In this document: piece by piece, positions 1 through 64,000 of the stretch | Layout of the letters: each line of letters starts with the position of its first letter | Position numbering within the stretch: the first letter of the stretch is position 1 | Source: Candidatus Moranbacteria bacterium RIFCSPHIGHO2_01_FULL_55_24 | GTDB lineage: Bacteria; Patescibacteriota; Minisyncoccia; Moranbacterales; UBA1568 | Reading direction: 5' to 3' | Length of the DNA stretch: 64,000 nt | NCBI GenBank assembly: GCA_001786575.1 | Contig: MFRW01000011.1 | Location: forward strand, 22,201-86,200 | Position numbers and translations under genes: made by a program | The notes under the pieces: model-generated | Databases searched by the model: none | Told to the model about the DNA's origin: nothing | What the model saw: only the letters and a program-made list of their open reading frames with translations

Positions 1-245
1 TGATCCAGGCGTTCGGCATTGTTGTTCAAGCGCTGGTCAAGCGTCGTCTGGAAGCTCGCCAGCTGCTGGTTCAGCGAGGTAGCCATGTAATGCATCTTCT
101 CTTCGAAGCCCTTGCTCATACGCTCCACCCGTTCCTCGAGGCCGTCTTCGGAAATTGCGCCTTTTTTGCCGCGAAAAGAAAACGCTAGCCAGGAAGCGAG
201 GCTAGCCAGGAAAACTCCTATGAGAAAAAAGCCCCAGGGTTCCAT
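1..245 (-). CDS. 5'-partial gene; start codon at 245 and the gene runs off the window edge. The N-terminal 82 aa (MEPWGFFLIGVFLASLASWLAFSF, then a Q-rich coiled coil) resemble the DNA recombination protein RmuC
   Basis: Manual reverse-complement translation; a TM helix followed by LNQQLASFQTTLDQRLNNNAERLD resembles the RmuC N-terminal architecture. Absent from the ORF track because it is truncated. Confidence 0.35.
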   Translation of the reverse strand, partial: MEPWGFFLIGVFLASLASWLAFSFRGKKGAISEDGLEERVERMSKGFEEKMHYMATSLNQQLASFQTTLDQRLNNNAERLD

Positions 246-265
246 AGAAAAAAGACTCTAATGCG

Positions 266-871
266 CTATTTCTTAAGACCGGCGATAAAACGTTTCAATT
301 CCGGGACCTTGTTCACTACCTCCTCGTACGGCCCCTCGAGAAATTCGATGAAGAAACGGTCCAGCATATTCAGCCGGTAGTGCAGTTCTTCGTTATTCAT
401 AAGGACAAATCGGATCTCCTTGCCGACTTCCGCCTCGAGGTGGGTGATCGCGTGGCGGAGCTTCGTCCGATTGACGTTGTTCACCACCAGAATCATGTCG
501 ACTTTGCTCTTCGGATAATTCAGGAACAAGCCGCTGATCAGGATAAGCTTGACCTCTCCGGCAGTCTTGAGTTTCCGGAAGATCTGGGACTGGGCGTGGA
601 CATTCAGCTTCGAGACCAGACTCTTGAGCTCCGTATGGAAAGGGAAATTCTCATTCACGATAAACGCCTTTTTTCCCTTGCGGGAACGCTCGAACAAGAA
701 TTTCATCTTCACGAGCTTCGCAGCCTCCCGGGTGATATCCGTTTTCGGCACGAGCGTCTTTTCTGAAATTTCCGCAACCGTGTAGTCAGCGCCGGGATTT
801 AAGAGAAAGAAGCGGAGCAACCGGGAACGAGCTTTGGAACCGAACAGAGTATCGAACAGTGCGAGCGACAT
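266..871 (-). CDS. hypothetical protein with an N-terminal winged-helix-like DNA-binding region (putative transcriptional regulator)
   Basis: 201-aa ORF. The N-terminal segment ARSRLLRFFLLNPGADYTVAEISEKTLVPKTDITREAAKL is typical of wHTH regulators; the C-terminal domain is unassigned. Confidence 0.5.
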   Translation of the reverse strand: MSLALFDTLFGSKARSRLLRFFLLNPGADYTVAEISEKTLVPKTDITREAAKLVKMKFLFERSRKGKKAFIVNENFPFHTELKSLVSKLNVHAQSQIFRKLKTAGEVKLILISGLFLNYPKSKVDMILVVNNVNRTKLRHAITHLEAEVGKEIRFVLMNNEELHYRLNMLDRFFIEFLEGPYEEVVNKVPELKRFIAGLKK

Positions 872-1014
872 AGATTTCCTTCCTTACATGCATTTAAAAG
901 CCTCCATTCCTCTTTATGCAGTATAGGCAAAAAAGAGGGCTCCGTCAAAGCAGCCGTTTCCCCGGAAAATGCGAGGATAAAGCCTCCAAATAAAGCTTCC
1001 TTGGCTTGTTTTTA

Positions 1015-1023
1015 TGGTATACT
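1015..1023 (+). promoter_or_regulatory. extended -10 promoter element TGGTATACT upstream of the ATG at 1034
   Basis: TGnTATACT motif 11 nt upstream of the first ATG of the 847-aa ORF; the same TGGTA-type extended -10 recurs at 9430 and 29655. Confidence 0.4.
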
Positions 1024-1033
1024 ATGGGAGTAT

Positions 1034-3544
1034 ATGGCGGAAAAAAAACGCGAACAAAAAATGCGGGCAATTTCTGATCTCGACCGGGTCATCACCGATA
1101 TTCTCGTAGCGGAAAAACGCTCCAACGAACCGTTCATCAAGACATTCAATTATGTCGGTGAAAACGTTTCGAAACTCGATCTCGGCACCCTGGTCGGGGT
1201 ATTCGAGGTGGACGAAAAGAGCGAAGACTCCGCCTACATCGTCAACTTCCTGGCTTCCGTAGCCAAAAAAGAATATTTCAGCAATCCGCGGCGCGGAGCC
1301 ATCGAGAGTTTCGAAGCGGCGCTTCACAAGATAAATGTCGCATTAGCCGAACTCGTGAAGCACGGCAATATCGCCTGGCTGGGGAAATTCCATGGAGCGC
1401 TCGGCGTATTCGAGAAGAACAACTTCCATTTTTCCGTCAGCGGCGAAGCCGCCATCCTGCTTTTCAGGAATAATTCCTTTGTAGAAATCAGCGAAGGGCT
1501 GGCCTCCCCGGAAGCCCAGGAGCATCCGCTCAAGACGTTCGTAGAAGTTTCAAGCGGACGGCTTATGCTCGGGGATACCCTTATTTTATCCTCCCCGGAA
1601 CTCCAAGCGCTCTTTTCAGAGGACAGTCTCGCGAAAAACCGCGAGCGCCTCGGCATTCCCGGCTTCCGCCAATTCTTGAAGACCGCGCTCGTAAATGAGC
1701 TCGATATGGCCGCGACTCTCGTGGTAGATATCACCGAGAAGGACTTTTCCGCCCAAGAAAAATCCAGCCCCGCTAAACGCAGAGCAAAGAAGGAGGATTC
1801 TCCGGATGCTGCCTCATTCAATCCCTTCAGCCAACAGGCCTTCACCCCGAAGCCGAAAGAACGCTCCGAGGAAGACGTATTCCAGCCGCATGCCGAGCCG
1901 GCGCGTTCCGAATACACCGACAGCAAAACCGGACATATCTATGTCCAAGGGGAACTCCCGGAGGATATCCCGTCCCATCGCGCTTTCTTTGACGAACTCT
2001 CGCTCCGTTTCCAGGGTCTCGCCCTCGTCATCGGAAAATCATCTTCCCAGTGGGGCCGTTCGCTCCGCAAAACAAGGAAGCAGGCAGCGCTCTCGCTCTG
2101 GGTTCTTTCCCGTAATGGGAAGGAAAAGACGCATCAGCTCACCAGAAAGAGCCGGCGCGCTCTGCAGAAGCTTTGGCGCTCGCTTGAGGAGAAACGTCAG
2201 AAGAAAGCAGCTCCCACGGAAACATACTCCCCGGAAACATTCGAAACGCTCCCGGAAGAGCCCTCTTTTGCCGATCTTGATTTCAAAGCGCCCGAAAAAC
2301 CCGCCTCACTCGAAAGAGACCTCGAGGAGCCGTTATCCGACAGACAAGAGACTAGTTTCCGTCCGCAAGCGGCTCCTTTTCTCCCAAAAAGCCGCGAACA
2401 TGGAGCACTCCAGCAGAAGCTCCGCTCCTTTTATACCCAGGAAGGCTCCCGGAGGCCTTCTTCCGTTCCTGGAGAATCACCCTCTCTCCGCCAAGCGCTT
2501 CCAAGAGGAAACACTTTTCTGGCATCCCTCCTTGCTTCAGCCAAAAAAACTCTCCGGAAGACAAGCCTGCTCTTGAGGACTCTTCCTCGAACACTCGCTT
2601 CGTTCGATATCTCTCCTCTCAAGAAGTGGCATCTCGCTCTCGGGCTCGTGATCGCCATCAGTCTTTCGGCTTTTTTCCTCCTCAAAGATGATGGGCTCGA
2701 AAGCCGGAATGCAGACGAGTCGAACCTGAACCCCCAAGAGAATTCCCTCTCTCAAGAAGCAAACGGCGAAAAGAATGCGAACGTTCTCGGAGCGCCGACC
2801 TCTCTCGAAAAAGGGCTGCCTGAAGAAACGCGTCTCGTGACCTTGAATGGCCAGCCCTATGCCGTGACCCGGGATGCTCTCATCGATGTCCGCGAAAACA
2901 AGAGCTACTCTCCCCCGACCGGAGGAAACGCCGTGCGCTTCGCGGCAGCGATGGAAGACCTGCAGCTCATCTTCCTCTTCACCGAAAACAAGCTGGTCTA
3001 TGCCTGGAGTCCTATCAGTAAGACTTTCTCCCAGAATGAGATTGCGCTTCCCGAAAATTCCTCGGTCGGCGGCATCGGGACCTACCTCACCTATCTCTAT
3101 GTATTGGATACTTCGAACGATCAGATCTACCGCTTCCCCCGGGCCGAAGGCGGTTTCGGAGCGCCCACGAACTGGTTCCGAGAATCAGTGACTATAGAAG
3201 AGAATGCCCTTTTTGCCGTCAACGAGAGCATCATCATCACGCTTACGCCGAGCGAGATAAAAGGCTTTTTCCAGGGAAAGACCAATGCGACTTTCGAGAT
3301 GCCTGGAAGCGAAGCTTCCCTCGCAGCGCTTTATACCGATCCTGACACGCCGGAGATCTACGGACTCGACAGCAAAGGGAAACGTATCATCGTCTGGGAT
3401 ACCAGCGGCAAGATCATCGCAGAGTATTTCCATGAGGCGCTTGCCGGAGCCCGCGCACTTTCGGTCGATCCTAAAAGCAAGACTTTCTTCGTAGCCGGGA
3501 GCGATGGGGAAATCCTCTCCTTCTCTCTCGGAAACGGGATCTAG
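1034..3544 (+). CDS. single-pass membrane protein: N-terminal SpoIIE/RsbU-type PP2C-like domain (catalytic motifs partly degenerate), long S/R/K/P/E-rich linker, TM helix, C-terminal extracytoplasmic repeat domain
   Basis: Manual motif alignment of the N-terminus (first 220 aa) to RsbU/SpoIIE PP2C blocks: VGVFEVDEKSEDSAYIVNFLASV vs IGDVSGKGVPAALFMAM; FSVSGEAAILLFRNNSFVEI vs CNAGHNPPLLVRNNGSIELL; LMLGDTLILSSPEL vs LEKGDILLLYTDGV; LDMAATLVVDI vs YDDITCLVVKV. The TM helix is WHLALGLVIAISLSAFFLL. The C-terminus carries repeated Y..D/W.D-like strands. TTG at 1001 is an alternative start; ATG 1034 is preferred. Confidence 0.6.
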   Translation: MAEKKREQKMRAISDLDRVITDILVAEKRSNEPFIKTFNYVGENVSKLDLGTLVGVFEVDEKSEDSAYIVNFLASVAKKEYFSNPRRGAIESFEAALHKINVALAELVKHGNIAWLGKFHGALGVFEKNNFHFSVSGEAAILLFRNNSFVEISEGLASPEAQEHPLKTFVEVSSGRLMLGDTLILSSPELQALFSEDSLAKNRERLGIPGFRQFLKTALVNELDMAATLVVDITEKDFSAQEKSSPAKRRAKKEDSPDAASFNPFSQQAFTPKPKERSEEDVFQPHAEPARSEYTDSKTGHIYVQGELPEDIPSHRAFFDELSLRFQGLALVIGKSSSQWGRSLRKTRKQAALSLWVLSRNGKEKTHQLTRKSRRALQKLWRSLEEKRQKKAAPTETYSPETFETLPEEPSFADLDFKAPEKPASLERDLEEPLSDRQETSFRPQAAPFLPKSREHGALQQKLRSFYTQEGSRRPSSVPGESPSLRQALPRGNTFLASLLASAKKTLRKTSLLLRTLPRTLASFDISPLKKWHLALGLVIAISLSAFFLLKDDGLESRNADESNLNPQENSLSQEANGEKNANVLGAPTSLEKGLPEETRLVTLNGQPYAVTRDALIDVRENKSYSPPTGGNAVRFAAAMEDLQLIFLFTENKLVYAWSPISKTFSQNEIALPENSSVGGIGTYLTYLYVLDTSNDQIYRFPRAEGGFGAPTNWFRESVTIEENALFAVNESIIITLTPSEIKGFFQGKTNATFEMPGSEASLAALYTDPDTPEIYGLDSKGKRIIVWDTSGKIIAEYFHEALAGARALSVDPKSKTFFVAGSDGEILSFSLGNGI

Positions 3545-6015
3545 GCAGCCTCCTGGATCTTGATGCGTTCCAGAATCTCGCTCTTCACGATAGAAGCATC
3601 GCGCCCATAGCGGAGACGCGAGAGCTCTTTTAAGGCATTCGCCACTTCCTGATTGCCATTCGATGGCGGATACGTCTTCATATTGAAAGGCTTCGTGAGC
3701 TCATTGTTGAGAAGGAGCCTCACGAAACAGCGGTAATTGTCTACATTGACCAGGTCCTGCGCGGAAAAGACCGGTGCGAACTGCTTTTCCAGGAATTCCG
3801 CATCATCCGGTCCTACGCGGAAGGAAATGAGCGAACCCACATTCCCGAATACCGCTTTGGATATCTCTTCCTTCAGCTGGCCGATGAACTGGTGTGCCAG
3901 GACCAGGACCAGGCGGTATTTCCGAGCTTCGGAGAGGATCTGTGCGATGGAAGTCGTCGTCACATTCTGAAACTCATCCAAGTAAAGGTAGAAATCCGAA
4001 CGCTCTTCTTCGGGCATATCGACGCGCGACAGAGCCGCCATGAGGATCTTTCCGACGATGATCATACCGAGAAGGCGCGCATTGATCTCTCCCAGACGCC
4101 CTTTGGAGAGATTCACTAAGAGGATTTTCTTCTGGTCCATGACGTCGCGGAAATTGAAGGCGCTCTTCTGTTGCGCGATAATCGGCCGCATCAGGTCGTT
4201 TGAAATGAAAGCGGTGAGCTTCGAAGTGATATAGGGAACCATATTGGCCAGAGCGGCTTCGCCTCCGGCCTTCTCGGCTTCTTTCTGCCAGAAATCCCGT
4301 ACGATCGGGTTCTCGCAGTGGGAGAGTTTCATGCGCCGGAAATTCTCATCCGCAAGCACTTTCGGGATCTCCATGAGCGTCGAACCGCTCTCGGGATGTT
4401 CCATGACCAAGAGCATGGCGTTCCGCATATACTGCTCGAACATCGGGCCTCCCGTCGCCTTCATATCGTAGAGCTGGTCGAAGATGCCGATCATCTCGTT
4501 GATGACGAACGTTTTCTGCTCGGGGTGAGCCGGGTCATACTCGAGCATATTCATACCCAGAGGCTTGCCGGTGTCTGCCGGATCGAAGACGATGACATCT
4601 TCGGCACGCTCTTTCGGGATGGACGCGAGGATATCCTCTATCGCATCGCCATGCGGATCGATGAAGCAAAACCCTTTGCCGGCTCGGGCATCCTTCTTCG
4701 CCATTTCCTGGAGGAAATTCGACTTTCCGACGCCGGTCTGCCCCACCACATACATGTGGCGGCGGCGATCGGCATCCGTGATACGGATCTCCGTCTCCGT
4801 ACCGCGGTAGTCATTGAAGCCGAGGAGCATCCCTTCATTCGGGATGTTGATCGGCGGAGCAGCCGCTCCGGCCTTCAGCCACTTGATCTTAGGCGTAGCC
4901 GTCGTAGAGATCGGGAAGTGGAAAATGCTCGCGAGCTCTTCGGTGTTCAGAAGGAAAGAATGGTCTTCATCGAAATTCCGGAAAACATAGTGGAAAGCCG
5001 CTTCGCGCGTCTTGATCCGCTTCCTGACGCGGAAACGGTTGATATCGTGGTTCTCGAACTGACCGAAGGCGCTCTCCATGTGTCCGAGGATCTCATCGGC
5101 GCGAGACTGGGTATCAGCAGAAGCCAAAAGGCGCAGATTGACGCGGAAGGCGCTCTTGCTCGTCTTCTGGTCGATCGCTTTCACAAGCTCTTCCTCGTGA
5201 GGCGTCAGCATGACAGGCTTCTTCTCGCGATCAAGCGTGCCCTTCTTATTGGCCGGACTAAGAGCGCTCATGATATCCTTTCCCATTTCGTTGCCGGCTC
5301 TCTGCATCGTTTTGCCTTTCTTCAGATCCTGGATCCGCTTGCCTTCCTGGATATGCCGGGCGATCTGCTTGCCCTCTTGGCGCCAGACGGCTCCGGCCGG
5401 AGCGAGCACCAGCTGCATCACCGCGCCTTCGCTCGCGGTGTTGAGCTTGCTTAATGAATTCGATATCCCGTTGAGCGGATCGACCCCGAGATCGCGATAG
5501 GTCACGAGCGGAAGAGCGTGATGATGAGCAAGCTCCAGTTCTGCCACCGCTACCTTGCTCCCCGGCGCGAAAATCGTGTAGTCAGGGACGCGCTCTATGG
5601 TCGCTTCCGGGAAAAAGCTATGCACCTGTTTCTCGACGCTTTCCCGGAAGCGCTTCGGGATGCCGAGATAGAAAAAGATCTCCTCGCTCGAAGAGGGATT
5701 GGCGATTTCGAAAACGATCGTCGGAGCATGATAGAGGAGGCGCGAAAGGAAATTCCCCGGATGCTTCAGATTGGAAAGCGAAACCAGAAGCTGCTCCATG
5801 GCGAGAATCTCTTCTTTCCAAGCATCAGCATTCTGGCCGGCATCCTGCTTGCGGACAACTTGAACGACCTCCAGTTCCATCATGAGCGACTGGTTCACCT
5901 GCCGCCGGAAGCGTATGAAGCTCCTCGCGACCAGAAACCCCCCGCTCCCCAGGGTGACGAACCCCAGGAACCAGGTAAAAGGAATGAAAATACTATTGAA
6001 ATCGAACTGATTCAT
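3541..6015 (-). CDS. membrane-anchored P-loop ATPase of the type IV coupling protein (VirD4/TraG/TraD, TraG-D_C-like) family with an unusual ~420-aa N-terminal domain
   Basis: N-terminal hydrophobic anchor IFIPFTWFLGFVTLGSGGFLVARSFI; Walker A VVGQTGVGKSNFL; Walker B YLYLDEFQNV (the DEF variant typical of T4CPs); downstream LVLAHQFIGQL matches the T4CP xQSxxQL motif. A GGAGG SD lies 4 nt upstream of the ATG. The stop overlaps the convergent gene by 4 nt (CTAG). Confidence 0.6.
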   Translation of the reverse strand: MNQFDFNSIFIPFTWFLGFVTLGSGGFLVARSFIRFRRQVNQSLMMELEVVQVVRKQDAGQNADAWKEEILAMEQLLVSLSNLKHPGNFLSRLLYHAPTIVFEIANPSSSEEIFFYLGIPKRFRESVEKQVHSFFPEATIERVPDYTIFAPGSKVAVAELELAHHHALPLVTYRDLGVDPLNGISNSLSKLNTASEGAVMQLVLAPAGAVWRQEGKQIARHIQEGKRIQDLKKGKTMQRAGNEMGKDIMSALSPANKKGTLDREKKPVMLTPHEEELVKAIDQKTSKSAFRVNLRLLASADTQSRADEILGHMESAFGQFENHDINRFRVRKRIKTREAAFHYVFRNFDEDHSFLLNTEELASIFHFPISTTATPKIKWLKAGAAAPPINIPNEGMLLGFNDYRGTETEIRITDADRRRHMYVVGQTGVGKSNFLQEMAKKDARAGKGFCFIDPHGDAIEDILASIPKERAEDVIVFDPADTGKPLGMNMLEYDPAHPEQKTFVINEMIGIFDQLYDMKATGGPMFEQYMRNAMLLVMEHPESGSTLMEIPKVLADENFRRMKLSHCENPIVRDFWQKEAEKAGGEAALANMVPYITSKLTAFISNDLMRPIIAQQKSAFNFRDVMDQKKILLVNLSKGRLGEINARLLGMIIVGKILMAALSRVDMPEEERSDFYLYLDEFQNVTTTSIAQILSEARKYRLVLVLAHQFIGQLKEEISKAVFGNVGSLISFRVGPDDAEFLEKQFAPVFSAQDLVNVDNYRCFVRLLLNNELTKPFNMKTYPPSNGNQEVANALKELSRLRYGRDASIVKSEILERIKIQEAA

Positions 6016-6038
6016 GAACCCTCCTTTTCACGTATGTG

Positions 6039-6455
6039 TTAGCGCAAAGCGTTCCCCTTATCGAGTGCGGCATGAAACTGCTCCGCAAGCTCATCATGCA
6101 TCATATCGAGCGCATAGAAATCCTTGAGCGAGCGCGCTACTTGGACCGCGTGCGGGACCCCCTTGGTTTCTGCCAGCGAAACGAGGTGCGTGATGCGGCT
6201 TTCCTCATCAAGCGCGGCGGTCCGGTCCGCATCGCTCCTCACTTCCTGAATCGGTGCGACCGGATTCGGGGCATGTGCCTCCACCCTTTTCAAAAGCGAC
6301 TGGAAATCCCTGTTTTCCGCAGGAGCTTCTTCTCTCTTCACCTCATGCTCATAGGAGACAGCGGCTTCCAGCGTCTCTTCACGGATTTCCTCTGCTGGAG
6401 CGTCGAGGATATCCTCCTGTTCATGGTTAATCCCATTGCCGAACTCTTCTGCCAT
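6039..6455 (-). CDS. small acidic hypothetical protein (138 aa), co-operonic with the ATPase
   Basis: ORF with strongly acidic composition (many E/D) and predicted helical character; 23-nt gap to the downstream ATPase gene. Confidence 0.5.
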   Translation of the reverse strand: MAEEFGNGINHEQEDILDAPAEEIREETLEAAVSYEHEVKREEAPAENRDFQSLLKRVEAHAPNPVAPIQEVRSDADRTAALDEESRITHLVSLAETKGVPHAVQVARSLKDFYALDMMHDELAEQFHAALDKGNALR

Positions 6456-6472
6456 AGCGTTGTACCTAAAGA

Positions 6473-6790
6473 TTACAGCCCTCCCAGATTTTTCTTCATC
6501 TCTTCCGTGAATTCCTGCGCGACTTCGCGCACAAAGACATTGTATCCCGGAATGCTCTTTTCGAAAAAGGCTTCGATTTCTTCCGCAGAAGCGCCCCGGT
6601 CCAGAAGACCTTCGTATTCCGTCACGCCGCTCTCGCCGATTTTTTCCATCGTCGCGAGAAAGAGACGTTTGATGAACGCTTCTCCCATCTGTTCGAGCAG
6701 CGCATCCCGGCGCTCTTCGGGCACCTGTTCAAGCTGGAACTCTTCTGCAAACTGCTTCTTCAATGCTTGGAGATCTGGAGTCATACGCAA
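6473..6790 (-). CDS. small acidic hypothetical protein (105 aa), co-operonic
   Basis: ORF with acidic, helical composition (EEFQLEQVPEERRDALLEQMGEAF...); 12-17 nt gaps to its neighbours. Confidence 0.5.
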   Translation of the reverse strand: MRMTPDLQALKKQFAEEFQLEQVPEERRDALLEQMGEAFIKRLFLATMEKIGESGVTEYEGLLDRGASAEEIEAFFEKSIPGYNVFVREVAQEFTEEMKKNLGGL

Positions 6791-6802
6791 AAAATATATG
6801 GT

Positions 6803-9406
6803 TTAGAATTTGAAATCGAAATCCGGATCAGCCATGCGGCGGCGCATGATGAGCGTCGTGATCCGGAGCGTGTAGCTATTGATGTCTTCGCGGCTCTTGA
6901 GATCCGCTGCTTTGCCGAACTGTTCCCGTGCCGCATCGGTAAACGATGCCAGCCGCTCCATCTGGCTCGGGTGGAGAGGATTCAGGCGGCGGCTGTAATC
7001 ATATTCCGGGTTCTCCAGCAGATGTTCATGCACCCGGAGCACCCGGTCCACCTTGATGCCTCCGAGGTTCTTCGCTCCGAAGCTGAATTGATCCGTTCCG
7101 AGAGACTGGATTTCCGGCGTTTCGAAGATATGCATGCGCGTCTGGATCAGCTCTTCTTTGGCTGTGCTGAAAAGATCCGGATGCTCCTTGAAAAAGGCTT
7201 TGTGGTCGCTCAATTCCTGGAGCTCCCGCGCGCTCAAGTCCTGCTCCGACCAAGGAAGACTCTTTTCTCCTGTCCCTCCGAGATTTTCCGGGAGGAGATT
7301 TTCCGGCTTTCCTTCGGCCTGGCCCGGGGTATCTACGGGCGTCTCATGATTCTCCAAATAGGTATCGAGATCGAGCGAGGTTTTCGCTACTGCTTCCACC
7401 GGCTCTGCTCCAGCCGCTTCGAGAGCTGCTACAGCCTTGCCATCGAGAATCGCTTGAGTCTCTTCCGGAGAGAGAATCTTCTCAAGCGAGAGCGTATCTC
7501 CGACATGGATAGCATTGATATCACCGCTCGGGAATCCGGCTGCCTGGAGTTCTTCCGGCGAAAGAGTCGGTAGTTTATTGGCAATCGCATTCTCAAGCGC
7601 CTGGATGACGCGTGCCTTCTCTCCCGGATCCATATCGGCCGGCAGACGCGCTTCGAGCACTCCCCAGAGGCCCTTGCCGCTATCGGCAGCGGTTACCAGA
7701 TGTTCCGCGAGCAGAGCCTTCGGAGACGTTTCTGCTACCGCCTGCGCCACGTTGTCAGGATCAGAGATTCCTTCTGCAATAGCATGCGGAACTCCTTCCG
7801 CTGGAAGTTCCGGGGCTATCGGAGAAGGAACCGCCTCATCAGCCAGATCAGGAGCCGGCTCGGCTGCGATCGCTTCATCAAGGGCGTTTTGCGGCGGCGT
7901 TTCAGGTGCAAGTGCCGGCTCGGTTGCCTCTGCTCCCGGCGTATCCGCTTGCAGAATATCCGAAGCGAAAGCTATTCCCGTACCGAAGGTTACAGCTGCT
8001 CCCTTGCGGAAAAGCGCGGCCCGCTTGGCTTGCTGCATCTTGCTGTCGAGCGAAGCGATGTCTTTCGTCAGAAGTTCTTTGAGTCTTTCAAAAGATTCAG
8101 CGGTCGGCAGAGCTTCGGAAAAAGTGTGTGTCTCTCTGGTAAGCGCCAAGAGTTCTTCATCGATCTCCTTTTCAGCCGCTTTCTCGGCCCGTTTCTCCGC
8201 ATATCCTTGCATGAGGACTTCTCCCGTTACTGCGCCGCCGGCACCGGCCATGAAGCGCCGTAATGTCACGATTGCGCCTCCCAGCGCGGCTCCGCCAGAA
8301 AGAGAGAGCGCTCCTGCGCCAGCGAAGCAAGCCGCTGCCAAAGCGAACTTCTGCGGACGTGAAAGGCTGTTATAGGCCTTGCCAAGACGCTCGTATGCAT
8401 CCAGGGCCCTCCCGCCCAGACCTTTCCGCTCCATGCGCACATCAGTCCGCGTTGCTACGAGATTCTTCGCTTCCTCGAATTTGAAATAGCGGAGGAGCGC
8501 CGCCATCTCGTGCTTGAGTTCGGTTCCTTTCAGTCCGCTTTTCTTCAGCTGCTCCAGCTCGAGCTCCTGAAGAGCAGTCAGTGCGCCCTCGTACTGCTCC
8601 CTCCGATAGCGCGTATCCTGGTCCTCCTCCGTGTCGCTCTTCATGCGGAAAAACGCCCGGAGCTGCTTCCAGGCATGTGATTTTTCGTAGTCTTCTTCCG
8701 CGAAGCGCCTCCGCATATCGGAAACCTCCTCCCGGCGGAGAGCGATCTCTTCGTTAAGATTCCTGGCCGGAACGGATTCCTTTTCTTTCTCGAGAGACTC
8801 GACAGACGCCGGTTCGGCTTCAGTCGGCTTCGGAACCTCCTCGGTCTGCGCTTCCGGCTCGGGAGCGGATTCAGGCTTCACGGCGTTCCCCTCTTCCCGG
8901 TCGGAAACTTCCTCCGCAACCAGAGGTATCTCGACACCAGGAACAGTCTCTTCCTGCTTTGAAGGCTTTTTCCCGCGCCGCCGCAGCGAAAGTATCTTTC
9001 CTTCCTCCGCATCCGGCATCGGCTCCGAAGGCATGGTCTCCGGCTGTGGCGTTTCCGGGCCCGAAGACTGCTCTTCTCCCTTAGGATGTTTCAAAAATGT
9101 GTACTTTTCCCTCACCTCGGACTGGCTTCCGAAAAGGAGCGTGCTTCCTGGGTGGAGCGCATCGTCTTCGCCTTCTACCACATGCGCTTCCACACCTCCT
9201 TGATCCGAGACGCTGTCGATACGTATCTCCGTGCCTTCCGCAGAAGTGAATCGATCTCCGACACGGAGCCCCTCTCCTTCCGCTGATTTTTCGGGCAAGT
9301 TCTGTTCGGGATTTTTCCCAGATGCTTTTTCCGGAGAATCAAAAACAGCCTCCGCTGATTCTGCTTCAGTCATTTTCCTTGCGCCGGCAGCTTCTCCTTC
9401 GGGCAT
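6803..9406 (-). CDS. large (867 aa) acidic, largely low-complexity protein with glycine/alanine-rich hydrophobic segments and a C-terminal globular region; first gene of the operon
   Basis: N-terminal ~330 aa E/P/S-rich; hydrophobic G/A-rich stretch FALAAACFAGAGALSLSGGAALGGAIVTLRRFMAGAGGAVTG and a second one, AAVTFGTGIAFASDIL; A/P/E-rich linker; ~250-aa C-terminal domain with no recognisable motif. Confidence 0.55.
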   Translation of the reverse strand: MPEGEAAGARKMTEAESAEAVFDSPEKASGKNPEQNLPEKSAEGEGLRVGDRFTSAEGTEIRIDSVSDQGGVEAHVVEGEDDALHPGSTLLFGSQSEVREKYTFLKHPKGEEQSSGPETPQPETMPSEPMPDAEEGKILSLRRRGKKPSKQEETVPGVEIPLVAEEVSDREEGNAVKPESAPEPEAQTEEVPKPTEAEPASVESLEKEKESVPARNLNEEIALRREEVSDMRRRFAEEDYEKSHAWKQLRAFFRMKSDTEEDQDTRYRREQYEGALTALQELELEQLKKSGLKGTELKHEMAALLRYFKFEEAKNLVATRTDVRMERKGLGGRALDAYERLGKAYNSLSRPQKFALAAACFAGAGALSLSGGAALGGAIVTLRRFMAGAGGAVTGEVLMQGYAEKRAEKAAEKEIDEELLALTRETHTFSEALPTAESFERLKELLTKDIASLDSKMQQAKRAALFRKGAAVTFGTGIAFASDILQADTPGAEATEPALAPETPPQNALDEAIAAEPAPDLADEAVPSPIAPELPAEGVPHAIAEGISDPDNVAQAVAETSPKALLAEHLVTAADSGKGLWGVLEARLPADMDPGEKARVIQALENAIANKLPTLSPEELQAAGFPSGDINAIHVGDTLSLEKILSPEETQAILDGKAVAALEAAGAEPVEAVAKTSLDLDTYLENHETPVDTPGQAEGKPENLLPENLGGTGEKSLPWSEQDLSARELQELSDHKAFFKEHPDLFSTAKEELIQTRMHIFETPEIQSLGTDQFSFGAKNLGGIKVDRVLRVHEHLLENPEYDYSRRLNPLHPSQMERLASFTDAAREQFGKAADLKSREDINSYTLRITTLIMRRRMADPDFDFKF

Positions 9407-9429
9407 ATCATTTTATTTTCTCCTGTTTC

Positions 9430-9438
9430 TGGTATAAT
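9430..9438 (+). promoter_or_regulatory. extended -10 promoter TGGTATAAT for the downstream glycosyltransferase operon
   Basis: Perfect TGnTATAAT in an AT-rich divergent intergenic region, 75 nt upstream of the ATG at 9513. Confidence 0.45.
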
Positions 9439-9466
9439 TTTAGCATAACAAACAAAAAACAAAAAA

Positions 9467-9502
9467 GGATCTGCGTCTGCTTTTTCCATACTTTGCAGAT
9501 CC
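9467..9502. repeat. perfect 8-bp inverted repeat GGATCTGC..GCAGATCC (20-nt spacer) flanked by A-tracts, in the 5' leader of the GT-C gene and in the divergent promoter region
   Basis: Read directly from the sequence: ggatctgc at 9467-9474, gcagatcc at 9495-9502. Confidence 0.6.
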
Positions 9503-9512
9503 GGAAAAATCT

Positions 9513-11111
9513 ATGCCTTCACGCGCATTCCATCGCCCCCTCCTCTGGCTCGGACTCCTGTTCATCATAGCTCTCGGGGTGTTCCTCCGGAGCTACCAGA
9601 TCGAGTCCATCCCGGCCGGACTCTACCCCGACGAGGCCACGAACGGAACCGATGCGATCCATGCGATCGAAACCGGCAATTACCTTCTCTTCTACCCGAA
9701 CAACTACGGCCGCGAAGGATTGTTCATCAATCTCCAAGCCCTCGCTCTCCAGACTTTCGGAATAAGCATCGCCGCGCTCAAGTTCTGGTCGATCGTTTTC
9801 GGCTCATTGAGTATCCTCGGCATCTACCTGCTCGGCGTAGAGCTCTTCCACCGGCGCTCCGGGGGCCTCATAGCCGCCTTCATGCTGGCTACCTCCTTCT
9901 GGGCTATCAACTTCTCGCGCATCGGCTTCCGGGCCATCATGACCTCTTTCCTGCTGTCCTTCGCCTTTTACTTCTTTTTCCGCGGGCTCCGCAGGCACCG
10001 CTACCTGGATTTCACCATTTCAGGCCTCCTCTTCGGCCTCGGAATCCACACTTACATCGCTTTCCGGCTTACCCCTCTCATCCTGATCCTGCTCCTGCCC
10101 TTCCTCATGCTTTCCTATGAGAAATTCCTGAAGCGCTTCTGGAAACATGCGCTCGTATTCGCAGCCGCCGCCTTCATCGCGGCCGCTCCCATGCTCTACC
10201 ACTTCTTCGTAGCTCACCCGGAAGATTTCGCTTCCCGTTCCGCTGCCGTCTCTATCTTCTCCCCGGAAATAAACAAGGGCGACTTCTGGGGAACGCTCGG
10301 GAAAACCTTCGGGTTGAGCATGGCGAAGTATAACTTCTGGGGCGATCAGAATTGGCGGCACAACTACCCGCCTTACCCGATCCTCGACCCTCTCGTCGGC
10401 ATGCTCTTTCTCGCCGGCTTCCTCTACATCATCTGGCAGACGATTACGCTCCTCGGCCGGCGCATCCGCGAAGGCGACCGCGACACCCGCCTCGTCAGGA
10501 ACGCCTTCCTTCTCGGGACCTTCTTCGTCATGCTCATGCCGGAATTCCTGACCGAAGAAGGCTTGCCACACGCCCTGCGCGCTATCGGCACCCAGGTACC
10601 GGTCTTCCTCATCGCCGCCCTTCCGGCCCTTTGGATCGTCAAGAAAGCCTATCGCTCGCTCCCTTCCACACGCTTCGCGCTCCTTTCCTTGCTTACCATC
10701 CTCCTTGCCGGAAGCGCCGTCATAAATATCACCAAATACTTCGTCTTCTTCGCAGCAAGCCCTCACCAGCACGGCGCCTTCAACGAGAACTACACGAACA
10801 TGGCCAAATACCTCTTGAGCCTGCCGGAAGACACCCATAAATACGTCTATGCCAACGCCGGCGGCACGAATATCGATAACGGCCTCCCGGTGACAGCACA
10901 GTCGATTACGTTCCTCACGCATGGGAAGATCAAGAACCTCGAATTCCTGAATCCGGACACGCGGATCGTCCGCCCGGCCGTCATCATCCTCATGAACTAC
11001 GATAACGGAATCGCGGAACGCATCCTGAAACGGACTCCGGGAGCGGAAATCCAGAAGATCGACCTGCACCCTGGATTCGGCAGCGATTTCCTCTCGATCG
11101 TGATCCCATAA
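9513..11111 (+). CDS. GT-C fold glycosyltransferase, PMT/ArnT-like (GT39/GT83 family), multi-pass membrane protein
   Basis: Many TM helices; first periplasmic loop carries the conserved acidic motif (LYPDEATNGTDAIHAIETGNYLLFYPNNYGREGL), as in dolichyl-phosphate-mannose protein mannosyltransferases and ArnT. Confidence 0.8.
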   Translation: MPSRAFHRPLLWLGLLFIIALGVFLRSYQIESIPAGLYPDEATNGTDAIHAIETGNYLLFYPNNYGREGLFINLQALALQTFGISIAALKFWSIVFGSLSILGIYLLGVELFHRRSGGLIAAFMLATSFWAINFSRIGFRAIMTSFLLSFAFYFFFRGLRRHRYLDFTISGLLFGLGIHTYIAFRLTPLILILLLPFLMLSYEKFLKRFWKHALVFAAAAFIAAAPMLYHFFVAHPEDFASRSAAVSIFSPEINKGDFWGTLGKTFGLSMAKYNFWGDQNWRHNYPPYPILDPLVGMLFLAGFLYIIWQTITLLGRRIREGDRDTRLVRNAFLLGTFFVMLMPEFLTEEGLPHALRAIGTQVPVFLIAALPALWIVKKAYRSLPSTRFALLSLLTILLAGSAVINITKYFVFFAASPHQHGAFNENYTNMAKYLLSLPEDTHKYVYANAGGTNIDNGLPVTAQSITFLTHGKIKNLEFLNPDTRIVRPAVIILMNYDNGIAERILKRTPGAEIQKIDLHPGFGSDFLSIVIP

Positions 11112-11146
11112 GCAAAGAACGCTAACTCATTACTTCTGTACACCCT

Positions 11147-13045
11147 ATGGATTTCCTCAAAGAGCATGCTTCCAAACTGGTAGCGGCTATCCTTCTGGTA
11201 TTCTTCGGATTGAATCTCTTCATCTCTTTCCAAGAATCCACGACGATGGATGAGAAAGCGCATATCCCCTCCGCCTATAGCTACGTCCGCTACGGCGACA
11301 TGCGTCTCAACCCTGAACATCCGCCCCTCTTGAAAGACCTCGCCGGACTGCCGCTTCTTTTCTTGGATCTCGAATTCCCTCTCCAGTCCAAAGAATGGCA
11401 AGAGGGCGTGAACGAACAGTGGGTACTGGGAGACAAATTCATCAACTGCTCCGCTCCGAGCGAAGCCTGCAACGATCCGAACGCCGTCACCTTCTGGTCC
11501 CGCCTCCCTATAATCATCATCGCGGTGCTCCTCGGCCTCATGCTCTTCCTCTGGACCAAAGAGCTTGCCGGGACCTTGGCGGGCCTGTTCGCTCTCATCC
11601 TCTACGCCTTCGATCCGAACATCATCGCCCACAGCCACTACGTCACGACCGACATCGGCATCGCCGCCTTCCTCTTCTTCTCGTTCTATTTCTTCGTGCG
11701 CTTCCTCCAGAATCCGAGTGCCAAGAACATTTTCTGGAGCGGTATTTTCCTCGGCCTCGCCCAGCTCGCGAAATTCTCGGCCGTTCTCCTTTTCCCGATC
11801 TTCGGGCTCTTCGTCATCCTCTACGCGCTCTCCAAGGCCAAGCCGGCAGGCGTAACGCTTGCCACGCCGCTCTGGAAGATCAAGGAAATCTTCCTCTTGG
11901 GGCTCAAATTCATAGGAAGCGTCGTCATCTGCTTCGCGCTCATCTGGCTCCTCTACTACCCGAACACCATGAACATGCCCGGCGAGAAACTCGTCGAGGT
12001 AGCGCATGTCATGTTCCCGGACAAAGGCCTCGGCCCGTTCGCAAAGGATTTCATCGAAGCGACCCATGCACACCCTCTTATCAAGCCCTATTCCGAATAC
12101 TTCCTCGGCGTCTTCATGGTGTTCGCGCGCGTCGCTGGCGGCAATACCTATTACTTCCTCGGGAACGTTTCCAACCACGCCTCTCCCTGGTATTTCCCTG
12201 TCGTCTTCCTCCTGAAGGAGACCCTGCCCTTCCTCTTCCTGCTCGTCGCCACCTCCCTCTACGCGTTCTACCGCATCGGGAAGAGCTTCCGCGAGGCCCA
12301 TCTCCGCTCACCCAAAGACTTCTTCGCGTTCCTCGGCCGCTCTTTCCAATCGAGGATCGTCCAGTACTTGAGCGTCTTCTTCGTGCTCTTCTACAGCTAC
12401 GTGAGCATCACGGGGAACCTCAACATCGGCTTCCGTCACCTCTTCCCGATCCTGCCGTTCCTCTACATGCTCATCGGGAAAACTCTCTTCGACATGATCC
12501 GGCGCCAGAAAGATGCCTTCACCCAGAAGGTTTCCCTCATCATCTTAGGCATCTTCTCGCTCATCATCATGGCTATCCCGATCCTGACCTACCCGAGCTA
12601 TCTCTCCTACTTCAACGGAGCCTTCGGCGGACATGAGACCGGCTACCGCTACGTGACTGATTCGAACTACGACTGGGGACAGGACGTCAAGCGCCTCAAA
12701 GTCTTCGTCGATAGCCACAATCGCTGCAAAAGCGGCATGACGTTCTCCGGAGATGATTGCACGCTTGCCGGCACCCTGCCTCCGATAGACCGGATCCGCG
12801 TCGACTACTTCGGCGGCTCCAGTCCGGCATACTACCTCGGAGACAAATTCGTTTCCTGGCACTCTTACAGCCCGCCGGAAGCCGGCTGGTACGCGATCTC
12901 CATCGGCTTCTTTCAGGAGAACATCCACACGGAGGCGAAGCCGGGCGATCTCAATTACCGCTGGCTGGCAAAATATGCCCCCGTGGCGAGGGCCGGAGAT
13001 TCCATCTTCATCTTCTACGTTCCGGAAGTTCCGGAGAGCGAATAG
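11147..13045 (+). CDS. second GT-C fold glycosyltransferase, PMT/ArnT-like paralog
   Basis: N-terminal TM helix then TMDEKAHIPSAYSYVRYGDMRLNPEHPPLL (DE motif loop); more than 10 predicted TM segments; larger C-terminal soluble domain. Confidence 0.8.
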   Translation: MDFLKEHASKLVAAILLVFFGLNLFISFQESTTMDEKAHIPSAYSYVRYGDMRLNPEHPPLLKDLAGLPLLFLDLEFPLQSKEWQEGVNEQWVLGDKFINCSAPSEACNDPNAVTFWSRLPIIIIAVLLGLMLFLWTKELAGTLAGLFALILYAFDPNIIAHSHYVTTDIGIAAFLFFSFYFFVRFLQNPSAKNIFWSGIFLGLAQLAKFSAVLLFPIFGLFVILYALSKAKPAGVTLATPLWKIKEIFLLGLKFIGSVVICFALIWLLYYPNTMNMPGEKLVEVAHVMFPDKGLGPFAKDFIEATHAHPLIKPYSEYFLGVFMVFARVAGGNTYYFLGNVSNHASPWYFPVVFLLKETLPFLFLLVATSLYAFYRIGKSFREAHLRSPKDFFAFLGRSFQSRIVQYLSVFFVLFYSYVSITGNLNIGFRHLFPILPFLYMLIGKTLFDMIRRQKDAFTQKVSLIILGIFSLIIMAIPILTYPSYLSYFNGAFGGHETGYRYVTDSNYDWGQDVKRLKVFVDSHNRCKSGMTFSGDDCTLAGTLPPIDRIRVDYFGGSSPAYYLGDKFVSWHSYSPPEAGWYAISIGFFQENIHTEAKPGDLNYRWLAKYAPVARAGDSIFIFYVPEVPESE

Positions 13046-13056
13046 AGAGGGTGTAG

Positions 13057-13088
13057 GAAAATCCGCCCGATCGGGCGGATTTTTTATT
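13057..13088. terminator. bidirectional rho-independent terminator between convergent genes
   Basis: aaaATCCGCCCgatcGGGCGGATttttttatt: 8-bp GC-rich stem, 4-nt loop, T-tract on the plus strand and an A4 (U4) run on the other side. Confidence 0.6.
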
Positions 13089-13100
13089 CTGGCTCGCTCA

Positions 13101-14063
13101 CTACTCTTTCTTCTTGGCTTTCTCTCCTTCTTTGGGGTCCTTGGCGTTCTCTTTGTTCTCTTCGGATTTCTTTTCTTCGGGCGCATTCTTGAAAGCATAG
13201 TAGATGCGGTTCTCCGTCCGGAGATCGATATAGGCGAGTTCTCCGAGCTTTTCCTGCGGCAATTCGCCGTCGAAAAAAAGCGCGAGCGAATCGATCGTCT
13301 CTTGCGGCTCAAGGCTCGTATTCACATAGAGTTCGTACCCGCCCTCTGCGCGGAACCGCACTTCATCGGAAAAGCGCGAAGGCGTGACAGATTCTTTTTC
13401 CAGTTTGATTCCGAAGCGCTCATCCAGAAGACTGTAGAGAGCGAGAAGGCGTGTAGAAAACGGGTAGCTGAAGACCGGCTGGCCGAGATCGACAGGAAGC
13501 CCGCTCTTGTCGATAACGGTATACACCGGGAGGCGTTCCTCGGGAAGTCCGATTATGGCACGGCTCTCACGCGTACGGTTCTCCTCATCCAGGAGATAGC
13601 ACGGTCCTCCGGAACACCAGAGTACTCCCGCTTCCCGTTCCTCCACCCGGAGGAAGAGGCTCGCCGGGAAACGCTTCTCGACTCTGGCGGAGCGGATTTC
13701 CGGATAGGTCTCCAGAAGCGCGGCCGAGAACTTCTCGGTCCGGAAGAGGAGGTAATTTTTCGCCGAGAAGACGCCGAGCCACGTGTCAGAAGTCGCTTGG
13801 GAGAAGAAATCCTCAAGCTTTTCCGTACTCACTCGGGAATTCCCCGATACGGAAAAACGCTCCAAGAGAAGGAGCGGGGAAACGAGCAAAAGGTAGCCGA
13901 GCGTCCCGAGAAACACGAGCCACAGGAAAAGCGAGAGGAAAAACATTCCCGGGCGGCCGGTTTTTTCTTCCGAAGCTCCGCGCTTGGCGCGCTTCTCTTT
14001 GCGCTTCGGAAGAAAAACGTTTTTATGGAAAGCTCCTGGTTTTTTCTTGCGGAACACACGCAT
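13101..14063 (-). CDS. ftsQ: cell division protein FtsQ/DivIB-like (TM helix + POTRA + FtsQ domain) with a lysine/glutamate-rich C-terminal tail
   Basis: TM FFLSLFLWLVFLGTLGYLLLV followed by ERFSVSGNSRVSTEKLEDF (POTRA-like) and VEKRFPASLFLRVEEREAGVLW. The start is placed at the internal Met (MRVFRKKK); the listed ORF is N-terminally over-extended. Confidence 0.6.
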   Translation of the reverse strand: MRVFRKKKPGAFHKNVFLPKRKEKRAKRGASEEKTGRPGMFFLSLFLWLVFLGTLGYLLLVSPLLLLERFSVSGNSRVSTEKLEDFFSQATSDTWLGVFSAKNYLLFRTEKFSAALLETYPEIRSARVEKRFPASLFLRVEEREAGVLWCSGGPCYLLDEENRTRESRAIIGLPEERLPVYTVIDKSGLPVDLGQPVFSYPFSTRLLALYSLLDERFGIKLEKESVTPSRFSDEVRFRAEGGYELYVNTSLEPQETIDSLALFFDGELPQEKLGELAYIDLRTENRIYYAFKNAPEEKKSEENKENAKDPKEGEKAKKKE

Positions 14064-14068
14064 CTTGG

Positions 14069-14968
14069 TTAGAGAGCTAGGAAAAGCGATTCGAGTGCCA
14101 GGCGCGCATTGCCCTGGCTGTGTTTCAAAAGAGAGAGTGTCTGGTTCACATTCTCCAGAAAGAGGAAAAACTGGCTGATTCGCTTCGGCTGCTCTTCGCG
14201 CGCCGCCTGCCGATGGATCCCCGGCAAGTACCACTCCAGAAGACGGATAGCCCGGGGAACGTCCTTCGCCAGTTCTTCCGCCAGCTTGAGCCGTTCTCTC
14301 AAGGAAAGCGCGGAGAGGCGGAATAAGAGAGAGAGGAGTTCCTTGTCCCGTGCAAACCCCTGACTGTCTTCGAGCGCTCGGAAAAGGATTCCCGGTCTCC
14401 CGAGAGAGAAGAAGAAATCCGGCAGAGACTCTCCCTGGGATCGGAAAAGCGGCGTGAACTTCTCGGCAAGAAGCGCTTCCGGCACGAACTGGAACCGTGT
14501 TGTCGCTACGCGTGATAAGAGCGTGGAGAGGAGACTCCCGGCATCATGCGTTACCAGGATGATCACCGCCTGCGGTTCCGGCTCCTCTACGAACTTGAGG
14601 AGTGCGTTCTGCGCCGTATGCGAAAGGCGATGGGCATCTCGGATGATGAGCACCCGATAGCCCGACTGGGGCCTTTTCGAGAGGAACTGGATGCCTTCGC
14701 GCGCTTCTTCGGCGGATATGCTTTTCTCTTTCGTCACCCCCCGCTTCTTTTCCTGGCGAGGCGAAAGAATCATCACATCGAGCGGGTGCGGCAAGGCTTC
14801 GGTCGGTTCGAAATCCGGCTCGCCCGCAAGCAGACAGGCGAACTCGAAAGCCACAAGGGCCTTCCCGACGCTCTCCGGTCCGGAGAAAAGATAGCTCTGG
14901 CTGATGTTGCCGGATGTGGCAAATTGCCGGAGAAGCGCTCGCTCTTTTTCGTGTCCGATGATCTGCAT
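14069..14968 (-). CDS. holB: DNA polymerase III delta-prime subunit
   Basis: MQIIGHEKERALLRQFATSGNISQSYLFSGPESVGKALVAFEFACLLAGE (degenerate P-loop typical of delta-prime) and AHRLSHTAQNALLKFVEEPEPQAVIILVTHDAGSLLSTLLSRVATTRF. Start moved to the internal ATG at 14968, just downstream of the upstream gene's stop at 14979. Confidence 0.8.
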   Translation of the reverse strand: MQIIGHEKERALLRQFATSGNISQSYLFSGPESVGKALVAFEFACLLAGEPDFEPTEALPHPLDVMILSPRQEKKRGVTKEKSISAEEAREGIQFLSKRPQSGYRVLIIRDAHRLSHTAQNALLKFVEEPEPQAVIILVTHDAGSLLSTLLSRVATTRFQFVPEALLAEKFTPLFRSQGESLPDFFFSLGRPGILFRALEDSQGFARDKELLSLLFRLSALSLRERLKLAEELAKDVPRAIRLLEWYLPGIHRQAAREEQPKRISQFFLFLENVNQTLSLLKHSQGNARLALESLFLAL

Positions 14969-14978
14969 AGGGAATCGC

Positions 14979-16130
14979 TTAGCCTGCTGAATTATTTTCC
15001 AAGGCGAGAACGGCCTTGATCTTTTCCTGGAAGGCCTGCTTCGAGAAGCGCTCGGCAGCCCTGCGGACGAGAGTCCGGTCAAAGGATGATTCCGAAGCGA
15101 TGAAGCGTGCGAGAGCGGCGGCAAAGACTTCCGGTGTCTGGGATTCGACGAAGAGGCCGGTTTTCTTGTCCTCGATGATCTCGCGGATACCGCCGTAGTC
15201 ATAGGCGATCACCGGAACACCGAACGAGAGCGCTTCGACGGCCACCATGCCGAAATCCTCTTCCGAAGGGAGGATGAGCGCCCGGGCTTTCTGATAGAGC
15301 GCCGCCAGAGCTGCGTCATCCGCCTTCCCTGCGAAACGCACCGTCTTACCCGCGGCTTTCCGCAGGTGCTTCGCTTCCGGCCCGCTCCCGACGACCACGA
15401 GCGGCACTCCCAGCTTGTTCGCTGCATCAATCACGACATCCGCCTTCTTGGAAGCGGTCAGGCGCGCCACCATGAGGAAGTGTTCGCGCTTCCCGGCGTC
15501 GCTTGCAGAAATGTCCGGAAAACGTTCGGCCAAGTCGAGCGCCGGCGGATAGATGACTTCGCTTTCCCGGCGGTAGTACTTGCGGACCCGTTCAGCTGTG
15601 AAAAAGGAATTAGAAAGAAGGATATCCGGCCGGTCTGCCGCCTGCACATCCCAGACCCGGAGGTAGCTCATGAAGAGCCTCACCAGGAAACGGAAGAGGC
15701 CGGACGGGCGCGCTTCGCGGAGATACGCCTCGTGGTAGTCCCACGCGTAGCGCATCGGAGAATGAAGATAGGCGATGTGCCAGGTGTGGAGCCGCGTCAC
15801 GACGCCTTTGCTCCAGGCGCCGGAAGAAGACAGGATGACATCGTATTCCCGAAGATCGAACGTCTCGACCGCCACCGGAAAGAACGGCAAGAGCAGGCGA
15901 TAGCGCCTCCGGAGAAATCCCGGCAACTTCTGAAGCCAGGAAGTCCGGATTGTAGCCCCAGGCACTACGCGCTCCGTAACCGCAGGATCTGCCAAGAGCG
16001 TATAGATGGGTGCCTCCGGGTAGAGCTCATGGAGCGCCGCAAGTACGCGCTCGGCTCCCCCGAAACTGACAAGAAAATCATGCACGAGTGCGATCCTCCT
16101 ATCCCCTTTCTTTCCCTGATGCTGTTCCAT
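14979..16130 (-). CDS. glycosyltransferase family 4 (GT-B fold)
   Basis: C-terminal EDFGMVAVEALSFGVPVIAYDYGGIREII motif (E-x7-E GT4 signature). Confidence 0.85.
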   Translation of the reverse strand: MEQHQGKKGDRRIALVHDFLVSFGGAERVLAALHELYPEAPIYTLLADPAVTERVVPGATIRTSWLQKLPGFLRRRYRLLLPFFPVAVETFDLREYDVILSSSGAWSKGVVTRLHTWHIAYLHSPMRYAWDYHEAYLREARPSGLFRFLVRLFMSYLRVWDVQAADRPDILLSNSFFTAERVRKYYRRESEVIYPPALDLAERFPDISASDAGKREHFLMVARLTASKKADVVIDAANKLGVPLVVVGSGPEAKHLRKAAGKTVRFAGKADDAALAALYQKARALILPSEEDFGMVAVEALSFGVPVIAYDYGGIREIIEDKKTGLFVESQTPEVFAAALARFIASESSFDRTLVRRAAERFSKQAFQEKIKAVLALENNSAG

Positions 16131-16137
16131 ATCGGAT

Positions 16138-17262
16138 CTACTTTGCGATATTGAAAAACTCTGCGATCCTCGCGCTGCACTTTTCCCAACTGAAACGCTC
16201 TACATTTCTCATCCCTTTACCGATTATATCATTCCTCACTCCCTCGTTCGTGAGCACCAGCTGGATGCCCTCGGCAATGCTCTCTTGCCTATCCGGGTCG
16301 ACATACACCGCTCCCTCGCCCCCTACCTCCGGGAGAGAAGAAGCTTCCGAAGTGACTACCGGCACCCCGACGCTCTGGGCTTCCAGGACCGGAATGCCGA
16401 ACCCCTCATAGTGGGACGGAAAAACGAAAACATCCGCCTCTTTCAGCAAGGACCACTTCTCTTCCTCGGTAATATAGCCCGGGATGAGGATATCTTGGCG
16501 ATAACGGGAAGCTTCCAGCTTCTTTCGTATGGCTTCCGCCCCATAGCCCCATTTGCCCGCCAGTACTAACCGGTGTGGGATCCGCAATTTGTCTTTCAGG
16601 AGTTCGAACGCTTCGATAATCTTCACAATGTTCTTCCTCTGTTCGAGCCTTCCGATGAAGAGGAGATACGGCCTCTCGACCGCCTGCCGGCTCCCGGTTC
16701 TCGGCGCTTGGCTCTTGGTGACTTCGTATCCCTCGTACACCACGGAAATCTTCTCTTCGGGAATGCCGTACAGGCGCATGATGTCGCGCTTGGTGTTTTC
16801 CGACACCGCGATAATCCTTTCGGCGGCGCGGCAAGAATAGCGGATCGAGGCCCGCATATAGAGACGATCCCAGAACGAATAGGCTTCCGGACAGAATTCA
16901 TATTCCAGTCCGTGTACCGTAACGATCGTATTTTCCGGATGGACGCGCGGCACCGTATGCGCCGGAACGAACAGGACGTCCGGCTCGGAGAGGAGCATCT
17001 CGATCGACAGCCCTACTTGCGTCCAGAAGCGCGGTGCCCAGATACCCTTCACCTTCCAATTAGCCGGCAGGTCAAAATCGATCTCCGGATACAGAAAAAC
17101 GGGTTTCCCCTTCCTTATCCGAAGCTTCTTCCTGACATACAGCCGCACCTCCGCTTCGCGCGGCAATGCCTCGCGCAGATGCTTGATGGTCTGATAAGCG
17201 TATTCTTCTATCCCCGTCCGATAGCGGAGAAACGCCCGCGATGCATCGATACCGATAATCAT
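16138..17262 (-). CDS. glycosyltransferase family 4 (GT-B fold)
   Basis: EGFGIPVLEAQSVGVPVVTSEASSLPEVGG motif. Start placed at MIIGIDASRA; the listed ORF extends to 17355. Confidence 0.85.
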   Translation of the reverse strand: MIIGIDASRAFLRYRTGIEEYAYQTIKHLREALPREAEVRLYVRKKLRIRKGKPVFLYPEIDFDLPANWKVKGIWAPRFWTQVGLSIEMLLSEPDVLFVPAHTVPRVHPENTIVTVHGLEYEFCPEAYSFWDRLYMRASIRYSCRAAERIIAVSENTKRDIMRLYGIPEEKISVVYEGYEVTKSQAPRTGSRQAVERPYLLFIGRLEQRKNIVKIIEAFELLKDKLRIPHRLVLAGKWGYGAEAIRKKLEASRYRQDILIPGYITEEEKWSLLKEADVFVFPSHYEGFGIPVLEAQSVGVPVVTSEASSLPEVGGEGAVYVDPDRQESIAEGIQLVLTNEGVRNDIIGKGMRNVERFSWEKCSARIAEFFNIAK

Positions 17263-17363
17263 ATGTATTTCAACAAACCAGAAGAGGATACCTGATGAAA
17301 ATTTTTGAGGGGTTCGGGCGGCACGAAGATTTCTCAAAATCCAGAGCTGGTACAAATAAAAAA

Positions 17364-18380
17364 CTACTTCGCTGCCATAATCGTCCGCTTGTAGACCTCC
17401 AGATTTTCCAGAACGATTCCGGTCCCTTTCACCACGCAGAAGGCCGGGTCATCCGCCACATAGCACGGCACGTTGATCGTCTTGGCGATGAGCTGGTCCA
17501 GATGGCGGAGCTGGGCCGTTCCGCCCGAAAGCACCATGCCCTTGTCCATGATATCCGCTGCGAGCTCCGGCGGCGTCTCCTGGAGCACCTGCTTGATCAC
17601 GTTGATGATTTCCCGGAGCTCATCTTGGATAGCTTCGGTGATCTCGTTCGAGGAAATAGTGACCGTCTTCGGCAGGCCGCCCATAAGGTCGCGCCCGCGC
17701 ACATCCATATGGTCTTCCTTCACCTGGGCCAGCGCCGAGCCGATCTTCATCTTGATGTCTTCGGCGGTCCGATCGCCGATCGCCAGGCTGTACTTGCGCT
17801 TGATGTAATCCGAAATCGCCTGGTCGATGCGGTTCCCGCCGACGCGCGCGCTATGCGCCGCCACCACGCCGCCGAGCGAGATGATGGCGATCTCCGATGT
17901 GCCGCCGCCGATATTGATGATCATGTTCCCCTGGGCGGTATGGATCGGGATGCCGGCGCCGATCGCAGCGAGAATCGGCTCCTTCACGACATAGGCATTC
18001 TTGGCGCCTGCCTTGAGCGCGGCATCGATGACAGCGCGGCGTTCCGTCGAGGTGATGCCAGCCGGAATCGAGATGACGACTTCCGGGCGGAAGAAGCGCA
18101 CGCGGCCGCCGACGCGGTTCAAGAAATACTTGAGCATGGCCTCGGTGATGCGATAGTCCGCGATCGCGCCGTCACGGAGCGGCTGACGCGCCACGATAGT
18201 GTCCGGCGTCCGGCCGAGCATTTCCTTCGCTTCATTGCCGACCGCGAGCACCTTGTTTTCCAGAAGAGAGATGGCGACTACCGACGGCTCGTTCACCACG
18301 ATGCCTTTCCCCGGAACGAATACCAGCGTATTCGCCGTTCCGAGATCGATTCCGATTTTCCGCAGAAAGACTGGTTTCAT
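17364..18380 (-). CDS. mreB: rod shape-determining protein MreB
   Basis: IGIDLGTANTLVFVPGKGIVVNEPSVVAI and the actin-fold motifs. Confidence 0.95.
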   Translation of the reverse strand: MKPVFLRKIGIDLGTANTLVFVPGKGIVVNEPSVVAISLLENKVLAVGNEAKEMLGRTPDTIVARQPLRDGAIADYRITEAMLKYFLNRVGGRVRFFRPEVVISIPAGITSTERRAVIDAALKAGAKNAYVVKEPILAAIGAGIPIHTAQGNMIINIGGGTSEIAIISLGGVVAAHSARVGGNRIDQAISDYIKRKYSLAIGDRTAEDIKMKIGSALAQVKEDHMDVRGRDLMGGLPKTVTISSNEITEAIQDELREIINVIKQVLQETPPELAADIMDKGMVLSGGTAQLRHLDQLIAKTINVPCYVADDPAFCVVKGTGIVLENLEVYKRTIMAAK

Positions 18381-18396
18381 ATGCTTTCAGTATATA

Positions 18397-19662
18397 TTAT
18401 GCCCGTGTTTTCCGTTCGATGCGCGCCCCGATCTTCTGGAGGCGCTCCTCGATGCGCTCATATCCGCGGTCGACCTGATAGATATCCTCGATGGTCGTCG
18501 TGCCCTTGGCCGCGAGGGCCGCGATAATCAGCGCCACTCCGGCCCGCAGATCATAGCTCTTGATAACCGTCCCCTCGAGCGGAGTTTTCCCGTGGACGAC
18601 CACCTGATGAGGGTTGAGTACGGTGGCCTTGGCGCCCATCTTCTCTAGCTCGGAAACATAGCTGAAGCGCCCTTCGAACAGGGTATCGAAGATGAGCGTC
18701 GAGCCCTTCGCCTGGGTGGCGAGCACGCCGAACGGTGCTTGGATGTCGGTCGGAAGCCCAGGGTACGTCCGTGATTCGACCTTCGGTACGGCCCGGAGAA
18801 CTCGTGCAGGGATAATCGTAATCGCATCCCCTGTGATCCGGAAATCCGTCCCGAATTCGCGAAGCTTTTCCAAAACAAGGTCGAGATGCTCTTCGCGAGC
18901 ATGCTTTACGGTGATCTCGCTCCCGGTAGCGGCGCCCAGGATAAGGAAAGTAGCCGCTTCGTTATGATCAGGGATAATCGTGTGTTCTCCTCCGGAAAGC
19001 TTCCGGCTGCCGGTGATTTCGAGCGTGTGCGACCCGAGTCCCTTGATCTTGGCCCCGAGCTTGATGAGGAAACGGCCGAGATCCTCCACATGCGGCTCGG
19101 CAGCAGCGATCTTGATCACAGTCTTCCCGGGAAGCGCGGCAGCAAGCATCATGGCGTTCTCGGTCGCGGTGACCGAGAGCTCTTTGAGCACCACTTTCCC
19201 CGCATGACGCCTGGAGGCGTCGGCCTGATAGCCTTTCGCAGTTTCTCGGATATCGACTCCGAGCTTCCGGAAAGCATCGACATGCGTATCCACCGGCCGG
19301 GCGCCGATTACGCAGCCTCCTGGCTGGGCCAAGAAGAAAGAGCGGAAACGGGCCGCGAGGGGCCCGAGAAGAAGGATCGAGGAGCGGATCTGCCGCACTG
19401 CCGATGCATCCGCTTTTTTCAGAGAAAGGTTCTTCGCGGTAATCCGGACGCTCTTTTTCCCGACCCACTCCACCTGTGCTCCGAGACTTTCGAGGATTTC
19501 CAGCATGCGGAACACGTCCTCGATAAGAGGAATATTCTTTATGGTACATGGCTCTATGGAGAGAAGCGTCGCAGCGAGAATCGGGGTCGCCGCGTTCTTC
19601 GATCCGCCGACTTCTATGGTCCCAGAAAGGCGTTTTCCGCCGGTAATTTCAAAAACTTCCAT
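18397..19662 (-). CDS. murA: UDP-N-acetylglucosamine 1-carboxyvinyltransferase
   Basis: FEITGGKRLSGTIEVGGSKNAATPILAATLL with the full-length EPSP-synthase fold pattern. Confidence 0.95.
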   Translation of the reverse strand: MEVFEITGGKRLSGTIEVGGSKNAATPILAATLLSIEPCTIKNIPLIEDVFRMLEILESLGAQVEWVGKKSVRITAKNLSLKKADASAVRQIRSSILLLGPLAARFRSFFLAQPGGCVIGARPVDTHVDAFRKLGVDIRETAKGYQADASRRHAGKVVLKELSVTATENAMMLAAALPGKTVIKIAAAEPHVEDLGRFLIKLGAKIKGLGSHTLEITGSRKLSGGEHTIIPDHNEAATFLILGAATGSEITVKHAREEHLDLVLEKLREFGTDFRITGDAITIIPARVLRAVPKVESRTYPGLPTDIQAPFGVLATQAKGSTLIFDTLFEGRFSYVSELEKMGAKATVLNPHQVVVHGKTPLEGTVIKSYDLRAGVALIIAALAAKGTTTIEDIYQVDRGYERIEERLQKIGARIERKTRA

Positions 19663-19689
19663 GGGTAAAGATTGGTTAGTAGCTTAGTC

Positions 19690-19718
19690 AGCATAGCGCA
19701 AATAAAGGCTTCTTTCAA
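19690..19718 (-). promoter_or_regulatory. candidate sigma70-type promoter for murA (TTGAAA-17-TATGCT)
   Basis: Reverse complement of 19713-19718 gives TTGAAA, a 17-bp spacer, then TATGCT (rc of 19690-19695). Confidence 0.4.
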
Positions 19719-19730
19719 GGGTAGAAAAGG

Positions 19731-19774
19731 CTAAAAAAAGCCCCGGAAGCCTCTCGTATGAGAAACTTCCAGGG
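19731..19774 (-). terminator. rho-independent terminator downstream of trxB
   Basis: Minus-strand RNA CCCUGGAAG-(16-nt loop)-CUUCCGGGG (9 bp, one G.U) followed by CUUUUUUUA. Confidence 0.6.
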
Positions 19775-19841
19775 AATTCGAACGGCTTATGCCGAGTTCA
19801 AGCTGTACGGGAAAAAGAGGCGATCCCCCCGGACCTCTCTT

Positions 19842-20762
19842 TCAGGCGGATTTGCGGATATAGTCATAGGCCGAAAGGGCCGCTACTACCCCGTAGCCTG
19901 CGGAAATATTGTTCTGTTTGTAGAGCACATCCGTCGCGTCCCCCGTGGCGAATATGCCAGGCTGCGAAGTGGCAGCGGTCTTCCCGTCGACAATAATCTC
20001 TCCGCGCTCATTCATCTCCACTAATCCCTTGGCGAATTCAGTATTCGGGATCATGCCGATTTCTACGAACACGCCGTCGAGCGGAATCGTCTTTTCCTCA
20101 CCGCTTTCCTTATCCTGGTAGCGGAGTCCGGTCACGATCTGCTCTCCGAGAATCTCTTGGGTCAGGGCCTGATAGATGACGCTCACCTTTTCCGACGCCA
20201 ATACCTTCTCCTGTGTGATCTGATCCCCCTTCAGCTCGCCCGAACGCACGATGAGAACGACTTCCTTGGCATACGGAAGAAGATCTTCTACCGCTTCCAG
20301 ACCGGCATTCCCGCCGCCTACGACCGCGACCTTCTTGTCACGGAAGAACGGGGCATCGCAGGTCGAGCAATAGACGACACCCTTCCCCGCGAACTTCTCT
20401 TCGCCAGGCACATCCAAGTGGCGATGGCGCCCGCCGGACGCGATGATCACCGTCTTCGTTTCATACTCGCCCTTCTCGCTCATGACCCGGTATCCGCCGG
20501 TTGGCAGCTCTTCTATCTTGGTGGCCCGCTCGCCGGTCCGGATCTCTATCCCTTCCTGCGCGCGCAAGTGTTTCTCCAAAGCCTGGGCGAACTCCCAGCC
20601 GGTAATCGATTCTGTCCCGATCCAGTTCTCGATCCCTGCGGATACGGTCGACTGGCTCTGGAAGTTCTCGGTAATGAAAAGCGTCTTCAGCTGCTTCCTC
20701 GCCGCATACACGCCCGCGGCTATTCCTCCCGGTCCGCCTCCGATAATGACCACGTCGTACAT
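19842..20762 (-). CDS. trxB: thioredoxin-disulfide reductase
   Basis: FAD motif VVIIGGGPGGIAAGVYAARK and redox-active CSTCDAPFF. Confidence 0.95.
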   Translation of the reverse strand: MYDVVIIGGGPGGIAAGVYAARKQLKTLFITENFQSQSTVSAGIENWIGTESITGWEFAQALEKHLRAQEGIEIRTGERATKIEELPTGGYRVMSEKGEYETKTVIIASGGRHRHLDVPGEEKFAGKGVVYCSTCDAPFFRDKKVAVVGGGNAGLEAVEDLLPYAKEVVLIVRSGELKGDQITQEKVLASEKVSVIYQALTQEILGEQIVTGLRYQDKESGEEKTIPLDGVFVEIGMIPNTEFAKGLVEMNERGEIIVDGKTAATSQPGIFATGDATDVLYKQNNISAGYGVVAALSAYDYIRKSA

Positions 20763-20905
20763 AGTATTCAGAAATTCAAAAGTTAACAGAATGCCCTTGT
20801 CCAGCGGATGCGAGAGAACGATACGGTCTTTGAAATACTGACTTTCAAAAGCTTCCTCTGCCGCTTTCCTATTTTACCGCCCAAAAGAAAAAGTGTCTAA
20901 AACCC

Positions 20906-22303
20906 CTAAAGAAGGGCTTTGACCTGGTTCCGGAACTGGTCTCCGCGGTCGAATTCGTTTGAGAACACCCCGAAACTGGCCGCTCCGGGAGAGAGCAGCA
21001 CGACATCCCCCGGCGCCTTCGCCGCCTCGGCTTCTGCGAGGGCTTCGGCCATGGAACGCACCACGACATACTTTTCCTGGGCGCCGAGCCGCGCCAGGAT
21101 CTTCTCGAGCTTGTCGGTACCGCCCCCTGCGAAGAGAATCGCTTTCTTCGCTTGCTTCGAAAGAGCGATGGCGAGAGCTTCGAAATCGAGTTCCTTGTCG
21201 CTCCCTCCTCCCACAAAAATGACCGGTGACCCGGCAAACGCCTTGAGTGCCGAAAGAGCCGCTTCAGGTATGGTGGCGGCACTGTCGTTGTAATAGCGCA
21301 CCTGGTCCTTCTCACGCACGAATTCCAGCCGGTGCGGCACGCCGGCAAACGTCTCGACGCCTTCGCGGATCATTTTCGGCTTGAGTCCATAAGCGAGACA
21401 CGCAAGTGCGGCCGCCAAGACATTCCCGCGGTTGTGTTCTCCGGTAAGAGAAATCTTCTCGAGCGGGAACAAAACCTTATCGTGATCGGCTTCTCGCACG
21501 AAGAGGACGTTATTCTCTATCCAAGCGCCGCTCCCAGGGATACTCCCTCCGGCAGAAAACCAGAGCACGGAACCGGGGGCCTCCTCTGCCGCCTCGCGCA
21601 CAGCGGGGTTATCCGCATTCGCGACAAGTATATCCTTCCCCTTTTGAAAACGGAAAATATTCTTCTTGTCCTCCAGATATGCTTCAAGCGTCTTGTAGTA
21701 ATTGAGGTGGTCAGGATAGAAGTTCGTGAAGACGGCGATGTGCGGACTCTTCTTGAGATCCTGAAGCGGCGAGAGTCGCCAAGAGGAAAGCTCGAATACT
21801 ACGACCGCATCGGCTGTCGCCTTGGAAAGCTGGGAAAGTACGCCGACTTGGCTGATCCCGGCGCGCACCACCTTCTTGCCGGCACGCTCCAGGATGTGTG
21901 CGATGAGGGAAGCCGTCGTCGTTTTCCCTTTCGTGCCCGTAACGCCGATGATCGGCGCCGGACAGAAACGGAAGAAGAGGCTCGAATCCATTTCCACGGG
22001 AACCTTGTGCTTCTTCGCCAAGAGAATATATTCGTTCTTCCACGAAATACCGGGATTCTTCACGACCATATCCACCCGGGTGAAATCTTCCGGTCGGTAC
22101 TGGCCTAAGACATACGTGATGTTCTTGTACTTCTTGAGCTTCTCGAGCGATGCCGCAAGTTCGCTCTTTTTCTTGATATCGGTCACGATGATCTCCCGCG
22201 CCCCGGCTTCTGCCAGGAACGCGACCGTGCCTACGCCCCCCATATTGAGGCCCAGGCCGAATACCGTAATACGCTTATTCTTGAGGAAAGACGGATTTTG
22301 CAT
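20906..22303 (-). CDS. murD: UDP-N-acetylmuramoylalanine--D-glutamate ligase
   Basis: N-terminal Rossmann ITVFGLGLNMGGVGTVAFLAEAGA and Mur ligase P-loop GVTGTKGKTTTASL. Confidence 0.9.
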   Translation of the reverse strand: MQNPSFLKNKRITVFGLGLNMGGVGTVAFLAEAGAREIIVTDIKKKSELAASLEKLKKYKNITYVLGQYRPEDFTRVDMVVKNPGISWKNEYILLAKKHKVPVEMDSSLFFRFCPAPIIGVTGTKGKTTTASLIAHILERAGKKVVRAGISQVGVLSQLSKATADAVVVFELSSWRLSPLQDLKKSPHIAVFTNFYPDHLNYYKTLEAYLEDKKNIFRFQKGKDILVANADNPAVREAAEEAPGSVLWFSAGGSIPGSGAWIENNVLFVREADHDKVLFPLEKISLTGEHNRGNVLAAALACLAYGLKPKMIREGVETFAGVPHRLEFVREKDQVRYYNDSAATIPEAALSALKAFAGSPVIFVGGGSDKELDFEALAIALSKQAKKAILFAGGGTDKLEKILARLGAQEKYVVVRSMAEALAEAEAAKAPGDVVLLSPGAASFGVFSNEFDRGDQFRNQVKALL

Positions 22304-22396
22304 AGCAGGGTCTGTGAGAACCGAACATTACAGGAAAATTTCCCTCTTGGCAAGACGAATTTTCGAGAAAAAAGAGGCTGATTTCCAGCTATTTTT

Positions 22397-23989
22397 CTAC
22401 CAGGAGAACCAGCTTTGCTTCGAGCGCAAGACCTTTCCGCTGCGCACTTTTCCGAGCGTACCGTTCTCGAGGGCAAGGATTCCATTGATAGCCAAATGAG
22501 AGATGCCGACGGCATACTGATAGGGGTTTTCCATCGTCGCCAAGTCTTGGATCTTTTCGGGATCGAACACGACGACATCGGCCGCGAATCCCCTTACGAG
22601 TGCGCCGCGCTTCTCCAGACGGAATTTCTTCGCCGGAAGCCCGCTCATCTTGTGGACCGCTTCCTCCCACGAAAGCGCTTTCTTTTCGCGCACGTATTCC
22701 GCGAAGACTTTCGGGAAGGTACCGAAGTTCCGCGGGTGCACCAGATCGCCGGTAGCCTTATGCGCTATCGAATAGCCGGCGCCGTTGCTCGAAATGATCG
22801 AGAACGGGTGCTGGATAGCCCGGAGCACATTCTTCGGCGAGAGCACTTCGAGCGATACGATGGCACGGCCATCGCTGGCAGACAGGAAATCGAGAACAGT
22901 CTCTTCAGGAGACTTCCCTTGGAGCGCCGCGATTTCGGATATGCGGCGGCGCGAAAGCATCTTGCTCAACGTCGATGCGGAGATGAGAATCCGGGAATAG
23001 TCTGTCGGTTTCTTCCGCATGTCCCGGAGCACCGCAGCGCGGACTTGTCCGTCTTTCAGCCGTTCGAGCATCATTTTCCGGCCGTCGCGGGTAATCCATT
23101 CCGGAAGGAGCGTATACAGAACCGAACCGGTAGTCGTGTACGGGTACACATCGAAAGAGACGTCGATACCGTTCAAGGCAGCCGTCTCGATGAGATTGAA
23201 AGCTTCGTCCATGAGGTGCCAGTTCTCTTCCCCGACTGCCTTGAGATGGGAGATGTGAAGCGGAATCTTGGTCTCGCGGGCGATCGTGATCGCCTCTTCG
23301 ACGGCCTTTACCAGACCCGCTTCCTCATCGCGCACGTACGTAGCATAGACGCCATCCCGTTCCGCTACCTCGGAAACGAGCGTCATCAGTTCGCGAGCGC
23401 CGGCATCGCGGGCATGCGTATAGCGGAGGCCGGTAGAGAGCCCTATCCCTCCTTCTTTGAGGCCTATCTTGAGTAGGCGTTCCATGACAGAAATCTCCTC
23501 GGGAGTGATCGTCCGCGTCTCGTCCTTCATCGCCCCGCGGCGGAGCGTGCCATGGCCCACCAGCGTCGCGAAATTCGTCGCTGGGCGGCGGCGCTCGACA
23601 GCGGCCAGGAATTCCTTCATCGAAAGCCAGTTGAAGTTGATCTTCTGGATGTCGGTCCATTTCTGGATGGACCGTATGATGCCCGGCTCGGTCAATGGCG
23701 CGAGCGACGCTCCGGAATTCCCGCCGATGATCGTCGTCACTCCCTGATAGAGGAGACTCTCCAGGCTCGGATTCGCCAAGAGCTGCCAATAGGTGTCCGA
23801 GTGGTTGTTGACATCGACAAATCCGGGAGTCACATACTGCCCTGCCGCATCGATGACTTTCTCCGCCTGGGCATGGCGCAGCTCTCCGATGTCGGCGATT
23901 ACTCCCTCTTTGATAGCCAAATCAGCCCGGTACATCGGCCGGCCGGTGCCATCGATTATGGTGCCGTTCTTGATGAGGATGTCGTACAT
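22397..23989 (-). CDS. N-acyl-D-amino-acid deacylase (D-aminoacylase) family amidohydrolase
   Basis: MYDILIKNGTIIDGTGRPMYRADLAIKEGVIADIG and the VDVNNHSD metal-binding His motif. Confidence 0.8.
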   Translation of the reverse strand: MYDILIKNGTIIDGTGRPMYRADLAIKEGVIADIGELRHAQAEKVIDAAGQYVTPGFVDVNNHSDTYWQLLANPSLESLLYQGVTTIIGGNSGASLAPLTEPGIIRSIQKWTDIQKINFNWLSMKEFLAAVERRRPATNFATLVGHGTLRRGAMKDETRTITPEEISVMERLLKIGLKEGGIGLSTGLRYTHARDAGARELMTLVSEVAERDGVYATYVRDEEAGLVKAVEEAITIARETKIPLHISHLKAVGEENWHLMDEAFNLIETAALNGIDVSFDVYPYTTTGSVLYTLLPEWITRDGRKMMLERLKDGQVRAAVLRDMRKKPTDYSRILISASTLSKMLSRRRISEIAALQGKSPEETVLDFLSASDGRAIVSLEVLSPKNVLRAIQHPFSIISSNGAGYSIAHKATGDLVHPRNFGTFPKVFAEYVREKKALSWEEAVHKMSGLPAKKFRLEKRGALVRGFAADVVVFDPEKIQDLATMENPYQYAVGISHLAINGILALENGTLGKVRSGKVLRSKQSWFSW

Positions 23990-24020
23990 GGGATTTCGGA
24001 AAAGGAAGCGCCGCTCGCGC

Positions 24021-25064
24021 TTACTTTTTCCCGTTCTTGATAATTTTCTCTACCTCCTGCATGAAGGCCTTGTCTTTCTGGAGGATTTTCGGGACGAGGA
24101 GATGCGCATCTGCCGCTTCTTTCAGATCTTTCACCTTCGCGAGCGTGCCCCCCTTCGCGACCTCGAGAATCCGGTCGTATTCGGCCATGTCCGGCGTTGC
24201 GAAGCGCACATTACGGAAATCCTGGGTGGTGCCTGCGAGGACTACCTGCCCCGTACGGGCCTCGGGAAGCATCTCGGCGAGAGCATTGCCGGAATTGCGG
24301 CTGTTCTTCATACTGGCCACTTTGACATTCCACTTCTCGTCATGCTTGAGCGTCTGATCCGCATAGTGCATCGCATAGGCCGGGTCCACTTCGGCCACCT
24401 TGAGCATGAAGGCTTCGTTCATTTTCGCTTCTTTGGGAAGATTCTGCAGGAAGCTGCCAAGCGAATCGTGGTTCGTTTCGAGCTCATGGAGGAAACGGCT
24501 GAACTCGCCGATTTCCTTGGGACTTCCCTGAACGATGGCTTCTTGGCCGAAGCCCGAATCTTCCTTGAAGATGCTTTTGGGCGGCTCTGGAACTTTCGTT
24601 TCTTCGGCTGCCTCCGGCGCTTCTTCGGGAGCTGGCGCTGCCTCCTCCTTCGGCGCCTCTTGGGGTGCTTCTTCTTTTTTCGGAGCTTTCTTCTTTTCCG
24701 GGACAGCCTCTTCCTGCCTCTCCGGCACTTCGCCGCCAAGCGCTTCGAGCTCATCCTCCAGCTTCTTCCGCTGATTGATAAGAGCCAAGAGTTCTTCGTC
24801 TTCTTTGTCCGGCGTAATGTCCTTGTTGAGGGTCCCTATTTCCTGGAGAAGCTTCGCGCGCTTGCCTTCGAGCTCCGCTTTCGCCTCATCTTCGTGCTGT
24901 TTCGCTTCATAGGCTTGGCGCAGCTCATCGAGACGCTTCCGTTCAGCTAAAAACTCGAGTACCTGTTCATCTGACAAGTCCCCGAATTTTGTCTCGCGTA
25001 TCTCTGCTAGACGTTCGTGATGTTTTGTTTCATCTGGTGCATTTCCCATAGGCCCTCCTTCCAA
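24021..25064 (-). CDS. hypothetical protein: coiled-coil N-terminus, KEEAP-type charged low-complexity linker, ~190-aa C-terminal domain
   Basis: ORF with coding-like composition; no recognisable motif. Confidence 0.5.
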   Translation of the reverse strand: MEGGPMGNAPDETKHHERLAEIRETKFGDLSDEQVLEFLAERKRLDELRQAYEAKQHEDEAKAELEGKRAKLLQEIGTLNKDITPDKEDEELLALINQRKKLEDELEALGGEVPERQEEAVPEKKKAPKKEEAPQEAPKEEAAPAPEEAPEAAEETKVPEPPKSIFKEDSGFGQEAIVQGSPKEIGEFSRFLHELETNHDSLGSFLQNLPKEAKMNEAFMLKVAEVDPAYAMHYADQTLKHDEKWNVKVASMKNSRNSGNALAEMLPEARTGQVVLAGTTQDFRNVRFATPDMAEYDRILEVAKGGTLAKVKDLKEAADAHLLVPKILQKDKAFMQEVEKIIKNGKK

Positions 25065-25067
25065 AAA

Positions 25068-26075
25068 CTAGACGGCAATATGCTCCGCCATTTCGATCAG
25101 GCGGTTCGAGTAACCCCATTCGTTATCATACCACGCCACCACTTTCACCAGATCGCCATCGATGACCTTCGTAAGCGACAGATCGACTATGCTTGAAAAC
25201 GGATTGCCGATAAAGTCGGAAGAAACCAGCGGCTCTTCCGTTACCGCAAGCACTCCCTTGTAACGGGGCGATCCGGCAGCCGTCTTGAGCGCTTCATTGA
25301 TGGCTTCCGCAGTAGTTTTTTTCTTGAGCAGGAAAGTGAAGTCCGTCAGCGAGACGACCACTGTCGGGACCCGTATCGACAGTCCGTCAAAGCGGCCTTT
25401 GAGCTCCGGCATCACCTGGGTGACTGCAATCGCAGCACCGGTGGTCGTCGGTACGATGTTCTGCGCGGCTGCGCGGGCGCGCCGGAGATCCTTGTGCGGC
25501 CCATCCTGCAGGTTCTGGTCGGCCGTATAAGAATGGATCGTCGTCATGAGTGCCTTTTCGATACCGAAGAGTTCGTGGATCACCTGGGCTACCGGAGCGA
25601 GCGAATTGGTCGTGCAGGAAGCGTTCGAAATCACCTTCTCTTCCCCGTAGCGGTCATGATTCACCCCCATAAGGAAGGTGGGCACGCTCCCTTCTTCACC
25701 CTTCGAGGGAGCGGAGAGGATGACTTTTTTGGCGCCGGCATCAAGATGTTTCGAAGCGGCGTCCTTGTCGGTAAACCTTCCCGTACATTCGAGCACCACG
25801 TCTACCTGAAGTTTCCCCCACGGCAGCTTCTCCGGAACCGGTTCGGCATAGATCGGGTAACGCTTGCCGGAAACGACAAGCTCCGTCCCTTCCACGGAAA
25901 CCTTCTCGCGGAAATGCCCGTAGGCCGTGTCGTACTGGAGGAGATGCGCCAGCACTCCCGCCTCGGTCAGGTCGTTGATCGCGACGACTTCCAAGTCCGG
26001 CTTCTGAAGAGCGATCTTGAAGGCCGCGCGGCCGATACGGCCGAACCCGTTGATAGCAATCCTTTTTTTCTGCAT
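25068..26075 (-). CDS. gap: glyceraldehyde-3-phosphate dehydrogenase
   Basis: INGFGRIGR and the active site SNASCTTNSLAP. Confidence 0.97.
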   Translation of the reverse strand: MQKKRIAINGFGRIGRAAFKIALQKPDLEVVAINDLTEAGVLAHLLQYDTAYGHFREKVSVEGTELVVSGKRYPIYAEPVPEKLPWGKLQVDVVLECTGRFTDKDAASKHLDAGAKKVILSAPSKGEEGSVPTFLMGVNHDRYGEEKVISNASCTTNSLAPVAQVIHELFGIEKALMTTIHSYTADQNLQDGPHKDLRRARAAAQNIVPTTTGAAIAVTQVMPELKGRFDGLSIRVPTVVVSLTDFTFLLKKKTTAEAINEALKTAAGSPRYKGVLAVTEEPLVSSDFIGNPFSSIVDLSLTKVIDGDLVKVVAWYDNEWGYSNRLIEMAEHIAV

Positions 26076-26096
26076 ACGTTTTATCTTTACTCCTTT

Positions 26097-26954
26097 TTAT
26101 GCCTTCCCCGCGCTGCCGAAGGCTTCGATTTTCTTCTTCACCGCTTCCTTGGTGTACTCTCTCGCTGTTCCGAGAACTTTCCGCAGATCGGTCTCGTCTA
26201 CTGACTGGAGCATCTCACGCATCCCGCCGATGAAAGCGAGACGGATCGCCGTATCGACATTGAAACAGCTGATTCCGCGTTTGATCACCTCCGCGACACG
26301 CTCATTGTCCCAATCCGATGCTCCGTGGAGGACAAGCGGGAGCGAGACCAGGCTCTGGATCTTAGAGAGCCGCTCGTAGTCCGGCTCGCTCCGTTCCCGG
26401 AAGAATCCGTGGGCATTGCCGATAGCGACTGCGAGCGTATCGATGCCGGTCTCTTCGACAAAAGCTTTCGCCTGCTCGGGATCGGTCATGTACTGGTTCC
26501 AGTCCACCGTATCCATCTGCATCTCCCCGATATACGGGACATTTCCCAGTTCCGCTTGGACCGTGATTCCGCGGGCATGCGCGATCTCGACGATTTTCTT
26601 CGTCATCATGACGTTGTCGGCATATTCTTTGCGCGACCCATCATACATCACGGATGTGAATCCGATATCCATGGCCCGCTCGACGACTTCGAAACTTTTG
26701 CCGTGATCCAGATGGATTCCGACCGGGATATCCTTGGCATAGAATTCGGCGATGTTCGCGATGAGGTGGTAGATCCCGCGTCCGCCGGCGTATTCGAACG
26801 TCTTCTCGGTCACCTGCACGATGACGGGGGAAGACAGATCTTTGGCCGCCTCGATGATAGCCTGGGTCGTTTCAAGGTTGATGGTATTGAAAGCGCCGAC
26901 GGCGTATCCGCCCTCTTTCGCTTTCGCAAGGATGTCTTTGACATTGGTCAGCAT
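26097..26954 (-). CDS. fba: fructose-bisphosphate aldolase class II
   Basis: GGYAVGAFNTINLETTQAIIEAAKDLSSPVIVQV and the HLDHG metal site. Confidence 0.95.
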   Translation of the reverse strand: MLTNVKDILAKAKEGGYAVGAFNTINLETTQAIIEAAKDLSSPVIVQVTEKTFEYAGGRGIYHLIANIAEFYAKDIPVGIHLDHGKSFEVVERAMDIGFTSVMYDGSRKEYADNVMMTKKIVEIAHARGITVQAELGNVPYIGEMQMDTVDWNQYMTDPEQAKAFVEETGIDTLAVAIGNAHGFFRERSEPDYERLSKIQSLVSLPLVLHGASDWDNERVAEVIKRGISCFNVDTAIRLAFIGGMREMLQSVDETDLRKVLGTAREYTKEAVKKKIEAFGSAGKA

Positions 26955-26966
26955 AGGTAGAGCATT

Positions 26967-27749
26967 TCAGGCTTCGAGAGAAAGCGCCTGTTCTTCGAAG
27001 AGAGCAAGCATCTTCACGATCTCATAAGGGAAGAGACTTTCGCGGCCGACGAGAACCCCGTCCATCCCCGCTTCCCAGGATACCGCTCCGAGGAAAGAGC
27101 TTTTGACCGATCCTCCATAGAGTACCCGCACCCTTTCCGCGGCCTGGCTATCGAACATTTCGGCCAGAAGTTTCCGGATGAGCACTTTCACTTGAAGGAT
27201 CTCGTTGGTCGTCGGGAGCGTGTCTGTTCCGATGGCCCAGCGCGGCTCATAGGCGAGAATGATCTTTTCGGCCTGGAGTTTGGAAAGGCCTTCGAAAACC
27301 GCCTGCACCTGGTGTTCCAAGACGCGATCGGTTTCGCCCTGCGCTCGCTCTTCTCCGGTCTCTCCTACGCAGACGATCGGCACCATGAGCGCCTTCAGTA
27401 CGGCATGCGCCTTCTCCCGGACGATCCGGTCGTCTTCATTCCCGTATTGGCGCCGCTCGCTGTGACCGACAATCACGTATTCCACCCCGTCATTCTTGAG
27501 CATCACCGGCGAGAGCTCGCCGGTATAGGCGCCGCTCTTTTCCCAGAAGACATTCTGGGCACCCTTGGCGATACCTTGCGGCAATTCCGAAAACTCGTTC
27601 AGATAGAGCGCCGGCGGGCAAAGAACGCCAGCCGCATGTTCGAACTTCTTTCCGCTCATCTCACGCTGAAGCACCGAGAGATACTGACTCACCTCTTCAC
27701 GCGATAACGGATTCATCTTCAGGTTCCCGACAATGAGAAAACGTGCCAT
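26967..27749 (-). CDS. tpiA: triosephosphate isomerase
   Basis: GNLKMN and VGHSERR active-site motifs. Confidence 0.95.
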   Translation of the reverse strand: MARFLIVGNLKMNPLSREEVSQYLSVLQREMSGKKFEHAAGVLCPPALYLNEFSELPQGIAKGAQNVFWEKSGAYTGELSPVMLKNDGVEYVIVGHSERRQYGNEDDRIVREKAHAVLKALMVPIVCVGETGEERAQGETDRVLEHQVQAVFEGLSKLQAEKIILAYEPRWAIGTDTLPTTNEILQVKVLIRKLLAEMFDSQAAERVRVLYGGSVKSSFLGAVSWEAGMDGVLVGRESLFPYEIVKMLALFEEQALSLEA

Positions 27750-27766
27750 AACAGAGTATCAGAAAA

Positions 27767-28792
27767 TTATTGAAGCTGCTTACGGAGGAATTCTGCCGAG
27801 ACTTCCGGCAGGATAGTCGAGACTTCGATCCCGGTAGAGAGCTCGAAGCCCGCCCAAGTGGCCGTGCGCGGGATGATCTCTATATGCCACCGGTAGTGAG
27901 GATAATCGCTTCCGTCACAAGGAGCGGTGTGGATATAGAAGTTATACCCGGGATCATTGAGTCCTTGATGAAGGGCCCGCAAGCTGGCCTGAAGCGCCTC
28001 GGCGCAGGCGAATTTCTCTTCATCGGTAATGCGCTCGAAGTACGGGTTATGGCGCTTGCCGACTACCCATATTTCGAATGCGGCTCGCGAAGCGAACGGG
28101 CAGAATGCCACGAAGTGTTCATTCTCGAAAATCAGCCGTTTCCTGGCTTCCAGTTCATGCGCCACGATAACACTGAAAACGTCTTGCTTCGTGCTCCGAT
28201 AGTAGCGTTCGGCACCGGCAAGATCCAAAGAAAGCCCCGGAGAAACGACTGGAATCGCGATGAGTTGGGAGTGCGGATGGAGAACCGATGCTCCGGAACC
28301 CTTGCCGTGATTATGGAAAATCTGGATGTATTTGACCGTCTTCTTGTTCATGAGCGCCAAGTAGCGCTCCTGATAAGCGTCGATCACTTCAGCGACCTGC
28401 CAGGTATCGAGGAGCGCGAGCGAACGCTTTGGGTCTCGGGTGACGATTATCTCATGGTGTCCGACACCGCTCATCGCGAAGTATGGGCCTTCCGAGAGAT
28501 CTTTCGCCGTCCGGCTGTTTTGCACGACCGGAAACTTATTCGGAAAAACCCGCAAGCTCCAATCACCGTCATCGCGCCGATAGATAAGGACGTCCTTTTC
28601 TTGTCCGCTCGCTTCAGGGTCTTCAAAAGGATCGCTCTTAGGCTCTTGTACCGGCTGTTCCGCACTCACGAAATCGTCCGGCCGTTTCGCCCGCGCCGTC
28701 GCTATCACCACCCAATCCCCCGTGACGATATCCTGGCGGATTTCCGATTCAGAGGGATGTGCTTTTTTGTTTTCTCCTTTTTTGACTGGCAT
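27767..28792 (-). CDS. galT: galactose-1-phosphate uridylyltransferase (HIT superfamily, GalT type)
   Basis: HPHSQLIAIPVV (GalT HPH motif) and FENEHFVAFCPFASRAAFEIWV. Confidence 0.85.
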   Translation of the reverse strand: MPVKKGENKKAHPSESEIRQDIVTGDWVVIATARAKRPDDFVSAEQPVQEPKSDPFEDPEASGQEKDVLIYRRDDGDWSLRVFPNKFPVVQNSRTAKDLSEGPYFAMSGVGHHEIIVTRDPKRSLALLDTWQVAEVIDAYQERYLALMNKKTVKYIQIFHNHGKGSGASVLHPHSQLIAIPVVSPGLSLDLAGAERYYRSTKQDVFSVIVAHELEARKRLIFENEHFVAFCPFASRAAFEIWVVGKRHNPYFERITDEEKFACAEALQASLRALHQGLNDPGYNFYIHTAPCDGSDYPHYRWHIEIIPRTATWAGFELSTGIEVSTILPEVSAEFLRKQLQ

Positions 28793-28834
28793 TTTTTTCT
28801 TTTTGGTTTCGAAAGGAATGAGCCTGGCCGAACT

Positions 28835-29605
28835 TTACGCTTCAGCTTGCGATTTGCGATACTCGCGGACACGGTAAGCTCCTGTAAGGAAACGCCACCT
28901 TGTCTTGAAGAGATCGATGATCACCTGGATGAACCCGTTCTTGCCGGTAAGAGAGACAGTCGATCCTTCTTCGTTCATCCAGCGTACCGGCATCTGTTTC
29001 ACTCGGAACCCGAGCTTTTCAGAAAGCGCGATGAGCTCGAAGTCGAATCCGAAACGGTCCACTACCATGCGATTCGCGACTGCTTCGGCCGCCTTGGCCG
29101 AGAGTATCTTGAACCCGCACTGGGTATCCGGATACGCCCACAGTCCGAGAACGATTCGGATCAGCCAATTCCCCATATCGCCCATGATCTCGCGGTGTTT
29201 CGGCTGGTGTACCTGGATGAATGCGCCTTCTATGTCGCGGGAGCCGATAACCACATCGTAGCCTTCTTCGAATTGCGGGAGGAATGCGTCGAGATGAGTA
29301 ATCGAAGTAGAGCCGTCAGCATCGAGAAATACCCGGTACCGGCCCGTGGCTTCGAGAAGCCCTTGGCGGACGACGTAGCCCTTGCCATGGTTCTCCTTGT
29401 TATCGATAACGCGTACATGCGGGATCTGGAGGGCGTAATTGCGCGCGATTTCAGCAGTATTGTCCGGGGAGCCATCGACGACAATGAGGATTTCGTAGGT
29501 GTAATTCTTGCTTTTGAGGTATTTGTCGATTTCGAGAAGATTGCGTCCGATACGCTCACCTTCCTTATAGGAAGGTATGATGACAGAGAGAAACGGCTGT
29601 TCCAT
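28835..29605 (-). CDS. GT2 family glycosyltransferase, polyprenol-phosphate sugar synthase-like (Dpm1/Ppm1/GtrB-like)
   Basis: LSVIIPSYKEGERIGRNL, DGSPDNT and DADGST motifs (GT-A DXD). Confidence 0.85.
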   Translation of the reverse strand: MEQPFLSVIIPSYKEGERIGRNLLEIDKYLKSKNYTYEILIVVDGSPDNTAEIARNYALQIPHVRVIDNKENHGKGYVVRQGLLEATGRYRVFLDADGSTSITHLDAFLPQFEEGYDVVIGSRDIEGAFIQVHQPKHREIMGDMGNWLIRIVLGLWAYPDTQCGFKILSAKAAEAVANRMVVDRFGFDFELIALSEKLGFRVKQMPVRWMNEEGSTVSLTGKNGFIQVIIDLFKTRWRFLTGAYRVREYRKSQAEA

Positions 29606-29646
29606 AGGTCAAGAGAAGAATTCAAAAAATTATGGATTCCAAGAAT

Positions 29647-29674
29647 ATTTTACCATAATCATGCGTATTTCCAA
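29647..29674 (-). promoter_or_regulatory. candidate promoter (TTGGAA-16-TGGTAAAAT, extended -10) for the GT2-galT-tpiA-fba-gap operon
   Basis: Reverse complement of 29669-29674 is TTGGAA; rc of 29647-29655 is TGGTAAAAT. Confidence 0.45.
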
Positions 29675-29709
29675 AGAAAAAAGGAGGTTATCTATCGGAA
29701 TAACCTCCT
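29675..29709 (-). terminator. rho-independent terminator downstream of ruvX
   Basis: Perfect 10-bp inverted repeat AGGAGGTTAT/ATAACCTCCT (8-nt loop) followed on the minus strand by UUUUUUCUUUGG. Confidence 0.6.
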
Positions 29710-29745
29710 CATTCGAGAGTGCTCAAGGAGCTCCTGTCCCTCTTC

Positions 29746-30168
29746 TCAAAAATCAGCGTCGGCAGCCTCGCTCTCGCCCTTATCCAGCCACTCCTGAAGG
29801 AGGATACGAGCAGCTTCCGCATCGTCGTATGCGCTGATGCTCTTCTTCTGCGTTTCAGCCAGATTCGCCTGGGCCATCTTGCTCGTGAACATCTCGTTCT
29901 GCATGATGACTCGCACGCCGAGTTCCTTTTCCAGTTTCTCCCGGAATGCCTGGATTTCCGCTCCGGTATTCGCTTCCGGATGCTCCGGATCGCCCAAGAT
30001 GACCGTTCCGATCTCTTCCATGAGGACCACTTCCCCGAGGGTCGGCCAGAAATTCGTATCCATCGGCCAGATGCCGTAAGCGACAGCGATCCTGGTTTCC
30101 GCGTGCGCCAAAGCCACCCCGATTTTGGCCTTCCCCCAGTCGATTCCTAAGAAGTTCTTGGATTCCAT
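29746..30168 (-). CDS. ruvX: Holliday junction resolvase-like putative pre-16S rRNA nuclease YqgF/RuvX
   Basis: NFLGIDWGKAKIGVALAHAETRIAVAYG (RNase H-like fold N-terminus); start placed at the internal ATG (MESKNF). Confidence 0.85.
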   Translation of the reverse strand: MESKNFLGIDWGKAKIGVALAHAETRIAVAYGIWPMDTNFWPTLGEVVLMEEIGTVILGDPEHPEANTGAEIQAFREKLEKELGVRVIMQNEMFTSKMAQANLAETQKKSISAYDDAEAARILLQEWLDKGESEAADADF

Positions 30169-30202
30169 ATATTCAATTATAAGGGAATCCCCTTTAAAAA
30201 GC

Positions 30203-30973
30203 CTAGAGGCGCGTGAGGTTCTCTGCGCCATCATCCGTGATAACGATCGTGTCTTCGAAATGAGCGGACAGGCTGCCGTCGCTCGTAACGAAAGTCCATC
30301 CGTCGGAAGCGATCTTCACATAGAACTTGCCGGCATTCACCATCGGCTCGAGCGCGAGCGTCATCCCCTTCTCGAATGTTACGTTCGGCAGGTCCCTGGT
30401 CACATAATTCGGAATCTGGATGTCTTCATGGAGCTCGCGGCCGACGCTATGCCCAACCAAGTCGCGCACTACCGAAAAACCGTTCTGCTCGACATGGTCC
30501 TGGACGGCCCTGGCATAGTCTTTCACCCGCGCCCCGGGCCGGAGCACGGAGATTCCGGCAAGCAGACTCTCTTCTGTCACGCGCATGAGCTTCTCGGCTT
30601 CCGGCGAGATTTTGCCGATAGCGACTGTCCTGGCCATATCGGACACCATGCCTTCGAAGCGCATGCCGATATCCAGCTTCAAGATATCTCCGTCTTTCAA
30701 GATCCGGTTCTTCGACGGAATACCGTGCACTACCTCGTCATTGAGAGACGTGCAGAGCGATCCCGGGAACGGTCGGCCGCTTGAAGCTCCATAGCCTTTG
30801 AAGATCGGGGTGCCTGAAGCTTCATGAATGAGCTTCTCCGCGAGCGCGTCCAGTTCGAATGTACTCACGCCAGGGCGCGCCTCGCGCATGACAGCCGCGA
30901 GCACGGAAGCGAGACGCTTCCCTGATTCACGGAGGCTTTTGATTTCGGATTCGGTCTTTATGAAAAGATTCAT
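30203..30973 (-). CDS. map: methionine aminopeptidase type I
   Basis: Pita-bread fold motifs VVHGIPS, DILKLDIG and HEDIQIPNY. Confidence 0.95.
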   Translation of the reverse strand: MNLFIKTESEIKSLRESGKRLASVLAAVMREARPGVSTFELDALAEKLIHEASGTPIFKGYGASSGRPFPGSLCTSLNDEVVHGIPSKNRILKDGDILKLDIGMRFEGMVSDMARTVAIGKISPEAEKLMRVTEESLLAGISVLRPGARVKDYARAVQDHVEQNGFSVVRDLVGHSVGRELHEDIQIPNYVTRDLPNVTFEKGMTLALEPMVNAGKFYVKIASDGWTFVTSDGSLSAHFEDTIVITDDGAENLTRL

Positions 30974-31650
30974 GCGTGGTCGTGCTTACTGGTCTTGGCA
31001 AGGATGTCGCGATAGATGGCATCCGCACCCTGATTGCCATCGATCCTGGCGAGCGTTCCCTCGCGTTCGAAGTACTCGATGACCGGAAGAGTCTCCTCCT
31101 GGAAGATCTGGAAGCGCTTGCGCACCCCCTCTTTCGTATCGTCCTTGCGCTGGCCGATCTTTCCGCCGCAAGCTTCGCAGGTGCCGCCGGCTTCATCGTG
31201 GAGGTCCTTGCCGAGAATGTACGGGCGATGACAGCCGAAGCAGAGATAGCGGCGCGAGATGCGCCCGATGGACTCCTCCTCGGAAATCTCGATGAAGATC
31301 GCTTTGGTGAGCGAGCGGCCGAACTCCTGAAGCACAGCCAGGACCGGCTGGATCTGCGAAACGCGGCGCGGCGCACCATCCAGAAGGATGCCCTTGCTTT
31401 GCGGTACGCGTTCCAGAGCCATCCGCAGCACCGTGCTCACGGTTTCGTCAGGGACGAGCTCGCGGCGGCGATTCACGATATCGTTCAGTTCACGTCCGAA
31501 CGACGTGTCCTGTTCCGCAGCCGCCCGCAGTTCGGAACCGATATCGATATGCACCAAATCGAAAGCCTTGCGCAAGAGCTCGGCCTGGGTGCTTTTCCCG
31601 CTCCCGGGAGGACCGAGAAGGATGTAGTTATGCTCCAAAGATGAGACCAT
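30970..31650 (-). CDS. adk: adenylate kinase with zinc-binding lid
   Basis: ILLGPPGSGKSTQAELL and lid CFGCHRPY...CEACGGK. Confidence 0.95.
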   Translation of the reverse strand: MVSSLEHNYILLGPPGSGKSTQAELLRKAFDLVHIDIGSELRAAAEQDTSFGRELNDIVNRRRELVPDETVSTVLRMALERVPQSKGILLDGAPRRVSQIQPVLAVLQEFGRSLTKAIFIEISEEESIGRISRRYLCFGCHRPYILGKDLHDEAGGTCEACGGKIGQRKDDTKEGVRKRFQIFQEETLPVIEYFEREGTLARIDGNQGADAIYRDILAKTSKHDHA

Positions 31651-31653
31651 GGC

Positions 31654-32937
31654 TTAGAATGTTTCGTAGCTCCGCATCATCACCTGGCTCTGTATATGCT
31701 TGATCGTCTCAAGCACGACCGACACTACGATGAGAATACTGACGCCGCCCAAGGAGAGCGACTGGATACCGGTCATGCCCTGAACAATGAACGGCATGAC
31801 TGCGATCGCCCCGAGGAAGAGCGCTCCGGCAAGCGTGATGCGGTTGATGATGTGGTAGAGATACTCGGCCGTAGTATTCCCCGGGCGGATGCCTGGGATG
31901 TAACCGCCTTGCTTCTGCAGATTCTCGGCGATCTTGTTCGGATCGAACACGACGGCGGTGTAGAAATATGTGAACACCACGACGAGCAGGAAGTAGACTG
32001 ATCCGTAGACCCACTGGTTCTGAAGCCACGCGCCGATCGAGAGAGCATACGCGGCGACGTTTCCGGAAGCACTCTGGGCGAGGAAATTCGCGATCATCGT
32101 CGGAATGAGGATGAGCGAGACGGCGAAAATGATCGGGATCACGCCGGCTTGGTTCACCTTGAGCGGCAAGTGTGTGGAACTGCCTCCATAAGTCTCCGCT
32201 CCGCGGACTCTCTTGGCATAGGCGACCGGGATGGTACGCTGGCCTTCATTGACGAAGATCACTCCGGCGATGGTAACGGCGCCGACTGCGAAGAAGAGCA
32301 GATACGTGAAGAACTGCGACGGATCCCAGGTCGCGATGACGCGGGAAAGAGCAGTCGGGAGACTCGAGACGATACCGGCGAAGATGATCATCGATACGCC
32401 GTTTCCCAAACCTTTTTCGGTGATGAGCTCTCCTAACCACATGAGGAAGATGGTACCGGCAGTCGCGCTGACGATAATGACTGCCATCGTGAAGGGTTCG
32501 ATCGTGCCGAGGATATTCTGGCTGCGGAGGAGCGAGAGCATGCTGAATGACTGGAGCGCGGCAAGCGGCACCGTCAGCCAGCGGGTAATCATATTGAACT
32601 TCTGGCGGCCCTGCTCGCCTTCTTCCTTATAGAGGCGCTCCAGCGAAGGCACGAGCGTCGTCATAAGCTGCATGATGATCGAAGCCGTGATATAGGGCGC
32701 GACGCCCAAAAGCATGATCGAGATGTTGGAAAGTCCGCCACCGGAAAAGATATTGAGAAGACCTAAGAAGGCATTCTCTTCGAACAGCTGCTTCAGAGCG
32801 AATACGTCGACTCCGGGGAGCGGGATATTGGCCGCTACCCGGTACACGACCAGGATTCCCAAGATGAAGAGGAGCTTATTGCGGAGCGTCGGCACCTGGA
32901 AGATATTTGCAAGCACTTGCCACATAGGAAAAATCAA
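31654..32937 (-). CDS. secY: preprotein translocase subunit SecY
   Basis: NKLLFILGILVVYRVAANIPLPGV and 10 TM helices. Confidence 0.95.
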   Translation of the reverse strand: MIFPMWQVLANIFQVPTLRNKLLFILGILVVYRVAANIPLPGVDVFALKQLFEENAFLGLLNIFSGGGLSNISIMLLGVAPYITASIIMQLMTTLVPSLERLYKEEGEQGRQKFNMITRWLTVPLAALQSFSMLSLLRSQNILGTIEPFTMAVIIVSATAGTIFLMWLGELITEKGLGNGVSMIIFAGIVSSLPTALSRVIATWDPSQFFTYLLFFAVGAVTIAGVIFVNEGQRTIPVAYAKRVRGAETYGGSSTHLPLKVNQAGVIPIIFAVSLILIPTMIANFLAQSASGNVAAYALSIGAWLQNQWVYGSVYFLLVVVFTYFYTAVVFDPNKIAENLQKQGGYIPGIRPGNTTAEYLYHIINRITLAGALFLGAIAVMPFIVQGMTGIQSLSLGGVSILIVVSVVLETIKHIQSQVMMRSYETF

Positions 32938-32982
32938 AAAAGCGGTTGTACAGCCAGTATATCCTAAAAAAAGGTGGCTGGT

Positions 32983-33405
32983 CTAGCCAGCCACCCCGAG
33001 CGCCTCGCGCGCCTTTTCTGAAGTTTTGATGCCCTCTTCGAGGGAAAGCTTCTTTTTGGTCGTGCCGGTGGCGACGATCTTGACACCCGCAGACAAAGCT
33101 TTTTTGGAAACGACGTTCCTCTCTACGAGGAGTGCGACGGTCACGGTTTCACCGTTCTCGAACGCCCGGTCAATTTCGGCAAGCGTTACGGTATACTTCT
33201 GCGGATTGACGGCTTTGCGGCCCCGGACCTTCTTCAGGCGCTCCACGAAGGTCGAGCGTCCTCCTTCGAACAACGGGTCTACCGAAGCGCCGGAACGCGC
33301 TTTCTGGCCCTTGCTGCCGCGACCGGAAGTCGTACCGCGCTTTCCGCCGCGGCCGATACGTTTCTTGCCTTTACGGCCGGTTACTGAAAGTTGATGGATC
33401 TGCAT
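32983..33405 (-). CDS. rplO: 50S ribosomal protein L15
   Basis: RKGKKRIGRGGKRGTTSGRGSKGQKARSG. Confidence 0.95.
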   Translation of the reverse strand: MQIHQLSVTGRKGKKRIGRGGKRGTTSGRGSKGQKARSGASVDPLFEGGRSTFVERLKKVRGRKAVNPQKYTVTLAEIDRAFENGETVTVALLVERNVVSKKALSAGVKIVATGTTKKKLSLEEGIKTSEKAREALGVAG

Positions 33406-33426
33406 AGCACTATTCTTTAGGATACA

Positions 33427-33948
33427 TTAGGCGGTGGCTTCTTCTGTCTTTTCTGAAACAGGTTCCTGGAGAACTTCTTCTTTCGGAGCCTTGAGCTGCA
33501 GAAGAGCCTTTACGGTCACGCGCGCTACATTGAGAGGATTCGAAGCCCCGAGAGACTTCGAAACGATATCTTTCACTCCGAGCAAGTCCACGACGGCACG
33601 CACGGCACCGCCGGCGATTACGCCCTGTCCTGGACGTCCCGGCTTCAGGAGTACCTTGGCGCTTCCGAGCTTCGCCTGGATGTCATGAGGAATAGTGGTC
33701 CCGACGAGCGCCACATCTACCAGGTTCTTCTTCGCATCATTGTAAGCCTTCTGGATAGCATCGGAAACATCGGAGCCCTTCGCGACACCTACGCCGACTT
33801 TCCCCTTGCGATTGCCGATCACGAGCGTCGCCCGGAAACGGAAACGGCGTCCACCCTTCACCACACGCGTCACGCGCGCCAAATTCAGGAGCTTCTGTTC
33901 AAACTCCGGCTTCTCGCGTCTCATTGTTTTTCTGCCCTGCTTTGCCAT
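33427..33948 (-). CDS. rpsE: 30S ribosomal protein S5
   Basis: RVTRVVKGGRRFRFRATLVIGNRKGKVGVGVAKG. Confidence 0.95.
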   Translation of the reverse strand: MAKQGRKTMRREKPEFEQKLLNLARVTRVVKGGRRFRFRATLVIGNRKGKVGVGVAKGSDVSDAIQKAYNDAKKNLVDVALVGTTIPHDIQAKLGSAKVLLKPGRPGQGVIAGGAVRAVVDLLGVKDIVSKSLGASNPLNVARVTVKALLQLKAPKEEVLQEPVSEKTEEATA

Positions 33949-33983
33949 ATGGTTGTGGTCTCGGAAAGTTCCTTAATGCTTGA

Positions 33984-34340
33984 TTAGATCTTGATGCCTT
34001 GGGAGCGGAGCCCGTCTGCGAGCGCCTTCACCTTCCCATGATACTTGTATCCGGCACGGTCGAAAACGCCTTCCTCGATGCCCTTGGCCTTGAGCCGGTC
34101 TGCGAGCATCTTGCCGACCTTCTCCGCGCCTTCCTGGGTATGCTTCGGTGTCTTGCCAGTCTCGGCGAGGGTCGCTTGCGCGAGCGTCACGCCCTGGACA
34201 TCATCGATGGCCTGAACATAGAGGGATCGGAGACTGCGGAAAACAGCGATACGCGGACAAGTCGCGGTACCAGAAACCTTCGCCCGGACTCGGCGCTTGC
34301 GGCTGATGCGATTCTCTTTTCTTTCTGTGCGTTTCAACAT
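33984..34340 (-). CDS. rplR: 50S ribosomal protein L18
   Basis: RKRRVRAKVSGTATCPRIAVFRSLRSLYVQAIDD. Confidence 0.95.
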   Translation of the reverse strand: MLKRTERKENRISRKRRVRAKVSGTATCPRIAVFRSLRSLYVQAIDDVQGVTLAQATLAETGKTPKHTQEGAEKVGKMLADRLKAKGIEEGVFDRAGYKYHGKVKALADGLRSQGIKI

Positions 34341-34363
34341 AGGATTTTCTTCACTTCAAAGCT

Positions 34364-34900
34364 TTAAGAAGCAGCTTTCTTGCCTTCCTTGCGGCGAACG
34401 GTTTCGCCCACGTACCGGAAGCCTTTGCCCTTGTACGGCTCAACCGGCTTCAGCTTGCGGACGATGGCAGCGAACTGGCCGACCGCCTGTTTGTCGATGC
34501 CGGAAACCGTCATCACATTGCCCTCGATTTTCGCTTCAAGCCCTTCCGGAACAGCGACTTCTACCGGGTGAGAGAATCCCAATGCGAGGTTCAGCTTATT
34601 GCCCTGGGCAGCCATGCGGTAGCCCACGCCGTTCAACTCGAGCTGTTTCTGGAAACCTTCGGTCACGCCGGAAAGCATGTTGTCGATCAGCTTCGCAGTC
34701 GTCCCCCAGAGTGCCTGGGCGAGTTTGGTCGTTCCGATCTTCTCAACAGCCACGACTCCTCCATCGATGGATACCTTCACCTCGCGGCGAAGCGTGAGCG
34801 TGAGCGTTCCTTTCGGTCCCTTGGCGGTAAGCACGTTGGCAGAGAGCGTCAGTTCTGCGCCGTTCGGGATCTGTACTGGTTTTTTGCCGATTCTACTCAT
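34364..34900 (-). CDS. rplF: 50S ribosomal protein L6
   Basis: MSRIGKKPVQIPNGAELT, two L6 repeats. Confidence 0.95.
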   Translation of the reverse strand: MSRIGKKPVQIPNGAELTLSANVLTAKGPKGTLTLTLRREVKVSIDGGVVAVEKIGTTKLAQALWGTTAKLIDNMLSGVTEGFQKQLELNGVGYRMAAQGNKLNLALGFSHPVEVAVPEGLEAKIEGNVMTVSGIDKQAVGQFAAIVRKLKPVEPYKGKGFRYVGETVRRKEGKKAAS

Positions 34901-34913
34901 AGTGTTTGCTTCT

Positions 34914-35318
34914 TTACCAGACTTTGCACACGTACTCGCCTCCCAAGCCCTTGCTGTAAGCCTCGCCGCCAGTCATGACTCCTTGGGAAGTCGAAAGGAT
35001 CGCGATACCGTATCCGTTCTTCACCTTCTTTACCTGATGTCCCTTCACATAGATGCGGCAGCCTTCGGTGCTCACGCGGGTGATTTCCTGGATAGCCGGC
35101 AGGCGCTTGGTCGGGGAAACCTTGTTGTATTTCAGGGAAAGGACGAGATTCTTCTTCACGCCTTCGGTTTCGGTCTCTGCACCCTCGACAAAACCCTCAC
35201 GCACGAGAATCTCTGCGATCTTGGCCTTGAATTTGGACGCAGGAATAGAAACGCGTGTGTGGCCTGCGGCCTGGGCGTTCCGGATTCTTGTGAGCATGTC
35301 TGCGATTGGATCAAGCAT
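34914..35318 (-). CDS. rpsH: 30S ribosomal protein S8
   Basis: DPIADMLTRIRNAQAAGH. Confidence 0.95.
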   Translation of the reverse strand: MLDPIADMLTRIRNAQAAGHTRVSIPASKFKAKIAEILVREGFVEGAETETEGVKKNLVLSLKYNKVSPTKRLPAIQEITRVSTEGCRIYVKGHQVKKVKNGYGIAILSTSQGVMTGGEAYSKGLGGEYVCKVW

Positions 35319-35350
35319 ACGAATGTGTCATTTATAACCTATTGAGGGGC

Positions 35351-35536
35351 TTACCAGGAAGCTTTCTTCACTCCCGGGATCTGTCCGGTAAGCGCGAGCT
35401 CACGGAAACAAATACGGCAAATATCGAAACGGCGCAAATATCCGTGCTTCCGACCGCACTTCCAACACCGCCGTACTATACGGGTAGAAAACTTCGGTGT
35501 CTTGAGCGCTCGCGCGTGGGTTGATGTCTTTGCCAT
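35351..35536 (-). CDS. rpsZ: 30S ribosomal protein S14 type Z (zinc-binding, 61 aa)
   Basis: [21 protein letters not shown] (four-Cys zinc ribbon). Confidence 0.95.
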
Positions 35537-35550
35537 AACGAGATTGTTCT

Positions 35551-36111
35551 CTATTGCTTAGGTTCTTCTCCTTGGAGCGGCAGTCCGATGAGACGGAAAA
35601 GCGCTTCTCCTTCTTGTTTGTTTTTCGCAGTCGTCACGATGTTCACCTGGAAGCTGAACAAGTGCTGCACTTTTTCAGGGACGATTTCTGGAAATACGGC
35701 GTGTTCCTTGATGCCGATGTTCGCATTACCGCCCTGGTCGATTACGTTCTTCGAAAGTCCCTGGAAGTCGCGAACGCGCGGAAGAGCGACATTGAAGAAG
35801 CGGTCAAGGAAGTCCCACATGCGCTCACCATGAAGCGTAACGCGAGCGCCGACTTCAAGCCCTTCGCGGATCTTGAATCCGGCAATAGCCTTCTTCGCCT
35901 TCGTCATGACGACCTTCTGGCCGGTAATCGTCTCGAGTGCTTCGACGATCTCCTCCACCTTCTTGGTATCCTTCAGGATCTTGCCGATACCGACGTTGAC
36001 CACCACTTTCGAGACACGTGGAAGAGCCATCGGACTCTTGATGCCGAGCTCTTTCTTCATGCCTGGGATGGCACGCTCCTTGTATACTGTTTTGATCCCT
36101 GGTGTTTTCAT
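35551..36111 (-). CDS. rplE: 50S ribosomal protein L5
   Basis: Full-length L5 pattern ([13 protein letters not shown]..., [18 protein letters not shown]). Confidence 0.95.
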
Positions 36112-36143
36112 ATCGATAGTCTACGATGATTCTTCTTTATGCT

Positions 36144-36449
36144 TTACAGAGCCTTGCCGCTCTTCTTGCTGATGCGCACTTTCTCGTTCCCCTCCATGCG
36201 GTATCCGGCGCGGGTCGGCTTATTCGTCTCTTTGCAGATCAGCATGACGTTCGAGACATGGATCGGCGCCTCTTTCTCGACGCGCTCACCCTTCTGTCCC
36301 TCGCGCTTCGCGCGGATATGGCGCTTCATGATGTTCGCTCCCTTCACGATGACGCGTTCTGCCTTCGGGAAGATAGCCAGCACCTCGCCGCGCTTGCCGC
36401 GGTCCTTGCCAGCCCTCACTTCTACTTGGTCGCCTTTCTTGATCTTCAT
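36144..36449 (-). CDS. rplX: 50S ribosomal protein L24
   Basis: MKIKKGDQVEVRAGKDRGKRGEVL (KOW motif). Confidence 0.95.
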   Translation of the reverse strand: MKIKKGDQVEVRAGKDRGKRGEVLAIFPKAERVIVKGANIMKRHIRAKREGQKGERVEKEAPIHVSNVMLICKETNKPTRAGYRMEGNEKVRISKKSGKAL

Positions 36450-36458
36450 ACGTTTCTT

Positions 36459-36830
36459 TTACAATACTTCCGGAGCGAGTGAGACGATCTTGGCAAATCC
36501 CTTTTCGCGCAATTCGCGAGCGACCGGACCGAAGATACGGGTACCTTTCGGATCAGTGCCGTTCGTATCGAGAATCACTGCGGCATTCTCATCGAAGCGG
36601 ATATAGGAATTGTCCTTGCGGCGGTAAGCGCGATTCTGGCGGACGATGACAGCCTTCACCTTGTCGCCCTTCTTCACCATGCCGCGCGGCTCGGCAGATT
36701 TGACGGAAGCCACGATGATATCCCCCAAAGCAGCGTAGCGGCGGCGGGTACCTCCGAGCACTTTGAAACACTTGATGCTTTTGGCACCAGAGTTATCCGC
36801 AATTTTGAGCATGCTTTCTACTTGGATCAT
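36459..36830 (-). CDS. rplN: 50S ribosomal protein L14
   Basis: [27 protein letters not shown]. Confidence 0.97.
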
Positions 36831-36862
36831 AGGGCTATCTTAATCGGTCTTCTCTTTTTGGA

Positions 36863-37123
36863 TTATTTCTCTGAAATCACGCTGTGGCGCTTCTGTCCGC
36901 TGATCGGACGGCATTCCTGGAACATGACCACGTCTCCGATCTTATACGCGTTCGCTTCGTCATGCACCTTGTAGCGCTTGCTGGAGCGGTACTGCTTCAG
37001 ATACTTCGGATGAGTCTTCAAGGTATCGACTTTCACGACAATGGTCTTGTCCATCTTGTCGGAGACGACGACGCCCTTCAGCTTCGGAGCCTTATTCACT
37101 TTTGCTGTCTTCTGGTTTTCCAT
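36863..37123 (-). CDS. rpsQ: 30S ribosomal protein S17
   Basis: KGVVVSDKMDKTIVVKVDTLKTHPKYLK. Confidence 0.95.
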   Translation of the reverse strand: MENQKTAKVNKAPKLKGVVVSDKMDKTIVVKVDTLKTHPKYLKQYRSSKRYKVHDEANAYKIGDVVMFQECRPISGQKRHSVISEK

Positions 37124-37158
37124 ACGGAATGTTCTCGTAGTAAATTGAAAGAATACCT

Positions 37159-37392
37159 TTATTTCCCGGTTTCGTCAAGGCCGACTTCTTCTATGCGGGC
37201 GATTGTCTTCAGGCGGGCGATATCCTTCTTCATCTTGCGGTACTCGGTGTGGTTCTTCGCCTCGCGAGTCGCCAAATCGAAGCGCAGCTTGCGCGTCTTG
37301 TCGAGGAGCTCCACCAACGCCTTCGCGCGCTCTTCAGTATTCTTTTCTATCCATTCTTTGGCTTTCATACGCGCGCTCTTAGTGTTTTTCAA
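37159..37392 (-). CDS. rpmC: 50S ribosomal protein L29
   Basis: Short helical protein in the conserved position between rplP and rpsQ; overlaps rplP by 14 nt. Confidence 0.85.
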
Positions 37393-37792
37393 TAAAACGG
37401 GTCTTTACCGGGAGCTTGTGCGAAGCGAGACGCATCGCTTCCTGGGCCGCCTCGCGGCTGATGCCTTCCAGTTCGAACAGGACTTTTCCGGCACGGATCT
37501 TCGCCACGAAGTGGTCGACGCTTCCCTTACCTTTACCCATCGGGGTCTGTTCGCCCTTCTTGGTCATCGGTTTGTCAGGGAACACGCGGATCCACACCTT
37601 GCCGCCACGCTGGATCGAGCGAGTCATAGCACGGCGGGCAGACTCGATCTGGCGAGCGGAAATCAGGCCCTCTTCGAGGGATTTCAGCCCGAAGCTGCCG
37701 AAGCTCACTTCGCTTCCGCGGGTCGCCGGAGTTCCGGACCATCCTCCGCGGTGGTGCTTCCGATGTTTTACTTTGCGTGGCATTAACAACAT
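37379..37792 (-). CDS. rplP: 50S ribosomal protein L16
   Basis: [20 protein letters not shown]. Confidence 0.97.
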
Positions 37793-37834
37793 AGTCGTAT
37801 CTGTCGTGCGGACTCCCGAGAGAGCCCTGGCACA

Positions 37835-38494
37835 TTACTCTTGATTGGCTTCTTTAAACTTCTCTCCCTTGTAGATCCAGACTTTCACCCCGATCACTCC
37901 GTAGGTCGTATTCGCTTCATAACGGGCGAAATCGATATCTGCACGAAGCGTATGGAGAGGGATCTTTCCGCGGGACAACCATTCGCGACGGGACATTTCC
38001 GCTCCGCCCAAACGGCCGCAAATCTCGATCTTCACGCCTTCGATGCCCTTATTGGCCTCTACCTGGTCGAGTGTTCCCTTGAGGATGCGGCGGAACGGGA
38101 GACGGCGCTCGAGCTGCTCGGCCACCTGCTGGGCCACGAGCATGGCATTCGCTTCAGCCTGCTTCACTTCCTGGACCTCCACCTTGAGATCCACTTTCTT
38201 GCCGGCGAAGAAACGCTTCTTGATAACGCGGGTCAGGTCTTCGATGCCGGTCCCTCCGCGGCCGATGAGCACACCCGGGCGGGAAGTCTCGATGATCAGG
38301 CGGACGGCATTTGCAGAGCGCTCGATACCGACAGAGGCGATCGCAGCCTGCTTCCACTTCTTCATGATCAGATCGCGGATTTCCACGTCTTTCCGGAGCT
38401 GCTCGCGGTAGCGTTTCTTATCGCCGAACCAGCGCGACTGCCAGTTAGTCGTGATGCCGAGACGGATACCAGTTGGATTGACTTTATGTCCCAT
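37835..38494 (-). CDS. rpsC: 30S ribosomal protein S3
   Basis: MGHKVNPTGIRLGITTNWQSRWF (KH domain). Confidence 0.97.
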   Translation of the reverse strand: MGHKVNPTGIRLGITTNWQSRWFGDKKRYREQLRKDVEIRDLIMKKWKQAAIASVGIERSANAVRLIIETSRPGVLIGRGGTGIEDLTRVIKKRFFAGKKVDLKVEVQEVKQAEANAMLVAQQVAEQLERRLPFRRILKGTLDQVEANKGIEGVKIEICGRLGGAEMSRREWLSRGKIPLHTLRADIDFARYEANTTYGVIGVKVWIYKGEKFKEANQE

Positions 38495-38508
38495 AATAAG
38501 TAGAGAGG

Positions 38509-39030
38509 TTAGACAGCTTTACGCTGAAATATTTTCTTGGCAGCTGCTTTCGGCTGAACCGGAGCGGCTTTTTCCTTCGTTTTCATCACGCCCGCGCGCT
38601 TCGGCTGCCCTTCTTCCTTTGCAGGAGCGGCCGGAGTTTCGATGGCTTCGGTATCGACTGTCTCTTTCTTCGCCTTCTTCACACGGTTCTTGCCTTCGAT
38701 CTTCTCCTCGAGTATGACGGTGACTTTGGAACCGCGGCGGAGCAGCGGGGTCGCACGGCCGAAGGCCCGCGGCAGCCAGCGCTTCAGACGGAGCCCGTCC
38801 CCGACCTGTACATCAGCCACATAGAGATTGGCTTCATCGAGGCCGAAGTTGTTCGTCGCATTCGCGATCGCGCTCCGGAGGAGCGTGTGAAGCGGAGTCG
38901 CTGACTTCTTCGTAGCCTTCGAAAGCTGGAGCAGCGCTTCGCGCACATCAACGCCCACCAAAGCACGCGTCACCAGGCGCGTTTTGCGCGGTGAGACTCG
39001 GAGATTGTTCAATGATGCGTGTACTTTCAT
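38509..39030 (-). CDS. rplV: 50S ribosomal protein L22 with a ~60-aa K/A/P/E-rich C-terminal extension
   Basis: ASLNNLRVSPRKTRLVTRALVGVDVREAL core plus tail ...KKAKKETVDTEAIETPAAPAKEEGQPKRAGVMKTKEKAAPVQPKAAAKKIFQRKAV. Confidence 0.95.
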   Translation of the reverse strand: MKVHASLNNLRVSPRKTRLVTRALVGVDVREALLQLSKATKKSATPLHTLLRSAIANATNNFGLDEANLYVADVQVGDGLRLKRWLPRAFGRATPLLRRGSKVTVILEEKIEGKNRVKKAKKETVDTEAIETPAAPAKEEGQPKRAGVMKTKEKAAPVQPKAAAKKIFQRKAV

Positions 39031-39035
39031 AGGTC

Positions 39036-39377
39036 TTATTTCTTAGCCGCAGTCGAAGCCTTAGCGGCCTTCGCGGCATCCAATTCGCGCTGCTTCGCGG
39101 CAGATTCCAATTCCTTCTGCATCTTTCCTCCATGGCGATAGAACTTGCGCGTCGGAGAGAACTCTCCCAAACGGTGTCCGACCATTTCCTCCGACACGGA
39201 CACGGAGATGAAATCGCGGCCATTGTGCACGCCGAAGGTGAATCCGACCATCTCCGGAGAGATGACGCAGGCGCGCGACCAGGTCTTGATGACCGTGCGG
39301 TCGCCAAGCTTCTTCCCCTCAAGTTTCTTGAGGAGACGCTGATCTACGTATGGGCCTTTTTTCAGACTGCGTGACAT
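39036..39377 (-). CDS. rpsS: 30S ribosomal protein S19 with a K/A-rich C-terminal extension
   Basis: [19 protein letters not shown] core plus tail [26 protein letters not shown]. Confidence 0.95.
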
Positions 39378-39410
39378 AGGAGATTCTTTAGGATGGGGAT
39401 CGAAATGTTA

Positions 39411-40238
39411 TTACTTCTTGACTCTGCGACGGATAATATACTTGTTGCTCGGGTTCTTCTTGCTTCTGGTCTTCTTGCCGAGGGCTGGCTTGCCCCAAGG
39501 CGTCTTCGGGTGCATACCGAGCGGCTGGCGCCCTTCGCCACCTCCGTGAGGATGGTCTACCGGGTTCATCGCGCTTCCGCGAACGCCTGGCCGGCGATTC
39601 TTCCAGCGGCTGCGACCGGCTTTTCCGATCGTTTCGGCACTGTGCTCGAAATTGCTTACCTGACCGAGCGTAGCATAGCACTCCTTGCTAATCAAGCGGA
39701 TTTCTCCTGAAGTGAGTTTCACCTGGGCCATCGGACCATCAAGCGCCATAAGCGTCGCCTGGGTGCCGGCGCTGCGGACGATCTGCCCGCCTTTGCCGAC
39801 TTTGAGCTCGATATTGCAGATAATGGTGCCTGGCGGAATGTTCTTCAGGAGGAGACGGTTCCCGTTCTGGATCGGGGTCTCTTCGCCGGAAATCACTTCG
39901 TCTCCTGCGCGCATACCTTCGGTCGCGAGGATATAGCGCTTTTCGCCGTCACGGTAATAGATGAGAGCGATAAGAGCCGAGCGGTTCGGATCCTTCTCGA
40001 GGCTCGCTACGCGGCCCGGAATGTTCAGTTTGTCCTGCTTGAAATCCACCAAGCGGTAGCGCCGCTTGTGGCCGCCACCCTGGTGACGGACGGAAATCTT
40101 CCCGGCGGAACGGCCGGCTTTCTTCTTGTGCGGAGCCAGGAGGGACTTCTCCGGAGCACGGTCAGTCACGCCTTCAGGCTTGACCACCGACATGTTGCGG
40201 CGCCCGGCAGTATTTCGTTTGTAGATCTTGATTGCCAT
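39411..40238 (-). CDS. rplB: 50S ribosomal protein L2
   Basis: Full-length L2 (GRNxxGxITxRHxGGGHKRxYR, HPHGGGEGR). Confidence 0.97.
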
Positions 40239-40258
40239 ATGCTTCTAGAACAGCGCCT

Positions 40259-40630
40259 TTACAGGCCTCCCTTAAATAATTCGATACTCTGCCCTTCTGC
40301 GAGCTGGACCAGGGCCTTCTTGATACCGCTGCGCTTTCCCATAATCTGTTTCTTGCCGAAGGCCTTGCTCTTTCCCGGAAGATTCACGACGCGCACATCG
40401 GTGACATTTACGCCGAAGGCTTCCTGGACCGCCTGGGTGATACTCTGCTTCGTGGATGTCTTCGCTACTTCGAACACGTATTGGCCGTTGGCATTCAATG
40501 CATAGCTCTTTTCGGTAATGCGCGGCTTCAGAAGCACCTTCGCAGCGAGCGCGCTCTCTTTCTGGACTACCGGAGCCTTCGGAGCAGCAGCTTTCTTCTT
40601 CTTTTTCGTTGTCTTGGTAAACAGTGCCAT
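40259..40630 (-). CDS. rplW: 50S ribosomal protein L23 with a K/A-rich N-terminal extension
   Basis: MALFTKTTKKKKKAAAPKAPVVQKE... then LLKPRITEKSY core. Confidence 0.93.
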   Translation of the reverse strand: MALFTKTTKKKKKAAAPKAPVVQKESALAAKVLLKPRITEKSYALNANGQYVFEVAKTSTKQSITQAVQEAFGVNVTDVRVVNLPGKSKAFGKKQIMGKRSGIKKALVQLAEGQSIELFKGGL

Positions 40631-40642
40631 AATTCTCTGGTA

Positions 40643-41284
40643 TTATTTCTCCCACTTAGCGAAACGCTCTTCCAAGCGCGCCAGGCTCGCTTCAGAAAGA
40701 AGGACGAATTCGTGGTTCAACAGTTCGAGTACGTTCAGATTTTCCGCAAGCGTGCTGTCAGCCTTCGGAATGTTGCGGATGACGCGAGCGACCGGAAGCT
40801 CCTCTTTCGTCAGTCCTGCTACGAGGCTCTTCTCTCCCATTCCGAGGGTTTGCTTCGCTTCCGCAAAATGCTTGGTCTTCATTTCAGAAAAGGCGAGCGC
40901 ATCTACTACGACGCACTTCCCTTCGCGGATCTTGTCAGCAAGCGCGATCATGACGGCCTTCTGGCGCATCTTTCTGTTCGCGTCTTTGGAATAGTTGCGT
41001 TCGCTCGTAGGACCGAATACGACGCCACCTTTGCGCCAGATCGGACTGCGTACCTCGCCGACGCGGGCGCGGCCGGTCCCCTTCTGCCGCCAAGGCTTCC
41101 TGCCGGAACCGCGACGCTCGCTCCGATCCTTGGTATGGGCGATCGGCTGCCGCAGGTTGGCCTGAAGCGCCACGTATACCTGGTGGAGCAGCGCGTCATT
41201 CGAAGGCAGGCCGAAAAGAGACTCTTTGAGAGTGAGTTCTTTGACTTCGGCGCCCTTCAGGTTTTTGACAGAAACTTTGATCAT
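40643..41284 (-). CDS. rplD: 50S ribosomal protein L4
   Basis: KDRSERRGSGRKPWRQKGTGRARVGEVRSPIWRKGGVVFGP. Confidence 0.95.
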   Translation of the reverse strand: MIKVSVKNLKGAEVKELTLKESLFGLPSNDALLHQVYVALQANLRQPIAHTKDRSERRGSGRKPWRQKGTGRARVGEVRSPIWRKGGVVFGPTSERNYSKDANRKMRQKAVMIALADKIREGKCVVVDALAFSEMKTKHFAEAKQTLGMGEKSLVAGLTKEELPVARVIRNIPKADSTLAENLNVLELLNHEFVLLSEASLARLEERFAKWEK

Positions 41285-41298
41285 ATATATTTGAAATG

Positions 41299-41904
41299 CT
41301 ATTTGGCGCTCGTGATCTTTACGATACGGCCGTTCACTCCCGGGACCGCACCGCGGAGCCCGATGAGACCCTCGGCTTCGTTCACGTAGACGACCGAGAG
41401 ATTGCGGACCGTCAGGTTCTCGCCGCCCATGCGGCCGGCCATGCGCCGTCCCTTGATAACGTGTTCCGGAAATGTCGCGCCGATAGAACCAGGCTTGCGC
41501 ATATCATGTTTGCGGCCGTGGCTCGCCGGAGCTCCGCGGAAACCATGACGCTTCACGACACCCTGGAATCCCTTCGCTTTGGTCACGCCGGTCACATGGA
41601 CCTTTTCGCCGACTTCGAACTGGGAGACTTTGAGCTCCGTTCCCGGAGCGAATGTTTCCAATTCGGAGGCGAGGCCTGCCAACGCTTCCTTATCCAAGTC
41701 CTTGCCGATACGGAATTCGTGGGCGACATTCTTCTTCTTGGTCTTCTTGGTCTCTACCTGTACTGCCAGATAGCCGTTCTTGTCAGCCGTCCGATGAAGC
41801 GTCACGACGTTCGGGTCGCAAGCGACGAGCGTCATGTTCAAAGCACCCTTCGCTTCGTCGAAGAGTGTCGTCATTCCTAGTTTTTTTCCGAGCAGAAACT
41901 TCAT
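41299..41904 (-). CDS. rplC: 50S ribosomal protein L3
   Basis: MKFLLGKKLGMTTLFDE; start at the internal ATG (the listed ORF is over-extended to 41979). Confidence 0.95.
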   Translation of the reverse strand: MKFLLGKKLGMTTLFDEAKGALNMTLVACDPNVVTLHRTADKNGYLAVQVETKKTKKKNVAHEFRIGKDLDKEALAGLASELETFAPGTELKVSQFEVGEKVHVTGVTKAKGFQGVVKRHGFRGAPASHGRKHDMRKPGSIGATFPEHVIKGRRMAGRMGGENLTVRNLSVVYVNEAEGLIGLRGAVPGVNGRIVKITSAK

Positions 41905-41928
41905 GGCAGTATGGTCACTCACTTCATT

Positions 41929-41962
41929 AAAAAACAAAAAACTGACTCTCAAGCATAGCCAG
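41929..41962 (-). terminator. intrinsic terminator/attenuator-like hairpin plus U-tract between rpsJ and rplC
   Basis: Minus-strand RNA CUGGCU-AUGCUUGAG-AGUCAG (6 bp, one G.U) followed by UUUUUUGUUUUUUU. Confidence 0.45.
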
Positions 41963-42050
41963 TTTCCAGTATCCTGCAAACTCTGGCCCGCTTAGTATCC
42001 TTTCCCTTCACCCATATACAGACAAATAGGAAAGGACTTGAACGAGATTT

Positions 42051-42383
42051 CTACATTTTGATTTCGATGTCGACTCCTGCTGGCAAATCCAGATTCGTTA
42101 GATTATCAATCGTCTTGGCGGTCGGATTCAGGATATCGATCAGTCTCTTGTGCACCCGCATCTCGAACTGATCGCGAGAGTTCTTGTGCACGAAGGTGGA
42201 CTTGTTCACCGTCACTTTGTGCGCTTCCGTCGGGAGTGGCACTGGACCGGTAATCTCTGCACCAGAACGTTCAGCTGTCTCGACAATCTTGCGAGCCGAT
42301 TGGTCCGCAATCTTGTGGTCGTACGCCTTGATTTTGATTCTGACGCGCAGATTATTCTGTTGCGCCGCTTCTGTTTTTTTCAT
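42051..42383 (-). CDS. rpsJ: 30S ribosomal protein S10
   Basis: [41 protein letters not shown]. Confidence 0.97.
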
Positions 42384-42475
42384 TCTTGTAATCTACAATA
42401 TTCTTCCCGTCCATTCAAGAGAAGAGTTATGGGAACAAGGTCGAAGCCTCATTCCCACGCTCTTCACTCGAAGAG

Positions 42476-43666
42476 TTACTTCAAGATCTTGGTAACGACA
42501 CCGGCACCTACCGTGCGTCCGCCTTCGCGGATTGCGAAGCGTACGCCGTCTTCCATAGCGACCGGAGCCAACAGCTTGACCTTGAGAGTCACCGTGTCTC
42601 CAGGCATCACCATCTCGGTTCCCTCTGGGAGCTCTACTTCGCCGGTTACGTCCGTGGTACGGATGTAGAACTGCGGCTTGTAGCCCTTGAAGAACGGAGT
42701 GTGGCGACCGCCTTCTTCCTTGGAAAGGATATAGACTTCGCAATCAAATTCAGTGTGAGGAGTGATAGAACCCGGCTTGGCAAGAACCTGTCCGCGCTCT
42801 ACGTCTTCTTTCTTGATACCGCGGATCAGAAGACCGGCATTGTCACCGGCTTCACCACGGTTCAGCTGCTTGTTGAACATCTCGATACCGGTAACGACCG
42901 TCTTGACCGTGTCGCGGAGACCGACGATTTCGACTTCTTCGTTGATATTCACTACACCGCGCTCGATACGGCCGGTTACGACAGTACCGCGTCCTTCAAT
43001 CGAGAAGATGTCTTCGATCGGCATGAGGAACGGCTTGTCAGTATCGCGAACCGGTTCAGGGATCTTGGCGTCAAGAGCGGCCACAAGGTCCCAGATCGGC
43101 TTGGCATCAGCATCATCAGCAGACTTGGACTCGAGAGCCTTGAGCGCGCTGCCGCGGATGACAACTGCGTTGTCGCCATCGTAGTTGTACTTGGAAAGGA
43201 GTTCACGGACTTCAGCCTCGACGAGCTCGACGAGTTCCTGGTCATCCACCATATCCACCTTGTTCAGGAAGACGACGATTTCCGGTACGCCCACCTGGTA
43301 AGCGAGGAGGATGTGCTCGCGGGTCTGTGGCATAGGACCGTCAGTCGCGGAAACCACGAGGATAGCGCCGTCCATCTGGGCAGCACCCGTGATCATGTTT
43401 TTGATATAGTCAGCGTGACCAGGACAGTCGACGTGCGCGTAGTGACGAGCTTCCGACTCGTACTCGCAGTGAGCCGTCGCGATGGTAATACCGCGCTCGC
43501 GCTCTTCAGGAGCCTTGTCGATTTCGTCCACACCGCGCTCCTTCGCCAAACCCTTCATGCTCAACACATGGAGAATCGCAGCGGTCAGAGTAGTCTTACC
43601 GTGGTCGACGTGACCGATTGTGCCGACGTTTACGTGCGGCTTAGTTCGTTGAAATTGCTCTGCCAT
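42476..43666 (-). CDS. tuf: elongation factor Tu
   Basis: [37 protein letters not shown]. Confidence 0.99.
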
Positions 43667-43859
43667 AACTTTGCGGAACCAGGAGGCTCTATGAACGAAC
43701 GCTCCGGCGTATTCCTAAAAAATTATACAAATTACGTCTTTTCATTTCTCTCGATTTTCCCCAAGTTTTTCGTAAAAATAAACAAAAAAGCTTGGGAAAA
43801 AGCATCGCTCATATGGTATCAATCTCGCTCGATCTTGTCAAGAGAAGAGCGAGGCTTCC

Positions 43860-45962
43860 CTACTTCCCTTCATTCCCTGCCGAGCGGGATCCGATAATCT
43901 CCTGCGCCACATTGCTCGGCACTTCAGCATAGTGGCTGAATTCCATAACATAGCTCGCGCGGCCCTGTGACATGGAGCGCATCTGGGTAGCGTAGCCGAA
44001 CATCGAGGAGAGCGGCACTTCCGCATGGATCTCCTTCACGGCAGAAGCTCCTTCGCCCCGGCCGACCATCTCCTTGATGACGCCGCGCTTGGAGGAAAGG
44101 TCACCGACGATATCGCCCATGAAGTTCTCCGGGGTCGTCACTGCCACCTTCATCACCGGTTCAAGAATGACCGGTTTCGCTTTTCTTGCAGCCTCTTTGA
44201 ACGCGAGCGATCCTGCGACACGGAAAGCGGCTTCCGAAGAGTCGACGTCATGGTAAGAACCGTCAAAGACCACGGCCTTCATGTCCACCATCGGATAGCC
44301 GGCAAGCACGCCGGTTTCCATGGCTTCCTGGATACCTTTGTCGATCGGCTTGATGAATTCCTGCGGAATCACACCGCCCTTGATCTCATCGACGAACTCA
44401 TAGCCCTCGCCCGGCTCCTGCGGTTCGAGGCGCAGCCAGCAATGGCCGTACTGTCCGCGACCGCCGGATTGGCGGATATACTTGCCCTCTGCCTCCGCCT
44501 TCTCACGGATAGTTTCGCGGTAAGCCACTTGCGGCCGTCCGACGTTCACTTCGACTTTGAACTCACGCTTCATACGGTCGACGAGAATGTCCAAGTGAAG
44601 CTCGCCCATGCCGGAAAGGATGGTCTGGCCGGTCTCGACATCGCTTCTGACGCGGAAAGTCGGGTCCTCCTCCATAAGTTTCTTCAAAGCGACACCCATC
44701 TTCTCCTGGTCAGCCTTGGTTTTCGGCTCGATCGCGATATCGATCACCGGTTCCGGGAAGACGATAGACTCGAGGATGACCGGGCTTTCCGGATCGCAGA
44801 GCGTGTCTCCGGTGGTGGTCACCTTCATGCCGACGAGCGCACCGATGTCGCCTGCTCCGAGCTCATCGATCTCTTCGCGATGATTGGCATGCATACGCAG
44901 GATACGTCCGATACGTTCCTTCTCTCCCTTGGTAGCATTGAGCACGTACGAACCGGCCTTGACGGTACCGGAGTAGACACGGAAGAAGGTAAGCTGCCCT
45001 ACGAAGGGATCGGTTGCGATCTTGAACGCGAGCGCAGAGAACTTCTCATTGTCATCGGTCTTTCGTTCCACTTCCTGTTCGGTCTTCGGGTCGATAGCCT
45101 TGATAGCCGGAATATCGAGCGGCGATGGCAGATAGTCCACCACGGCATCCAGGATGAGCTGGACGCCCTTGTTGCGGAGCGCAGTCCCGGTGAACACCGG
45201 GATCAGGCGCACCTCGCAGACTGCCTTGCGGAGAGCGGCCTTCAATTCCTCGACGGAAATCTCTTCGCCGTTCAGATACTTCTCGGTCAGCGCGTCATCG
45301 GTTTCGGAAATCTTCTCCACCATCTTCTCGCGCCACTCCTTGGCCTTGTCGAGGAGTTCGGCCGGAATCTCGGCTTCTTCGATGATCTCGCCCATCTGGC
45401 CGCTGAAAGTGTAGGACTTCATCTTCATGAGGTCGATGATGCCGTAGAAATCGCTCCGCTCGCCCATCGGGAGCTGAACCGCGACGGCATGCGGGGTGAG
45501 GCGGTTCCAGATAGATGCCAGCGCATCCTCGAAAACAGCGCCCTCTTTGTCGATCTTATTGATAAAGCAGATGCGGGGAACCTGGTATTTGTCAGCCTGG
45601 CGCCAGACGGTTTCCGACTGCGGCTCGACACCCTCCTTGCCGTCGAATACCACCACGCCGCCATCCAAGACGCGCAAAGAACGCTCCACCTCTACGGTGA
45701 AGTCCACGTGTCCCGGAGTGTCGATGATGTTGATGTGATGATCCTTCCAGAAGCAGGTAGTCGCGGCCGAAGTGATCGTGATACCGCGCTCGCGTTCCTG
45801 TTCCATCCAGTCCATAGTCGCCTCTCCCTCATGCACCTCGCCGATCTTGTGCGTGATTCCGGTATAGAAAAGCACACGTTCAGTCGTCGTGGTCTTGCCA
45901 GCATCGATATGGGCGATGATGCCGATATTGCGATAGCGCTCGATAGGGATAGTGCGTGGCAT
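43860..45962 (-). CDS. fusA: elongation factor G
   Basis: [28 protein letters not shown], 700 aa. Confidence 0.99.
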
Positions 45963-46088
45963 AAAGGGATGCGATTTATGATTTTATGATACGGATATCG
46001 ATGAATAAAAAAGATTTACGACCCCGCAGATGAAGAAAAACTCATAGTCCTTATTCTTCCATCTCTCATCGTAAATCTCAAACTTCCG

Positions 46089-46556
46089 TTAGGCGAAGTG
46101 AGCGAAAGCTTTGTTGGCCTCTGCCATACGGTGCGTTTCGTCGCGTTTCTTCATGGCCGAACCGGTCTTGTTGGAAGCGTCGAGAAGCTCGTCCGCGAGC
46201 CTTTCAGCCATAGACTTGCCCTTGCGGCCGCGGCATGCGTCGCGCACCCAGCGCATCGCGAGCACCTGGCGCCGTTCGCCGGAAACCGGGACCGGGACCT
46301 GGTAGTTGGCACCGCCGACGCGGCGGCTCTTCAGCTGGAGAAGCGGCGAAACGTTCTTGATAGCCTGCTCGAAGGTATTGAGACCGCCCTTCTTGGTGCG
46401 GTCATGGATGATATCGAAAGCATCGTACACGATCCGTTCAGCGACGCTCTTCTTGCCGTCCCACATGATCATGCCGATAAAATGGCCGACGAGCGGATTC
46501 CCGTACACGGCGTCCGCTTTCCATTCGCGATGATATTGTCTCTTTCTGCGTGGCAT
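46089..46556 (-). CDS. rpsG: 30S ribosomal protein S7
   Basis: Conserved S7 pattern and operon position. Confidence 0.95.
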   Translation of the reverse strand: MPRRKRQYHREWKADAVYGNPLVGHFIGMIMWDGKKSVAERIVYDAFDIIHDRTKKGGLNTFEQAIKNVSPLLQLKSRRVGGANYQVPVPVSGERRQVLAMRWVRDACRGRKGKSMAERLADELLDASNKTGSAMKKRDETHRMAEANKAFAHFA

Positions 46557-46576
46557 AGTTTAGAAATTCAAATAGG

Positions 46577-46993
46577 CTAGTCTTTCTTCTTCTCCTTCTT
46601 GGCTCCGTATTTGCTGCGGCTCTGCTTGCGCTGTACACCGGCGGAGTCGAAGACGCCGCGGACGACGTGGTAGCGCACGCCCGGGAGGTCCTTCACGCGG
46701 CCGCCACGGATCATGACGATCGAGTGCTCCTGGAGGTTGTGTCCCTCACCCGGGATATAGGCGGTCACTTCCATGCCGTTGGTCAGACGCACGCGGGCGA
46801 TCTTGCGGAGGGCGGAGTTCGGCTTTTTCGGAGTGGTCGTGGAGACTTTCAGGCAGACGCCGCGCTTGAATGGGCTCTGGTGCAGCGTATCGCGGTTCTT
46901 GAGCGTGTTGATCGAATACGCCATAGCCGGAGACTTGGACTTTTTCTTGATGGATGTGCGCGGGCGCTTGATGAGCTGATTGATCGTTGCCAC
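46577..46993 (-). CDS. rpsL: 30S ribosomal protein S12 (GTG start) with a ~13-aa internal insertion and a K-rich C-terminal tail
   Basis: [22 protein letters not shown]...[27 protein letters not shown]; extra [20 protein letters not shown] between KSKSP and KRGVC. Confidence 0.95.
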
Positions 46994-47080
46994 AGGAGGG
47001 TCTCTATGAATAGTTAGATGGAGGAGAGAAAATCTTCAGTAAGGTAAATTAAAAAAGCCCTTGGCTTTTCCGTATCCCGT

Positions 47081-47109
47081 ATAGTAGGCAAATGACTCCC
47101 ATTTGTCAA
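47081..47109 (-). promoter_or_regulatory. near-consensus sigma70 promoter for the str operon (TTGACA-17-TACTAT)
   Basis: Reverse complement of 47104-47109 is TTGACA; rc of 47081-47086 is TACTAT; 17-bp spacer; ~80 nt upstream of rpsL. Confidence 0.55.
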
Positions 47110-47111
47110 GT

Positions 47112-47834
47112 CTAGCGCGCCAATCCGATGAAAAGCCCGAGAACGCTCCAAATAAAGATGCTGATAGGCTGGGAAAAGAAGAAAATAACGCCTAAAAGGA
47201 GGATAAGTCCGTATTGTTCCAGAAGCATCTGGGTGCGCTCGCGGATCGGCAGGAGCGCATAGAGGAGCTTCGAGCCATCGAGAGGCGGGATAGGCAGCAG
47301 GTTGAAGCAGGCCAAGACGACATTCCAGAAGATGATCAGGAGGAAGAGTCCGAAAAAGATAGCCGGGAGCGAGCCTGCGATAGCTTCGGAAAATAGGCCG
47401 AAGCGCTCGAGAAAGCCTCCTTGGCCGATAATGATCCCCAAGAAGCGGTTCACGATGTCGGCCTTCACCTGGGAGCCGATCGGCATCAGCTTGGCCAGGA
47501 AAGCGGCGATAAGTGCGATCAGGAGGTTCGAGCCCGGACCCGAGAGCGCGACTAGGACCGGCCCCCACTTCTGATTCCGGAGATTGTAAGGATTATACGG
47601 GACCGGCTTGGCCCAGCCGAACGCGAATCCGGTGCTCACGAAGAGAAGGATCGGCAGAATGACCGATCCGAACGGGTCGATATGCTTTACAGGATTCAGA
47701 TTGAGGCGTCCGGCATATTTGGCGGTCATGTCCCCGAGCCACAGGGCTACGACACCATGGGAGACTTCGTGGATGATGACCGAATAGAGGAGCGTCGTTA
47801 AGTAGAAAGCGACGAGAACGAGTTCATTTGCCAT
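47112..47834 (-). CDS. site-2 protease family (peptidase M50) membrane metalloprotease
   Basis: HEVSHGVVALWLGD (HExxH in a TM helix) in a multi-pass membrane protein. Confidence 0.85.
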   Translation of the reverse strand: MANELVLVAFYLTTLLYSVIIHEVSHGVVALWLGDMTAKYAGRLNLNPVKHIDPFGSVILPILLFVSTGFAFGWAKPVPYNPYNLRNQKWGPVLVALSGPGSNLLIALIAAFLAKLMPIGSQVKADIVNRFLGIIIGQGGFLERFGLFSEAIAGSLPAIFFGLFLLIIFWNVVLACFNLLPIPPLDGSKLLYALLPIRERTQMLLEQYGLILLLGVIFFFSQPISIFIWSVLGLFIGLAR

Positions 47835-47908
47835 AAGAAAGCACAGCGGCTTGCCAAAGTTATAGGGACATGGTAACCTTTTTCGAGTAATACTTCAACC
47901 CTCCAGAT

Positions 47909-48085
47909 ATGAGCCGTGTATGTGAACTGACCGGCCGCGGAACCCAGACTGGCAATTCCCGCAGCCACTCCAATATCGCAACCCGCCGCAAGTTCAAGGT
48001 GAACCTCCAGACCAAGCGTATCGGAGGCATGAAGCTGCGCCTTTCGACGCGTGCTATCCGCACCCTAGCCAAAACCGCGAAGTAA
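47909..48085 (+). CDS. rpmB: 50S ribosomal protein L28 (58 aa; missed by the ORF track because it is under 60 aa)
   Basis: Manual translation [58 protein letters not shown], matching the L28 consensus MSRVCxxTGKxxxxGNNxSHAxNxTKRRFxPNLQ. Confidence 0.85.
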
Positions 48086-48109
48086 GCGGGAAATCTTCGG
48101 AACAAAAAA

Positions 48110-48138
48110 CCTCCCGGACTCTCGGGAGGTTTTTTCTT
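48110..48138 (+). terminator. rho-independent terminator after rpmB
   Basis: CCTCCCGgactcTCGGGAGG followed by TTTTTTCTTT. Confidence 0.65.
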
Positions 48139-48139
48139 T

Positions 48140-48210
48140 GTCGGAGCGCCGGGAATCGAACCCGGTCTACACCCACCCCATGGGCGCGTACTGCCGGTAT
48201 ACTACGCTCC
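48140..48210 (-). tRNA. tRNA-Pro, anticodon GGG (CCA not encoded)
   Basis: Manual fold: acceptor CGGAGCG/CGCUCCG; D-arm GUAU-ACCGGCA-GUAC; anticodon stem CGCCC/GGGUG with loop AU-GGG-GU (U33, G37); T-arm CCGGG-UUCGAUU-CCCGG; discriminator A. Confidence 0.85.
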
Positions 48211-48257
48211 GTCCGAGCGATTGCTCGCTCTGCTACTGAAACACCCTAGCATTTCCG

Positions 48258-48298
48258 AAACCAAAAGAAAAGGCTCCCAGAGGGGTACCTCGGGGAGC
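48258..48298 (-). terminator. rho-independent terminator downstream of ndk
   Basis: Minus-strand RNA GGCUCCCCGAGGUACCCCUCUGGGAGCC (11-bp stem with a 1-nt internal mismatch) followed by UUUUCUUUUGGUUU. Confidence 0.6.
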
Positions 48299-48316
48299 CG
48301 GAAAGCTTGCAGAAGA

Positions 48317-48925
48317 TTACTCGAGAATGCCGTCGAGGTTCACATCGTAGAGGATAGCATCCTGCACGAGGCGGTAAGAGACGGTCTCCTCCGGAGCGAA
48401 CCAGATCGGAATCTCGCGCTCGGCCTCTTCGGGACTATCGGAACAATGGACGAGATTGCGCACGGCGCGGTTATCGATACTCGAGAGCGCATAGGAATCC
48501 ACCGTCAGATCGCCCCGGATCGTACCGACATCGGAAGTCGTCGGCTCGGTACCGCCCACGATCTTCTTCACGATAGCTGCCGCCTGGTTGCCCTCGATGA
48601 CGAAAGCCAAAACCGGCCCCGAGGTGAAGAAGTCCACATTCGACTGGATGATGTCCTTCCCGTATTCCAGAGCTTCTTTCTCGATCGGAAGCTTCTGATT
48701 GGTGCGGTCTTCGATGATGCGGTTCCCTTTCTTCAAGAACCATTCCTCATCCTTATTGTAATGGGCCCAACACTGGTCCGCCTTCGGCACCAGAAGCTTC
48801 AGAGCGACGAATTTCAGACCGGTGCGTTCGAAACGGCTGACGATTTCGCCTATCAGGGATCGCTGTACGCCATCCGGCTTGATGATTACGAGAGTACGTT
48901 CTTTCTTAGGATGCTTCTCACTCAT
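48317..48925 (-). CDS. ndk: nucleoside diphosphate kinase, long form (202 aa) with an atypical NxxHCSD active-site context
   Basis: ERTLVIIKPDGVQRSLIGEIVSRFERTGLKFVALKL and NLVHCSDSPEEAEREI. Confidence 0.8.
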   Translation of the reverse strand: MSEKHPKKERTLVIIKPDGVQRSLIGEIVSRFERTGLKFVALKLLVPKADQCWAHYNKDEEWFLKKGNRIIEDRTNQKLPIEKEALEYGKDIIQSNVDFFTSGPVLAFVIEGNQAAAIVKKIVGGTEPTTSDVGTIRGDLTVDSYALSSIDNRAVRNLVHCSDSPEEAEREIPIWFAPEETVSYRLVQDAILYDVNLDGILE

Positions 48926-48994
48926 AATGCCTTCTCTTCTTACAAAACTTACAACTTAGAAAACTATGACATGAAAACCGGAACTTTGCAACGG

Positions 48995-49852
48995 TCAACG
49001 GGCAGGAGCATAGGTACACCGGCTGGTCAATTCCAGACAGCGGTAGCGGATGTCCCCCTCTTCGTCCGTGCGCCGGACAAGCACCGACCGTTCACGCAGA
49101 CGCGCCAGGACCCCGGGGTCGGGATGTCCATAGCTGTTTTCGCCTACGGAGAGGACCGCTTCCTCCGGGCCGATCCGCTCCAGGAAAGCCGCGCTCGATG
49201 AATACTTCGATCCATGGTGCGCTACTTTGAGCACCGTTACCGGCCTCTCTTCCGGAAGCGCCTTTTCCTCGCCTGGGAGATCGCCGGTCAAAAGAAAACT
49301 CGTTTCTCCGAACTGGAAGCGCGCAACGATACTGCCTTCATTCGATTCGGTACCGCTCTCTTCCGCAAGCGGACGGAGCGGATACTCGAGCGTCAGCGTT
49401 CCGCCTTCGGGGAAGACGATTTCTGTTCCGCGTGCGATAGCCTGCATCTCGCCGGTCTCTTCGGCTGCGAGCGTCTCGAAGAGACGCGAGGTTTCCGTCT
49501 CGCTTGTGTCTCCGTTCGTGAAGACAGAAAGGACTCGGTAGGCCCGCAAGAGCTCCGGGAATCCGCCGATATGGTCGCTGTCCGGATGAGTGGCGATAAG
49601 CGTTTCGATCTGCCTGTCCCAGAAAGGGATGTGTCTTCCCAAGCGGGCCAAGAGGACTTTTCCGCTTCTCCCGCCATCGATCACTACCTGGTACTCCCCT
49701 TGCTGGATAAGGATGGCATCGCCTTGGCCGACATCAAGAAAGACGATGTCTGTCCTTCCAGGCTCGGCATGTTTCCCAAAAGGGAGCCAGACGAGACTGC
49801 AGACGAGAACCGAAAGAAGCCCGCCGAGGAGCCACCAAAAATGCTTCTGCAT
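48995..49852 (-). CDS. ComEC C-terminal-type metallo-beta-lactamase domain protein with an N-terminal membrane anchor
   Basis: TM FWWLLGGLLSVLVCSLVW, then DIVFLDVGQGDAILIQ and LIATHPDSDHIGG; overlaps the upstream comEC ORF by about 119 nt in another frame. Confidence 0.75.
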   Translation of the reverse strand: MQKHFWWLLGGLLSVLVCSLVWLPFGKHAEPGRTDIVFLDVGQGDAILIQQGEYQVVIDGGRSGKVLLARLGRHIPFWDRQIETLIATHPDSDHIGGFPELLRAYRVLSVFTNGDTSETETSRLFETLAAEETGEMQAIARGTEIVFPEGGTLTLEYPLRPLAEESGTESNEGSIVARFQFGETSFLLTGDLPGEEKALPEERPVTVLKVAHHGSKYSSSAAFLERIGPEEAVLSVGENSYGHPDPGVLARLRERSVLVRRTDEEGDIRYRCLELTSRCTYAPAR

Positions 49853-51317
49853 ACCAGAGACGTTTACGCTCGCGCAAGCGCGCAAGACAGAAAGTTACAA
49901 GAAGAGCATACCATATGAGCAGGAAGGCGAAAGGAAACGGCGGCAGCTCGAAAGCGATCATCGCGCGGCTTCCGAAGAACTCGGCGAAATGGGTAATGAG
50001 AGAGAGCGGCACATACGCTACCCAAGAGAAGAGCGGGGTAGCTACAGGGAAAGCTCCTCCGAAAAAAGCTACGGCAAGGCTTCCTGCCATAGCGAATGGT
50101 ACCAACGGCAGGAGAACGATATTGGCGATGAGTGAAAACCAGGAGAGGAGACCGAAGTGATAGGCGATAAGCGGCAGGACGAAAAGCTCGACGAAGAGCG
50201 TCATGCGGAAGACTTCACGGATTGCGGCGCCAGAAAAACTCTCTCCCGTCCCTTCTCCCGGTCTTGCGCCGAAAAGGATCCCTGCGAGCGCCAGAAAAGA
50301 GAGCTGGAAACCGATGTCGTACCGGAGAAGAAGCGGGTTCGAGAGGAGCATCGCCGCTGCCGCAAGGCCGAGCAGAAAGAACGGCCGTGCCATCCTGCCC
50401 TGATGAATGGCCATAAAGACCCCGAAAGCCATGATACCTGCCCGGAGCGCCGAAGCCGGAGCCCCCACCAGCATGACAAACAGCCAGATCCCGACCGCCA
50501 CGAATATGAGCGCTTGGCGCCGCCAGAGACCGCTTGAGAGACCCAAGAAAAGACAGAGTTCGGCTACCAGCATGATGTTATAGCCTGACACCGCCACGAT
50601 ATGCGTCATCCCGATGCGCTCGAAAAAGCCTTCGTTCCTGGCGTCCATATAGCTGCTGCCACCTAAGAGAAGGCCCTTGGCAAGCCCTGCCTCCGGTTCC
50701 GGAAGCGCCTCCCGCAAAACCTGCTCGGTAGCCCCTCGGAAAAAGGAAAGGGCGCCGAAAAATCTCCCCGTAGGATCCGGCGGCAGAATCTCTTGCCGTT
50801 CCCCCTTGGGGCAGAGAAAGCCTATGCCGCGGCGTGCCAGAAAGAAGCGGTAATCGAATGTCTCGCTCCGATTCTCGGGAAGTTCAAGCACGCAAGCAAA
50901 CAGGAAGCGATCGCCGAAAGCGACCGATTCTGAAAGATTCGTCCGCCAGAGTATGCGTTCTTCGGGACAGGTCCGCCCCGGAGAACAGGAAACGGTTTCA
51001 AGTCCGACCTCCTGATAAGCATCTTTCCGCTCCGGAAATCCGATGACGCGTACTGTTCCGGCAAACGTGGGTTCGGGGAGGCGAAGCGACTGCCAATGCT
51101 CTACCTCTTCTGCCGCGCGAACGCCGCCGAAGAGAAAACTTATGAAAAAGAAGAGCGAGAGAAGAAGCAGCTCCCTCCGAAGAAAAACCAGCGCAGCCAC
51201 CAGTGCGACTGCGGAAAAAAGAAAAGCGTGCTGGAGCACGCTTCCGAAAAATGATCCGAATGCTGTCCCCAAGAGAAACCCTGCCGTTACGCTTCCGATA
51301 ATCAGAGCGGCGCGCAT
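49734..51317 (-). CDS. comEC: DNA internalisation competence protein ComEC/Rec2, membrane (DUF4131 + Competence) part
   Basis: Multi-pass membrane protein with HIVAVSGYNIMLV and the other Competence-domain motifs. Confidence 0.8.
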   Translation of the reverse strand: MRAALIIGSVTAGFLLGTAFGSFFGSVLQHAFLFSAVALVAALVFLRRELLLLSLFFFISFLFGGVRAAEEVEHWQSLRLPEPTFAGTVRVIGFPERKDAYQEVGLETVSCSPGRTCPEERILWRTNLSESVAFGDRFLFACVLELPENRSETFDYRFFLARRGIGFLCPKGERQEILPPDPTGRFFGALSFFRGATEQVLREALPEPEAGLAKGLLLGGSSYMDARNEGFFERIGMTHIVAVSGYNIMLVAELCLFLGLSSGLWRRQALIFVAVGIWLFVMLVGAPASALRAGIMAFGVFMAIHQGRMARPFFLLGLAAAAMLLSNPLLLRYDIGFQLSFLALAGILFGARPGEGTGESFSGAAIREVFRMTLFVELFVLPLIAYHFGLLSWFSLIANIVLLPLVPFAMAGSLAVAFFGGAFPVATPLFSWVAYVPLSLITHFAEFFGSRAMIAFELPPFPFAFLLIWYALLVTFCLARLRERKRLWYAEAFLVAPRRASFGSRLQSRLAPFWETCRAWKDRHRLS

Positions 51318-51320
51318 ACC

Positions 51321-51767
51321 TTACCCGATAGTCTCGAGAATCTTGCGGAAACTCTTCACGCTTCCGAAGGATTTGTAAACGCTCGCGAAGCGGATATAGG
51401 CGACCTCATCCACTTCCTTCAGCTTCTGGAGAATCAGATTGCCGATCTCGCGGCTCGAGATCTCGTTCGTCTGGCGTTCCTGGAGAAGGCATTCGATTTC
51501 GCCGAGGATCTTCTCGATCTTCTCCTCCGCTCCCGGGCGCTTCTCGAAGGCGCGCCGCAGGCCCCGCTCGACCTTGGCCTGGTCGTACTCCTCTTTCGTA
51601 CCGTCTTTCTTCACGATAAGCAGGCGCGCAGTTTCCCGCACTTCATACGTGCTGAACCGGCGGTGGCACTTCGCACACTCGCGGCGGCGGCGGATCGCTC
51701 TCCCTTCCTGGGTTTCGCGCGAATCCACTACTTTCGTATCCTTGGCATTGCAATAGGGGCAAAGCAT
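51321..51767 (-). CDS. nrdR: transcriptional repressor NrdR
   Basis: MLCPYCNAKDTKVVDSRETQEGRAIRRRRECAKCHRRFSTYE (zinc ribbon + ATP-cone). Confidence 0.95.
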   Translation of the reverse strand: MLCPYCNAKDTKVVDSRETQEGRAIRRRRECAKCHRRFSTYEVRETARLLIVKKDGTKEEYDQAKVERGLRRAFEKRPGAEEKIEKILGEIECLLQERQTNEISSREIGNLILQKLKEVDEVAYIRFASVYKSFGSVKSFRKILETIG

Positions 51768-51846
51768 AACTTTTCTCCTTTACTGTAGAGAAGTTCCGGG
51801 AAAAAGAAAAGCTCTCCGGACCCGGAGAGCTTTCTGAAGAGAGCTC

Positions 51847-53091
51847 TTACTTCTTCATCTTTCTCCGGATGAACGCCGGGATTTCCAGGTCGTCATCGTC
51901 TGAAAGCTCTTTTGATTCGACTCGCGAGTTCGTCTGGCGCGGCTGGACCTTTTCTTCGATAATCATGACCGGCTGCTCGATTTTCCGCGATGGGAAGAAG
52001 ATCTCCTCTTCGATCTCTTCGGACGAGGTATGTATTTCGAGGGAAGCGATGGTCGGGCTCTTGGGAGCGCCCTCGTGTTCACGCTTGCGCGAGCTCCCTG
52101 CGCGGGTCGTGAGGCCGACCGATTCATTGACCCGGGCGACATCGAAACCAGTCGCTACCACCGTGATCTGGATCTCACCCTTGCGGATCTGTTCATCAGT
52201 GACCGCTCCGAAGATGACCTTGGCATTCGGATCGATATTTTCCGTAATGATGTTCGCGGCTTCGTTTATCTCAAGCATGGTCAGATCCGTAGAGCCGGAG
52301 ATGTTGAAGAGCACACCCTTCGCGCCGTCGATCGAAAGCTCGAGAAGCGGGCTGTTGATAGCGGCTTGAGCGGCCTCGGTAGCCCGGTTCTCACCGGAGG
52401 CGATACCGATACCCATGAGCGCGCTGCCGCTGTCCTCCATGATGGCACGTACGTCGGCAAAGTCGACATTGACGATACCAGGCTTGGTGATGAGGTCAGA
52501 AATGCCCTGCACGCCTTGGCGGAGCACATCGTCCACGATGCGGAACGCGTTTACCAGAGTGGTTTTGCGGTCGATGATCGAGAGCAGTTTGTCGTTCGGG
52601 ATAGTGATGAGCGTATCGACGCGGTCCTTCAAATTTTCGAGCGCTTCTTCGGCGATCGAGCGACGCTGCGAGCCTTCGAAAGCGAATGGCTTGGTGACGA
52701 CGCCGACGGTCAGCGCGCCGAGCTCCTTGGCAGTCTCCGCTACGATCGGAGCGGCACCGCTTCCGGTTCCTCCGCCCAGTCCGCAAGCTACGAAAACCAT
52801 GTCTGCCCCCTTGAGGACTTCCTGGATCTCATCGCGATTCTCTTCTGCTGCTTGGCGGCCGATTTCCGGATTCATGCCGGCACCGAGGCCCTTCGTCAGA
52901 TTTTTCCCAATATGCACTTTTTCCTGTGCCTTGGAATTATGAAGCGCCTGCGCATCGGTATTGATAGCGACAAATTCGACTCCCTTGATCTTGGCATCAA
53001 TCATGCGGGAAATGCCGTTCCCTCCAGAACCTCCTACACCTACCACTTTGATCTTCGCAAAGGTTTCGATATCAGGTTTGATCTCTGCCAT
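51847..53091 (-). CDS. ftsZ: cell division GTPase FtsZ with a long C-terminal linker
   Basis: [18 protein letters not shown] and [12 protein letters not shown] (tubulin signature). Confidence 0.97.
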
Positions 53092-53275
53092 ATGTATCCC
53101 CTTTAACCCAGGTTGATTACTGCCTCCTAACTATACTGTTCTTTCAAAAACCCGTACAAGTCGTCCCAGGCACTTGAAACTCAAATCTATCATATACGAA
53201 GAACGAGTGTCAAGAATCCATCCTGGCACCCTCCCTCCCCTTTTTCTTCTCTTTTTAAGCCAAATTCCGCCTCTG

Positions 53276-54535
53276 TTACGGCAGGAAGCGCTCTGACCAA
53301 TGCCGGATCTTCCCGACCATCCCTTGCATGCTCTCCGGCATCGCGCCGAACATCCTGGAAGGCGAGAAGCCGCGCTCGCGAGGCCCTGATTCCTGGGCAT
53401 AGAGGACCAGACCTACTGCTGTCGCGAACTGCGGACTGTCCACTTCATCCAAGATACCGCCCAGCGGCTTCGGATAACCGATATGGACGGGTAGGCGCAG
53501 GATTTCCTTGGCGAAATCCACGACACCAGGCAAGAGAGAGCCCCCGCCCGTCAATACCGCTCCGCCCGGGAGCAGGCCTTCGCGGCCGATATTCTTCAAT
53601 TCCGCATTGACGAGGCCGAGAATCTCTTCGAGCCGCGCCTCGATGATCTCCGCTACATGGTAGCGCGAAACCAGTCCGTCTTCTTCGGAGTCGAAGAGGT
53701 TCAGATCGATCTCTTCGCGTTTCGAGATGCCGTCTGCCTGGGCGCTCCCGTATTGGAGCTTCACCGCTTCGGCGACTTCGATCGAAGTACGGAGTCCGAT
53801 CGCGACATCGTTCGTTATATGACTGCTCCCCACAGGGAGAACCGCCAGGTGGAGCAGATCGCCGTCTTCGAAAACCGCAAGCGAGGTGGTGCTCCCTCCG
53901 ATATTGATGAGCACCGTACCGAGTTCCTTCTGTTTCGCGGAAAGGACCGCTTCTGCGGAAGCCAGCGGCTCCGCCACCATGCGTGTCGCGCTGGTCCCGG
54001 CGGCGTCGAGGCTCCGGTGGATATTCTTCAAATGGGAGGCGCTCCCGCTCACGACCAAGGCATTCATCTCGAGCCGCACGCCGCGCATCCCCAGAGGGTC
54101 TTTGATATTCTTCTGGTCATCCAGACGATAGTCGCGCGGAATGACATGGATGATCTCCCGGTTTAATGGCATCGTCAGACGTGCCTGGACTTCAGCCAGG
54201 GCGCGCGCAGTATCATCTTCCGTCACCTCGCCGTCTGCCCGGCCTACAGCGACGACACCGAGAGCATTCAAACATTCGAGTTCAGCTCCTGAAACGCTGA
54301 CGACCACTTCTTCCGCCGCATGTCCCGCCATGCGCTCGGCCTGTTCCAAAGCGGCATTCGCAGCCTTGGCAACCGCTTCGGCGTCTGTCACCGCTCCGCG
54401 GCGCATACCGAAAGCAGGCGCTGTTCCTACGCCGATTATCCGAAGCGCCTCTTCTTGCGACAATTCCTGGGCTATAACCGCCCGAATAGCAGAAGAACCG
54501 ATATCGAGACCTACATAGTAGTGCCCTTTTGACAT
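53276..54535 (-). CDS. ftsA: cell division protein FtsA
   Basis: YYVGLDIGSSAIRAVIAQE actin-like fold; position directly upstream of ftsZ. Confidence 0.95.
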   Translation of the reverse strand: MSKGHYYVGLDIGSSAIRAVIAQELSQEEALRIIGVGTAPAFGMRRGAVTDAEAVAKAANAALEQAERMAGHAAEEVVVSVSGAELECLNALGVVAVGRADGEVTEDDTARALAEVQARLTMPLNREIIHVIPRDYRLDDQKNIKDPLGMRGVRLEMNALVVSGSASHLKNIHRSLDAAGTSATRMVAEPLASAEAVLSAKQKELGTVLINIGGSTTSLAVFEDGDLLHLAVLPVGSSHITNDVAIGLRTSIEVAEAVKLQYGSAQADGISKREEIDLNLFDSEEDGLVSRYHVAEIIEARLEEILGLVNAELKNIGREGLLPGGAVLTGGGSLLPGVVDFAKEILRLPVHIGYPKPLGGILDEVDSPQFATAVGLVLYAQESGPRERGFSPSRMFGAMPESMQGMVGKIRHWSERFLP

Positions 54536-54672
54536 ACTACAAAATAATCTTTTCAGCTAAAAAGCGAGGCTCTCCCGGAAGAGCTTTCCATATCGGTGAT
54601 TATACCTCGATTTATCTTCATCTGCAAAAAAGAGGAGTCGGGAAGAATCCTCATGGTTCGCGTTCATTCCCC

Positions 54673-55032
54673 TCATATCACGGAAGGGTAGAAGTAAGGA
54701 AGAAAAATGACCACGCCTACGACAAGCGCCGTCACGGAAACGATGAGCACCGCTCCTGCCATGGTGTCTTTCACGACACGGGCATACGGGTGGACACGCG
54801 GCTTCAAGATATCCGTCATGCGCTCGATGGCGGTATTGGCGAGCTCCATGCTCAACACCAATCCGATTGTCAGCATGAGAATAGCTGCCTCTCCGGAAGT
54901 GACCGGAAGCCAAAGACAGAGCAGGCAGACCACTATGGCTCCTATCGATTCTATCTGGAAGTTCGGCTCGTGCCGGAATGTGAACCACAGGCCGCGGAAG
55001 GCGTATATGAAGCTTTTCAAGACTCGTTTCAT
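54673..55032 (-). CDS. dgkA: diacylglycerol/undecaprenol kinase
   Basis: LKSFIYAFRGLWFTFRHEPNFQIE; three TM helices; 119 aa. Confidence 0.9.
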   Translation of the reverse strand: MKRVLKSFIYAFRGLWFTFRHEPNFQIESIGAIVVCLLCLWLPVTSGEAAILMLTIGLVLSMELANTAIERMTDILKPRVHPYARVVKDTMAGAVLIVSVTALVVGVVIFLPYFYPSVI

Positions 55033-55508
55033 ACGGTTTTCTTTTTTTCCAGGCTATCACGAACCACTTCTTCCGTCACGCTGTCCTGAAGCGCGAACAT
55101 CTCGTCAGTATGATCGTAGCCTAAGAGATGCAGGATCCCGTGCGAGAAGATGTAGGCCATCTCGTGCTCCTGGCTGATGCCATCCTCTTGTGCGGCCATG
55201 AGGATGAAGCTCGGGCAATAGAACAGCTCGCCGAGAACTATCTGGCTCTCGGCTGACTCTTTAAGCGCTTCGGCGTCGGCGTATTCCGCAAAAGAGAGGA
55301 TGTCCGTCACAGCATCCTTTCCCCGATACTCTCCGTTCAGCTCGCGAATCTTCTCTTCGCTGACAGCTATCGCCGAAAGCTCGCAGGTACGCGCTTCCTC
55401 CGGAAAGAGCCCCTGCACTCTGGAGAGGGTGCGCTCCGCCACATCCTGGAGAAATGCTGCCGAGAAGGGAGTTGCTGTCTCTTCGATATGTTCTACGATG
55501 ACCTGCAT
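55029..55508 (-). CDS. ybeY: rRNA maturation RNase YbeY
   Basis: HGILHLLGYDH zinc-binding motif. Confidence 0.95.
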   Translation of the reverse strand: MQVIVEHIEETATPFSAAFLQDVAERTLSRVQGLFPEEARTCELSAIAVSEEKIRELNGEYRGKDAVTDILSFAEYADAEALKESAESQIVLGELFYCPSFILMAAQEDGISQEHEMAYIFSHGILHLLGYDHTDEMFALQDSVTEEVVRDSLEKKKTV

Positions 55509-55515
55509 AGGTTCT

Positions 55516-56016
55516 TTATTGGAGGCGTTCCATCACCAAGCGGCGCACATCGTCTCCCGAAGCGCGGCCGGCGACCTTCTGCATGGCAGCTCCCATCGCC
55601 TGCCCTATTTGGGATTTTTCGGTGAATCCGCCTTCCTTGAGAGCGGCTTCTACGAGAGCGGTCAGTTCCGCTTCCGGCAAGGCCTCCGGAAGATAGGCGG
55701 AAAGGAGGGAAAGCTCCGCTTCTTCCTTGGCTGCAAGGTCTTCTCTGCCTCCGGCGCGGTACTGTTCGATACTGTCTTTGCGCTGCTTGACGAGGCGTTT
55801 GATCACGCTCTCCACATCAGCATCGGACAGCTCCTCGGGTGAGACGCGCTTCTCGATCGCCAAGTTCTTGACCGCGCTCTGAAGCATGCGGAGCGTATCG
55901 CGCTTCTCCGCGTTTCCCGCTTTCATCGCATCTTTCAGTTCAGCGGTCAAAGTTCCATACAAAGCCATAGGATATTTCTTAATAATTTCTTCTAGTGTAC
56001 CAGATTCTCGGGACAT
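55516..56016 (-). CDS. yqeY: GatB/YqeY domain-containing protein
   Basis: LTAELKDAMKAGNAEKRDTLRMLQSAVKN; GGAGG SD upstream of the ATG at 56016. Confidence 0.85.
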   Translation of the reverse strand: MSRESGTLEEIIKKYPMALYGTLTAELKDAMKAGNAEKRDTLRMLQSAVKNLAIEKRVSPEELSDADVESVIKRLVKQRKDSIEQYRAGGREDLAAKEEAELSLLSAYLPEALPEAELTALVEAALKEGGFTEKSQIGQAMGAAMQKVAGRASGDDVRRLVMERLQ

Positions 56017-56035
56017 TTCTCAAAATCTCCTCCTC

Positions 56036-56066
56036 ATAGAGAAAATCCCCGCTTGATGCGGGGATT
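56036..56066 (-). terminator. rho-independent terminator after rpsU
   Basis: AATCCCCGC-ttgat-GCGGGGATT; the minus-strand RNA is followed by UUUUCUC. Confidence 0.55.
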
Positions 56067-56070
56067 CTTC

Positions 56071-56325
56071 TTAACGGTTCATGCGCTTCTTGATTTCGCG
56101 AAGAGCTTCATCGTTGAATTTTCCGAGTTTCTTGAGACGACTGATCTCCTTGCGGATATCCACTTTGTAGAGAGCTTCGTCGCGGCGCTTGTCGCGGCTT
56201 TTCTCTGTCTGATGGAAACGCTTCTTACGAACCTGTCGCAGGACGCCCGACTGCTGGACGCGCCGTGAAAAACGGCGGATCAGGCTTTCGGCTGTCTCCT
56301 TCTCTTTCTTCTTTACTTGGATCAT
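56071..56325 (-). CDS. rpsU: 30S ribosomal protein S21
   Basis: ESLIRRFSRRVQQSGVLRQVRKKRFHQTEKSRDKRR; AAAGGAGG SD. Confidence 0.93.
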   Translation of the reverse strand: MIQVKKKEKETAESLIRRFSRRVQQSGVLRQVRKKRFHQTEKSRDKRRDEALYKVDIRKEISRLKKLGKFNDEALREIKKRMNR

Positions 56326-56402
56326 AAGGAAAACCTCCTTTCTTCATCTGCCGCTCCGTAAAAGGAGACGGCGTCACACCACTCGCTGGGTTTCTGTTAA
56401 TA

Positions 56403-56762
56403 CTATTCTTCTCCTACCGGGTGGATATTCTCTGTAAGCCGGGCTCCCCCGAGAAGGTGGACGTGGAGATGATTTACCTCCTGGCCGCCGCCTTTCCCTA
56501 CCCGAATGAGCAGTTTATACCCTTTTTCGGAAATATTCAAGTCTCTGGCGATATTGCGCGCTACGAGGAACATCTTCCCGACGACGGCTGCATCTTCGTC
56601 TTTCATCTCGGCGATGCTCGTAATGCGCTTCTTCGGGATGATCAGGATGTGGACCGGTGCGATCGGACGGACGTCCTTGAAGGCGAGGATATCCGTATCC
56701 TCATACACGATGTCTGCCGGAATCTCCTTACGGATGATCTTTTGGAATATCGTTTCCTCCAT
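56403..56762 (-). CDS. HIT family protein (HinT-like)
   Basis: Histidine triad HLHVHLLGG. Confidence 0.9.
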   Translation of the reverse strand: MEETIFQKIIRKEIPADIVYEDTDILAFKDVRPIAPVHILIIPKKRITSIAEMKDEDAAVVGKMFLVARNIARDLNISEKGYKLLIRVGKGGGQEVNHLHVHLLGGARLTENIHPVGEE

Positions 56763-56779
56763 ACGCTTCTGACTTGGGA

Positions 56780-58201
56780 TTATGCGTTCAAGATCTGGTT
56801 AGCCTTGATGATCTTCTTCACCGCATCCACCAATCTTTCCTGCGTCACCGTTTCCTGGGTTCCGGAAACCATATCCTTTACGATAGCAGTCTCATCGAGC
56901 GCTTCTTTCTGGCCGACGATGATCGTCACTTCCACGCCGAGGCGATTCGCTACGCGCATCTGCGATTTCAGACTGCCGCGCCCGAAGCTTTCCGCGATGA
57001 GTACGCCGTTCTTCTCCAGTTCCGCGAAAAGTTTGAGGCTCTTCTTCTTGGCCATCTCGCCGAGCTGTGCCAGGAAGACTTTCGGCTTGGGCTGTTCGTA
57101 CGGCTTTACCTGGGTGCGCTTCATCTCGAGGACGATGCGGTCGAGACCGAGGGCGAAGCCGATCGCCGGAGTCGGCTCGCCGCCGAGCGATTCGATGAGG
57201 CGGTCATAACGGCCGCCGCCGCCGAGCGAGTAGTTCTTGCCGTCCTTGTCAGTCGAGCGGATCTCGAACACGGTACGGGTGTAGTAGTCGAGGCCGCGCA
57301 CCAAGCGGGTATTGATCGAGTACGGCAGTTCCAGCTCGTCTAAGTACTCGAGGAATTTCTTGAAGTGCTCGCGCGATTCGACATCGAGGTAATCGAGCGA
57401 CTGCGGCGCGTGCGCCGTCAGCTGGATACACTTGTCTTCCTTGCAGTCGAGGATGCGGAGCGGGTTCGAAGTCAGACGCTCGCGACACTTCTGGCAGAGT
57501 TTCTGCTTCTGTGATTCGAGGTAGCGCACCAGAGCCTTCTCATAATCGCGGCGCGTTTCCGGGGTGCCGATGCTATTCACCTGGAATTCGATATTCTTCA
57601 ATCCCAATTGCTGTACCACCCGGTAAGCGAGCTGGATCGTCTGCGCATCGAGGATCGGGTCGCTTTCGCCGAACATATCGAAATTCGCCTGCCAGTGCTC
57701 CCGATAGCGGCCTTCCTGCGGACGGTCATAGCGGAAGAGCGGTCCCATCGAGAAAAGCTTGATCGGTTTCGGCAGAACGCCCATGCCGTGCTCGATATAG
57801 GCGCGGCACAGACCAGCGGTCATTTCCGGCCGCAGAGCCACGCGGTCGCCGCCGCGGGTATTGAAGAGGTAGATCTCCTTGTCGACGATATCCGTCCCCT
57901 CTCCGATCGTGCGCAGATAGATATGCGCGTACTCGAGCGTCGGCAGGTCGATGCGCTGGAAGCCATACTCCTGGGAAGCATGGGAAAGCACTTTGCGCGC
58001 CCGTTCCCAATACGGCTGCTCATCCGGAAGGATGTCTCTCATACCGCGAAGCGCCTGCATGAGGATCTCCTCCTGCATCACGGCCGGTGCGGCTGCTTTC
58101 TTCGGAGCGGTTTTCTTCGGAGCGGCTGCTTTCTTGGCAGGCGCCGCCTTCGGCTTCTTGTCTTTCTTAGTCATAGAGGTTTTCTTCTGTGCCATACGCA
58201 T
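56780..58201 (-). CDS. hisS: histidine--tRNA ligase with a ~40-aa K/A/P-rich N-terminal extension
   Basis: LRGMRDILPDEQ, class II aaRS motifs, HisS-type anticodon-binding domain; N-terminus MTKKDKKPKAAPAKKAAAPKKTAPKKAAAP. Alternative start near 58078. Confidence 0.93.
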   Translation of the reverse strand: MRMAQKKTSMTKKDKKPKAAPAKKAAAPKKTAPKKAAAPAVMQEEILMQALRGMRDILPDEQPYWERARKVLSHASQEYGFQRIDLPTLEYAHIYLRTIGEGTDIVDKEIYLFNTRGGDRVALRPEMTAGLCRAYIEHGMGVLPKPIKLFSMGPLFRYDRPQEGRYREHWQANFDMFGESDPILDAQTIQLAYRVVQQLGLKNIEFQVNSIGTPETRRDYEKALVRYLESQKQKLCQKCRERLTSNPLRILDCKEDKCIQLTAHAPQSLDYLDVESREHFKKFLEYLDELELPYSINTRLVRGLDYYTRTVFEIRSTDKDGKNYSLGGGGRYDRLIESLGGEPTPAIGFALGLDRIVLEMKRTQVKPYEQPKPKVFLAQLGEMAKKKSLKLFAELEKNGVLIAESFGRGSLKSQMRVANRLGVEVTIIVGQKEALDETAIVKDMVSGTQETVTQERLVDAVKKIIKANQILNA

Positions 58202-58228
58202 TAAAAAATGAGATTGCTCTTTAAAACT

Positions 58229-58906
58229 CTAGTAGAATGCCGTCTTGGAAAGAGGCCAGGCCCGCAGCAGGACGCGTCCGATGATATATTCTTTCTTGAG
58301 AGGGCCGAATCCCCTCGAATCATAGCTGAACATGCGATTGTCCCCCATGACGAAGTATTCGTCAGGTCCCAAAGCGACTTTCGGCATATCCGGCATCACG
58401 ATGGTGCGGGACAGGTATGCCGTCTCATCCAAAACGAATCCTTCCGGATGACTCTCATTGTAAATATGGACTCTGTTGTTGCGGATCTCTACCGCTTCGC
58501 CCGGCAGACCGATCACGCGCTTGATGAAGAATTGGTCCGGATTCTTCGGATACTCGAAGACGACCGCGTCCTGGCGCACCATCTCGCGGAAGCCTCCGAC
58601 GGTCATACTGGCGTCGGCTTTGAGGCCCAAGTTCGTCTCCTTGTAGCCGAACTCGCTGATGATCAGGTATTCGCCGTCTTCGAAGTTCGGTTCCATGCTC
58701 GAACCCTGGACGAAAAACGGTTGGAATAAAAATACCCGAACCGGTATAATGATGACTACTGCCAAAAGGAAGACTTTTACCATCTCGAAGAGCAGACCGC
58801 CGACACCGAGGTACTCTTCTTGGGTCTGATGTGATTCCGGATTCTGCATAGGTACGAAAAGCGAATAAACATCTGCTATTGTATCAGATTTTTCCCCTCT
58901 TGGCAA
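58229..58906 (-). CDS. lepB: signal peptidase I
   Basis: GSSMEPNF (Ser box), GDNRMFSYDSRGFGP. The start could alternatively be the internal Met near 58849. Confidence 0.9.
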   Translation of the reverse strand: MPRGEKSDTIADVYSLFVPMQNPESHQTQEEYLGVGGLLFEMVKVFLLAVVIIIPVRVFLFQPFFVQGSSMEPNFEDGEYLIISEFGYKETNLGLKADASMTVGGFREMVRQDAVVFEYPKNPDQFFIKRVIGLPGEAVEIRNNRVHIYNESHPEGFVLDETAYLSRTIVMPDMPKVALGPDEYFVMGDNRMFSYDSRGFGPLKKEYIIGRVLLRAWPLSKTAFY

Positions 58907-58944
58907 GAGACGAAATCCCCCTTCTAAAGCCGAAAACTACCCTC

Positions 58945-60507
58945 ATGGACAGCCTCCGCCCCACCAAGAAGCCAGAACCCCGATTCCTGGAAGAATCTGC
59001 CGAAAAAAGTGTTATCCGGCAGCCAGAACCAGAGAGGGAGAGTCCGTCTCGACAGCCGGAACGCTTGTTTCACTGGAAAAGGATCTTTTTCTCCCTCTTG
59101 GCGGCGCTCGCGCTCGGCACCTTCATCTTCCTCGCTTTCTTTCTCTGGAAAGGCATCACAACCGGCAAGAAGATCCAGATCGAGAACCGAAGCGCCGCAA
59201 GCTTCTGGACAGAGCTTAAGGGTCTCGCGAAGAACTTCGGTTCAGGAGAGAGGGTCTCGCTCAAGCAAGACGAGAACGGGCGTATAAACATCCTCCTCCT
59301 GGGGCGCGCCGGCGAGAAGTATCCGGGCCGCAACCTGACGGATACCGTCATGCTCATGAGCATCGACACCGAAAAGAGAAAAGTCGCCCTGCTCTCCCTC
59401 CCCCGTGACCTGTATACCGAAATCCCCGGCACCGGGACATACACGAAGATTAACGCGCTCTATCAGTACGGCCTCTCGGCAAGCCGGAGCACGGCACCCA
59501 TCGAAGAAGCCGTCGAGACGATCACCGGACAGCCTATCCACTACTTCTTTATCCTCGATTTTGACGGCTTCGAAAAAGCGATAGACAGTTTGGGCGGAAT
59601 CGAAGTCGATGTGGTGAAGGATTTCTACGATACCCGTTATCCCGGTAAGAACTACAGCTACGAGACCTTCGAGCTCAAGCGCGGCTGGCAGACGCTCGAT
59701 GGAGCGACTGCGCTCAAATACGTCCGCGAACGCCATGATGACCCGGATGGCGACTTCGGCCGCGCCCGGCGCCAGCAGCAGGTCCTCCAGGCGATGAAAA
59801 ACAAGGCTTTCTCGCTCGGAACCTTTCTCAATGCGGGAACGCTGAACAGTCTTCTGGATACGCTCGGGGACAGCGTCAAAACCGACGCTTCCCTCGCCGA
59901 ACTGGAAAGCCTCCTGTTCCTCTCCAGAAGCGTGGATACGCGGAACATCGAAACGGTGGTCATCGATGCCTGGAAGAAAGAAAGTCTGCTCCGCGTCTCA
60001 CATGTCGAATGGAACGGGGTACGCGCCTTCGTACTGGTGCCCCGCATCGGCAACTGGAGCGAAATCCGGGACCGAAGCGAGCACATATTCGAACAAGAAG
60101 CTTTCGCGAAACGGAAATCCGAGATAGAACGGGAGGATCCTCAAGTAGTCCTTCTGGTTTCCGGACGGGACTTCCCGGCCGCAGAGAGGCTGAAGCGCCT
60201 CTTCCAGGATGAGACCGGCATCCGCTCTATCCGGATCCAGGTCGGAACATTGGACAGGTGGCCGGAGCAGAGTATCATTGTAGACAGAAGCTCCCTAGGG
60301 AAACCCTGGAGCCTGGATGAGCTTATGAAGAAGCTCCCCCTCGCGAAAAAAGACTCTCTGCCAGGCGGCCTCCCGCTTGACCGGTCTTCAGACTTCGTCA
60401 TTCTGGTAGGGAATGCGCTCGCCCGGGAAGTTCCCGAAGACGCTTTCGGCAGCCTCGATGACACGAATGAGGCCCTCTTCGAAGCCCCGCTCTTACCCGC
60501 CCTCTAA
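58945..60507 (+). CDS. LytR-CpsA-Psr (LCP) family cell wall glycopolymer phosphotransferase with an extended C-terminus
   Basis: TM anchor then INILLLGRAGEKYPGRNLTDTVMLMSIDTEKRKVALLSLPRDLY; start placed at the ATG at 58945. Confidence 0.85.
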   Translation: MDSLRPTKKPEPRFLEESAEKSVIRQPEPERESPSRQPERLFHWKRIFFSLLAALALGTFIFLAFFLWKGITTGKKIQIENRSAASFWTELKGLAKNFGSGERVSLKQDENGRINILLLGRAGEKYPGRNLTDTVMLMSIDTEKRKVALLSLPRDLYTEIPGTGTYTKINALYQYGLSASRSTAPIEEAVETITGQPIHYFFILDFDGFEKAIDSLGGIEVDVVKDFYDTRYPGKNYSYETFELKRGWQTLDGATALKYVRERHDDPDGDFGRARRQQQVLQAMKNKAFSLGTFLNAGTLNSLLDTLGDSVKTDASLAELESLLFLSRSVDTRNIETVVIDAWKKESLLRVSHVEWNGVRAFVLVPRIGNWSEIRDRSEHIFEQEAFAKRKSEIEREDPQVVLLVSGRDFPAAERLKRLFQDETGIRSIRIQVGTLDRWPEQSIIVDRSSLGKPWSLDELMKKLPLAKKDSLPGGLPLDRSSDFVILVGNALAREVPEDAFGSLDDTNEALFEAPLLPAL

Positions 60508-60515
60508 TCCTCCTT

Positions 60516-61061
60516 ATGAAACTCATCATCGGACTGGGAAACCCCGGAAAAGAATACGCGAACACCCGGCACAATGCCGGATTTTCTGCTTTGGAATACC
60601 TGCGGGAGACTTGGGGATTCCCGCTCTGGCAAGGGGAGAAGAAATTTCGCGGCAGCCTTTCGAGCAGCGAAAAGGATGACGAGAAGATCACTCTTTTCGA
60701 ACCGCAGACCCTGATGAACCTCTCCGGTGATGCAGTAGCCCTTATCATGCAGTTCTATAAGCTGGAACCCAAAGACATTCTGGTGCTCCATGACGATCTC
60801 GACATTCCTTCCGGAGAGCTCCGCTTCACAGAGTCTTCGCGCGCTGCCGGCCACAATGGCGTCCAGAACATCATCGACCGCCTCGGGACCCAGGACTTCA
60901 AACGCATCCGGATCGGCATCGGCAAACCGACCGAGGTCTTGGGTGCGTGCCAGCCGCATCACGATTATGTCCTAGACAGATTCACGAAGGACGAGCAGGA
61001 GAAACTTACAAGCCTTCTCCCGGAAATCGAACGGCTCGTCCTGGAAAAGATCGCCGGCTGA
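60516..61061 (+). CDS. pth: peptidyl-tRNA hydrolase
   Basis: MKLIIGLGNPGKEYANTRHNAGF. Confidence 0.95.
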   Translation: MKLIIGLGNPGKEYANTRHNAGFSALEYLRETWGFPLWQGEKKFRGSLSSSEKDDEKITLFEPQTLMNLSGDAVALIMQFYKLEPKDILVLHDDLDIPSGELRFTESSRAAGHNGVQNIIDRLGTQDFKRIRIGIGKPTEVLGACQPHHDYVLDRFTKDEQEKLTSLLPEIERLVLEKIAG

Positions 61062-61065
61062 ACAA

Positions 61066-61099
61066 CAAAAAAACCGCCCTTGAGAGGAGCGGTTTTTTG
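61066..61099. terminator. bidirectional rho-independent terminator downstream of pth
   Basis: aaaaaaACCGCCCTtgagAGGAGCGGTttttttg: A-tract, stem, T-tract. Confidence 0.6.
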
Positions 61100-61240
61100 T
61101 TCTTGAGAAAGTCTTTGACTCGATTCTATCCACAGCCGGCAGGAACCGAAGTCCCGGCGCATTTCAGCGGAAAAAGGCTAGGAGGGATGCCTTCTTCCGC
61201 CCTGTGGACAGAGGCGAACCAATGAACATTTCCGAAGTTC
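61100..61240 (-). ncRNA. candidate small structured RNA (~165 nt), bounded by the promoter at 61242-61270 and the terminator at 61066-61099; identity unknown
   Basis: No plausible ORF. The region folds into an outer stem CCACAG/CUGUGG enclosing two hairpins: GCCGG-14 nt-CCGGC, and a 12-bp GCGGAAAAAGGC/GCCUUCUUCCGC stem with a 10-nt loop. It is flanked by two intrinsic terminators. Confidence 0.3.
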
Positions 61241-61241
61241 T

Positions 61242-61270
61242 ATCCTAGCCAAACCCTCGATAATTGTCAA
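61242..61270 (-). promoter_or_regulatory. near-consensus sigma70 promoter TTGACA-17-TAGGAT firing toward lower coordinates
   Basis: Reverse complement of 61265-61270 is TTGACA; rc of 61242-61247 is TAGGAT; exact 17-bp spacer. Confidence 0.5.
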
Positions 61271-61271
61271 G

Positions 61272-61305
61272 TAAAAACCCCGCAGAAAGCGGGGTTTTCT
61301 TTTTG
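61272..61305. terminator. bidirectional rho-independent terminator downstream of rplY
   Basis: aaaaCCCCGCagaaaGCGGGGttttcttttt. Confidence 0.65.
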
Positions 61306-61318
61306 AGGAGATCTCCGA

Positions 61319-61993
61319 TTATTCGGGCTTGGCTTCGCCTTCCGGAGCTACCTCTTCCTTCACGACACCCTCTACCTTAGTGACATCAGCCTCGACTTTC
61401 TCGTCGAGCGCAGCCATCTCGGCATCGGTGCGCGGCGGCTCTACCAGCGCTATGGTCGTCTCCAGTTCTCCAAGGAGAGTGACTCCCTTCGGAAGCGCGA
61501 TATCCTTGATCTGGATATGGTCTTCAAACGTCTTCAGGATCGAAAGATCGATAGGAAGCGTGTGCGGGAGATCCTTCGGCAGACAGCTGACCAGCACTTC
61601 TTCGAGCGTCTTCACGAGGATGCCTCCATGCTCGCGGACTGCCGGCGCTTCGCCGATGAATTCCAACGGCACATGCGTTTCCAGCTCTTCATCCATGCGT
61701 ACCTGGAAAAAATCGACATGTGTGAAACGGCTGGAAAGCGGATCGAAAGTCACGTCGTGGATAATCGCATTCAAAGCCTTGCCCTTTTCCTGCGCGAGGC
61801 TCAAGATGCTGCTCTGGCCAGCCTCTTTGAAAATCTTCGAGAAAGGCAGGTAGTCCAGCCAGAAGAGCTGGTTCTCTGTGCCGCGCCCGTATATGACGGC
61901 CGGGATTTTCCCTTCCTTGCGGGAGCGTTCCAATTCCTTGGTGCTCACCTTTTCGCGATTCTTGACTGTAAGCGTAAATTCCTGCATATACAA
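61319..61993 (-). CDS. rplY: 50S ribosomal protein L25/general stress protein Ctc (long form)
   Basis: MQEFTLTVKNREKVSTKELERSRKEGKIPAVIYGRG with an acidic C-terminal extension. Confidence 0.9.
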   Translation of the reverse strand: MYMQEFTLTVKNREKVSTKELERSRKEGKIPAVIYGRGTENQLFWLDYLPFSKIFKEAGQSSILSLAQEKGKALNAIIHDVTFDPLSSRFTHVDFFQVRMDEELETHVPLEFIGEAPAVREHGGILVKTLEEVLVSCLPKDLPHTLPIDLSILKTFEDHIQIKDIALPKGVTLLGELETTIALVEPPRTDAEMAALDEKVEADVTKVEGVVKEEVAPEGEAKPE

Positions 61994-62026
61994 CTATCGA
62001 TTAATGGCATTTAGTGAAAAACAGAT

Positions 62027-62347
62027 TTAGAAAAGGGCGCTGATATCGCCCGTGTGCCCTTTGAGAAATTCATGGACTTCGAGCACGTCATCCAAGGAAA
62101 CCGGGTCGCCTTGGTAGAGCGCTCGCGCTTCTGCCTGTTCCAAATCCGTGGGTACCCCCAGGCTCATCACGCCGAGCTGCCCCAAAGAGAGGAAGACGAG
62201 CGATGAAGCGCCGCAACCGTCACAGGAAAGATGAAGCGCTGTCCGCTTTTCATCCTCTTCTAAAACCACCATCTTGGCAGGACGATGCTTTTTGTTGCAT
62301 ACCATGCAACGAACCAGTGACTGCAGATTCTCAAGCGAGAGTTTCAT
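62027..62347 (-). CDS. hypothetical small zinc-ribbon protein
   Basis: Cys pairs CMVCNKK ... CDGCG, 106 aa. Confidence 0.45.
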   Translation of the reverse strand: MKLSLENLQSLVRCMVCNKKHRPAKMVVLEEDEKRTALHLSCDGCGASSLVFLSLGQLGVMSLGVPTDLEQAEARALYQGDPVSLDDVLEVHEFLKGHTGDISALF

Positions 62348-62481
62348 GTTGAGAATATCGTTATAGAGGGAAGAAAAGGAACCATTTACCCGCCCTTACC
62401 AGAGCTTTAACGGAGCGGCACGAGTTTGGACAGATTATCATGCGGAAGGGGTCTCGTCAATATGACGCTCGAACCGGAGGC

Positions 62482-64000
<1,519 letters not shown>

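Follow-up and report, generated by a model that had tools for sequence, protein, structure and literature searches.

Two tandem genes of a Candidatus Moranbacteria metagenome-assembled genome (MAG) encode GTC-A and GTC-B, as they are called here, which sequence profiles and structural models indicate to be different membrane glycosyltransferases of the PMT_2 class and GT-C(A) fold. With somewhat better than even probability, their role is to glycosylate, outside the cytoplasm and from lipid-phosphate-linked sugars, a lipoglycan or a secondary glycopolymer linked to the wall. The genes and their upstream neighbourhood lie in a 64-kb stretch of DNA, the whole of which is referred to as the window:

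GTC-A: 9513..11111, plus strand, 532 aa, predicted GT-C(A)-fold membrane glycosyltransferase of the PMT_2 class
GTC-B: 11147..13045, plus strand, 632 aa, predicted GT-C(A)-fold membrane glycosyltransferase with PMT_2 and partial PMT domains
Upstream intergenic region: 9407..9512, 106 bp, AT-rich, divergent, between the gene of a giant membrane protein and GTC-A, containing 'GGTATAATT'
Giant membrane protein: 6803..9406, minus strand, 867 aa, divergent from GTC-A

GTC-A and GTC-B are real, conserved genes, their products being 100% identical to the deposited Moranbacteria proteins A2808_01380 and A2808_01385, respectively. Homologues number thousands, the best 120 at 57-74% identity, and the GTC-A family has 2,000 representatives at E ≤ 1e-30. 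The ORFs are separated by 35 nt and are probably co-transcribed, with 9407..9512 as the presumed promoter region of the operon; a consensus promoter scan of this region returned nothing significant. The copies in relatives are already annotated 'glycosyltransferase family 39 / ArnT-like'.

In Pfam searches, both proteins passed PMT_2 (PF13231, gathering cut-off 26.1 bits), GTC-A with 42.9 bits and GTC-B with 45.4 bits, one of the families that a preliminary description of this DNA had named for classification. PF02366 (PMT, cut-off 22.7), also named there, gave 36.5 bits with GTC-B, in a match limited to profile positions 57-234, and no match with GTC-A even at E ≤ 10. Its third suggestion, ArnT, found no support: the ArnT equivalog model NF009784 (cut-off 567 bits) gave 15.2 bits with GTC-A and no match with GTC-B. 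The two proteins show no significant BLASTP similarity to each other (E 0.59) and the profile HMMs of their families do not cross-match, which rules out a recent paralogous duplication.

The AF2 models of both proteins are confident (pLDDT 84.4 for GTC-A) and match solved GT-C structures of the PMT, ArnT, STT3, AglB, ALG and Aft types, with a superposable membrane core that points to the GT-C(A) fold. Foldseek matched the GTC-A model with AglB, STT3, ArnT and Pmt4. PimE, AftA, AftB and Emb were also among the structural matches, those to GT87, PimE and Aft enzymes being weaker than those to PMT, ArnT and STT3. Each protein is predicted to have about 11 TM helices, a positively charged N-terminus placed inside and a C-terminal extracytoplasmic domain (aa ~425-532 in GTC-A, where it is alpha/beta, and aa ~513-632 in GTC-B). 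The large multi-pass proteins with a DE motif after TM1 that had been described earlier are indeed present: the acidic pair is D40-E41 in GTC-A ('YPDEATNG') and D35-E36 in GTC-B ('MDEKAHIP'), invariant in a 26-sequence alignment in each case. Clusters of invariant charged residues are held in the predicted outer loops. The invariant GTC-A loop 'KYNFWGDQNWRHNYPPYP' (aa 272-289) lies within a flexible outer loop, and the other invariant GTC-B motifs are 'NPEHPP', 'DPNxxxHxHxxTTD' and 'DSNYDWGQD', the last (aa 505-513) directly after the final TM helix. Given the PMT_2 domain, the GT-C fold and the invariant DE, the possibility that these were unrelated membrane proteins without GT-C residues was not borne out.

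The earlier assignment to GT39/GT83 stands as far as the fold and PMT_2 and goes no further. PMT_4TMC (PF16192), the C-terminal GT39 domain, was undetectable in either protein at E ≤ 10. Membership of GT66 (STT3/PglB/AglB) was likewise rejected, as no STT3 match was found at E ≤ 10 and the GTC-B sequence 'NYDWGQD', at a comparable position, differs from WWDYG; the likeness of both proteins to STT3/AglB is at the level of fold only. The sole NCBIfam match of GTC-B was TIGR03663 ('flippase activity-associated protein Agl23'; 46 bits, residues 116-474), against a curated cut-off of 126.25 bits that excludes it from this family.

An ArnT-type modification of a membrane lipid (lipid A, or the head group of another phospholipid or glycolipid), altering surface charge, is highly improbable. 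Many homologues carry an 'ArnT-like' label in the source databases, a consequence of the shared PMT_2 Pfam domain, and ArnC is among the PDB matches of the GT2 enzyme described below. Against this stand the very low ArnT score and the window itself, where no arnA, arnB, arnD, arnE, arnF or lipid A genes were seen among the genes scanned; LPS is generally regarded as absent from CPR bacteria.

In 73 of 82 related loci, at identities down to 43%, an A-family and a B-family gene are direct neighbours with gaps of 7-35 nt; in about nine, B occurs without an adjacent A. On the contig L084, which carries Kdp, MCP, CysN and IS1595 genes and is clearly non-CPR, homologues of GTC-A (57% identity, 754 bits) and GTC-B (52%) are found one gene apart and were apparently gained by transfer. 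Synteny inside one class, the Moranbacteria, may come from inheritance rather than function; the 73/82 adjacency and the joint retention in L084 back a functional coupling of A and B.

Outside CPR, the cluster around one B homologue (L083) includes a GtrA_DPMS_TM protein and a GT2, and that around another (L050) a TM-anchored, GtrB-type GT2. Such a combination of B homologue, GtrB-type GT2 and GtrA flippase is that of a canonical three-component glycosylation system, and it is this neighbourhood that speaks for a lipid-phosphate-linked sugar donor. GH17-like, GH63-like, GH1 and GH30 genes also occur in both clusters, suggesting a glucan acceptor or a glucose donor there. These proteobacterial contexts bear on the transferred copies and not necessarily on the Moranbacteria originals.

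The three-component systems of Gram-positive bacteria consist of a GT2 (CsbB/GtlA/GacI), a GtrA or Wzx flippase and a PMT_2-type GT-C (GtlB, GttB, CsdD/F, GtsC, GacL). The PMT_2 GT-Cs GtlB, GttB, GtcC, CsdD, CsdF, GtsC and GacL glycosylate LTA, WTA or wall polysaccharides, and in HHpred they match the same PDB structures as found here (PMC8035078). Since most characterised Gram-positive PMT_2 GT-Cs act on teichoic acids or wall polysaccharides (PMC8035078), a PMT_2 match does not imply a protein acceptor. GTC-A and GTC-B share with them the PMT_2 domain, an outward-facing acidic motif in an extracytoplasmic loop and the best structural relatives (ArnT, STT3, AglB, PglB, AftD-type), a likeness seen at the level of domain and fold rather than as sequence-level orthology to a characterised member. 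The genome also has a GT2 of the Dpm1/GtrB class, and B homologues elsewhere stand beside GtrA and GT2. Unlike those systems, Moranbacteria have two very different tandem GT-Cs rather than one GT-C per GT2, and their GT2 is neither adjacent nor membrane-anchored.

This GT2 sits 16 kb from the pair, next to a nucleotidyltransferase gene:

GT2: 28835..29605, minus strand, 256 aa, soluble GT-A enzyme of the Dpm1/GtrB/ArnC class, candidate polyprenyl-phosphate-hexose synthase
GalT-like HIT-family nucleotidyltransferase: 27767..28792, minus strand, with DUF4921 and GalP_UDP_transf Pfam matches

GT2 matches PF00535 at 98.5 bits and its best PDB match is the Dol-P-Man synthase of P. furiosus (5MLZ, E 1.7e-13), followed by ArnC and GtrB; it has no TM anchor of the kind typical of GtrB/CsbB. 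Its best NCBIfam models are PgfS (61 bits, cut-off 500), the haloarchaeal Dol-P-hexose transferase, AglJ and PpgS, none of which comes near its cut-off, and the ArnC model gave 39.6 bits (cut-off 529). The preliminary description correctly placed it at the head of a row, here read on the minus strand, of GalT-like, TpiA, Fba and Gap genes. The pathway link that it drew between GT2 and the GT-C genes has no genomic support: GT2 was beside an A- or B-family gene in 0 of 82 GT-C loci and 0 of 80 GT2 loci (854 kb, GT2 relatives 72-85% identical), and in the latter no GT-C gene lay within 10 kb. The GalT-like gene, by comparison, was directly downstream of GT2 on the same strand in all 58 loci with enough sequence. 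This invariable pairing hints at UDP-hexose (Glc/Gal) as donor rather than GDP-mannose; the GalT-like enzyme would supply the UDP-hexose, and GT2 itself may be the donor synthase for GTC-A and GTC-B.

Several further genes of the window concern the envelope:

GT4 glycosyltransferase: 14979..16130, minus strand, PF00534 at 106.8 bits, cytoplasmic, nucleotide-sugar dependent
Second GT4 glycosyltransferase: 16138..17355, minus strand, PF00534 at 122.8 bits and PF13439 at 55.7 bits
DgkA-type small membrane kinase: 54673..55032, minus strand, PF01219 at 110.3 bits, undecaprenol/diacylglycerol kinase family
LCP (LytR-CpsA-Psr) family ligase: 58879..60507, plus strand, PF03816 at 140.2 bits

The two GT4 genes had been reported before and are confirmed, except that the end given for the second, 17262, is an ATG internal to the ORF, and likely the true start. 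The first was found in 65 of the 82 GT-C loci and the second in 60; the first belongs to a block that is conserved on the downstream side of GTC-A and GTC-B, and its enzyme may build the glycolipid or glycopolymer that acts as acceptor. The DgkA-type kinase is relevant to the supply of lipid carrier. MurA, MurD, MreB and FtsQ/A/Z complete this envelope setting, and a VirD4-like ATPase block adjoins the GT-C region. From the LCP ligase it can be gathered that a secondary glycopolymer is linked to the peptidoglycan of this organism, and that polymer is therefore among the candidates for the acceptor.

A pathway can be proposed from these components, in which we infer the donor lipid, the donor sugar (a hexose, perhaps Glc or Gal), the flippase and the acceptor. 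A cytoplasmic GT2 would load hexose from a nucleotide sugar onto polyprenyl phosphate, the lipid-linked sugar would be flipped across the membrane, and each GT-C would transfer the sugar to an acceptor at the outer face. Transfer would take place at the outward-facing Asp-Glu with which loop 1 begins, and conserved Arg, His and Asp residues of other outer loops would take part. The most likely acceptor, ahead of any protein, would be a cell-envelope glycoconjugate, either the wall-linked secondary glycopolymer or a lipoglycan, and GTC-A and GTC-B would probably perform two different, non-redundant steps or form one complex. For the lipoglycan, the Corynebacterineae pathway offers a parallel: it runs from the GT4s PimA/PimB through the GT2 Ppm1 to the GT-Cs PimE/MptA/MptB, and two GT4s, a Ppm1/Dpm1-class GT2 and two GT-Cs also occur together in this one region. 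The parallel is one of gene inventory only; in contrast to that pathway, the structural matches to GT87, PimE and Aft enzymes are the weaker ones, and the window showed no genes of a phosphatidylinositol pathway.

Protein O-glycosylation, in which A and/or B would act on exported proteins like actinobacterial Pmt or S. mutans Pgf, moving hexose from polyprenyl-P-hexose to Ser/Thr, is rather unlikely but has several observations on its side. GTC-B passes PF02366, and the GT39 enzymes (yeast Pmt1/2/4; actinobacterial Pmt with Ppm1) share the loop-1 Asp-Glu, the layout of about 11 TM helices and the dependence on a donor from a Dpm1/Ppm1-like GT2. The top NCBIfam model of GT2, PgfS, is the GT2 of a protein O-glycosylation operon with two membrane partners. 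In addition, the giant low-complexity membrane protein always accompanies the GT-C genes, also at loci that lack A, with counterparts of 789-1153 aa at the same position in L001, L040, L073, L085 and L086. It has no Pfam match; its N-terminal half is charged, its centre has hydrophobic segments rich in Gly/Ala, and it ends in an acidic tail rich in Pro/Ala/Ser/Thr. The tail would be one candidate target, a role for the protein that is speculative. On the other hand, GTC-A has no PF02366 match, and both proteins lack the PMT_4TMC and MIR domains of GT39, each having a distinct C-terminal soluble domain instead. The PgfS score is far below its cut-off, the GalT-like partner of GT2 speaks against GDP-mannose, and the transferred B homologues lie in glucan-type clusters of a proteobacterium. 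Of the earlier proposal, the part that concerned a lipid-linked or surface-glycan pathway is the better supported, and its protein O-mannosylation and ArnT specifics are weaker.

Within the 64-kb window of the ~1-Mb genome, the search for a flippase gave no candidate of the GtrA, Wzx or SMR-like kinds. This would be explained by a division of labour, a decidedly improbable arrangement in which one protein, most plausibly GTC-B, is an Agl23-like translocator or acceptor-binding partner and the other the transferase; GTC-B would then move the lipid-linked sugar itself. The Agl23 match of GTC-B has a precedent in Haloarcula hispanica, also a GT2 with a GT-C-like membrane protein: Agl23 works with the GT2 Dol-P-hexose synthase Agl22, and purified Agl23 flips lipid-linked oligosaccharide in liposomes (PMC11182771). 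Two-protein arrangements for small GT-Cs have also been anticipated in a review (PMC8035078). Yet that system is archaeal, the score of GTC-B is far under the Agl23 cut-off, and GTC-B keeps all the catalytic hallmarks of a GT-C: its DE is invariant, and so are many outer-loop residues of the kind expected in an active enzyme. Moreover, the B homologue in L083 coexists with a dedicated GtrA-family protein.

There is a slimmer chance still that A and B form a Moranbacteria-specific heteromeric GT-C machine that glycosylates the giant membrane protein or a surface apparatus of the VirD4-like block. If so, surface glycosylation of this kind would be specific to the lineage and linked to its episymbiotic life, and the movement of the pair into genomes of methanotrophs (Methylococcales) would be the trace of a physical association between CPR and host.

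What the analysis adds is mainly a refined annotation. The enzyme class is ordinary and has been annotated in relatives before. Protein O-mannosylation should not be concluded from the PMT_2 label, nor should GT2 be taken for granted as a member of the same pathway. The reduced genome noted in the preliminary description is that of a CPR bacterium, a complete relative having 1.05 Mb. For CPR/Patescibacteria, which live on other cells with minimal genomes, the surface-building genes that are retained probably matter for this lifestyle; in Moranbacteria, two neighbouring and very dissimilar GT-C genes are conserved, surrounded by genes for the wall and for division. Their acceptor, once identified, would give a first handle on the envelope glycan chemistry of an uncultured class.

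Two tandem open reading frames, designated GTC-A and GTC-B, lie exactly where the preliminary description had placed them:

9513..11111, + strand, ORF of 532 aa, GTC-A
11147..13045, + strand, ORF of 632 aa, GTC-B

The two are separated by 35 nt on the same strand, and a promoter and terminator scan of the operon gave no signal above shuffled expectation, with nothing terminator-like between the genes. Identical proteins (100%) are deposited as A2808_01380 (GTC-A) and A2808_01385 (GTC-B), both named 'hypothetical proteins', the source of the window being a Candidatus Moranbacteria (CPR/Patescibacteria) MAG. Homologues of each number in the thousands, the best 120 being 57-74% identical, and at E<=1e-30 the GTC-A family comprises 2,000 representatives (50% clusters). 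Both belong to GT-C families that are very large and for the most part uncharacterised.

Both proteins exceed the Pfam PMT_2 threshold and GTC-B also passes PF02366. Neither the single sequences nor 26-sequence profiles of each protein found a match in the PDB, and fold comparison is the sole connection to solved GT-Cs. The AlphaFold models are confident (pLDDT 84, pTM 0.87) and each has about 11 membrane helices and, at the C-terminus, a soluble α/β domain. Foldseek comparison of GTC-A with the PDB returned AglB/STT3 (E about 1e-7), PglB, ArnT and Pmt4; GTC-B returned the same structures, again headed by AglB/STT3 (E about 1e-6). These searches were unambiguous and GTC-A and GTC-B are therefore GT-C(A)-fold enzymes. 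Their identity as GT-C enzymes can be stated with high confidence; the modelled fold does not resolve the subfamily. The acidic DE pair after TM1, noticed earlier, proved to be invariant in the 26-sequence alignments (D40-E41 in GTC-A, D35-E36 in GTC-B), as were clusters of charged and aromatic residues, assigned by the models to loops that face outwards. If the positively charged N-termini are inside, the outer face would carry the DE motif, the C-terminal domains and the long flexible loops. A recent tandem duplication was rejected, as BLASTP between the two gave E 0.59 and their profile HMMs showed no cross-match.

The suggestion that the pair belongs with the GT39 or ArnT enzymes did not survive family tests. 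PMT_4TMC matched neither protein at E<=10, and the ArnT equivalog model, whose cut-off is 567, scored 15 bits. ArnT-like lipid modification is very improbable. Flipping of lipid-linked sugars has been reported for the GT-C-like protein Agl23 (PMC11182771); that one of the pair acts in this way is doubtful, the Agl23 model giving 46 bits against a cut-off of 126. None of the STT3, YfhO and other GT-C Pfam models registered for either protein at E<=10. Oligosaccharyltransferase (OST) identity was considered since STT3/AglB tops both Foldseek lists and GTC-B has 'NYDWGQD' at the WWDYG position. It was rejected because the STT3 domain is absent and 'NYDWGQD' differs from WWDYG, and an OST-like role for either protein is unlikely.

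An invariant Trp-Gly motif of like form occurs in both proteins:

10326-10379 (aa 272-289), 'NFWGDQNW' motif of GTC-A, between TM7 and TM8
12659-12685 (aa 505-513), 'NYDWGQD' motif of GTC-B, after the last TM, where OSTs carry WWDYG

Both motifs lie in low-confidence, outward-facing loops and their positions in the chain differ; the likeness may reflect a shared substrate, or coincidence.

The neighbourhood of the pair was examined in 82 loci with GTC-B homologues (43-72% identity), essentially all from Moranbacteria.

Occurrence of neighbouring genes in the 82 GTC-B loci
GTC-A, immediately upstream of GTC-B: 73/82
FtsQ, downstream: 69/82
HolB, downstream: 68/82
First GT4, downstream: 65/82
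Second GT4, downstream: 60/82
MreB, downstream: 54/82
MurA, downstream: 52/82

The same gene order surrounds a more distant member of the GTC-A family. Equally constant upstream of the pair are a giant membrane protein, small proteins (one DUF5663) and a VirD4/TrwB-like ATPase, and in the roughly nine loci without GTC-A this block is kept and GTC-B adjoins the giant membrane protein directly. As these loci fall within one class, synteny alone cannot separate function from inheritance. In three Moranbacteria loci (L036:7938-9633; L061:6117-7791; L076:4407-6010), the complete 1.05-Mb genome CP064994.1 among them, the GTC-A homologue is broken into two ORFs that overlap, and GTC-B is intact. The split could be due to frameshift errors or to genuine decay of GTC-A; either cause would fit GTC-B as the more indispensable partner.

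The upstream block is laid out in the window as follows:

3541-9406, - strand, upstream block, with counterparts in homologous loci L001, L040, L073, L085 and L086

It consists of the ATPase (about 825 aa, DUF8128/DUF87), two small proteins, one of them the DUF5663 protein, and the membrane protein. The last is 790-1150 aa long across loci and has no Pfam match; its N-terminal half is charged, and it has hydrophobic segments rich in Gly/Ala and a low-complexity, acidic tail. A secretion or surface apparatus specific to CPR is one possible role for the block.

The two GT4 genes of the preliminary description were also recovered. The mechanical ORFs of the FtsQ-like, HolB-like and first GT4 genes overlap:

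13101..14234, - strand, FtsQ-like ORF
14069..15202, - strand, HolB-like ORF
14979..16130, - strand, first GT4 ORF

The overlaps within 13101-15202 amount to 166 nt (FtsQ-like/HolB-like) and 224 nt (HolB-like/first GT4), and the HolB ORF has about 80 Ser/Arg/Pro-rich residues ahead of its Pfam domain. For HolB and FtsQ, translation probably begins downstream of the first start codon. Some very long ORFs, of up to 675 aa, are antisense to confirmed genes and matched no family:

27770-29797, + strand, antisense ORF
62440-63960, + strand, antisense ORF
10020-12301, - strand, antisense ORF

These look like by-products of a genome with 56% GC and are not for annotation.

GTC-B homologues were also found on three contigs whose gene content is clearly not that of CPR, L084 carrying a GTC-A homologue as well (L050:9995-11938; L083:9001-10923; L084:5751-7412 and 9001-11040). 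Their genes include Kdp, MCP, CysN, efflux pumps and GH1, and their sources include Ca. Methylumidiphilus (Methylococcales). At 51-52% identity these copies are closer to GTC-B of the window than are some Moranbacteria copies (43%); taken with the GTC-A homologue of L084, the range is 51-57%. In a midpoint-rooted NJ tree the GTC-B copies group as a single clade inside the Moranbacteria diversity, and all invariant motifs are retained in them. The GC content of the homologue genes is 0.50 against 0.56-0.59 in their flanks. The nested clade, lower GC and identity suggest acquisition by horizontal transfer from a Moranbacteria-like donor, which possibly records episymbiont-host contact.

In L083 the GTC-B homologue is clustered with a GtrA-family protein and a GT2, and in L050 a TM-anchored GtrB-type GT2 lies two genes away; both contigs carry GH17-like, GH63-like and GH1 genes, and L083 a GH30. 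In L084 a bona fide GTC-A homologue (57% identity, 754 bits) is one gene from the GTC-B homologue. From these loci we infer, independently, that GTC-B-family enzymes act as the GT-C component in a system of GT2, flippase and GT-C and that GTC-A and GTC-B belong together.

The GT2 of the window had been proposed as part of the same pathway. It is a real gene at 28835..29605, read from the minus strand, and does head the row GalT-like, TpiA, Fba and Gap, all on that strand. The link to the GT-C genes was not borne out, this GT2 being absent from 82/82 GT-C loci. Conversely, no GTC-A- or GTC-B-family gene was found within 10 kb of its close relatives (72-85% identical) in 80 loci totalling 854 kb. 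A connection through homologous locus L087 fails, as the GT2s there are only 27-29% identical. The protein is a 256-aa soluble GT-A enzyme, conserved across the 80 loci more strongly than either GT-C. Among solved structures it comes closest to the Pyrococcus Dol-P-Man synthase (E 1.7e-13), with ArnC and GtrB next; NCBIfam matches to PgfS, haloarchaeal Dol-P-hexose transferase, AglJ and PpgS all fall far under their cut-offs. A GalT-like (DUF4921/HIT) gene is immediately downstream in 58/58 loci:

27767-29605, - strand, GT2 and GalT-like pair, with counterparts in loci L088-L167

The row of glycolytic genes begins with a fixed pair, a lipid-phosphate-sugar-synthase-like GT2 and a hexose-1-P uridylyltransferase-like enzyme, and the latter points to a UDP-hexose rather than GDP-mannose. 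Since it belongs to the right enzyme class, the GT2 remains a putative source of the donor.

The window also holds genes for wall synthesis and division (LCP ligase, DgkA-type kinase, MurA, MurD, MreB, FtsQ, FtsA and FtsZ). The organism therefore makes peptidoglycan, to which a secondary polymer is probably attached. Two of these genes bear on the polymer:

58879-60507, + strand, LCP (LytR-CpsA-Psr) ligase
54673-55032, - strand, DgkA-type kinase

Together they imply that this organism, with its reduced genome, attaches a secondary polymer to peptidoglycan and recycles a polyprenol or diacylglycerol carrier. No flippase candidate was found within the 64-kb window.

Multi-component glycosylation systems have been reviewed by Rismondo, Gillis and Gründling. 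The Gram-positive GT-Cs with a PMT_2 domain (GtlB, GttB, GtcC, CsdD, CsdF, GtsC and GacL) use C55-P-sugars to add single sugar residues to lipoteichoic acid, wall teichoic acid or wall polysaccharides, and match the same structural templates as GTC-A and GTC-B (PMC8035078). On balance, GTC-A and GTC-B would form the extracytoplasmic, lipid-phosphate-sugar-dependent arm of such a system, acting on an envelope glycoconjugate. Besides the Gram-positive precedent, this acceptor is favoured by the three-component surroundings in which the transferred homologues occur, by the setting among envelope genes, by the presence of an LCP ligase and by the negative tests for features specific to GT39 and ArnT.

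Relatives are labelled 'glycosyltransferase family 39' or 'ArnT-like' in databases purely via the PMT_2 domain. Papers on CPR genomes note the presence of multiple Dol-P-mannosyltransferase-like genes (PMC4736985, PMC6031116); literature on Patescibacteria with GT39, ArnT or mannosyltransferase gave only generic remarks on multiple 'Dol-P mannosyltransferase' copies, and no published account of this GT-C pair was found in the literature searched. The present analysis refines that picture in three respects: two unrelated GT-C families are retained as a pair, the pair is decoupled from the GT2, and there has been an apparent transfer to a methanotroph lineage.

Follow-up and report, generated by a model that had tools for sequence, protein, structure and literature searches.

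The closest functional analogues of the RNA described here are two families of bacterial small RNAs (sRNAs), RsaE/RoxS of the Bacillota, which we take to be Rfam family RF01820, and 6C RNA of the Actinobacteria, presumably Rfam family RF01066. 6C RNA occurs phylum-wide, and its C-rich hairpin loops are thought to pair with G-rich sites in mRNAs. A further point of comparison is the 3' tail of 16S rRNA, GAUCACCUCCUUA, which constitutes the anti-Shine-Dalgarno (anti-SD) sequence of the ribosome, CCUCCU. RsaE and RoxS are reported to bind Shine-Dalgarno (SD) sequences through unpaired C-rich motifs, one of which lies in a hairpin loop, and so to block initiation; presentation of such motifs in a loop reportedly aids pairing (PMC6158497).

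Here we describe an RNA gene located in a 64,000-nucleotide stretch (hereafter, the window) of contig MFRW01000011.1 from Candidatus Moranbacteria bacterium RIFCSPHIGHO2_01_FULL_55_24. Like RsaE/RoxS, it is a stand-alone sRNA with its own promoter and terminator and with conservation at roughly the phylum level, and it exposes an unpaired C-rich loop that, by analogy, would pair with G-rich SD sequences and block initiation, a putative activity that may likewise proceed without Hfq. It differs from RsaE/RoxS in presenting one CCCUCCU loop that matches the full anti-SD, instead of two to four CCCC motifs, as well as in its 25-bp closing helix, its three-way junction and its fixed synteny with pth, and it displays neither sequence nor covariance-model similarity to them. 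With 6C RNA it shares phylum-wide conservation, small size and a C-rich hairpin loop; 6C, however, consists of two hairpins whose loops each contain at least six C residues, whereas the present RNA has a single CCUCCU loop, belongs to another phylum and has no Rfam match. It is a member of neither family. As in the 16S rRNA 3' tail, the invariant core of the loop, CCUCCU and often CCUCCUUA, is the anti-SD itself; unlike the tail, it is not a free 3' end but the closed hairpin loop of a 130-nt RNA, it is preceded by an extra C (CCCUCC), and the residues upstream of it vary.

The RNA gene lies in the 257-nt gap between the convergent genes pth (60516-61061, plus strand) and rplY (61319-61993, minus strand). 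The best matches of the Pth protein, at 54% identity or less, come from metagenome-assembled genomes (MAGs) of Moraniibacteriota, Parcubacteria and the 'Patescibacteria group'. An identical contig is present in three groundwater-type samples (JGI 3300002502, SRR2090153 and ERZ4903070), the annotation of which lists LytR_cpsA_psr, Pept_tRNA_hydro, Ribosomal_L25p, a 106-aa hypothetical protein and GyrB and leaves the pth-rplY gap unannotated. The features of the gap are collected in Table 1.

Table 1. Features of the sRNA locus between pth and rplY, in coordinates of the window.
Feature	Position	Strand	Basis or remarks
rplY intrinsic terminator	61274-61305	-	CCCCGC/GCGGGG stem and U-run; hairpin at 61274-61298
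-35 box TTGACA	61265-61270	-	Sequence match
-10 box TAGGAT	61242-61247	-	Sequence match
Predicted primary transcript, ~170 nt	61064-61235	-	Start inferred from the -10 box; 3' end placed in the U-tract
Conserved core (P1, P2 and P3, three-way junction), 116 nt	61111-61226	-	Covariance-model match
P1, 5' strand, UUGGUUCG..UCUGUCCACAG	61202-61222	-	MFE
P2 hairpin, 13-bp stem GGCGGAAGAAGGC/GCCUUUUUCCGCU with 10-nt loop	61166-61201	-	MFE
P2 loop AUCCCUCCUA, anti-SD-like motif, proposed functional site	61179-61188	-	Family conservation
Junction J2/3, GAAAUGC	61159-61165	-	Two A positions conserved family-wide
P3 hairpin, GC.GGGAC-UUCG-GUUCC.GC	61139-61158	-	MFE
P1, 3' strand, CUGUGGAUAGA..CGAGUCAA	61115-61135	-	MFE
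sRNA intrinsic terminator	61062-61098	-	CCGCUC/GGGCGG stem and U7

The terminator of rplY follows directly after the rplY stop codon (61319), lies 4 nt ahead of the -35 box and forms the upstream bound of the sRNA locus. At the opposite end, the sRNA terminator finishes 3-6 nt from the pth stop codon (which ends at 61061), and its other strand serves pth too. The stem of this terminator (61092-61074) is the better one on the minus strand, where it includes one G-U pair that corresponds to a C-A mismatch on the plus strand. Both terminators look bidirectional because A-runs and T-runs flank each of them. An earlier reading of this DNA from its sequence alone had proposed a small RNA bounded by two strong bidirectional terminators, and both hairpins were located, with A- and T-runs on either side; the one it had placed on the 3' side at 61066-61099 is present as a hairpin at 61098-61068 followed by U7. 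The near-consensus promoter that it had read on the minus strand at 61242-61270 was found as described, TTGACA-17-TAGGAT matching the consensus at 10 of 12 positions. This match is not significant by itself, six promoter-like sites having been found on both strands in 6 kb of the window versus 2.7 expected by chance; the promoter is conserved upstream of 47 of 51 homologous copies and is therefore significant. The claim that the region contains no credible ORF also stands: the sense ORFs across the locus are 24-30 aa long with TTG starts, a 65-aa ATG ORF (60965-61162) crosses the terminator and runs antisense into pth, and none of them is conserved. A small-peptide reading was rejected, since the 30-aa TTG ORF, a 21-aa MFIGSPLSTGRKKASLLAFFR ORF recognized by eye and the 65-aa ORF all lack a conserved counterpart.

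The predicted primary transcript folds with -74.6 kcal/mol (z = -5.5). For the conserved core, the minimum free energy (MFE) on the minus strand is -54.1 kcal/mol, as compared with -35.4 ± 3.7 kcal/mol for dinucleotide shuffles (z = -5.0; none of 200 as good), whereas for the plus strand it is only -40.4 kcal/mol (z = -1.7). Full pairing of P2 is confined to the minus strand, since one of its G-U pairs becomes A-C on the plus strand. The P2 loop of the window copy is unpaired in both the MFE and the centroid folds, and its P3 is shorter than the P3 of most relatives. Among the helices that had been recognized by eye, CCACAG/CUGUGG corresponds to the top of P1. The proposed 12-bp hairpin exists and is P2, but its length on the minus strand, G-U pairs included, is 13 bp, and the GCCGG/CCGGC hairpin was correctly positioned, but the MFE fold forms there the P3 pairing given in Table 1 instead.

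Homologues of the RNA were recovered from genomic and metagenomic loci. Five of seven GTDB loci found via Pth with a convergent rplY hold a conserved element of ~120 nt that shares the CCCUCCUA loop and has a TTGACA/TATAAT promoter on the strand that is sense for rplY. Closer relatives were obtained from a metagenome scan with an L25 alignment (loci L081 and L084, L083, L085, L100 and L103, and L093), and each of these copies has its own promoter and terminator; relatives are present in the Hainich ERZ129xxxx assemblies. Covariance model R1, trained on 10 sequences, detected untrained copies 3' of pth in many Patescibacteria loci, the best of which (L079, L060, L036 and L043) scored 44-50 bits. 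Covariance model R2, trained on 46 sequences, detected further untrained copies in L008 (91 bits) and L016 (70 bits), as well as in L026, L071 and L056. In all, copies were recognized at 45 of the 80 pth loci taken from Patescibacteria MAGs and at 7 of the 80 metagenome loci anchored on L25. The window copy scored 73 bits with R1 and 61.4 bits with R2 and is the sole copy in the 64 kb. In three close relatives (L011, L082 and L086), the gap between pth and rplY is present but contains no copy of the RNA. When viral contigs were scanned with the loop pattern, 19 pattern matches were obtained, none of which was matched by the model. The labelled hosts include Moraniibacteriota, Paceibacterota, Doudnabacteria, Elulimicrobium and unclassified Patescibacteria; the labels 'Bdellovibrionales', 'Micavibrio' and 'Bathyarchaeia' carried by some TPA MAGs are not credible. 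The RNA family thus spans several candidate phyla of the Patescibacteria group.

The 47 copies mentioned above are each preceded, at a distance of no more than 100 nt, by a promoter of the form TTGACA-17-TAnnnT that matches at 9 or more of 12 positions, and 33 reach 11-12 of 12 matches; the -10 boxes of the homologues read TATAAT, TATACT or another TAnnnT at unchanged spacing. A hairpin with a U-run is found 3' of 27 of the 51 copies, and about half are without a recognisable intrinsic terminator. In the main Moraniibacteriota group no copy has one, and the 3' end must form in some other way there. RNA and pth are convergent wherever both occur, that is, in all 45 pth loci and in L081, L083 and L085, so that, in the window as in most relatives, the RNA has no gene downstream of it. 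The gap between the two is 6-120 nt in most loci, the RNA often lying just 6-30 nt from the pth stop codon without a separate terminator; elsewhere it extends to 0.3-2.5 kb and contains heterogeneous small genes. In L100 and L103 no pth was found within the locus. The upstream neighbours vary: rplY is upstream in the clade of the window, and DprA is divergent upstream in 5 of the 14 loci with a reported upstream ORF (three of them confirmed by Pfam). A consistent partner gene, upstream or downstream, was sought across the loci and none was found, the downstream ORFs being heterogeneous. About 12 loci have an ORF that begins 20-160 nt after P1, is led by a strong AAGGAGG SD and is separated from P1 by no terminator; the RNA could be part of a 5' leader in these loci. 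In the window, by contrast, it is no leader of a neighbouring gene, because it ends at a terminator of its own and pth runs convergently towards it.

The architecture of the family was modelled as 48 base pairs (25 in P1, 9 in P2 and 14 in P3) around a three-way junction. RNAalifold applied to a MAFFT alignment of 46 members returned P1 only, with compensatory changes at all 25 pairs, and recovery of P2 and P3 required a hand-set structure and model-based realignment. With P2 and P3 included, 82.6% of the cells of the plain MAFFT alignment (46 members) are paired and 47 of 48 pairs show changes on both sides; the covariation score is 0.589, versus 0.261 for shuffled alignments (none of 500 as high) and no more than 0.236 for slid partners. 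The model-fitted alignment (48 members) gives 87.5% paired cells, double changes at all 48 pairs and a score of 0.650, versus 0.258 for shuffled and at most 0.204 for slid partners; the MAFFT figures are the conservative ones, because the model-fitted alignment leans towards the structure. P1 is 94% paired across the family with compensatory changes at every one of its 25 pairs, all nine modelled pairs of P2 covary, with changes directly visible among the window, L081 and L083, and compensatory changes occur at all 14 pairs of P3. In J2/3, an A occupies alignment column 78 in 43 and column 79 in 46 of the 48 members. A scan for further covarying column pairs (a pseudoknot or an extension of P2) yielded only trivial purine-pyrimidine correlations.

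Within the modelled helices, G-U and U-G pairs number 316, versus 72 A-C and C-A combinations, and the model scores the sense strand far above the antisense strand (e.g. 129 versus 31 bits). This G-U excess, the difference in scores and the one-sided promoter identify the transcribed strand, which is the minus strand in the window. No conserved ORF was found in the homologues, whose longest sense ORFs (median 29 aa, mostly with TTG or GTG starts) vary in frame, start and length. We conclude that the locus is very likely the gene of a structured and conserved non-coding RNA, equipped with a promoter of its own. The sequence-only reading had proposed an independently transcribed structured sRNA, a proposal supported by the conserved promoter, the covariation of three helices, the G-U excess and the lack of a conserved ORF; covariation among aligned homologues, which it had named as a check, gave a score well above the shuffled and slid controls.

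The P2 loop contains the only invariant single-stranded sequence of the family. CCUCC is found in this loop in 47 of the 48 aligned members and CCUCCU is invariant in all 46 anchored loops; the loop measures 10-14 nt, with the consensus (A/U)CCCUCCU(U)A, and the residues 5' of CCUCC differ by subgroup (AACA, AUCAU, GGAA or GUCAC). By sequence, CCUCCU is evidently complementary to GGAGG SDs. SDs of the AAGGAGG type are used by genes of the window and of related loci, including the ORFs 3' of the RNA; examples in the window are the genes for bS21 (56071-56325) and for a protein resembling a T4SS coupling protein (3541-6015, AAAAGGAGGGUUC-AUG). As a target of the loop, pth was considered and rejected: at nearly all loci its initiation region has no SD and the duplex energies are weak, and in several relatives pth looks leaderless. 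Both pth and rplY are without SDs; therefore, neither is the target.

Our preferred, though tentative, reading of the loop is that the RNA may act in trans, its anti-SD pairing with the GGAGG SD sites of mRNAs in competition with the 30S subunit. A sigma-70-type promoter of its own would drive transcription of the RNA from the minus strand, and an intrinsic terminator, likewise its own, would end it. The exposed P2 loop would then base-pair with GGAGG-type SDs, competing with the 16S rRNA tail and lowering translation initiation; the C-rich loops of RsaE/RoxS provide the analogy for this SD-blocking step, and the long P1 could shield both RNA ends from exonucleases. Several points speak against such SD pairing. 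A seed that matches the generic SD offers no obvious target specificity, and conservation across several phyla together with fixed pth synteny is unusual for base-pairing sRNAs and more typical of housekeeping or protein-binding RNAs. Furthermore, simple seed pairing requires neither a 25-bp P1 nor conserved nucleotides in the junction.

The main rival explanation, which we regard as unlikely, is that the P2 loop is a decoy imitating the GAUCACCUCCUUA end of 16S rRNA and binding a protein that recognizes this tail; candidates would be the KH domain of Era, which we presume to be specific for the 16S tail, bS21, bS1 or an RNase that processes the 3' end. Such a decoy would titrate or regulate 30S maturation or initiation without mRNA pairing. 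It is favoured by the invariant CCUCCU being flanked by A(U/C)C and U(A), flanks that we take to resemble the 16S tail, with some loops reading GGAUCAUCCCUCCUAUUUC, and by the phylum-wide conservation, near-consensus promoters, long closing helix and conserved junction bases, all of which fit a housekeeping RNA of the RNP type. However, no protein partner is syntenic, the flanking genes varying except for pth and, in some loci, an upstream DprA; and the residues 5' of CCUCC vary, so that outside the anti-SD itself the loop resembles the 16S tail only weakly. A broader proposal, somewhat unlikely in our judgement, would make the RNA a housekeeping RNA of Patescibacteria on a par with 6S or SRP RNA, that is, an abundant mimic of the 16S 3' tail, which might serve either as a global gate on SD-dependent initiation (e.g. 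in dormancy or host detachment) or as a decoy for tail factors (Era, bS21 or a tail-processing RNase). By comparison, the RNA is very unlikely to be a divergent member of a known housekeeping class, 6S RNA (the RNA polymerase mimic) or small SRP RNA, both of which the sequence-only reading had listed as options. It resembles 6S RNA in its apparent abundance, long terminal helix, strong promoter and broad distribution, and bacterial small SRP (4.5S) RNA in its size and long closing helix; a strong, constitutive-looking promoter, a long terminal helix and a wide distribution are indeed expected of both. Neither was found elsewhere in the 64-kb window, a weak negative, as the scan mode missed a tRNA. 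In fact, scans of Rfam 15 at gathering thresholds, covering the whole window and seven loci, returned nothing, but carry little weight because this mode missed a genuine window tRNA of 46.6 bits. We therefore relied on narrow, permissive scans (E <= 10) of three divergent members (the window copy, L037 and L061), in which no 6S, SRP, tmRNA, RNase P, 5S, 6C or RsaE was matched; they gave just terminator look-alikes and noise from the long hairpins of plant miRNA precursors, far below the family thresholds. The Rfam comparison that had been suggested from the sequence thus yielded no family, and the RNA family is absent from Rfam 15. The structure likewise disagrees with both options: 6S RNA (RF00013 and relatives) is a rod of 150-200 nt with a large two-sided central bubble between a closing and a terminal stem, whereas here a three-way junction is found, J3/1 is only 2-4 nt and the core, at 116-135 nt, is short for 6S, in whose function an anti-SD loop has no role; the GNRA-capped helix 8 and the conserved symmetric and asymmetric loops of SRP RNA (RF00169) are missing, the P2 loops of the family containing CCUCCU and its P3 loops being UAAU, GAUU, CUUG or UUCG, never GNRA. 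Of the remaining option, a novel lineage-specific RNA, novelty holds, but not a narrow lineage specificity, given the several candidate phyla.

The conserved association with pth raises the question of whether the RNA or its transcription acts in cis on this gene. The means could be a bidirectional terminator common to both, transcriptional interference, or read-through that runs antisense into the 3' end of pth. The invariable convergence, often close to the stop codon without a separate terminator, would explain the synteny, and in the window a single hairpin terminates both genes. We nevertheless consider this improbable: in the window, as in about half of the copies, a strong terminator halts the RNA before pth, unrelated genes occupy 0.3-2.5 kb between RNA and pth in other loci, L100 and L103 are without pth, and the invariant CCUCCU loop and the covarying P2 and P3 would be left unexplained. 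The dozen or so loci in which a strong-SD ORF follows P1 suggest another origin, namely a cis-regulatory 5' leader whose anti-SD loop could sequester such an SD and whose downstream gene was lost in the lineage of the window. To this idea of a relic we assign very little probability, as the ORFs that follow the RNA are of mixed kinds (an HTH protein, small membrane proteins and others), at least 25 loci without a downstream gene retain promoter, structure and loop under selection, and CCUCC sits in a stable hairpin loop with no conserved alternative pairing partner. Finally, the 25-bp terminal inverted repeat and weak model matches on both strands would be compatible with a palindrome acting as DNA, either a MITE-like inverted repeat or a protein-binding site. 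This is extremely improbable, given that there is a single copy in the 64-kb window, that its position is orthologous across taxa, that the 316:72 asymmetry between G-U and A-C would be meaningless for DNA, and that the promoter is conserved on one strand only while the internal helices P2 and P3 covary.

Patescibacteria (the candidate phyla radiation, CPR) account for a large part of bacterial diversity; their genomes are reduced and their ribosomes unusual. A search of the literature on small RNAs of Patescibacteria/CPR found no description of a regulatory or housekeeping sRNA. What is gained here is an RNA family supported by covariation, with a testable site, the anti-SD loop, and a usable covariance model; its convergence with pth is a fixed genomic landmark that makes the RNA easy to find. 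The family merits an entry in RNA databases, as the pth-rplY and pth-dprA gaps of CPR genomes are now annotated as empty. If the loop competes for SDs or decoys a factor of the 16S tail, the RNA would be a simple means of controlling translation globally in symbiotic bacteria of ultra-small size; and if the reading as a housekeeping mimic of 16S rRNA were true, it would add a hitherto unknown level of control over translation in a superphylum whose ribosomes are reduced.

The gene located upstream of the sRNA, and divergent from its promoter, encodes DprA/Smf in five loci of relatives (L043, L060, L061, L068 and L074), with the Pfam domains DNA_processg_A and DprA_WH confirmed in three of them. 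This divergent arrangement suggests that dprA / sRNA / pth is the older gene order and that rplY / sRNA / pth represents its replacement in the clade of the window. The convergent pth/rplY pair is also kept in the loci carrying the closest L25 relatives (L011, L082 and L086; 59-67% identity), where no sRNA was found in the pth/rplY gap, which in L011 and L082 is occupied instead by unrelated hairpins; these lineages have lost the sRNA gene or carry it elsewhere. Beyond rplY, the small protein with CxxC...CxxC spacing gave no match in Pfam; a by-eye reading of the L25-anchored metagenome locus L085 indicated that this protein is apparently encoded there as well.

Furthermore, a CPR-like pth together with the CPR sRNA was encountered on contigs titled Bathyarchaeia archaeon (L070, DATGZC010000003.1), Bdellovibrionales or Micavibrio. 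L070 and the Moraniibacteriota locus L060 share one type of sRNA copy. All these contigs appear to be MAG contigs that were mis-binned or mislabelled.

Within the window, the best match to the sRNA loop lies ahead of the AUG of the T4SS coupling-protein-like gene, and a near-perfect SD precedes the bS21 gene. The stretch directly before the pth AUG is anti-SD-like rather than SD-like, and an SD is usually absent ahead of pth in the relatives (pth starts of L001-L080). Several of them (L061, L066, L069 and L074) present a TATACT or TATAAT box about 7 nt ahead of the ATG, a position suggesting that their pth mRNAs are leaderless.

Features of the window, with strands and sequence elements
Feature	Position	Strand	Remarks
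T4SS coupling-protein-like gene	3541-6015	-	824 aa; TrwB/TraG domains; AAAAGGAGGGUUC-AUG
tRNA-Pro(GGG)	48141-48211	-	ARAGORN call and narrow Rfam scan
bS21 gene	56071-56325	-	SD AAAGGAGGU
Stretch before pth AUG	60508-60515	+	UCCUCCUU
106-aa protein	62027-62347	-	between rplY and gyrB

The gathering-mode Rfam scan of the whole window returned zero matches despite the presence of tRNA-Pro(GGG), which scored 46.6 bits in the narrow scan versus a gathering threshold of 29. Such scanning can therefore miss real RNAs, and may have left further structured RNAs of the window unreported.

Moraniibacteriota-type sRNA copies (L018, L036, L037, L050 and L078) have in common a conserved stretch resembling AUCGUACCU, which follows closely on the -10 box, where the transcript is predicted to begin. 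In some copies an insertion of variable length (30-45 nt) lies between this stretch and P1; the stretch could constitute a second functional single-stranded site. Moreover, small ORFs with strong AAGGAGG SDs start 20-160 nt past P1 in nine loci (L016, L018, L020, L026, L037, L043, L055, L056 and L071), with no terminator found in between. Their products are heterogeneous, including membrane proteins and an HTH protein, and the sRNA of these genomes may also serve as a 5' leader.
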